Positions 1 to 20,000 of a stretch of 20,000 nt of DNA are shown piece after piece (position 1 is the first letter of the stretch; the number at the start of each line of letters is the position of its first letter). This DNA comes from Psammoneis japonica. Lineage: Eukaryota. The stretch is taken from positions 55,083 through 75,082 of the forward strand of contig QPGO01000281.1 in NCBI GenBank assembly GCA_008632985.1, in the 5' to 3' direction. The translations under genes and the position numbers were made by a program. The notes below the pieces were generated by a model, which searched no databases, was not told where the DNA came from, and was given only the letters and a program-made list of their open reading frames with translations.

Positions 1-1136
1 GTTCAGGATTGCCAAGCGAATTATCTTCCGGACGCAACGGCAAACTGGTAGGAGGTTCTTGTGGAGGCGAGCTTTGTCCTTGTTGGGTGCTTGGACTAAC
101 TGTTGCGGGAGACCCAGTTATTTGCGTTGGGCCCATGGTTGTCGGTGGGACCGTGGATGGGTTTGTCAAAGGTGGGGTTGGAATTGCCGTTGGTCGTTGG
201 CACAGTGGGTGAGTTTGTCGTTGGTTCGGTAGGAGATGTGGTTGTCGGTGGGACCGTGGTTGGATTGATCGGCTTTTCCGTGGTAAGAGGGGGGTCCGTT
301 GCGGCGGCACAACCTTCGGAACACCAACGATCTCTTGTGCCCTCCGGGTCTTCATTGAAGAGCCTCTGAAACACACCACTTGTACCGCCGTTGCACTCGA
401 TGGAACTGGGAAAATCACAACCCGACCCCGTGATCGCACATATTTGCCTTTTCCCGTTCATTGAATTCATCTCGTCAAAGACAAGGTCATTATAGGGTCC
501 ACAAAAATCCTCGCAGACTATTTTGCTGCAGCGGCCTGGCAGATCTGGGCGATTTGCGTCGCACCGGTAACTCTCGCTCTCACAAGACCGCCTAAATGGG
601 GTCGTCGTTATCGGCGTCAGAGTGGGTCGAGGAGTCAATGCAGGCGGCCGTGTCGACGTCGGAGTGGGTCGAGGAGTCGATTCAGGCGGTCGTGTCACCG
701 GTGGCAGGCCGGTACCGGCACCACACGCAACACAGACCGTTGAACGGACTTCTTCTGGGTGATTATTCATAGTTTCTTGGAACTGCGTCATGGTGGGACA
801 ATTGACGTCTTCATGCCATCCACAATTTCGGATGGCGCACTTGTATACGAATCCTAAATACATGCCGTAGAACTGTGCAGTGTACTCGAGCGTTTTTCCT
901 TGTCCACAGAAATCTGTGCAGATGTAGCACTCGGACATTGCAAAAGCCTTAGGACAGTCCAATCCGGAACGAAATTCGCAATAGTCGCTAACCGACAATT
1001 TGCGACTCGTTGTGGTGTTGGTGCGATTTCTCGCCCCGCGTACGAGTAGTGTTTCTTGGCCATTGGTGTTGGAAGGCCATCCAAACACAACTTGCTTTAG
1101 GATAAAGGGAAGCAGAGTTACCGAAAGCTTGAGCAT
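1..1136 (-). CDS. Putative secreted Cys-rich protein with two related Cys domains and Pro/Thr-rich (mucin-like) linkers; frameshift near 194; the probable true frame runs off the window start
   Basis: ORF 96..1136 begins with a signal-like MLKLSVTLLPFILKQVVFG, then an RKL motif and two domains sharing C.DFCG / CAI / FQ...N..PE..R...C. After about 194 the PT-rich text (PTAIPTPPLTNPSTVPPTTMGP...) continues stop-free in another frame to position 1. Confidence 0.75.
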
Positions 1137-1390
1137 GTGCGCACCTTATTCTTGCTGCCGCGAAAAACTGCGAGGTTCACTTTTTATGACCAGTGCTTTT
1201 AAGCCTGGATGTGGGCTCACTGGGGTGTTGCATTCGTCGATCGGTGCATTTTGTGAGTCCTTCAAAAACACACACGAAAAAAACTCGCGATTTCATTCCT
1301 GGATGTGTCACGAATTCGAATGTCGATTCTCGTTTTTGTTTTTGGTCTCAACCATCGTTTGCGCCATGCGTATCGTGGATTCTTCTCAAA

Positions 1391-2046
1391 TCTTTGACAA
1401 GGAACGAAGGATGAACTAAGCAAAACGGAGAACGCCATTGTCACTTCATGCAGCCGCTGCTTTGTGTTTCTTTTTTCTTTTTTGTCAAAAAAGTGCAAGA
1501 CGAAAGACGAGTCACGATTGCATGACGTCCCCAACGATGACGAGTTTCTACTTACAATTGCTCCTACGTAACAGCTCCATACAAAACATTGTATCCAAGA
1601 CTCTAAGTGTTCTTTGGTGGCGGTTTCTGTCTCAATCACTGTGTGCACTTTTGGGTCCTTTCTCTCCACTGGAGCAGCAGCAGAGAGAGAGAGCAGAGAG
1701 AGCAGCAGCCTCCAGAGCTGCTGCTCTGGAGCCACCGCAGGCAGCATGGAAGCACAAGAAGAAAGCGTTCATCATGGGCTCTTGTTGAGTCTTTGACAAG
1801 CAACAAAGGACAAGCAAAACAGAGAACACCGTTGTCACTTCATGCCACCACTGCTTTGTGTTTTTTTGTAAAAAAATGCAAGTGAAGCAACAAAGATGAG
1901 CCCTCAATTGTGCCACGTGCGCCTGACATGCTGAGTTTCTGCTGCTTGCACTCCTGCTCCTGCGTGCTGACAGCTCCGTGCAAAAATTTGGTGCCAAGAC
2001 TCCAAGCGAACATTGGCGGCATTTTCTGCCTCAACTGCTGTGCATT
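1391..2046 (+). repeat. Degenerate direct repeat of about 260 bp (copy 1 about 1391-1650, copy 2 about 1790-2046) straddling the edge of the TpA-depleted domain
   Basis: Shared blocks in the same order: tctttgacaag, aagcaaaac.gagaac.cc.ttgtcacttcatgc, ctgctttgtgttt, gagtttct, acagctcc, ccaagactc.aag. Confidence 0.85.
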
Positions 2047-5000
2047 GCAAACATCTTGGTCTGAGATTGTGCAATCAAAGGAGAAGAAAATGGAGAGGGG
2101 GTGGCCACCACAGGGGCATGATGGAGTCACAAACTGAGATGAAGAAAATGAAGAAGAGCACATGGCCAGCACAAGTCAATGGCAGCAGCCTTGGCCCCAA
2201 GCCCCCACACATGTGCCTTGTCCTTGCAATGGCGCCATGAGCACTCAAGAGTTGCAGAACACTCTCCAGCCAGGCAGCTGCCTCCCAGACCCTCCACCCA
2301 GCAGTGTCAGCTGATTGCAAAGTTTTCTCTGCAGCAATCAGACCACAGTCAGCCGATTGCATCCCTGCAGAGCAGCAATTGGTTGGCTGCATTTGTGCAG
2401 CAATTGTGTGGTCTGATGAACTGACTGCTGCCATTTCACTGATTTCAGCTGGAAAAAGAGCTTGAATTTTGATTGCGGTCGATTGCAACAGTCGATTGTG
2501 AATGTGACCTCCTGGGCTCTTTCCCAACAATCAGGTCATTGCAGTCAAGTTTGCAGCAGTGATTGCAGTCAAAGTGAGGCTGAATGCAATTGATCCTGGC
2601 AACTGGTTGACACTGCCCTCCAGGCCATGTCAACTTTTGTCTGAACAACCTTGCGGAACAGCGCAACAAGCAAAATGGGCAAGCAACCCATGGGGGCTCA
2701 TTGCAGCCAGAAGCAACACACTCTTCATTTTCAGATTTAACATTTGTGCCTTTGAAATCAATCCAGAGCAGATGAAGCAAGCTGGAAGCTCAATTTGTCA
2801 AATTTTGTCATCCTGCAGGATGGTGGCAACAATGTGATTTTGTCAACAACATTGTTTGGCTGCATTTTTTGTCATGCACCAAGAATTTTGCAGACAAACT
2901 TTGTTCTGCACTTTCACTCCAACAATCCAACTCTCTCCAAATTGACAATGTGAAAGTGGAGCCATTGCAATCACTTCAAAAATGTCCTCTCAAAAGATCC
3001 CTTGGATCCAAGTCATTGCTCTGTGCAGCAAAATCCAGGACTCATGTTCTTTGCTTTGTTGAAGACTGCTGAAACAGCAGCTCCCTCTCCATCTTGCTCT
3101 CAGTCAACATGAAACCAACCTCCTGCACCAGCAATGTCTCACACCACCACAAATCGAGACAACTGATCTTCACACCACCACACCAGCTTTGGCTCAGTGG
3201 GTGCCAAAAATCTGGCAAATGGTGGGATGATGCATCATCTGCATGCAACATGGCATCACAAATGGGTGCAACGGCATGCTTGCACAAAACTCATCTGGAT
3301 TCTGTTCTCTGATGGTCTGTTTGTGAACCCAAAAAAAAGTGTGACAAACCTGCTGCAGCAATGGGGCTGGACAAAACAATGATTGTTTGGATGCCTCATC
3401 TGCAGCGTCAATGTCATCATTGGCTCCAGTGGGCTTTTGACAAGTTCTCCATGTTGTCACCACCATGATGGTCTGTGCACTCAGTTGGAGCATGCCTGCC
3501 ATGCCATTTCGAAGTTGCTTGAGGCCTGGGTCTCACAGCTGCATCAACCTCAGAGTCAACACACCTTGCACTTTGTTTTCCTCCTCTTTGGAGCACACTG
3601 AGCAAAATCCTCTTGCAGGAGGCCCTGTTGTCTGTGCTCAGGAGCTGCACATGCATCCCCTCAAATCGTCCTCAAGCAAGAACATGGAGGAAGTGCCAGC
3701 ACACTGTGTTGTGCCATTTGGCATCATCAGCAGACCCACCAGGCCCACACATGACAGCTCAGCACACAACAAAAGTGACAGTGCCGCCATTGTTGTGTCA
3801 GCTGCAACTTTGGATTTTTCAAGAGCTGCTGCAAAGCCAGCCTTGAAAGTGCTGAGGCCACTCTTCACATTTTGTCCATCAAAACAGCACATTGTGGAAA
3901 CTGACCAGCTGCCTTTTTCCCAAGTCAGAGGAGCTCATTGGCTGCAACACAACAAAGAAAGCTGACAATCTCTCCTCCACTTTCATGCTGCCTCCTGCTC
4001 CAATGTTGGAAAACAGCTGAAAACCACTCACAGTGTGTTTGGGTTCAATGAGCTTGGGAATTTTTGTTGGCCATGGCACATGCTGTGTGTTTTGCAGACA
4101 GAGCAAAGCATCTGTGAGAACTTGTCAAAAGTTGCAATTTTGACAGCAAGACAAAACAACCAAGGTGGGTCAAGGCAGCAGCTGTCTTGTTCAAGCTGCT
4201 GCGGTGCTGTGTGGCAGCAGTCTAAATGACATGCTCTGCCTTCAAAACACATTTCTCACTTCTCCAGCTGCCTCAGAGGCAACAAAGCTGAAAGCATCTC
4301 TCAAAGAGAAAAACATGAGCTCTTTGTTGTGTCACCCATGTGCCAAAATCTGGCAGAAATGGACAACCACAGGTGGCCTCCACACTTCAACTTTTTAGCT
4401 CATTTTGGCTCAGTCAATGGTTTCACAGTCTGCTGCTGCACACCATCATCATGACTCAACATCTGTCATCTGAGCAGCACAATCTGTGCTCCAATTGCTT
4501 GTGCTGCTTTCTTGGCACATCAGCGAAGACACAAAAAACCTTTTTCTTGTTTTCTCCTTTTCATTTTTGCTGCACTCACTTTTAGATGGCAGCCCTTTTT
4601 GTCCCCAAGATTTGGTGCTCCACATGTTTTCCTGTCACATTTTTTGTTGAAGCAGATCAAGTGCTGGCACTTGTTGCAGGAATCAGCTGCTCCCCATTTT
4701 CTCAGTCATTTTGTGCTTTTTTGCATGAGTGGCATGTTCTTTTGCTTTCCAAAGGGCTGGCCCAAGAACCTTTCTTGCTTGCCTTGTAACTGCCCTGACA
4801 GCAGCTCTTTTTCAAGGCTTTTGACTGCTCTTGGAACAACACCGCAGCAGATTGCAGCCAGACATGGAAAAATCAGGGGCAACGTGTTCTCTGATTCTCA
4901 CAGAACAATCTCTACAGTGTCAGCCAGATGGCTTGTGTGGAAACCATGCTGATGCCACCAAGGATCAAAATGTGGGGTGAGCAACAAATCTCAGTTCTCC

Positions 5001-5340
5001 TGTGACACACAGAACAAGTGCGTGAAGGCATCAGAAGCCACACACACACCAGAAAAGGCTTGGACTTCAACAACATTGGAACACTTCTCACCTGGCAGCT
5101 CTGCAGCATGGAGGGACTCTGCACATGTCTGTTTGTGAGGGCCATCTGGTGGAGCAGCTGTGCACTGGCTTTGGGAGAAAAGCACCATGGCTGCAACCAC
5201 CAATGCCTCCAGACAGTTGATGCCCTGGCTTCTGCATGAGCCACAGCAACACTTGCCACATGACTGAAAAACATTGCAGCTTTGTGTTGCACTTGATGGC
5301 CAACCTTGAACACACTTTTTCCTGGCAGCAAACTTGTGGA
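1610..5340. other. Hypermutated domain A: TpA- and CpG-depleted, TpG/CpA-enriched degenerate DNA of unidentified origin
   Basis: Hand count finds about 7 TA dinucleotides (1869, 2738, 4223, 4396, 4583, 4787, 4913) in about 3.7 kb. ORFs in all six frames essentially lack Tyr and are rich in Cys/His/Gln. Confidence 0.9.
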
Positions 5341-6354
5341 CCGTTGTGTAGACCAGTGCTACGATGCCTCTACGACGATTGAAGTTCAAGACACACGTGG
5401 CGTAGTCAAGAATGACAAGGACGACGACAATTTCTGCGTCGTGTTCGACCCATATATAGCATTACGGTAAGTGCCGAGATATTTACTCTGCAGTTTTCGT
5501 CGATATCCAACGTCAGGCGTGGCCAACACGGTGGGTTTCATTCTTTCTTCTTGTTTTTGACAGGCATCCATTGAATTCGGTTGTTTCACTGCTTCTGACG
5601 GCATTCATACACCGTACCGTGCGACCAACTCGTCCCCCCGGATAGCGGAAGCTGTGCTACTTCAAGTCCTAACTGCATTAGCTCGTTGACGCTTTCAGTC
5701 CAGGAAATTTCTTGCGAAGAAAGCGAAAGCCAAAACAACCAAGTCAACGAAACATGCAATGACTTCGCTGACGTGGAACTCGAGGGTAAACTTATCCAGG
5801 TCACATGTGGTGATTCGCAGGCCGAACTTGAAAGAAGAACGGTCTATCGTAACCAGCCGTTCAAAGTTGGAACTGGAGATGACTGTCTACCAGACGACAT
5901 CCAGTGTAAAATCTACGACTATAATGATCAGAGCCAGATAGTCCAGATGGTCACTTTTGATACGTCATGCGCGGAACCGTTGAATGTCAAGAACACTTTT
6001 GGAATGTTGCAGATTGAGGGTTGTGCTGATCAGTGGGAAAACTTCAATCGGCAATGTCGCCCCTTTGTTGATACCACTTATTCAGTGTCAAACGTTGGTG
6101 ATGAGGTTTTCACTCTCACTGAAGCTTATGATTCGATTTATGACTTTGATTTTCTACATGGGGAACCACAAACTGTGCCACCGAGTGAGCCCAAACCTTT
6201 AGTATTAGCTGTCCACCAGGACGCTTTCGATTTGTGTGTTCAGGGCATTGCTTGCTACAACAGCACTTCGACTGTCAAGGCTGAATCTAATGAAAATGGA
6301 GCCCCGTGTGAAGCTATGGCGATGGAAAGTTTTTGTTATCCAGGGATTTTTTGA
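5339..6354 (+). pseudogene. 5'-damaged, frameshifted gene for a Cys-rich repeat-domain extracellular protein (diatom-type, QMVTFDTSCAEPL...FG.L.I.G motif; possibly DUF7467-like)
   Basis: Exon piece 5339-5466 (DRCVDQCYDASTTIEVQDTRG...NFCV) resembles the ORF C-terminus (DLCVQGIACYNSTSTVKAES...SFCY). After the intron come ASIEFGCFTASDGI and PCDQLVPPDSGSC..., which joins ORF 5686..6354. Frame breaks at about 5455 and about 5610. The domain name is from recall only. Confidence 0.65.
5467..5563 (+). other. GT-AG intron (97 bp)
   Basis: Donor GTAAGT at 5467; pyrimidine tract ttcattctttcttcttgtttttga ending in CAG at 5561-5563. Confidence 0.75.
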
Positions 6355-6875
6355 TTGGCGGCGACCAAAGAATCTTCCCCTGTGTGTTGTGTTTCGAGAT
6401 GCGCTGTAACTTTACCGTTTTGTACCGTGGCACTTCTCCAAGACTTCTCGTTTTGCGTTGAGATAGGCATATACCGTAGCTCTTGTTTGTCACTTTGCAT
6501 CGAGAAAGATAGGAATACATGCCGTGGCTCTTGTCTTACTGTACCGTACTCGTATCATAGGGCCCGGAAGCTAGCTCTAGCTACGGCCGTGATCGTTTAT
6601 GAGAGTCGCACCACCGCTAGAGTAGAGGGCCGTACTGCTCTAGTAGAGACACGTCTCTACTCGAACTCTATGCACTTCACAACCAACAAACTTTCGGTGC
6701 CAATGACAAAAATACAAAATAAAGGCTGCTCGAAGAACTTAATTCATGTTATTAAAGTTTCGACAAACGCTTAAGATAATTTCGCTTCACAATCACAAAT
6801 GGCACACAAAAAACAAACTCCATACTACCAGGGAGCTGCACCACACTACACACACAAAGAACCAAATGATTAGCC

Positions 6876-9800
6876 TCAAACACTCTTGTCGCCAGTGCTT
6901 GCTGCTTCATCGTCGGCTGGTTTCTTTACGGAATCTCCCTTGAGTTCCCCACCCGCTTCGGCATGTCGCAGAGCGGACAAACTTCTCGCAATCGCCCAAT
7001 CGGCAGCATCACTCGCGCCAGCTTCCTCGGTTGATCCTTCTGCCTTGCTCTGTTCTGCAATCTGCATCCAAACTTCCGCTTGAGCCAGTGCATCCTGTTC
7101 CTCCTTTAATGCCTTGGCCTTTTTGGCCTTGGACGATCCAGAACTGGCATCGTCGCTCTTGCCGGCTGAAGTATCCGATTTCTTCCTTCCAAACCAGCTT
7201 CTTCGTTTGCTTCCGCCACTACCGCTGCCACTACCAGTACCCGTGCTCTTGCCATCATCCCGGCTCGTATCGGGACTACTGCTAGACATGCTCTTGCCTT
7301 CTCTGTCTGTCTTGGAAAAGTTACCCGCCGCAGCCATGACTCCCGTCCAGTCACCCTTGTCAATCAACGCGTCAAGCTCTGCCGCACGCTCGGCATTGAC
7401 ACCGGTCCTTTTCTTTCGGCTGCTCGCGTCGGTATCCAACGAGGCTGAAAAGGACCGCGACGACGCTGTCGTGACACTCGCGTCACTCATCATGGCAGCT
7501 GCTTCTCCGACAGCCTCCCAGTCACCAGCATCAATTGCCTCCTCGAGCGCTGTTCTCCTGCGCTTTCGCTCCGTCTCGGACGTGTCGCCTTCGTCCTCTG
7601 ACTTGAGAGCCGGTGCAGCCTTTGCTTTATCGTCCTTATCATCCTTTTTGCTCTTGGCCGCTACAGCGGCTCCGGCCGCACCAAGCGCTGCTCCACCAAC
7701 TGCCGCACCAGCAGCAATACCAGCCACGGCTCCTCCCGACAATCCTCCGTCACCACCGCCTCCAGCCGCCGCTGCAGCGGCGGCAGCATCACCCTGCCTC
7801 GCTTTACGAACCTCATCGCGAGCCTGAATCTTGGCACTCTTGCGGTCCGCCGCCCTTGCACGCTGGGCAATGCTGCGTTCCTGCATGGTCCTCAAGGTCT
7901 CCACCAATTCCTCTTCGCGTCCACGGAATTGCAACATCATTTCATCCACATTGTCAATCTCGTCCGGCACGACACGACGCACCAGGGCCTCGACTTCGTT
8001 ACGAATCTCGGCACGCTTTGCCTGCTTGCTCGGACTGTCACTGAGACTGGTCGTTTCGCCCTGCGAGTATCCCGAGGACGTACCATAACTGCCACTTCCC
8101 GTACCCGTATACGAACCCGTATAATACTCGGACGATCCCGCCGTTCCACTGCGCGTCGCCGATCCCGACTGCGACCCGGAATTCTTACTTCCGGTTTCCG
8201 ATTTGGACGTGGACGACTCTCCTTCCGACTTTTCAAACCTCGCTGCCGCCAAAACGACACCCTCCCAATCTCCGGCATCCACCAAATGATCCAATTCGGC
8301 CGCACGCGCCGCGTCAATGGACGAGACGGAGGATCCACCCTGGAAGCGGACGTGCCCGATTTGCGGCTCTTGGAGGAATGGGATTGCGAATCCGACGCGG
8401 CCGCCAAGAGGCCGCCGTGGCACCCACCGCGGCCCAATCACCGGAATCAATGGCACTGTCCAAATCGGCACGCGTCACCGTGGGAAGGTCCGGCACATCG
8501 CCGCTTTCAATCTTATTGGCGGATCGTGCACTCGCCACTCCCATGGCGGCCAAACTCGCTCCACGCTGTGCCTCGTCCTGTTCGGAATTGAGACTGGAGA
8601 CACCGGCCGACGAGGACCATCCACTCGAACCAGCATTCGAGGAGGAATCGTCTGATTTCTTTGCTGCCGACGCGACCGCCAATTCGGTATCAGTATCACG
8701 TTTGTTTCCCTTGCCATACGTCGCCGTTCCGGCACCCAACACCGCCGCCTTGTCTTCTGTCGAGGGCATGTACGGACGATTATCGTCCTTGTCTTGAGCA
8801 CGTTTACGACGAAACACAAAGTACCCCACACCGGCAATGGTAACCACCGAGGCAGCAATGACGATTCCGGCAATGCCTCCACCGGAAATGCCACTGTCGG
8901 GTGCTGGTGCCGGAGTCGGTGCTTCGGCCGGAGACAAGATGCGCACCACCGAATTGGGATTGACCACCGTCAGGGCAGTTTGCAAATCGCCATTGACAAA
9001 GATCGCTTCCGTCAAGGCTTGTTCGTAGGCATCCCGCACCGCTGCCGGATCGTCCTCGTCGGTAATCTCGAGAATCACCACGGGATTGACTTCGCGGCAT
9101 TCGTCCGTATCGGGAATGCCATCCGGACAAGCTGTGTATTGAAAGGAGTGAAAATAGAGTGAGTATCGTAATATGCAAGTGGCATTCACAATACACAACG
9201 CAATCCAACTGATGTAATAACACTGTACACATTTCTTTTTTACTTACGAATCACAATGGTTCCTGTAATGGACGTGGGTGTTCGTACCATGACGGCCAAT
9301 CGTCTACTACGCAATTGTCGTCGTCGCATTCGAAATTCCGAAAGAGCAACATTGGTGGCCACAATATTCATGGCGGCAATCAAATCGTCTGTATAAGTAG
9401 ATGGATCGACTTCTTGTACCAATCCATCTTGTACCGCAATCGGATACGGTACCATGACGGTTTCAAAATCCGGTGTCGTTTCCAACGATGGTGCTGCCGT
9501 CAAGGTGGGACCGCTCGTGGTGGGTGCCATGGTGGGTGTTCCCGGGAGTAAACTGGGAGCCGACGAGGGCATGATTGTGGGTGCGGCACTGGGAGCATTG
9601 CTGGAAATGACACGATTGATGGACGTGTCCGTAAACAAACACACCGAAAAGAGATAGGGTGTCACTTGTCCTTCATCGACACCGGTAATGTTGATGCGCG
9701 CATTGTCTCCGATACAACAATCATCCGCGGCTCCCGGCACATTGGTACAGAGACACGCGAGGGCATTGAAATTGAGTTGCAAAATCACAGGCAATTCACT

Positions 9801-10043
9801 GAAGTCTGTAACATTTTCCAGAAATCCATCGGGACCCGAGAGTTGCACAAACGTGACGTATTCTTGACGATCAATCAAATCATCCTTGGGGCAACAGTCC
9901 GAGCCGCTCAGAGCACCGTAACACGTGTCGGTATCCACAAACGGACCGACACTGACATTTTGGGCACCAGTAAAACAATTCAGGAGCAAGAGAGATAGCA
10001 TAAACCTGAGTATCATGGTTGTTGTTTTTGTTGTTGCCGTCAT
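6876..10043 (-). CDS. Type I membrane protein, two exons (10043-9248, 9131-6876): signal peptide, Cys-rich domain with an EF-hand-like motif, PS/T linker, RxL motif, TM helix, and a long Ser/Gly-rich cytosolic tail with four GDW repeats; two apparent 1-bp deletions at about 8410 and about 8339
   Basis: Joins ORFs 9240..10043, 8314..9198, 7937..8437 and 6876..8471. Splicing gives IVI-P-CPDGIP in frame. TM is GIAGIVIAASVVTIAGVGYFVF followed by RRKR. Also present: DDLIDRQEYVTF, RRRQLRSRRL and a VPDEIDNVDEMMLQFRGREEEL motif. Confidence 0.85.
9132..9247 (-). other. GT-AG intron (116 bp, phase 1)
   Basis: Minus-strand donor GTAAGTA at 9247 and acceptor ...ctcctttcaatacacAG at 9132; removal fuses two ORFs in frame (C|CT = Pro). 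Confidence 0.85.
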
Positions 10044-11570
10044 GGTTGTGTTTCGTTCAAAACTACTTCAGATTCAAGAATCACTTTTCGTTATTTCAAC
10101 TCCTCCCCAGAACAATACGGTGTAGAAACCACGTAGATTCGTACCACACGTAAAAGGTACAGTACTACCACAACCGACGAAAATAATTAGTACTTTGGCC
10201 CGCTTGAGTGATCAACGATGAAACAATCTCGCTGTTGTCGTTGTTGTTTGCCTCGCCCACACACAAAAACACAAACAACACACGACTACCCGATTGCCGT
10301 TGGGTCAACTTTCACGTACTTGCCGGTCTTGGATTACTTGGCGCCCAATGTGGTGTTGTTGCAGTGCAGTATGGCGTGGTTTTTGTGCTGGCGGGTTGCT
10401 CCCGGTTTGCATCTCAGATCTTCATGTGAAGGTTGAATATTTGAATGTAGGTATACCATCGCTTATACATGGTATGATTAAAGAACGTTACTTGGCCATT
10501 GAGTGTATGTACAAGCGGATTATTGATAAGCATACAAATCTATATACATCATTACCAATGTTTTTGTCCAACAGTATCAATTTTGATTGGAATGAAATTT
10601 TCTTTCATTTTCCTGTCCGTTCAAGAATTGCAGTTACTCTAAGAAATGGAGATATTTTATTCAACGGAAAATTTTTGGCCAGGACTCAACATGTTATCTA
10701 CGGCCATGAGGACAAATAATTCAGTCACGCTTGACGTCATGCTCGCGCACGCACTTCAGGAGCATGCGGATGATTCGATGAAAATTTCGCACGATTGGCG
10801 CATTGGTGGCAACTGGGACGGCGCGCCGGGCTGTCTCACTGCTCCAGTCCCAGGAACAATCCATCCAGCTCATTTGGCTTTCATGCTGTCTGATGGTTGA
10901 TGATTGTGCCTTGGCTCTGTGTGTGTGGCAGTGGATGCAGAGAGAGGGCTGGGGTGCTGCAGTGCGAAGGAGGAGAAATGCAGCCCTCTGCCACCAACCC
11001 CCACTCTCTCTGCTGATTGCTCAAAGGGGGTGTTCATTTTTTGCCCCTCTCTCCACATCATTTTGCAGTTTGCACTTTCAAGCTGCTGGCCAAAGAAAAA
11101 GATGTTGAGCTTGCGCAGCACAAAAGAGTCAAAGTGTGCGCACATTTCTTGCTGTGACAAAGCCTGTCTTGGTGAGACAGTGCAGCGCAGCTGGGGTGGA
11201 AAAACCAGCAGCGCCGCATTTCCCAGCTGCAATGAGCGACAATCTGTGAGCAGCTTTGGAGGGGGAGAGCTGCAGCTTTACAAAAAAAAAGGCTGTTGAA
11301 AGAACTGCCAATCCTTCCTCAGGACACAAACAAAAGAAGCTGACAAAAGCAGTGTGCTGACTTCCTCCCTTCTTGCACTGAGCCCATGTTCTTTGTTGCT
11401 GAAAATTTTCAAGCTTGACATGTTGGAAGATTGCCGCTGTCTTTTGGACACTTCTCCAACAATTTTTGCACATTGTTTTGGTGACACAGGTGGCGCCAAT
11501 CTTGTTGTTGCTCAGCTCACAATCAGCCCAAGCAAATGCTGTCCTTCTGACATCACATTGCATTTTCGTT

Positions 11571-11701
11571 GGCTGATTGAGGAAAACAAGCTTGGGAACA
11601 AAGGGGTTCTTGCATCATGCTTGTGCATTTCCACAGGCTGATTGAGGAAAACAAGCTTGGGAACAAAGGAGCTGCATCGTGCTTGTCATGTGATTTCCAC
11701 A
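11571..11701 (+). repeat. Tandem duplication of a unit of about 65 bp
   Basis: ggctgattgaggaaaacaagcttgggaacaaagg is identical at 11571 and 11636; both units end in atttccaca. Confidence 0.9.
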
Positions 11702-14221
11702 CGTGGCTCTTCTGAAATGTGAAGCAGGGTCTTGTTTTCTTGTTGTGTTTTGAAACAAAGTTGTTTTGTTCATTGTCACCTCTCATCTCACTTCACTTTG
11801 TTTGGCTCAGAGCAAAAACAAGTTCTTAAAGTGAGCTCCCAAAATGGCACACCTTCACTTGGAGCTCCAAAACTTTGCAAAAGGTTTTTTCATTGGCAAG
11901 CTTGAGCATGCAGAAAAGAAAAATGAAGCTCTGCACAGTTTTGCAGTGAGAGATGTCACATGGAAAATAAAAAAAATGAAAAAAACAAAGGAAGTTGTTT
12001 CATTTGATGAAGTCTGCAAGCCTTTGAACCAAGGAAAGAACAAAAATTCAGAAAGACAGATCTGTTGACTCCACTCATCAACTTCTTGATCATGACAGCC
12101 CACAAATTTGACCATTGCCACACCTGCAGTGGATTCTTGCTTGCATCAGTGCCAAAAGAGAAACCACAAAAAAAAAGCGAACAATTTGGCCCAGCTTTGC
12201 AAACAAAAACCCCGCAGACAACGCACCTCTGCCACTGCATGATCTTTTGAAATGAAAAGAGCAACAGCTCCATTTTGCCAGTTGGCCACCATTGGTCAAA
12301 GCCACTGCACATGGGAACAAGATTTGTGGGGTGTGGGGTGTGGCCATTGCACACAAGCCAACTCCAGGCACAAACTTCAGCCCTGGGTGGGTTTCCAGCA
12401 GCATGACCCTGCTCTTGCACAAGTGCCCACAGCAAGGGCTTGCTCAAATTCAAGTGTGCAAAAGCACCTGCAGCAGGCAGCTGTGCACCCTGCACAGAAA
12501 GCCACATGTTTTTCACCATGCAAAACTTGCCCAACAACCTGTTCACAAGCCCAGCAGCAGATGTGAAAAATGTTCAAACCATGGCAAGCTTGTTCATCCA
12601 GGGCTGTGAACAAGCAATGATGCCTGCAACCCTTGTTTTTTTGGCCCAAACTTGCACAAATGCACAGCCACCATCTCAGAGCACCTGTGCAAATTTGAGC
12701 TCATCAAAGCCAAACAGGAGGGATGACACACAGGCAGGCATGACAAACTCTGTGCATTGTGAGCTCTGCATTTTGCATGCCAGGCAGTGAGTGCATTTTT
12801 CTTCAACACTGCTCCAGACAACTGGTGGAACCTTGCAGCATTGGACTGTGACATTGAGCCTTTTTTCATGTGCTGCATGTTGCATGATGCACACACATTT
12901 CTGTGCACCTTTGATGGAATTTTGTGTCATTTTGCAGATTTGCAAAAATGGTGCCAAGCATTGAGGTGTGCAGTTGTGCCACAAACTTGGTCATTTTTTC
13001 AGATGTCGAAGACAAGCACATCCATCAAAAACAAATTCTTGTGCCACAGAGCTGGCGTGTGGAGCTGCACAAGCCAGTGTCACATGGAGCCCCATCGCCT
13101 GGGGCTGGAGCCTGTTGCAAGGACCTCTTTTGCAGCACAGCCATGCCCCCCCCCTTGTTCTTTTTTTAACATCTGCACATGCCAGCACACTCTCAAGATG
13201 TTGGCAAGGGTGCTGACACACAAGAAACATCAAAAGTTGTTGAGTGGATGACTGGACAGTTGCGCTGCAATCTCTGCAAAATTTGTCCACAGTCATGCAG
13301 AAATGTGTGCCCCAGATGTGTGGTGCATGATTGCAGACATGCACATTGCAGCCCAGCAGCACAAGGCCCTGCATGGTGCTTGCCAAGATCTGCCATTGTG
13401 CCACACATCTTGTTGACTTGTTTGGGCATGATGCAAGCAGAGCTCTTTCCTCTGTCTGATGCTCCTTTGATGAGCACCGGGGCTCTCACCACCCACTTCA
13501 ATCTCTGGAGACTCGCATCAGAGGGGGGGTGCAATGTGGTGGTTGTTGCTTTCATTGACACTTGTTTTGATGCTGAATTTTAGTTGTCTTGTTTTTTAAA
13601 ACATGACATTCAAACCTCAATGGTCTTTGCACAATGCAAGGCATTTCTCTGCATTTCTTGAGGAATTTTGTCATCTGTTTGCTTTGACCACACATCCCAA
13701 AGTGACTTGCACATCCAAAACTTTTGTGATTTGCTGCTTGAGTTGTGACAATGAATCCTCTTTGCTTTTGACATTTCACATTTCAACTCAGTTTTTGCTT
13801 TTCACACCCCATTCGTGCATCACCATTGTGTGTGCTGGTGCAGTGTCTGCACCCCAGTCATCTCCACGTGTGCACTCCCTCTTTGCATCTCACTCATTCC
13901 CAGAACTCTGTGCACATTTCTCCACCACATTTTCAGTGCTTTTTCTGCATGAGCCATTTTCTGCACATTTCACAACAGCACACTCTCTCCCCTTGGTTTG
14001 GTTTTGCCACAGGATTCCCGAAAATTCCCCGGGATCACCACCTTTTGCCATGATTTTCCACTGGAAGCTTGATTTCTTGGGGATTCACCACGAATTGCAC
14101 TTTGTCACATGCACACTGCACACATGAATAAAAAAATTGGGAATTCCCTGTGCTTCCCTCTCACGCATTTCTGCACCCACGTGCCGGGATGCAGCAAGCA
14201 AAATCCCAGTGGAGTGGTCTG

Positions 14222-14636
14222 TGTTGGGTCAGTGTGTGGAGTCGTTGCTGGATGGTGTGGGAGGAATGGCTGCAGACGTGCATTTGGGATGTGACATCCA
14301 ATTGTGTGGGAATGAAAATGCGGAAACAAGTGCATCAACAAGACAAGGGTGAGAGTGTTGCGGCACAGGCTGCGACACTGCATCAGCATTTGTTCGCTTT
14401 GTCAGAGCCACAGTCTGCTGTTGAGCATCTGAATGCAGTGAAATTGTCATTGCGTGGGTGTGAAACAAAACGGCATGCACAGTCGTTTGTTGCTGTGCAG
14501 AACCACATGGGTGTCAGCCACAGAAACAGCACTGGGTTCTGCATGTGCGCATTGCGCAACGTCAGATTTTGCAACAAATGCAAACCAACCATGAGAATTG
14601 CTGTGACTGAAATGGTGTCACACTTGCGAATCAACA
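14222..14636 (+). repeat. Candidate 5' LTR of copia element 1
   Basis: Bounded by TGTTG (14222) and CAACA (ending 14636), the canonical copia LTR termini, about 220 bp upstream of the gag ATG. No second LTR in the window to confirm. Confidence 0.45.
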
Positions 14637-16866
14637 GTTTTCGATGTGTGTGACAGGTGTTGATCTGAGCAGTGTGGGGTGGCATGCCCAGAGCATGTGC
14701 TCATTCAGACAAACTGGCATGGGGTGGCCTCTCATTGCTGGTTGACTGCATGGACCTGTTGCCACAGCGCTCGCTGAGTGTTCAGTCTCCTGTCCACACC
14801 CATTGTGAGAGTCTCACAGTTGCTGCAGCTTGATTGTCTTTGTGACACAGGAGACATGGCAGCAGCAGCAGCTCAAGCTTTGGCAGCATCAGTGCTGGCA
14901 GCGGACATTGACAATGTTCTGCAGACATGTGGCATCACTGGCATCAATGCAAGAGCTTGCTTGGTGTGCTGTGAAGGATTTGCAACACTGGAGAACATTG
15001 CAGTCATGGAAGGTGACTCAGATGTGGAAGACATGGCAAGCAGGGTTGGCCGTTGCACTGGCCAGGATGGGAGAGTGGCACTTGGTGCTGTCCAAATTAA
15101 GAATCTGCAAGCTTTGGTTTGGTGGCTTCATGATCATCAGAAGCACAACCTTGTGCTGGAGGATGCAGCACTGTTTAATCAGGCAGCACTGATTGATGCT
15201 CACCAGAAGAAGTGCATGGAAAAAGATGTGGTTGAATCAGAAGTGTTGGTCAGCTCATTGCCGGCATTCAAGTTGGAGAATTTTGACATGGTGGAGGATG
15301 CATTTCTGAACCTCTTGTCACAGAAGGTTGGGGCACTGAAAGAACCATTGCGTCATCATGTGATGAGACTGGCAGCAGTGCCAGCCACATTTGTTGACAC
15401 AGCCAAGGAGCACATGTGTCAATTGAGTTTGAATGGGATGGCATTCGATCAGGACAACGGTGCTGTGTGTCATCTGTTGAAAGCTCACCTGGTGAACATG
15501 GAAGTGGTGGCATGGATTGAAGCCTGCAACAGTGCAGAGAACAGGAGAGATGCCTTCTGGGCATGGGCAAACCATTGCAACAGACAGGGAGAGCTTGGCA
15601 AGTGCACTCAGTTGGCGTTGGCAATCATCAAGAGTCATTGCACTGCAAGAACAAGCATCACTTGTCATTTGAATGGCACACAGCAAAACTCACCAGTGCA
15701 TTTGCAACCGTGGCAAAGAGTGAGGACCGGTGCAAGACAGACAGGCAGAAAGTTGAGATTCTCCAAAGATGGGTTGAGACCGACAATGTTTGGCTGCAGG
15801 CTTGCATTCACATGATCAGTCCACAGCATCCTCGTGACTTTCCTGGCATGTGTTCAGAGGCTGAGCATGATTCAAAGTGCAAGATGTTGGACATGTCCCA
15901 TGAGAGAGGCCCAGGCAGGGGCTTCACTCGAGGTGGCGGTCGAGGCCCCCGAGGAAGTGGTGGTTGAGGTCATGGGCCTGGAGGCCACGGCAGGGGATGA
16001 TTTGGTGGCAGAGGTGCAAATGCAATGATTGATGGTGCGGGCATGTTGGACCCCACTTGTGCCTTTTCCCCAGATGAGTGGCAGCAACCAAGGTTCAATG
16101 GTGGCCAAGTGCATGTTGCACAAGCCCGTGAGCAGATGGCCAGATGTGGTGGCAGTCCTGGACATGGACGTGGTGGCCCCGGTGGACAACAGGCAGCTGG
16201 TGCACACCAGAGTCCAGACAAATCAATGCAACAACAACAGGAACAGCTGCTGGCTGATGCGGCAAGTGCAGGTTGTGGACGTGGACACAAGATTGAGAAA
16301 GGGGGTGGTCATGGAGCAGTTTTTGGTCATGGAGCCCACATGACCACCTGACAGTGTGGGGGGTGACAGCCGTTTCAGCTTTGCTTGCATGCCACACAAA
16401 TGTGATTGCATTGTCTCTGCTGTTGTTGCTTGTGCTGTCTAAACCCCACCCAGACAACACCACAAAGAGTTTCTGAAGGATCAAGGCAACCTCCAAAAGA
16501 TTGGCACAATCGGCGAATGCAGCGTCAAACCCGGGCAATGTGGTTCCTGGTCATGTGTCCCACAATGAATGTCACACCCATGCAGACACGTGTTGTGCAG
16601 GAGCAAACTGGAGATTGATGGAGACCACTGATGAAATGTGTGAAGCAAGTCCATTCCTTGAATCGTGTGATCTGGTTGGGCAGATTCCAGTTGCGCGATG
16701 TTGTGCTGTTTGGACAGATCCAGCTGTGATGGATGAGTGCTTGTTGGTTGGTGACCAGATGCTGTGGTTTGGACAGCAAATGGAGCATTCCCTTGTCAAC
16801 CCCAGTTGGTTGTGGGCATGCAACATCTCAGTCAATGACAACCCTTGCGATCCCCAAGACAGCTTT
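14222..16866 (+). mobile_element. Degenerate Ty1/copia LTR retrotransposon 1 (diatom CoDi-like): gag, Gly/Arg-rich region and aspartic protease, truncated at about 16866
   Basis: gag-like from ATG 14856 (QIKNLQALVWW, FLNLLSQKVGALKEPLR, AFDQDNGAV.HLLK, RQKVEIL) with a frameshift near 15633. Protease-like ECHTHADTCCAGANW...SPFL...IPVA...WT...QMLWFG..MEHSLVNP...V.DNP at about 16560-16860. Confidence 0.85.
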
Positions 16867-19077
16867 GACAGACATCCGAGATGGGGAGTGCACTCCCTTG
16901 TGTCGGACAGACTGGCACAGACAGCATGGAGAGATCCGATGATCTCTCCTTTGCTCACTTTCTTTCTCATCTAGTGCACGATTGTCATCTGTCCTAGACA
17001 TCAGTTAGATTGTCCCAACACCGCCAGTCTGCAAGGTTGTGAGCAGCAGTGTGCTGTTCCTCTTCCTCTGTGCTCCTCCGCTGCAACGCCTGTTGCGCCA
17101 ATTGGCAATTTTTTCTTCGTTGAAATCGTCATCATTGTCACAGCTGTTTTTTCACCTCTCGATTTGTGATCAGACAACCACCGTAGAACACATGCCAGAG
17201 ATCTGCACAGAAATTTGATTTTTTTCCACGCAACCATGATGGTGAACAAAAATCAAAACGCCGTCGATTTGACCAAGATCAAGATGGCTGCGGGTTGAAT
17301 TCAGCCCACACAATTGCTCACCCCATGCACACCGTTTCCTGAATGCTCTTTGTTCCGACAAGACACATGCTCCTGAAGATCTTCTGGATGGATTCACCCC
17401 TCAAGGCCTCAAGAGCAATGCTGTTGCTGTCCTCCGTCATGAGATCGTTCAGAATCTCATCATCCCTCAAGCTGCACTGACTGAAGATCTTGCATGAATC
17501 GGACCAATCATTGAAAAGGCCCCTCTCTTTGTGGCCATCTCTCAAGACTCCCTGGTTCATCTGAACCTCAGCACTCTTCAGAAGGCCATGATCAAAGCGA
17601 TCTCAGAGAACGACGACACCATGAGGGCACACGCTGAGACTCCACGCTTCCACTTCAGCCCTGGATTTTGACATTGTGATTGCTGGGATGACATTTCAGA
17701 TGATCCGCATCCAGACCCACCACCTCCTTCAAGTTCTGCATCCCTGCCAGTTCCTGCTGTGCAGGTCCTGCTCCTGAAGACTTTGAGCAAGCTGTGACAA
17801 ACGCATTGAAGACATCCACTCCTCCTGTGCCATCTCATGCACCGTCTCCCATGACTGATGCTGCTGCGGCTTCTTCCTTGACTGCTGCTGGTGCTCTGCA
17901 CACCTTCAATCCAAAAGGACTTCCAAAGGATGCACCAGCCCGCCACCAAAAAAAGGACGCTGAGAAAGCAGCACTGGGGAAATCCCTGGCACCCCACAAG
18001 TCTGGAGACCTTTGTTGCGAGGATGGCACTGAACGTCCAATCCTTGCTGATGGTTCTCTCTTTGTCCATCGCATTGATTGGGATGCAAAGTCTTTCCTTC
18101 ATGATCCTCTCACTTGTGACAATGTCTCCCCTCAAGGAATCCGTGCATGGCACACTGCTGTGACCCAACAGGCCTCCGCTTGTGGCATGTGCATGCACCC
18201 CCTGTGGTGTTTTGTCAAGGACGGTGGAAACTGGGGCTTCACTTGTGGCAATGATCCCACCAATGATCCTCCACTCCGGATGACAGTGCCCCTTGACAGA
18301 ATGAAGTTGACCATCTTCCAGCACATTCAGAAAGTTGGAATCTTTCTGGCAGACTCTAAGTGCCCTGACATTGTTCGTCAATGCTGTGGAGACAGATGTG
18401 CTGCCATCAAGATGACCCTTTTCAACATTTTGCCGATTTGGACAAAGCGTCCTCATGAGTTGATCAAGAGCCACCCCCAGCAATCGCTGCTTGTGCAATG
18501 CTCACAGGCACATCAAGGGCGTCCCAAAGTTCCGACATGCCAATCTGGTCCTTGACATTTGTCCTGTGGGTGTCCAAGCCAAGCAAGTCAAAACTCCTGC
18601 TGGACCCAATGTGACTCAAAAGGCAACTCAGCCATGCCAAGGCCTTGCTGTTGATTTTGCCTTTGCTGGCCAATGCTCCAAGAACAAAGATGGCAAGTCT
18701 GATTGCCTTGGACACAATGGCAAAACGTGTTGGATCACTGTTTGTGACCACAAAACACACATGCTCCATGGGGTTGCAAGGGTTTCCAAAGCCAGTCCTC
18801 TCAAGTGGCTTTGCCAATTCTTGGATCAACATTTGCCGAATTGTCATGATGAACATGCATTTGTGGACCAAGGTGGGGAATTGTGCAAGAGTCCCAAAGT
18901 TGGTGACCTCTTTGAACAAGAATCCCAGTGTGACACATGTCCCTCTGGCACCGGTGCATCCAACCAATGTGGCCCTGTTGAACGCTCACATTTGACTGTC
19001 AAGAACGCGATTGGTGCAATTTCAATTGGTGCCAACCTCCCAATCAGGTTCTGGCCCCATGCTTTTTACCATTGCCT
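16866..19077 (+). mobile_element. Degenerate Ty1/copia element 2 (different lineage): gag-like region fused by internal deletion to pre-integrase and integrase core
   Basis: gag-like IRAW...HPLWCF..GFTCGND (ORF 17794..18555). Integrase core QGLAVDF...DH.T...SKASPL.WL..FL...VDQGGEL...GPVERSH...GANLP.RFWP.AF (ORF 18491..19249). The left boundary is approximate. Confidence 0.85.
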
Positions 19078-20000
19078 GATTTCTGATGCACAAGCACGAT
19101 CCATTGGCGCACACTGGGAAAATCCAAAACCACAGGTGGGGTCCTTTGGAGGCCATTTCATGGCACAGGTGACAGTCGCAGCAAAAGGATTTGACGAAGA
19201 AGCAAACATGGGCACAGTTGCATCCTGTGTTTCAGCCAGAAAAGGCTGACCATTTTCCACACGTTGCAAATGGGTGGCATTTGGAGGAAGTTGATCCAAA
19301 AATGGGTCATTCACACCCTCATCGTAGTGCACATGCTTTGCCGTCTTGACTTTGTCAGTCTCCGGATCCCTCCACAGGACATTTTTCAGGGTGTTCGGAA
19401 GACAGCCAAGGAAGACACCCTTCTTCGAATTGGTCCGGAAAGTGGCAGAACGAGCAGTGGAACGTTCAGACCACACTCGGCATCCAAAAGTCTTGAGAGC
19501 AGCAAAATCTTTGACCTTTCCAGTTGCAAGGGTGATGGGCGAGGCATCTTGATCTTTCGCAGGAGCAGCATTCTTGATGTGGAGGCAATGGCAAAAAGCA
19601 TGGGGCCAGAATCTGATCGGGAGGTTGGCGCCAATTAAAATTGCACAAATCGCGTTCTTGACAGTTGAATGTGAGCGTTCAACAGGGCCACATTGGTTGG
19701 ATGTGCCGCGGCCAGAGGGGCATGTGTCACACTGGGATTCTTGTTCAAAGAGGTCACCAACTTTGGGACTCTTGCACAATTCCCCACCTTGGTCCACCAA
19801 CGCATGTTTGTCACGACAATTTGGCGAATGTTGATCCAAGAATTGGCAAAGCCACTTGAGAGGACTGGCTTTGGAAACCCTTGCAACCCCATGGAGCATG
19901 TGTGTTTTGTGGTCACAAACAGTGATCCAACACGTTTTGCCGTTGTGTCCAAGGCAATCAGACTTGCCATCTTTGTTCTTGGAGCGTTGGCCAGCAAAGG
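19078..20000 (-). mobile_element. Inverted second copy of the element 2 integrase, extending further C-terminally
   Basis: ORF 19066..19899 carries DQGGEL, GPVER, KTFGCRVW, KGVFLG and HV..DEG copia integrase motifs; 19583-20000 is the reverse complement of 18660-19077. Confidence 0.9.

Follow-up and report, generated by a model that had tools for sequence, protein, structure and literature searches.

Two TpA-depleted, CpG-poor domains in a diatom-like genome: probable in-place A:T-to-G:C hypermutation of transposon-rich DNA

Why does one copy of a tandem duplication contain TA dinucleotides when the copy beside it has almost none? The window analyzed here (the whole 20,000-nucleotide stretch, to which all positions refer) holds a head-to-tail duplication of about 397 bp, delimited by local alignment, that spans the left edge of a domain nearly devoid of TA (Table 1). 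The first-pass annotation read this pair as an internal before-and-after control and proposed that TpA loss is an acquired, position-dependent mutation rather than an inherited composition. The locus thus raises the questions of whether TA was lost inside the domain or gained outside it, and of what kind of process could have produced the difference.

Two domains of the window are nearly TA-free and poor in CG, and the DNA at 1 to 1604 and at 5349 to 10717 is ordinary. Together the domains contain 25 TA dinucleotides in 13,027 bp, where about 444 would be expected, giving an observed/expected (o/e) ratio of 0.03 versus 0.56 in the flanks (238 in 6,973 bp). The CG o/e ratio is 0.26 in the domains (201 occurrences) and 1.11 in the flanks (495 occurrences), so that CpG density in the domains is 22% of that in the flanks. 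Ratios for CA (1.83 versus 1.20), TG (1.80 versus 1.15), and the GC dinucleotide (1.26 versus 0.98) are higher in the domains. Expressed as shares of all dinucleotides, TA falls from 3.41% in the flanks to 0.19% in the domains and CG from 7.10% to 1.54%, a combined drop of 8.8 points (10.5% to 1.7%) that is about equaled by the gain of 8.0 points in TG plus CA (14.6% to 22.6%). YpR steps in total make up nearly the same share of dinucleotides in the flanks (25.1%) and the domains (24.4%). A constant YpR share with TG and CA in place of TA and CG is what conversion of TA and CG to TG and CA predicts. G+C content barely differs (49% in domains, 51% in flanks).

Table 1. Positions of the features discussed in the text
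Feature	Position	Strand	Remarks
Host gene A, Cys- and Thr/Pro-rich, secreted-looking	96..1136	-	ATG 468 bp from domain 1 edge
Tandem unit, copy 1	1366..1764	.	Upstream region of gene 96-1136(-); 9 TA up to 1604, TA-free from 1605
Domain 1	1605..5348	.	7 TA in 3,744 bp; CpG scarce
Tandem unit, copy 2	1763..2147	.	Inside domain 1; one TA (1869), not aligned to a copy 1 TA
Multi-copy repeat in domain 1	about 2430-3720		From contig depth
Host ORF B (DUF7467)	5686..6354	+	Start 337 bp from domain 1 right edge
Host gene C, first exon or ORF	9240..10043	-	ATG 674 bp from domain 2 edge
Domain 2	10718..20000	.	18 TA in 9,283 bp; runs past window end
Multi-copy DNA in domain 2	13641-18600		From contig depth
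Copia-type integrase fragment	18476..19087	+	About residues 398-600 of Cylindrotheca fusiformis polyprotein (tblastn)
Inverted repeat arm a, 418 nt	18660..19077	+	
Copia-type integrase fragment P0001	19075..19998 (ORF 19069-19998)	-	SH3_retrovirus domain; one Tyr in 310 residues
Inverted repeat arm b	19583..20000	-	22 differences from arm a

All three domain edges in the window lie upstream of the start codons of neighboring ORFs, at the distances listed in Table 1. The right edge of domain 1 is sharp, with both TA and CG back at 5342 to 5349; an edge this abrupt is as compatible with the end of a transposon as with a chromatin boundary. At two of the three edges, dense CpG extends past the TA edge into the domain by 110 to about 600 bp; in domain 2 it ends at 10827, 110 bp inside the TA edge. 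Farther in, the CG o/e ratio fluctuates between 0 and 0.6 where TA stays close to zero. Because the CpG and TA edges are offset and the CG ratio is variable, we take the losses of TA and of CpG to be separate processes.

The tandem pair is real and straddles the domain edge, as the first-pass annotation had stated. A repeat search (1418-1473/1812-1867 at 88% and 1372-1422/1771-1821 at 73%, with spacings of 394 to 399 bp), MAFFT alignment (mean column identity of 81%), and local alignment agree on it, and TRF missed it. In gap-free columns with copy 1 positions up to 1645, there are 205 matches and 59 mismatches (78% identical). Every TA dinucleotide of copy 1 in gap-free columns is changed in copy 2 (8 of 8), as are 11 of 14 CG dinucleotides, compared with 79 of 230 other dinucleotides (Fisher's exact test against the others, P = 2.6e-4 for TA and 1.4e-3 for CG). 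TA became TG at 1550, 1554, 1566, 1570, and 1581 and CA at 1417 and 1604; the eighth TA was changed by transversions, so the earlier statement that essentially every alignable TA of copy 1 reads TG or CA in copy 2 applies to seven of the eight. The statement that TAC goes to TGC each time was borne out (4 of 4). CG of copy 1 reads CA or TG in copy 2 at nine sites, including CA at 1427, 1434, and 1456 and TG at 1508, and each of the TA and CG examples quoted in the annotation is present in the sequence.

As a before-and-after control, the pair has a real contrast to offer, but it is old and noisy: 23 of the 59 mismatches are transversions, identity is down to 78%, and four CpG transitions run in the opposite direction, with CG in copy 2 against CA or TG in copy 1 (1437, 1579, 1608, and 1618). 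The description of copy 1 as lying outside or at the edge of the domain also needs adjusting, because copy 1 keeps TA up to 1604 but the TA-free zone begins within it, at 1605.

The direction of change is supported by several lines of evidence that point to erasure of TA inside the domains rather than its gain outside. One is the Copia integrase ORF of domain 2, for which a full HMMER search found 3,088 relatives, 150 of them listed; the 41 listed matches that span about 240 query residues or more were used for alignment. In the ORF, 86 of the 120 conserved columns are retained, but all five conserved Tyr columns have changed and now read His, His, Cys, Trp, and Arg. A single transition suffices to explain 19 of the 34 changed columns (9 TA to TG or CA, 3 CG to TG or CA, and 7 other). 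Among the nine TA losses are all four conserved Ile-to-Val changes and one Met-to-Val change, and in each of these five cases the codon follows a T, so that the lost TA spanned the codon boundary. The changes at CG sites are Arg to Cys, Arg to His, and Glu to Lys.

A second line comes from the inverted repeat arms of the two Copia copies, which meet head to head. Of the 22 differing positions (of 418), 16 involve only TA, CG, TG, and CA: TG stands against CA in three doublets, CG stands against TG in four cases and against CA in four, and TA stands against CA once and against TG once. A TG-versus-CA doublet implies a TA or CG ancestor that was resolved separately in each copy after the two diverged, and for the doublet at 18850/18851 the ancestor is identified as TA by a Lys that 32 of the 41 homologues share. 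A third line comes from a diverged third contig with a single unit, which covers 1138 to 1315, continues with 61 other letters, and then covers 1773 to 1876, ending before the TA-bearing part of the unit. Among 5 listed of its 17 differences, it reads the copy 1 state at four (G at 1805, 1821, and 1828; A at 1831), which makes three CG-to-CA changes and one CAT-to-CGT change derived in copy 2. The TA ratio of the flanks, at 0.56, gives no sign of TA gain there. The integrase Tyr losses, the arm doublets, the YpR balance, the third contig, and the flanks thus all support the original proposal of an acquired and position-dependent loss, and the mutations occurred after the DNA had reached its present site.

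The surviving dinucleotides delimit the sensitive sequence context. YTAR accounts for 16 of the 25 TA sites in the domains but 26 of the 238 in the flanks, a density relative to the flanks of 0.33; the corresponding values are 6 and 58 (0.055) for RTAR, 3 and 70 (0.023) for YTAY, and 0 and 84 (0) for RTAY (Fisher's exact test, P = 8e-9 for YTAR and 6e-5 for RTAY). TA therefore persists mainly where both strands read T-A-purine, which makes T-A-Y (R-T-A on the other strand) the sensitive motif, in agreement with the conversion of all TAC trinucleotides of the pair to TGC. Outside TA, A-to-G differences in the tandem pair affect 14 of 57 V-A-Y sites versus 1 of 75 V-A-R sites (P = 2.8e-5) and include the four that make CG out of C-A-Y; their polarity is taken from a single outgroup site (1831) and from shifts in dinucleotides such as GC (1.26 versus 0.98). 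The target is thus T-A-Y or, weakly, N-A-Y. Residual CpG in the domains is enriched in RCGY (64 of 201, versus 81 of 495 in the flanks; P = 1.3e-5), with a density ratio of 0.42 against 0.16 to 0.21 for the other classes, as expected if A-to-G change at C-A-Y keeps making new CpG. TG (1,454) and CA (1,495) are about equally frequent in the domains, and no 1-kb bin there has a significant TG/CA skew; both strands were hit.

Among 113 stop-to-stop ORFs of the domains (translation table 11), the sole Pfam match was the Copia SH3-like domain, and tblastn of 10 Copia polyproteins against the window found no gag, reverse transcriptase, or RNase H remains beyond the two head-to-head integrase pieces. 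The nearest named relatives of the integrase among the listed matches are Cylindrotheca fusiformis proteins, and a search for homologues of near-equal length to P0001 gave six matches. Long ORFs without a family match occur on both strands (up to 345 aa, 14778-15815). TAA and TAG have nearly disappeared, leaving TGA as the sole common stop codon, which accounts for such ORFs; they are probably spurious. A 46-nt direct repeat lies at 11559-11669 in domain 2 (91% identical, 65-bp spacing), one of its differences being TTCG versus TCCA. No Rfam family was found in the window.

We propose that these are two intergenic domains, full of transposon remains, that were probably mutated in place by two colocated processes. 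The first would be a near-saturating A:T-to-G:C transition process that turns TpA into TpG or CpA, strikes both strands equally, and prefers T-A-Y strongly and any A before a pyrimidine more weakly. The second would be ordinary decay of methylated CpG to TpG or CpA, the CpG loss presumably being driven by 5-methylcytosine (5mC). Mutation would have spilled about 800 bp from the repeat into single-copy DNA and halted 340 to 670 bp upstream of start codons. The duplication of a gene-upstream region would have ended with one copy outside the domain and one inside it, which is how the before-and-after contrast arises. We infer that the agent is enzymatic and acts on the DNA of silenced chromatin by deaminating adenine to hypoxanthine, which is read as G, that its targeting cue may be chromatin or repeats, and that its role could be genome defense, like that proposed for the chlorarachniophyte Bigelowiella natans.

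Repetition itself, rather than position, could have been the trigger: a scanner resembling fungal repeat-induced point mutation (RIP), with opposite chemistry, would have attacked repeats and leaked, and the outer tandem copy would have escaped partly or by chance. Fungal RIP does leak into adjacent unique DNA, and the domains do hold Copia remains and multi-copy repeats. Contig depth (from the three listed runs of one sample, none recorded as RNA and one, X3, placing no contigs; contigs were placed at 80% likeness or more, and only covered parts were read) is about 70 to 120 over the flanks but 388 to 1,010 at 1861-3720 and 400 to 8,200 at 13641-18600, a 4- to 80-fold rise. Loose ends and many-contig variants start near 2430-2550, so that about 1605 to 2430, which includes copy 2, is single copy at that likeness and yet TA-free beside a multi-copy element; this indicates spreading, or position dependence. 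Two other segments of single-copy depth, 3721-4960 and 10541-13640, are just as TA-free, which argues against repetition as the trigger, although the segments called single copy could be old repeats. Moreover, only the inner of the two tandem copies is TA-free. The comparison with RIP is also drawn in the preprint on B. natans, the accessible passages of which nevertheless report a single-copy giant-virus target (bioRxiv 10.64898/2026.01.13.699255). We regard a repetition trigger as unlikely. As separate observations on copy number, a very high-copy stretch without a Pfam match, at 16741-17360, reaches a contig depth of about 8,200, where the baseline is about 100, and 33 contigs read C at 17367.

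The attacked base might instead be thymine. Oxidation or modification of T at TpA, for example to 5-hydroxymethyluracil or 5-formyluracil, would lead to mispairing with G and T-to-C change. 5-Formyluracil mispairs with G, and dinoflagellates show an enrichment of 5-hydroxymethyluracil at TpA. Because TA is palindromic, T-A-Y read on one strand becomes R-T-A on the complementary one, and the sequence fits either A or T as the attacked base. The sole published proposal for such a process, as far as the accessible text of the preprint goes, is adenine deamination (bioRxiv 10.64898/2026.01.13.699255), and we give attack on thymine slightly less credence than a repetition trigger.

The one recognizable element being a retrotransposon, its RNA or cDNA might have been edited before integration, by an ADAR- or APOBEC-like activity, so that the copies arrived already mutated. 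Such editing is strand asymmetric, whereas TG and CA are about balanced in every 1-kb bin here; mutation also reached single-copy flank and a duplicated piece of host upstream sequence; ancestral sites common to the two arms were resolved one way in one arm and the opposite way in the other; and TAG and TAA are the resistant contexts, opposite to the 3' G preference of ADAR. This makes editing before integration very improbable. We think just as poorly of the idea that the composition was inherited with foreign DNA, or selected at the RNA level against UpA and CpG, without any special mutation process. Joint suppression of UpA and CpG is described for RNA viruses and cytoplasmic RNAs in the sections available of one study (PMC3829696), but the depletion here is extreme, it leaves the YpR share intact, it extends to a duplicate derived from the host, and the element's own integrase has lost conserved Tyr, Ile, and Met codons.

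The footprint recurs outside this sample. Of the 150 listed integrase relatives, 15 contain less than 1% Tyr; in these, the conserved-Tyr columns hold Cys in 20, His in 18, and Tyr in 1 of 53 filled cells, as against Tyr in 150 of 196 cells for 40 ordinary matches. The 15 are Tyr-free, Cys/His-rich Copia integrase fragments (P0007, P0026, P0036, P0040, P0047, P0059, P0073, P0084, P0091, P0098, P0129, P0134, P0135, P0144, and P0148) and share a pattern of Tyr-to-Cys or -His and Arg-to-Gln, -Cys, or -Trp replacement. Records were consulted for 11 of them, and all trace to ENA or JGI assemblies. A metagenome scan with P0001 gave two short loci (L001 and L002) with ordinary TA o/e ratios (0.72 and 0.67). 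The Tyr-free fragments bear on the suspicion that modified bases were miscalled as TG or CA during sequencing or assembly, which the presence of the sequence in one sample only might encourage: unrelated assemblies at ENA and JGI also contain Copia proteins that lack Tyr and have Cys or His in its columns, and contigs of run X1, from the same sample and so not independent, reproduce 798-2952, 3783-4970, and 12908-13872 with 3, 1, and 1 differences at a depth of about 65 to 70. We consider such an artifact scarcely credible. The reverse polarity, in which classical RIP-type C-to-T change made TA in copy 1 and the flanks, would suit the pair, which on its own is symmetric, and was named in the first-pass annotation as the outcome that would overturn its reading, but it is contradicted by the Tyr losses inside the domain, by the TG-versus-CA doublets, and by flanks that hold intact genes at a TA ratio of only 0.56, and we give it almost no weight.

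In-place hypermutation of A:T pairs, with a preference for T-A-Y, in transposon-rich silent DNA that also undergoes CpG decay is thus the reading we favor. The only precedent for localized TpA hypermutation that we found is a 2026 preprint on B. natans (Mettrop et al., bioRxiv 10.64898/2026.01.13.699255). According to its accessible passages, 230 of 231 hypermutable-region mutations in mutation accumulation lines were A to G or T to C, all at TpA, with a de novo rate about 1,000-fold above background; the targets are an integrated giant virus and virophage; the genome contains 124 TpA-poor, CpA+TpG-rich clusters; and an ADAT2-like adenine deaminase is proposed. The likenesses to the present locus are A:T-to-G:C change at TpA, clusters poor in TpA and rich in CpA+TpG, action on both strands, foreign or mobile targets, and a proposed role in defense. 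A literature search at the abstract level, covering open journals and bioRxiv main texts, found no diatom report of TpA loss; the other matches concerned fungal RIP.

The two cases also differ. The host here is diatom-like (a stramenopile), not a chlorarachniophyte, and the targets are Copia remains and adjoining unique DNA instead of an inserted giant virus or virophage. Here depletion approaches saturation (o/e of 0.03), whereas Rho is 0.45 in the giant-virus region as given in the accessible part of the preprint. A-to-G change extends to V-A-Y here, whereas the mutations described there are exclusively at TpA; the 3' pyrimidine preference has no counterpart in those passages, which report no flanking context (the words "trinucleotide" and "flanking" are absent); and CpG is codepleted here, whereas the term "CpG" does not occur in the accessible text. 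The rate in B. natans was measured in mutation accumulation lines; the process described here is known from sequence alone. Given the V-A-Y changes and the CpG codepletion, the two systems may not be the same.

As in fungal RIP, dinucleotide-specific transitions ruin transposons, leak outward, and leave sharp-edged compositional domains. RIP, however, is C-to-T change at CpA that gains TpA and makes DNA AT rich, whereas here TpA is erased with little shift in G+C; and RIP mutates both duplicates, whereas here one of two tandem copies is affected. The reduced CpG density, the gain of TG and CA, and the restriction to transposon-rich DNA resemble 5mC-driven decay, but that process covers only the CpG half of the pattern, and the CpG-poor zone, besides starting inside the TA-free zone at two of three edges, is much less complete. 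Diatom transposons carry CpG methylation by DNMT5a, and diatoms have RID-like DNMT4 genes of unknown function, according to the portions available of one report (PMC9998398). ADAR-like RNA editing, finally, is confined to the element as well as strand asymmetric, whereas the pattern here is unskewed and affects host-derived and unique DNA.

The presence of this scar in a diatom-like genome as well suggests that the process is widespread among marine protists. At this locus the scar is saturated, is aimed at retrotransposons, and spills into unique DNA, and the motif it reveals is sharper (T-A-Y, weakly N-A-Y), a specificity to which any deaminase proposed as the agent must conform. Going further, we tentatively raise the possibility, to which we give somewhat less than an even chance, that T-A-Y-directed A:T hypermutation is a genome defense shared by distant SAR lineages (diatoms and chlorarachniophytes), acting beside cytosine methylation on silenced chromatin and collapsing all four YpR steps into TG and CA. 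If so, it would mirror fungal RIP in function, its transposons would be stripped of Tyr, of Ile, and of every stop codon but one, and its easily searchable footprint, Tyr-free and Cys/His-rich transposon proteins, would already be present in environmental assemblies. Assemblies and metagenomes could be screened by combining the TA o/e ratio with Tyr-free transposon proteins that have Cys or His at conserved Tyr positions, and the genetic tools available for diatoms make the mechanism testable. For annotation, such domains carry a warning: they give long spurious ORFs, and homology searches on them fail.

Of the genes beside the domains, the ORF with the DUF7467 label (ORF B) had weak matches in a protein atlas (0.87 or lower), to bacterial families, and a homologous-protein search with it gave no match. 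The gene C ORF matches Pseudo-nitzschia multistriata proteins and MMETSP transcripts, one of them named "Gram..."; one homologue is named as an EF-hand domain-containing protein of P. multistriata, and gene C at 6876-10043(-) contains repeated Asp-Trp-x-Ala-Val-Gly-x-x-Ala-Ala motifs. Together with the C. fusiformis relatives of the integrase, these matches make a diatom, and not Bigelowiella, the most likely source of the window. Within the Thr/Pro-rich part of gene A, a 42-bp tandem repeat lies at 611-696 (2 copies, 88% matches). A second contig, roughly 83 to 85% similar over 655-963 and 1138-1876 and of nearly the same depth (about 61 versus 68), covers gene A and the sequence upstream of it; stretches of 75 and 108 nt within the gene are missing from this contig, which has only one 397-bp unit and may represent a paralogue, a homeologue, or a diverged allele.

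Follow-up and report, generated by a model that had tools for sequence, protein, structure and literature searches.

What removed the dinucleotide TpA from two long blocks of this locus, and what decides which TpA sites are left? The window, the whole 20,000-nt stretch analysed here, holds 265 TAs, just 25 of them within TA-poor domains (7 in 1605-5348 and 18 in 10718-20000). The initial annotation took the sequence context of these survivors as the mark of a 5'-TAY target preference. We consider it likely that the two domains are dead repeat DNA that has undergone near-complete TpA→TpG/CpA hypermutation, and that TA survival in them is set, strand by strand, by which base follows the A.

TpA-poor domains with sharp borders

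To describe the window we computed observed/expected values for TA, CG and CA/TG per kb, together with pooled ratios (rho). Domain A (1605..5348) is TA- and CG-poor and CA/TG-rich, with TAs left at 1869, 2738, 4223, 4396, 4583, 4787 and 4913; domain B (10718..20000) reaches the window end, and its remaining TAs run from 11279 to 19636. The normal flank (1..1604) and the undepleted interval between the domains (5349..10717) serve as internal controls. Borders are sharp, at 1605, at ~5340 (5340-5349, the right edge of domain A) and at 10718, and the TAs at the borders 1604 and 10717 were counted in neither the depleted nor the normal set. Inside the depleted domains, per-kb observed/expected values are 0.00-0.07 for TA, 0.05-0.50 for CG and 1.4-2.15 for CA/TG. 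Pooled rho in depleted versus normal DNA is 0.03 versus 0.56 for TA, 0.26 versus 1.11 for CG and 1.81 versus 1.17 for CA/TG; by contrast, neither AA/TT (1.23 versus 1.19) nor TC/GA (0.96 versus 1.07) is depleted. At the left edge of domain B, CG loss begins ~110 bases further inward than TA loss, and the segment 10728-10827 contains 14 CGs and zero TA. Over 14001-20000, CG loss is also less complete than TA loss (observed/expected 0.24-0.50 for CG versus 0.02-0.05 for TA).

A gene of protist type lies in the undepleted interval, encoded by the minus strand. An ORF at 6879-8474 (minus strand) has 404 homologues, each at 52% identity or less, and its sole match in a transcriptome survey is 38% identical; one contig joins 9131 to 9248, and the ends of the skipped segment read GT..AG on the minus strand. 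The end of domain B holds a copia-type integrase ORF remnant (19069..19998, minus strand; 310 aa, open at the window end) with a match to Pfam SH3_retrovirus (E 1.6e-8) and ten full-length copia relatives at 38-51% identity. This remnant is nearly tyrosine-free (Y 0.3%, C 5.8%, H 4.2%). In a Pfam scan of stop-free frames from the depleted domains (24 + 89 frames), the copia SH3 domain was the only hit, with none in domain A. Rfam gave zero matches, a PDB sequence search with a 532-aa ORF gave one chance-level match (E 0.094), a Protein Atlas search with two ORFs gave nothing usable, and a scan of viral_contigs with the copia alignment found no relatives. Many diverged contigs from the same data set align on the depleted domains, domain B included. 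Domains A and B would comprise a copia-type retrotransposon remnant plus further sequence of which the data set contains many diverged relatives.

Direction of change in duplicated copies

A tandem duplication of ~395 bases straddles the left border of domain A and gives the direction of change. Copy 1 (1366..1650, plus strand) is unmutated, with TAs and CGs intact, whereas in copy 2 (1763..2060, plus strand), which lies within domain A, TAs have become TG or CA and CGs have become CA/TG. Examples of TA→TG are CTAC→CTGC, TTAC→TTGC and ATAC→GTGC, and CTAA→CCAA is an example of TA→CA. Beyond this pair, a purine/pyrimidine-collapsed word search for unmutated progenitors within the window turned up no repeats beyond those identified before.

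A 418-nt inverted repeat (95% alike) in domain B pairs 18660..19077 (plus strand) with 19583..20000 (minus strand), the second arm lying inside the copia-type ORF. The arms differ at 22 sites, the majority either TA-derived (TG versus CA, or TA versus TG/CA) or CG-derived; at three sites one arm reads TG where the other reads CA, and 8 to 9 differences are CG versus TG/CA. Even TTAA is mutable, having been lost in 3/4 arm copies of this young repeat. Codon 121 of the copia ORF is TTA and encodes a Leu that is invariant in 10/10 homologues, which makes the TA at 19636 an ancestral one; the other arm reads TCA.

In one same-locus contig, CA stands opposite the window's TG at 2225-2226, a difference that amounts to no more than a hint. 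The contig comparison draws on three sequencing-run entries from one sample, its 40/2127 'other letter' rows are too few for context statistics, and depth in it does not equal copy number.

Dependence of TpA survival on the 3' base

The 25 surviving TAs (1869..19637, treated without strand) comprise 16 YTAR, 6 RTAR, 3 YTAY and 0 RTAY, with the YTAR sites divided into 7 TTAA, 4 TTAG, 3 CTAA and 2 CTAG. The hand count in the initial annotation proved exact, with matching coordinates from the first site (1869) to the last (19636). The YTAR share departs from a 25% null (p 4e-5), from the 238 TAs in the window's normal DNA (26 YTAR, 58 RTAR, 70 YTAY and 84 RTAY; Fisher p 8e-9 for 16/25 versus 26/238) and from the TAs that a single transition could create from CA/TG inside the domains (YTAR share 22.6%; p 1e-5). 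The bias is present in every sub-domain (A 4/7, B-left 4/6, B-right 8/12). Relative to normal DNA, TA density falls from 0.62 for TTAA to 0.25 for CTAA/TTAG and 0.21 for CTAG, then to 0.06 for GTAA/TTAC, 0.04 for CTAC/GTAG, 0.03 for ATAA/TTAT and 0 for each RTAY word. The initial annotation had also asked whether unmutated DNA carries the same YTAR excess. It carries the reverse: YTAR is the rarest class in all three normal sets, at 11% in the window, 14% in the rest of the metagenome contig described below and 17.5% (4033/23081) in 69 other loci.

These counts can be captured by a model in which survival equals exp(-(k[3' base, top strand] + k[3' base, bottom strand])), with strands independent and all ten tetranucleotide classes fitted. 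For the window, k(A,G,C,T) = 0.27, 0.92, 2.58, 3.55, an order of T >= C >> G > A; the likelihood-ratio test against uniform k gives chi2 53.1 (p 2e-11), and with a residual deviance of 2.8 on 6 df the +1 base alone suffices. When 69 unrelated loci are used as the ancestral proxy, k(A,G,C,T) becomes 0.82, 1.38, 2.35, 3.84 with the order unchanged, and k(Y)/k(R) moves from ~5 with the window's own flanks to ~3. The size of the preference varies with the proxy chosen for the ancestral NTAN composition of the repeats. The preference for the 3' base is graded, not absolute.

The same bias was found in a second sequence. Of 70 metagenome loci searched for a TA-poor stretch, 69 were without one; the first 1,500 bases of an unrelated metagenome contig (L002:1-1500) have rho values of 0.18 for TA, 0.20 for CG and 1.69 for CA/TG. 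The 22 TAs in this end comprise 14 YTAR, 4 YTAY, 3 RTAR and 1 RTAY, and YTAR accounts for 14/22 there versus 45/322 elsewhere in the contig (Fisher p 5e-7). Fitted rates, k(A,G,C,T) = 0, 0, 1.18, 2.14, follow the order seen in the window, although the four-rate model fits this contig poorly (deviance 21.3 on 6 df). Surviving sites therefore support a T-A-Y preference in the window and, independently, in L002, from a small sample of 25 and 22 sites. Chance or ancestral repeat composition, with zero context effect, is hardly conceivable as the source of this pattern. Such a reading has its room in the ancestral sequence of the repeats, for which proxies stand in here; yet p is about 1e-5 to 1e-11 under four different nulls, the bias recurs in the unrelated contig, and RTAY, the commonest class in all normal sets checked, is absent from the window's depleted domains.

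Could the present TAs be newcomers? If TA loss had been complete and context-blind, later C→T change at 5'-CAR-3' (for example, through non-CG cytosine methylation) would have made new TAR sites. Such a history predicts zero RTAY, close to the 0/25 observed in the window and 1/22 in L002, and differences between paralogues alone give no direction. It also predicts YTAR shares of 41.7% and 48.8%, however, against 16/25 and 14/21 observed (p 0.020 and 0.077, window and L002, respectively). Moreover, one TTAA is ancestral by outgroup, a still-active mutator would remove new TAs again, and the hypermutable regions of the alga Bigelowiella natans, as far as its preprint reports, gain almost no C→T (1 non-AT→GC among 211; 10.64898/2026.01.13.699255). 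We therefore regard re-creation as highly improbable, and the present TAs would mainly be true survivors.

Context beyond the +1 base raises a different reading. A is in excess at +2 (42/94 strand views versus 25% in normal DNA) and also at +3, which suggests that TAY may be a proxy for some broader context, A-tracts for instance, and numerous surviving TAs are located at T-run/A-run junctions. Both observations would suit a process that attacks any TA except where DNA shape, a bound protein or a base modification protects it, at TTAA, CTAG, TTAG/CTAA and T-run/A-run junctions. Such shielding is very unlikely in our judgement: CTAG and CTAA/TTAG survive as well, without A-tracts, the +1 base alone is enough for the two-strand multiplicative model in the window, and TTAA is gone from 3/4 arm copies.

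The products of mutation give mixed evidence for the TAY rule. After subtraction of half of the CG loss, the TG gain in the window is +14.0 per kb for TGY and -1.7 for TGR, compared with predictions of 14.8 and 1.3 under the rule and of 10.4 and 5.6 without strand choice; this asymmetry can also come from a YCG preference in CpG loss. The corresponding test in L002 (TGY +2.5 versus TGR +2.4 per kb) does not support the rule. Where the outcome at YTAY/RTAR sites can be read, 7 follow the rule and 3 are contrary, which is not significant. Outcomes in line with it are three CTAC/TTAC→TGC, GTAA→GCA, ATAA→ACAA, TTAC→TTGC twice and one Tyr→Cys; those that break it are GTAA→TGA, ATAA→ATGA, TTAC→TCAC and one Tyr→His after a pyrimidine. 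Columns that are mostly Tyr in unmutated homologues contain 3 Cys, 2 His and 1 Arg in the window, and 4 Cys, 2 His, 1 Glu and 1 Phe in P0126, a copia protein without tyrosine from a further metagenome, available as protein only; both sets are too small to separate the models. The T-A-Y preference put forward initially thus holds for the surviving sites of both sequences, whereas its products are mixed and the loss of TTAA in 3/4 arm copies makes it a matter of degree.

Taken together, we favour a nearly complete TpA→TpG/CpA transition hypermutation, with CpG lost to TpG/CpA in parallel, in which, on each strand, TAT and TAC would be lost at the highest rate, TAG at a rate several-fold lower and TAA most slowly of all. 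Because each strand would be read separately, YTAR alone would be safe (TAR on both strands) and RTAY would be lost fastest (TAY on both). The bias may reflect the sequence preference of one strand-reading enzyme that acts on either strand of the duplex.

Known mutators and the candidate agent

TpA-directed hypermutation of integrated viral DNA has been described in B. natans (Mettrop et al., bioRxiv 2026, 10.64898/2026.01.13.699255), and a literature search for other accounts of TpA hypermutation found none besides this preprint. According to the preprint, 230/231 new mutations in two viral inserts of mutation-accumulation lines were A:T→G:C, all on TpA; the process acts de novo in cultured lines, at a rate of ~1e-7 to 1e-6 per site in each generation, reverse transcriptase and DDE endonuclease domains are over-represented among TpA-poor coding sequences, and Bn78255 is named as a candidate for the enzyme (10.64898/2026.01.13.699255). 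Its main text is without the words trinucleotide, flanking, context and CpG, and neither the +1 rule nor CpG co-depletion is stated there. The window resembles that system in its TpA→TpG/CpA change, its low TpA with high CpA+TpG and its discrete foreign or mobile blocks beside normal DNA; A:T→G:C change at TpA, confinement to discrete blocks, mobile origin and adjoining normal DNA are all found here. The two differ in extent, TA rho being 0.03 here (near complete) versus 0.45 in the NCLDV insert reported for B. natans, and in target, which is retrotransposon-type repeat DNA here and integrated viral DNA there. The window would be a further case of TpA hypermutation of the recently described kind, and the new part would be the detail of a three-base specificity.

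Fungal RIP likewise leaves dead elements through saturating, dinucleotide-specific transitions in sharply bounded repeat domains. RIP turns CpA into TpA, however, raising TpA and lowering CpA/TpG, and the opposite sign in the window (TA depleted, CA/TG enriched) rules it out. RIP also mutates both copies of a duplication, whereas the tandem duplication at 1366-2060 has one copy mutated and the other intact. Decay of 5mC at CpG in silenced repeats would fit the CG rho of 0.26 and the CG versus TG/CA differences between paralogues, and the CpG→TpG/CpA change that it leaves is present in the depleted domains as a sequence signature; it accounts for the CG half of the signature only, and CG loss is less complete than TA loss. 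Polymerase eta makes A→G at both TA and AA (WA mutagenesis). The initial annotation excluded general WA mutagenesis on the ground that AA runs remain abundant, and the AA/TT rho of 1.23 versus 1.19, with no loss, bears this out.

ADAR hyper-editing of double-stranded RNA shares A→G change with a 5' U preference. The ADAR2 hot spot given in a review is 5'-UAG (PMC10661471), but TAG is among the protected words (low k(G)). ADARs also edit an A preceded by A, yet AA/TT rho is unchanged, and we reject ADAR-type editing. An RNA route would, in addition, offer no explanation for a sharp domain that covers non-coding repeats, and would leave the mutation of single-copy viral DNA in culture, as the B. 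natans preprint describes it, unexplained.

The likeliest candidate agent would be an enzyme that deaminates adenine in DNA (A→I, with I read as G) and is directed at silenced regions. According to the initial annotation, TadA edits the A in UACG, and TadA-derived DNA editors prefer TA; a literature search on the sequence preference of TadA yielded no usable passage. Genes for deaminases of the TadA/ADAT2 type are marked by an HxE-PCxxC motif. Like the process proposed here, TadA/ADAT2 enzymes convert A to I and read neighbouring bases on one strand, and one member also deaminates C (PMC10354150), reminiscent of the way TA and CG are lost together here. Amphioxus BjADAT2/3 acts on DNA, and BjADAT2, the only natural ADAT reported to deaminate DNA, prefers 5'-TCG-3' and 5'-GAA-3' (PMC10354150). 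The motifs of BjADAT2 lack TA, in contrast to the target here, and TC/GA is not depleted in the window. More broadly, one conserved, chromatin-guided deaminase of the TadA/ADAT2 kind, acting at 5'-T-A-Y-3' on both strands, might serve as a defence mutator in distant protists, an adenine counterpart of RIP; a side activity on C, comparable to that of amphioxus ADAT2 at TCG, would then give part of the YCG-biased CpG loss. We put this forward as a distinctly doubtful proposal.

Since the A of 5'-TAY-3' and the T of 5'-RTA-3' form one base pair, a T-directed process would give the same pattern. A mutator could target that thymine without deaminating the adenine, for example if a modified base then mispaired or was repaired incorrectly (T→C). 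All counts and rates from the window and L002 fit this reading, since the same base pair is being named, and the joint loss in both sequences of TA and CG, each a self-complementary YpR step, suits a pyrimidine-directed system. We nevertheless think it unlikely: to our knowledge, no thymine modification is documented with near-exclusive T→C. Adenine deamination is what the authors of the B. natans preprint favour (10.64898/2026.01.13.699255).

As far as that preprint shows, TpA hypermutation of invading DNA is known from a single alga and came to light no earlier than 2026 (10.64898/2026.01.13.699255). Its signature in the window, in L002 and probably in a third source (P0126) suggests a process wider than one species that hits transposons as well as viral inserts. 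The loss of CpG alongside, with one tandem copy spared, points to targeting by domain and not by duplication. The T-A-Y rule, read on either strand (TAT/TAC >> TAG > TAA), provides a concrete biochemical fingerprint of this process and argues against ADAR-like and polymerase-eta-like routes.

Composition of the window and its neighbouring genes

The window is a mosaic in which two domains, 1605-5348 (A) and 10718-20000 (B, truncated by the window end), are nearly without TA (0-5 per kb versus about 60-78 expected from base composition). CG is also scarce in both (observed/expected 0.05-0.50), and CA and TG reach about twice expectation, with the GC content nearly the same as in normal DNA (0.49 versus 0.51). 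Among the ten strand-symmetric dinucleotides, TA and CG are the only classes decreased in A and B relative to normal DNA; CA/TG alone is increased, together with GC in the window, and the pooled observed/expected ratio rho is unchanged for AA/TT (1.23 depleted, 1.19 normal) and GA/TC (0.96 and 1.07). A and B are repeat DNA. Many diverged contigs from the same data set fall on them, up to 33 over one place; among 2220 contig pieces of sequencing run X1, 353 are at least 99% alike and 1867 fall below that level. Differences between window and contigs are mainly transitions (1509 places versus 606 transversions). Near the window end, B carries a copia-type integrase remnant on the minus strand (19069-19998; Pfam SH3_retrovirus, E 1.6e-8), to which ten full-length copia proteins are 38-51% identical.

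The remaining DNA, 1-1604 and 5349-10717, is of ordinary composition and contains a minus-strand gene (6879-10067) that includes an ORF for a 532-aa protein. The gene product begins like a signal peptide, continues with a Cys-rich domain and a Pro/Thr-rich linker, and has a hydrophobic span and then a tail of repeated D-A-G-D-W-x-x-V motifs. No Pfam family matched this product, and its 404 homologues, from protists and metagenomes, are all at most 52% identical and carry no protein name. A contig of run X2 joins 9131 to 9248, omitting 116 bases with minus-strand ends GT..AG, a splice-like joint. A plus-strand ORF (5599-6351) matches Pfam DUF7467 (E 1.2e-11); a word-indexed protein search returned no homologues for it.

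Sequence context of the surviving TA sites

Exactly 25 TAs remain in A and B, running from position 1869 to 19636. Classified by flanking bases, they comprise 16 YTAR, 6 RTAR, 3 YTAY and no RTAY, the same figures as in the hand count of the initial annotation, which had proposed a 5'-TAY target preference against a null of 25% per class. With that null replaced by the proper control, the 238 TAs of the local normal DNA (the border TAs 1604 and 10717 lie outside both sets), the bias is confirmed and proves stronger than claimed. Normal DNA holds 84 RTAY, 70 YTAY, 58 RTAR and 26 YTAR, so that unmutated DNA has no YTAR excess; the leading class among survivors is the rarest there, and the absent class is the commonest (Fisher p 8e-9). 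The YTAR contrast is present in each of the three sub-domains taken separately. If the TAs had instead been newly made by random single transitions from CA/TG, 22.6% YTAR (p 1e-5) and 24.8% RTAY (zero seen, p 8e-4) would be expected.

Relative to normal DNA, tetranucleotide density is 0.62 for TTAA, 0.25 for CTAA/TTAG, 0.21 for CTAG, 0.06 for GTAA/TTAC, 0.04 for CTAC/GTAG, 0.03 for ATAA/TTAT and 0 for ATAC/GTAT, ATAT and GTAC, the order expected if the base 3' of A governs, for each strand separately, how fast the site is attacked. A Poisson survival model with one loss rate per strand for each 3' base gave k(A,G,C,T) = 0.27, 0.92, 2.58, 3.55 and was far superior to a single rate (chi2 53.1, p 2e-11), leaving a deviance of 2.8 on 6 df; two rates, for purine and pyrimidine, captured most of this gain (chi2 48.2). 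With 69 unrelated loci as ancestral proxy, the order was the same and the contrast smaller (0.82, 1.38, 2.35, 3.84). A further excess of A occurs at +2 and +3, weaker than the +1 effect, and many surviving TAs lie at T-run/A-run junctions. Four survivors (CTAG, CTAG, TTAG, GTAG) are bunched in the 212 bases 16972-17184, where contig cover is greatest; this part may be a younger repeat with less exposure.

The bias recurs elsewhere. Among 70 metagenome loci with relatives of the 532-aa protein, one contig unrelated to the window (L002, 9722 bases; homologue 46% identical) shows the depletion signature in bases 1-1500 (rho: TA 0.18, CG 0.20, CA/TG 1.69), about 3.7 kb from the homologue; the other 69 loci contain no TA-poor stretch, and 17.5% of their TAs are YTAR. 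The depleted end retains 22 TAs (14 YTAR, 4 YTAY, 3 RTAR, 1 RTAY) against 45 YTAR among 322 in the remainder of L002 (Fisher p 5e-7). Fitted rates, k(A,G,C,T) = 0, 0, 1.18, 2.14, follow the order in the window, in a four-rate model that fits L002 poorly (deviance 21.3 on 6 df). TA survival depends on the 3' neighbour on each strand. L002 also contains three consecutive in-frame ORFs (3104-4174, 4175-5140, 5141-6517) with one stop codon between neighbours (TAG and TGA); these joints are probably introns.

A copia polyprotein fragment from a further metagenome (P0126, 549 aa) has 0.0% tyrosine, with Cys or His in six of eight columns where other homologues have Tyr, and at two of these columns it differs from the window's copia copy (C versus H and H versus C). 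Judged from its protein sequence, P0126 is probably another TA-hypermutated element.

Direction of change, products and CpG loss

A tandem duplication of about 395 bases spans the left border of A, with 1605 falling between the copies. Copy 1 (1366-1650) is normal; copy 2 (1763-2060), inside A, is mutated, with TG or CA at the TAs of copy 1 (CTAC to CTGC twice, TTAC to TTGC, ATAC to GTGC, CTAA to CCAA) and CA/TG at its CGs. TA and CG are converted to TG/CA inside sharply bounded repeat domains. RIP mutates both copies of a duplication, whereas here a single copy is mutated, which argues against RIP-style duplication recognition and for targeting by domain. Over 1621-2017, CG density falls only gradually at this border. 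An X1 contig of 2155 bases, covering 798-2952 with only three differences from the window, reads CA at 2225-2226, against TG in the window (TCAC versus TTGC). In this one contig it is as if a single ancestral TA had met two different fates at one locus; the contig may represent another allele, or a separate lineage in the culture.

Within B, the arms of a 418-nt inverted repeat are 95% alike. Their 22 differences include five TA-derived sites (three TG versus CA between arms, two TA in a single arm) and eight or nine CG-derived ones, so both losses went on after that duplication; both strike either strand. Codon 121 of the copia ORF is Leu in all ten outgroup homologues, and the two arms differ there, TTA versus TCA, which makes the TA at 19636 (TTAA) ancestral, a true survivor.

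Product-side evidence for faster loss of A before a pyrimidine is mixed. With normal flanks taken as approximate ancestral make-up, TG gain in the window was +25.6 per kb for TGY and +14.4 for TGR; after subtraction of half the CG loss, the values were +14.0 and -1.7 per kb, compared with predictions of 14.8 and 1.3 under the TAY rule and 10.4 and 5.6 without strand choice, although CG loss biased to YCG shifts the result in the same direction as the rule. The same calculation in L002 (+2.5 versus +2.4) gave no support. Among YTAY/RTAR sites with a readable outcome (pairs, Tyr columns), seven obey the rule and three break it. TTAA is gone in three of four inverted-repeat arm copies; the rule is therefore a preference of about 3- to 5-fold per strand rather than an exclusion.

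Context also biases which CGs survive (1605-5348 and 10830-20000): relative to normal DNA, GCGC is retained most (ratio 0.59), followed by ACGC/GCGT and ACGT at about 0.33, with YCGR and ACGA/TCGT retained least (0.12-0.23). Loss rates fitted by the 5' neighbour of C were k(A,G,C,T) = 0.74, 0.38, 1.04, 1.02 (chi2 22.5, p 5e-5); in L002 (p 0.31) numbers are too small to tell. The left edge of B, 10718-10827, has 14 CGs in 110 bases and no TA, and the CG-poor state begins after 10827. This border lying about 110 bases further in, together with CG loss having progressed less far than TA loss across 14001-20000, suggests two processes of different speeds in the same silenced domain.

Candidate agents and relation to known hypermutation

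Polymerase-eta mutagenesis at WA is disfavoured, as AA is untouched. The same observation disfavours ADAR-like editing, as does the protection of TAG here, UAG being the hot spot of ADAR2 in the accessible text of PMC10661471. The inferred agent is a single enzyme that reads T-A-Y on one strand and acts by adenine deamination, although from sequence alone the T of RTA cannot be told from the A of TAY as the target; its targets would be chosen by domain, through the state of the chromatin or by spreading outward from the element. An ADAT is a candidate. In the available portion of PMC10354150, the amphioxus ADAT2/3 complex is the one natural ADAT with demonstrated deamination of A in DNA, and its preferred motifs are GAA and TCG, so that the agent would have to be a relative whose pocket differs. 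The T-A-Y interpretation of the initial annotation is partly supported: survivors in both independent sequences show a genuine preference, of uncertain size.

A full-text literature search for TpA hypermutation returned a single account, a 2026 preprint on Bigelowiella natans (Mettrop et al., bioRxiv 10.64898/2026.01.13.699255). Its available text reports that, of 231 mutations newly arisen in two integrated viral regions of mutation-accumulation lines, 230 were A:T to G:C and each of those 230 fell on TpA; that the genome holds 124 TpA-poor, CpA- and TpG-rich clusters; and that reverse transcriptase and DDE endonuclease domains are over-represented in the coding sequences low in TpA. Its authors propose an ADAT2-like protein as candidate agent. 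Most likely, A and B are a further, near-saturated case of this type of process, on retrotransposon-type repeats. The words trinucleotide, flanking, context and CpG are absent from the preprint's main text, and judged against that text, as far as it could be read, the pyrimidine preference at +1 is a property not described before. This kind of process was first described in 2026, and the +1 specificity found here would be a new and testable feature of it.

Follow-up and report, generated by a model that had tools for sequence, protein, structure and literature searches.

TA-free islands in a diatom contig: the probable footprint of locus-targeted hypermutation at TpA in degraded retrotransposon DNA

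Targeted hypermutation is employed as genome defence by fungal RIP and by the animal APOBEC and ADAR enzymes. The closest described system is that of Bigelowiella natans, reported in 2026 as a preprint by Mettrop et al. (bioRxiv 10.64898/2026.01.13.699255). In mutation-accumulation lines of this organism, two integrated viral regions acquired 231 mutations, of which 230 were A>G or T>C and lay without exception at TpA, and the ongoing mutation amounts to ~1e-7 to 1e-6 per site per generation. The same preprint describes 324 TpA-poor coding sequences, with a mean TpA of 0.0018 and an excess of RT and DDE domains, and the few claims of natural adenine deamination of chromosomal DNA are all cited in it. 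The signature described below matches the TpA hypermutation of B. natans and is therefore not undescribed; the first-pass annotation of the locus had known of no published description. Literature searches on TA loss or A-to-G hypermutation of transposons returned nothing beyond this preprint and nothing in diatoms, and a search on TpA adenine deamination in transposons or heterochromatin gave no further description among the best matches listed.

The window, i.e., the whole stretch of 20,000 nucleotides analysed, contains two islands nearly devoid of TA, of which the following features are considered together with a flanking gene:

1605..5348, no strand: TA-free island 1, with 7 TA (o/e 0.028) and CG o/e 0.13; absent from the first-pass annotation
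10718..20000, no strand: TA-free island 2, with 18 TA, CG o/e 0.30, TG and CA o/e ~1.8; continues past the end of the window
10718..10850, no strand: edge of island 2, TA-free already and CpG-rich still (~14 CG in ~120 nt, counted by eye)
6876..10067, minus strand: flanking normal gene with an intron at 9132-9247, contrasting sharply with the islands

The near absence of TA from 10720-20000, together with the CG loss, the TG/CA excess and the sharp boundary against normal genes, had been noticed earlier and is real. The dinucleotide count over 10720-20000 gives 18 TA (o/e 0.03), 172 CG (0.30), 1051 TG (1.77) and 1036 CA (1.83). From the TA frequency in the window's own normal parts (0.0341), ~317 TA are expected in island 2 (binomial P ~3e-111), and the lowest count among 1000 mononucleotide shuffles of 10718-20000 was 541 (mean 595). 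The normal parts, 1-1604 and 5349-10717, show TA o/e of 0.44 and 0.60 and CG o/e of 1.09 and 1.13; the RTAY class is not depleted in them, and the neighbouring genes are spared. All island borders are sharp, with flanking TAs at 1604/1869, 4913/5349 and 10717/11279 and TAs dense until 10717. The GC content is 0.49 inside the islands and 0.51 outside.

Relative to the expectation from the normal parts, island 2 has 316 TA and 457 CG too few, and 369 TG and 357 CA too many. The corresponding balance of island 1 is 345 TA and CG lost for 312 TG and CA gained; in both islands, the losses of TA and CG are roughly equal to the gains of TG and CA. The decay of CpG alone falls short for island 2, where TA makes up 316 of the 773 dinucleotides lost. 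Ordinary CpG-to-TpG/CpA decay overlays the TA process, and the two are separable. The window data suggest that the TA process saturates sooner than CpG decay.

Several parts of island 2 can be recognized by their coding or repeat content:

14778..15812, plus strand: gag-like reading frame of 345 codons without tyrosine, matching 376 protein clusters
16866..17095, no strand: very high-copy core, with loose ends at 16866 and 17095 and a word depth of 6658 in the bin 16676-17342
18476..19078, plus strand: Copia-type integrase fragment, matching the intact 1421-aa polyprotein P0001 over residues 336-535 (56% identity)
19054..19998, minus strand: Copia integrase and SH3 fragment, an inverted second copy (P0001 residues 398-711; Pfam SH3_retrovirus 1.6e-08)
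18660..19077, plus strand: inverted repeat arm of 418 nt, 95% complementary to 19583-20000
19583..20000, minus strand: the other arm of the inverted repeat, pairing with 18660-19077

The integrase fragments share ~50% identity with proteins of 1358-1421 aa that carry gag_pre-integrs, RVT_2 and SH3_retrovirus, and the presence of an integrase with an SH3-like domain identifies the target DNA as Ty1/Copia. The island had been described as holding several elements in both orientations; this is confirmed only in part, by the two Copia integrase fragments on opposite strands and the gag-like frame, and a Pfam scan of 105 island frames added nothing to them, SH3_retrovirus being the sole family above threshold. 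The homologues of the gag-like frame 14778-15812 contained no Pfam family in 12 of 12 tested, no RT, LTRs or target-site duplication was found within the window, and terminal repeats sought around 16866-17095 gave nothing instructive. Owing to the lack of TAA and TAG stops, the islands contain long spurious open frames, which calls for caution in their annotation. Among the matches listed for the flanking gene, 31 of 120 homologues carry an organism name, and 31 of these 31 are diatoms, which bears out the assignment to a diatom; a homologue search with the DUF7467 frame at 5599-6354 found none.

The direction of change can be read inside the window from a pair of duplicates:

1368..1665, plus strand: unconverted partner, just outside island 1 and upstream of the gene at 96-1145 (minus strand)
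1767..2062, plus strand: diverged duplicate inside island 1, 71% identical to the normal stretch 1368-1665

None of the nine TAs of the normal copy is kept in the diverged one, where four read CA, four TG and one GT. Among the 14 CGs of the normal copy, eight became CA, one became TG and two were kept. In the three retrotransposon frames, all 16 conserved Tyr columns have changed, 11 to Cys and 5 to His: the four columns of the gag-like frame have turned into three Cys and one His, and those of the fragments 18476-19078 and 19054-19998 are Cys or His in 7/7 and 5/5, respectively. These frames contain 0-0.4% Tyr, compared with 2.4-3.7% in the integrase homologues and 2.9% in the gag-like homologues (pooled), and their Arg residues have been replaced by His, Cys, Lys or Gln. 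The occurrence of Cys and His outcomes within one copy implies that both strands were hit. Because the change of TA to TG or CA makes no new stop from a sense codon, the copies were disabled by missense, with the loss of all Tyr codons. The idea of a process distinct from methyl-C decay, which changes TpA to TpG or CpA, depending on the strand that is hit, in sharply bounded islands of degraded transposons, is thus borne out by the duplicate, the Tyr losses, the mass balance and the metagenome copies described below.

Contigs of the public run X1, which is possibly the assembly's own sample, match the islands over ~5.4 kb, in pieces with between 1 and 13 differences each. The contigs agreeing with the islands have a word depth of ~46-71 and elsewhere show indel differences from the assembly, and the X1 and X2 depth shows throughout an extra C after 8337, relative to the assembly. 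Such indel errors of the assembly against the reads suggest that a long-read assembly was polished incompletely. At 11692 and 11719, a few X1 contigs and the window differ by TA versus TG, and at 2225-2226 by TG versus CA; these sites give the only hint that mutation may be continuing. Coverage by run X2 is limited to the genic stretches 1-1424 and 6671-10672 and does not extend to the islands, which is no indication of silence. In the X1 contigs, the word depth is 64-112 over the genes at 5337-10672, 80-133 over the equally TA-free stretch 10673-13340 and ~830-1300 over 17343-20000. The notion that conversion is repeat-directed is not supported, in view of the near-gene depth of 10673-13340, the untouched 270-nt partner of the duplicate and the TAs kept by most broken metagenome copies. 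The inverted integrase arms, 18660-19077 and 19583-20000, have the identical Cys or His outcome at 5/5 shared conserved-Tyr columns; taken together with a depth suggestive of several to ~100 copies of the TA-free pieces, this means that converted DNA was copied later and that not every copy underwent conversion itself.

A related Copia family is represented by 80 metagenome loci from assemblies of several record series. The family alignment comprises 64 of the 80 loci, those aligning with the locus L061 over 1200 bases or more, and ancestral states were assigned by majority rule, in which mis-polarisation is possible at CpG. The TA o/e of the loci ranges from 0.01 to 0.73. L061 kept 1 of 170 ancestral TAs, with 150 converted (86 TG and 64 CA) and 19 changed otherwise, and L063 kept 49 of 168; the TAs retained in four control copies were 80 of 91, 98, 110 and 99. 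The A-to-G rate in L061 is 0.53 at TA versus 0.03-0.09 in other contexts, and in partly converted copies it is 0.36 versus 0.03-0.05 elsewhere. The CG o/e of L061 (0.69) is similar to that of its TA-normal relatives. The pairwise outcome test used the low-TA set without the near-identical L048, L065 and L071; in this test, copy pairs had the same outcome at 49/80 (41.4 expected), 18/41 (20.3) and 17/33 (16.5) shared converted sites and the strand balance of L061 was 68 TG versus 53 CA. The TG and CA outcomes of different copies are close to independent, each copy having been converted on its own and on both strands. In this family, the conversion took place copy by copy, after insertion. No spatial clustering of kept TAs was seen in 6/6 copies, and no asymmetry in the pair L010 and L002 (4 versus 7). 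A processive single-strand deaminase should leave its TG or CA outcomes in strand-coordinated runs; 6/7 copies tested had none, which counts against an enzyme of this type. Most broken copies of the family retain TAs, and this retention counts against the explanation preferred below.

The base next to the TA influences the outcome. In the Copia family, the TG share by 3′ base is 0.43 for C, 0.37 for T, 0.22 for G and 0.14 for A, the CA share by 5′ base is the mirror image of this pattern, and RTAR sites gave CA 30 times and TG 3 times. Among the TAs surviving in the islands of the window, YTAR accounts for 16/25 versus 26/237 in normal DNA (Fisher P = 9e-9), and RTAY for 0/25 versus 84/237. 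One rule common to the metagenome family and the window, with the target A lying in 5′-TAY, would describe both patterns. The motif can be read equally as T>C in 5′-R-T-A. For any candidate enzyme, T-A-Y is a requirement to be met.

The best explanation, with a confidence of 0.78 as a whole, is that the islands are degraded, largely retrotransposon-derived DNA of the diatom nuclear genome in which a locus-targeted hypermutation of the chromosome has run to saturation. The changes are A:T to G:C transitions specifically at TpA; they take place on either strand, so that TA becomes TG or CA. DNA adenine deamination is the best guess for the chemistry. In this scenario, a nuclear adenosine deaminase acting on polynucleotides, closer to TadA/ADAT2 than to ADAR, would be brought to marked chromatin that is foreign or silent. 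There it would turn the adenine of 5′-T-A-Y-3′ into inosine, which replication would fix as G. The process could be extinct in this diatom, where the evidence is a past footprint only, and the small number of claims for natural adenine deamination of chromosomal DNA weighs against this chemistry. A wider proposal, tentative and rather doubtful as a whole, is a dedicated defence common to diatoms, chlorarachniophytes and possibly many eukaryotes, in which a 5′-TAY DNA adenine deaminase would be guided to marked foreign chromatin, erasing every TpA and killing transposons and integrated viruses by missense, with GC unaltered.

The same targeting may be served by another chemistry, in which a heritable base modification at palindromic TpA in silent chromatin mispairs and decays to TG/CA, in analogy to the change of 5-methyl-C to T. 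One candidate is the oxidation of thymine by a TET/JBP-type enzyme, which would yield 5-hydroxymethyl- or 5-formyluracil; another is a modified adenine. 5-Formyluracil would mispair with G, and the 5-hydroxymethyluracil of dinoflagellates may favour TpA, on which a search found no paper. A mark of this kind would suit the self-complementary TpA, the about equal hits on the two strands (68 TG and 53 CA in L061), the scatter of events over individual sites, 6/7 copies having no strand runs, and the fact that TA loss and CpG decay go side by side within the islands. However, a TpA mark in diatoms was not found documented in the literature consulted, and the TA loss of L061 is complete without extra CpG loss, so that two marks would need independent placement. 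The sequence alone fits both this chemistry and adenine deamination; the modification is considered unlikely.

Inheritance instead of conversion in place, with lineages of the elements or of their non-autonomous derivatives that became TA-free once and then multiplied, perhaps evading a TA-directed defence, is very unlikely. The agreement of the inverted integrase copies at 5/5 Tyr columns and the high word depth of TA-free pieces (6658; ~830-1300 versus 64-112 over genes) speak for such lineages, but the non-transposon duplicate 1767-2062 is converted too, the stretch 10673-13340 is equally TA-free at a near-gene depth of 80-133, the metagenome copies have independent outcomes, and the loss of 16/16 conserved Tyr argues against working proteins. 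The near-equal numbers of TG and CA within a single copy, as well as the conversion of non-transposon DNA and of unclassified DNA between recognisable elements, also make it highly improbable that the changes arose at the RNA level, by ADAR-like A-to-I editing of retrotransposon RNA or by cDNA deamination in reverse transcription, and were fixed at insertion. Editing enzymes are known to act on retroelements (PMC4866542), and ADARs prefer a 5′ U according to a review table (PMC10661471); yet the 3′ G favoured by ADAR is disfavoured here (TG share of 0.22 at TAG versus 0.37-0.43 at TAY), and the island borders, as far as visible, do not match element ends. A sequencing or assembly artefact, e.g., the miscalling of modified bases, can be given almost no credence. 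It would draw on the indel errors of the assembly against the reads, such as the extra C after 8337, but ~5.4 kb of the TA-free sequence is reproduced in the X1 contigs, the signature is also present in metagenome assemblies of several record series, that of B. natans came from Illumina mutation-accumulation data (bioRxiv 10.64898/2026.01.13.699255), and the 71%-identical duplicate and the Tyr losses represent real evolutionary divergence.

Hypermutation of chromosomal DNA at TpA, the preferred reading, has consequences beyond this locus. The saturated diatom footprint and the graded footprints of the environmental Copia copies make a one-species quirk unlikely, and TA-free, TG/CA-rich islands provide a simple genomic marker for surveying lineages with the system. 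If a DNA adenine deaminase is indeed responsible, adenine base editors would have a counterpart in nature.

Among the known systems, RIP of ascomycete fungi resembles the islands in its dinucleotide-specific transitions on both strands of bounded transposon DNA. Its direction is opposite, as RIP turns CpA into TpA, giving AT-rich, TA-rich and stop-rich DNA, whereas here TA is removed at a GC of 0.49 versus 0.51, no stop is created from a sense codon, and the islands show no AT enrichment through C>T changes that turn CpA into TpA. RIP responds to duplicated sequence before meiosis, and here no repeat trigger is seen; instead of both duplicates being mutated, 1767-2062 is converted and 1368-1665 is not, in a pair that lies below RIP's length threshold. 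The decay of 5-methyl-C at presumably methylated CpG would account for the CG loss (o/e 0.13-0.30) and part of the TG/CA excess, but it is unable to remove TpA, and the TA loss of L061 is complete without extra CG loss. ADAR hyper-editing and APOBEC share with the islands a deaminase-type hypermutation of retroelements, and ADARs prefer a 5′ U. These enzymes act on RNA or one cDNA strand and leave a one-strand signature, in contrast to the conversion of both strands and of non-transposon DNA seen here, with a 3′ preference for Y and not G. TadA, ADAT2-3 and the TadA-derived adenine base editors offer the A-to-I chemistry; their natural substrate is tRNA position 34, with the target A of TadA/ADAT2 preceded by U33, and a natural role on chromosomal DNA is unproven. 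In a review table, the ADAR motif is 5′-UAG and that of TadA/ADAT2 is 5′-ACG, the target A being followed by C (PMC10661471). PMC9399415, considered as a source for a TadA "YAC" preference, was rejected, since YAC there denotes a yeast artificial chromosome.

The B. natans preprint (bioRxiv 10.64898/2026.01.13.699255) describes a chlorarachniophyte (Rhizaria) host, and the host here is a diatom. Its targets are giant-virus and virophage inserts with TpA still at 3.3% and 9.2%, compared with the saturated Copia-type islands of the window; mutations were seen there in real time and here as a footprint only, and its main text does not deal with extended context or CpG decay. The likeness lies in almost exclusive A>G/T>C changes at TpA that give TpG or CpA, depending on the strand, in bounded foreign DNA, and in the level reached: a mean TpA of 0.0018 in the TpA-poor coding sequences of B. 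natans and a TpA frequency of 0.0019 in island 2. As in that system, the changes at TA sites of the related Copia family are mostly A>G/T>C, with A>G concentrated at TpA, both strands are hit in the family and in the window, and the changes in the window are confined to bounded regions with the genes spared.

The TA dinucleotide is almost absent from two islands of the window, island 1 at 1605–5348 and island 2 at 10718–20000, the latter extending to the window end. The dinucleotide count of 10720–20000 gives exactly 18 TA, an observed/expected ratio (o/e) of 0.03, together with 172 CG (o/e 0.30), 1051 TG (1.77) and 1036 CA (1.83), which confirms the roughly 18 TAs, the CG loss and the TG/CA excess reported in the first-pass annotation. 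The lowest number of TAs in 1000 mononucleotide shuffles of island 2 was 541, and the TA frequency of 0.0341, taken from the window's own normal parts (1–1604 and 5349–10717), leads to an expectation of 317 (P ~3e-111). The sharp border claimed for island 2 also holds: dense TAs end at 10717, the next ones lie at 11279, 11827 and 11968, and the DNA between and beside the islands has a TA o/e of 0.44–0.60 and a CG o/e of about 1.1. Island 1, which is of the same kind (7 TA, CG o/e 0.13), was overlooked in that annotation. GC content is 0.49 in the islands and 0.51 in the normal DNA. Because TAA (10) and TAG (6) are nearly absent from the islands, compared with 231 TGA, long open frames mean little there. 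The surviving TAs at 11968 and 14129 are located within AATAAA, followed by an A run.

Reads carrying TA at these positions would point to an artefact of the sequencing platform, as the same annotation had warned. Contigs from X1, a public sequencing run matching the window, agree with the islands. At a word depth of about 46–71, they cover 798–2952, 3783–4970, 10406–11033, 11140–11600, 11657–12247 and 12908–13872, with 1 to 13 differing letters per piece. Elsewhere they disagree with the assembly by indels, e.g., an extra C after 8337 present in all X1 depth, so the X1 contigs do not merely repeat the assembly, although both may derive from one sample. The 40 differences shown, out of 271, include several sites with CG versus TG or CA, two with TA versus TG (11692 and 11719) and one double change, TG versus CA, at 2225–2226. 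The TA-free islands are not a read artefact.

Ordinary genes are present in the DNA between the islands. A second run, X2, is recorded as 'DNA?' and has high depth on genic parts only (1–1424 and 6671–10672); since it also skips the intron of the gene given below, it behaves like RNA.

6876–10067, minus strand: diatom-family gene with repeated 'GDW..AV' motifs; intron at 9132–9247 (joint in X2)

The frame at 6876–8474 (minus strand) is part of a protein family whose members have about 1000–1150 residues. An organism is named for 31 of the 120 listed homologues and is a diatom in every case, the genera including Ditylum, Odontella, Attheya, Seminavis, Pseudo-nitzschia, Nitzschia, Thalassiosira and Cylindrotheca; this assigns the window to a diatom and not to the chlorarachniophyte treated below. 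The overlapping frames 6876–8474 and 8314–9243 (minus strand) probably represent a single gene interrupted by an indel in the assembly. The reads of both runs contain additional bases, missing from the window, at 8337, 8410, 189, 116 and 10115–10136, the C after 8337 being in all X2 depth as well. Within a Pro/Thr-rich gene at 96–1145 (minus strand), positions 595–678 form a 42-nt tandem duplication with 79% identity.

The island TAs were converted, not avoided. Compared with the expectation from the normal parts, island 2 lost 316 TA and 457 CG (773 in total) and gained 369 TG and 357 CA (726 in total); in island 1, 345 were lost and 312 gained. The conversion can be followed site by site in a duplicate, 71% identical, of which one copy (1368–1665) lies outside and the other (1767–2062) inside island 1. 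None of the nine TAs of the outside copy is kept in the island copy, where they correspond to four CA, four TG and one GT, and the 14 CGs correspond to eight CA and one TG, with two kept. The same change is visible in the coding remnants of island 2:

18476–19078, plus strand: Copia-type integrase fragment, about 50% identical to intact polyproteins
19054–19998, minus strand: Copia-type integrase fragment on the opposite strand, about 50% identical to intact polyproteins
14778–15812, plus strand: gag-like frame with 376 homologous clusters

The intact Copia polyprotein relatives have 1358–1421 residues and carry gag_pre-integrs, RVT_2 and SH3_retrovirus domains; a Pfam scan of 105 island frames returned nothing above threshold beyond the recognised features. 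Columns with conserved Tyr (in at least 4/5 homologues for the integrase, in 60% or more for the gag-like frame) are now Cys (TGY) or His (CAY) at 7/7 positions in 18476–19078, 5/5 in 19054–19998 and 4/4 in the gag-like frame, in all 11 Cys and 5 His. The Tyr content of these frames is 0–0.4%, compared with 2.4–3.7% in integrase homologues and 2.9% (pooled) in gag-like homologues. The occurrence of Cys and His within one copy indicates that A>G changes hit both strands. Positions with conserved Arg frequently have His, Cys, Lys or Gln instead, a signature of CpG decay. At 5/5 Tyr columns the outcome is identical in the two inverted integrase copies, so this stretch was duplicated after conversion.

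Relatives of the integrase in metagenome contigs (170 confirmed, 80 loci kept) range in TA o/e from 0.01 to 0.73, and within contigs the TA-poor segments occur as blocks flanked by normal sequence. The extreme locus, L061, has 4 TA in 5501 nt at an ordinary CG o/e of 0.69; 64 of the 80 loci align to it over at least 1200 bases, the best matches being about 78–87% identical.

Fate of ancestral TA sites in metagenome copies, polarised against four TA-normal copies
L061: 170 ancestral TA sites, 1 kept, 86 to TG, 64 to CA
L063: 168 ancestral TA sites, 49 kept, 59 to TG, 46 to CA
Four controls: 91, 98, 110 and 99 ancestral TA sites, 80 kept each

The rate of A>G is 0.53 at the TAs of L061 and 0.36 at those of part-converted copies, compared with 0.03–0.09 in other contexts. 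Direct comparisons of pairs point in the same direction: changes from TA to TG/CA against the reverse number 54 to 3 in L070 versus L068 (91% identical), 39 to 0 in L020 versus L031, and 21 to 2 in L018 versus L001, the L018 contig coming from another record series; L010 versus L002 (4 to 7) shows no asymmetry. Where both members of a pair are converted at a site, the choice between TG and CA agrees in 49/80 cases (41.4 expected), and in further pairs in 18/41 (20.3 expected) and 17/33 (16.5 expected). Such near-chance agreement means that each copy was converted separately after divergence, on both strands, a pattern compatible with chromosomal DNA but not with edited RNA. L021 and L020, which agree at 15/15, are probably one lineage.

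The part-converted copies also reveal the motif. The share of TA changed to TG depends on the 3′ base (C 0.43, T 0.37, G 0.22, A 0.14), and the share changed to CA on the 5′ base (A 0.45, G 0.35, T 0.18, C 0.14). These preferences are equivalent and place the converted A in 5′-T-A-Y (Y, C/T; R, A/G). RTAR sites went 30 times to CA and 3 times to TG, and YTAY sites 111 times to TG and 49 times to CA. This rule, drawn from other organisms, correctly predicts which TAs of the window survive: YTAR accounts for 16 of the 25 surviving island TAs, compared with 26/237 in normal DNA (Fisher P = 9e-9), and RTAY for none, compared with 84/237. Outside the islands, YTAR is thus the rarest class and RTAY the commonest. 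As this order is the reverse of that among the survivors, the genes are without a low-level trace of the process. Spatial clustering of the kept TAs was tested and not found. Strand-coordinated runs of TG or CA were absent from 6 of the 7 copies tested, the exception being L058 (8 runs, 15.8 expected, P = 0.003).

The loss of TA does not keep step with that of CG. In 500-nt bins of island 2, TA o/e is 0–0.07 throughout and CG o/e varies from 0 to 0.62; this uniform TA loss beside an uneven CG loss suggests that the TA process saturates sooner than CpG decay. The first ~130 nt of island 2 (10718–10850) lack TA but still have about 14 CpG, which means that TA depletion begins further out than CpG depletion, and in L061 TA loss is complete without extra CG loss. 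The two processes are thus separable.

The analysis demonstrates a TpA-specific A:T to G:C process with a T-A-Y preference that works copy by copy within bounded islands and can strike either strand of the chromosomal DNA. The second mutational process proposed in the first-pass annotation is borne out in this core by the duplicate, the Tyr losses and the metagenome copies. It most likely proceeds by enzymatic deamination of adenine to inosine, which would then be read as G. In tRNA, U33 precedes A34. The motifs tabulated for known enzymes are 5′-UAG for ADAR and 5′-ACG for TadA/ADAT2 (review table in PMC10661471). With TAG disfavoured and TAC and TAT favoured, a TadA/ADAT2-like enzyme fits better than ADAR. 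A less likely mechanism, a mutagenic mark on the thymine or adenine of the palindromic TpA, would leave a footprint identical to that of adenine deamination.

The process had also been put forward as a candidate repeat-directed 'reverse RIP'. Repeat homology as the trigger is not supported: the stretch 10673–13340, whose word depth is near-genic, was converted, the copy of the duplicate outside island 1 has been left intact, and TAs persist in most members of the family elsewhere. The X1 word depth is 64–112 on the genes at 5337–10672, 80–133 at 10673–13340, 220–320 at 13341–16675, 6658 at 16676–17342 and about 830–1300 beyond 17342, so that island 2 mixes stretches near genic depth with highly repeated ones. 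The segment 16676–17342 (core about 16866–17095) corresponds to a short repeat of very high abundance, which is nearly TA-free as well; terminal repeats around the core were looked for and not found. Decay alone does not attract the process either, since most TA-normal metagenome copies (L056, L036, L068, L064, L053 and others) are likewise broken: their longest stop-free frames span 362–835 codons, compared with 1421 in intact relatives. Being dead is not enough for conversion.

Contrary to the earlier impression that no description had been published, the accessible part of a preprint by Mettrop et al. (bioRxiv 10.64898/2026.01.13.699255) reports TpA hypermutation in Bigelowiella natans, the sole account of TA loss or A-to-G hypermutation of transposons found in the full-text literature among the matches listed. 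Two integrated viral regions received 231 of the 302 new mutations in its mutation-accumulation lines, and with a single exception these were A>G or T>C changes (230), each of them located at TpA. In addition, 324 TpA-poor CDS, with a mean TpA of 0.0018, show an enrichment of RT and DDE domains, and 124 TpA-low, CpA+TpG-high clusters are described; the authors propose an ADAT2-like deaminase. The words 'diatom', 'retrotransposon', 'trinucleotide' and 'context' are absent from the main text of the preprint, as far as it is accessible. Hypermutation of this kind has therefore been described once before, in a chlorarachniophyte, whereas the host here is a diatom, in which it is seen at saturation and in Copia-type islands; the motif rule and the evidence of independence from CpG decay are added to that description.
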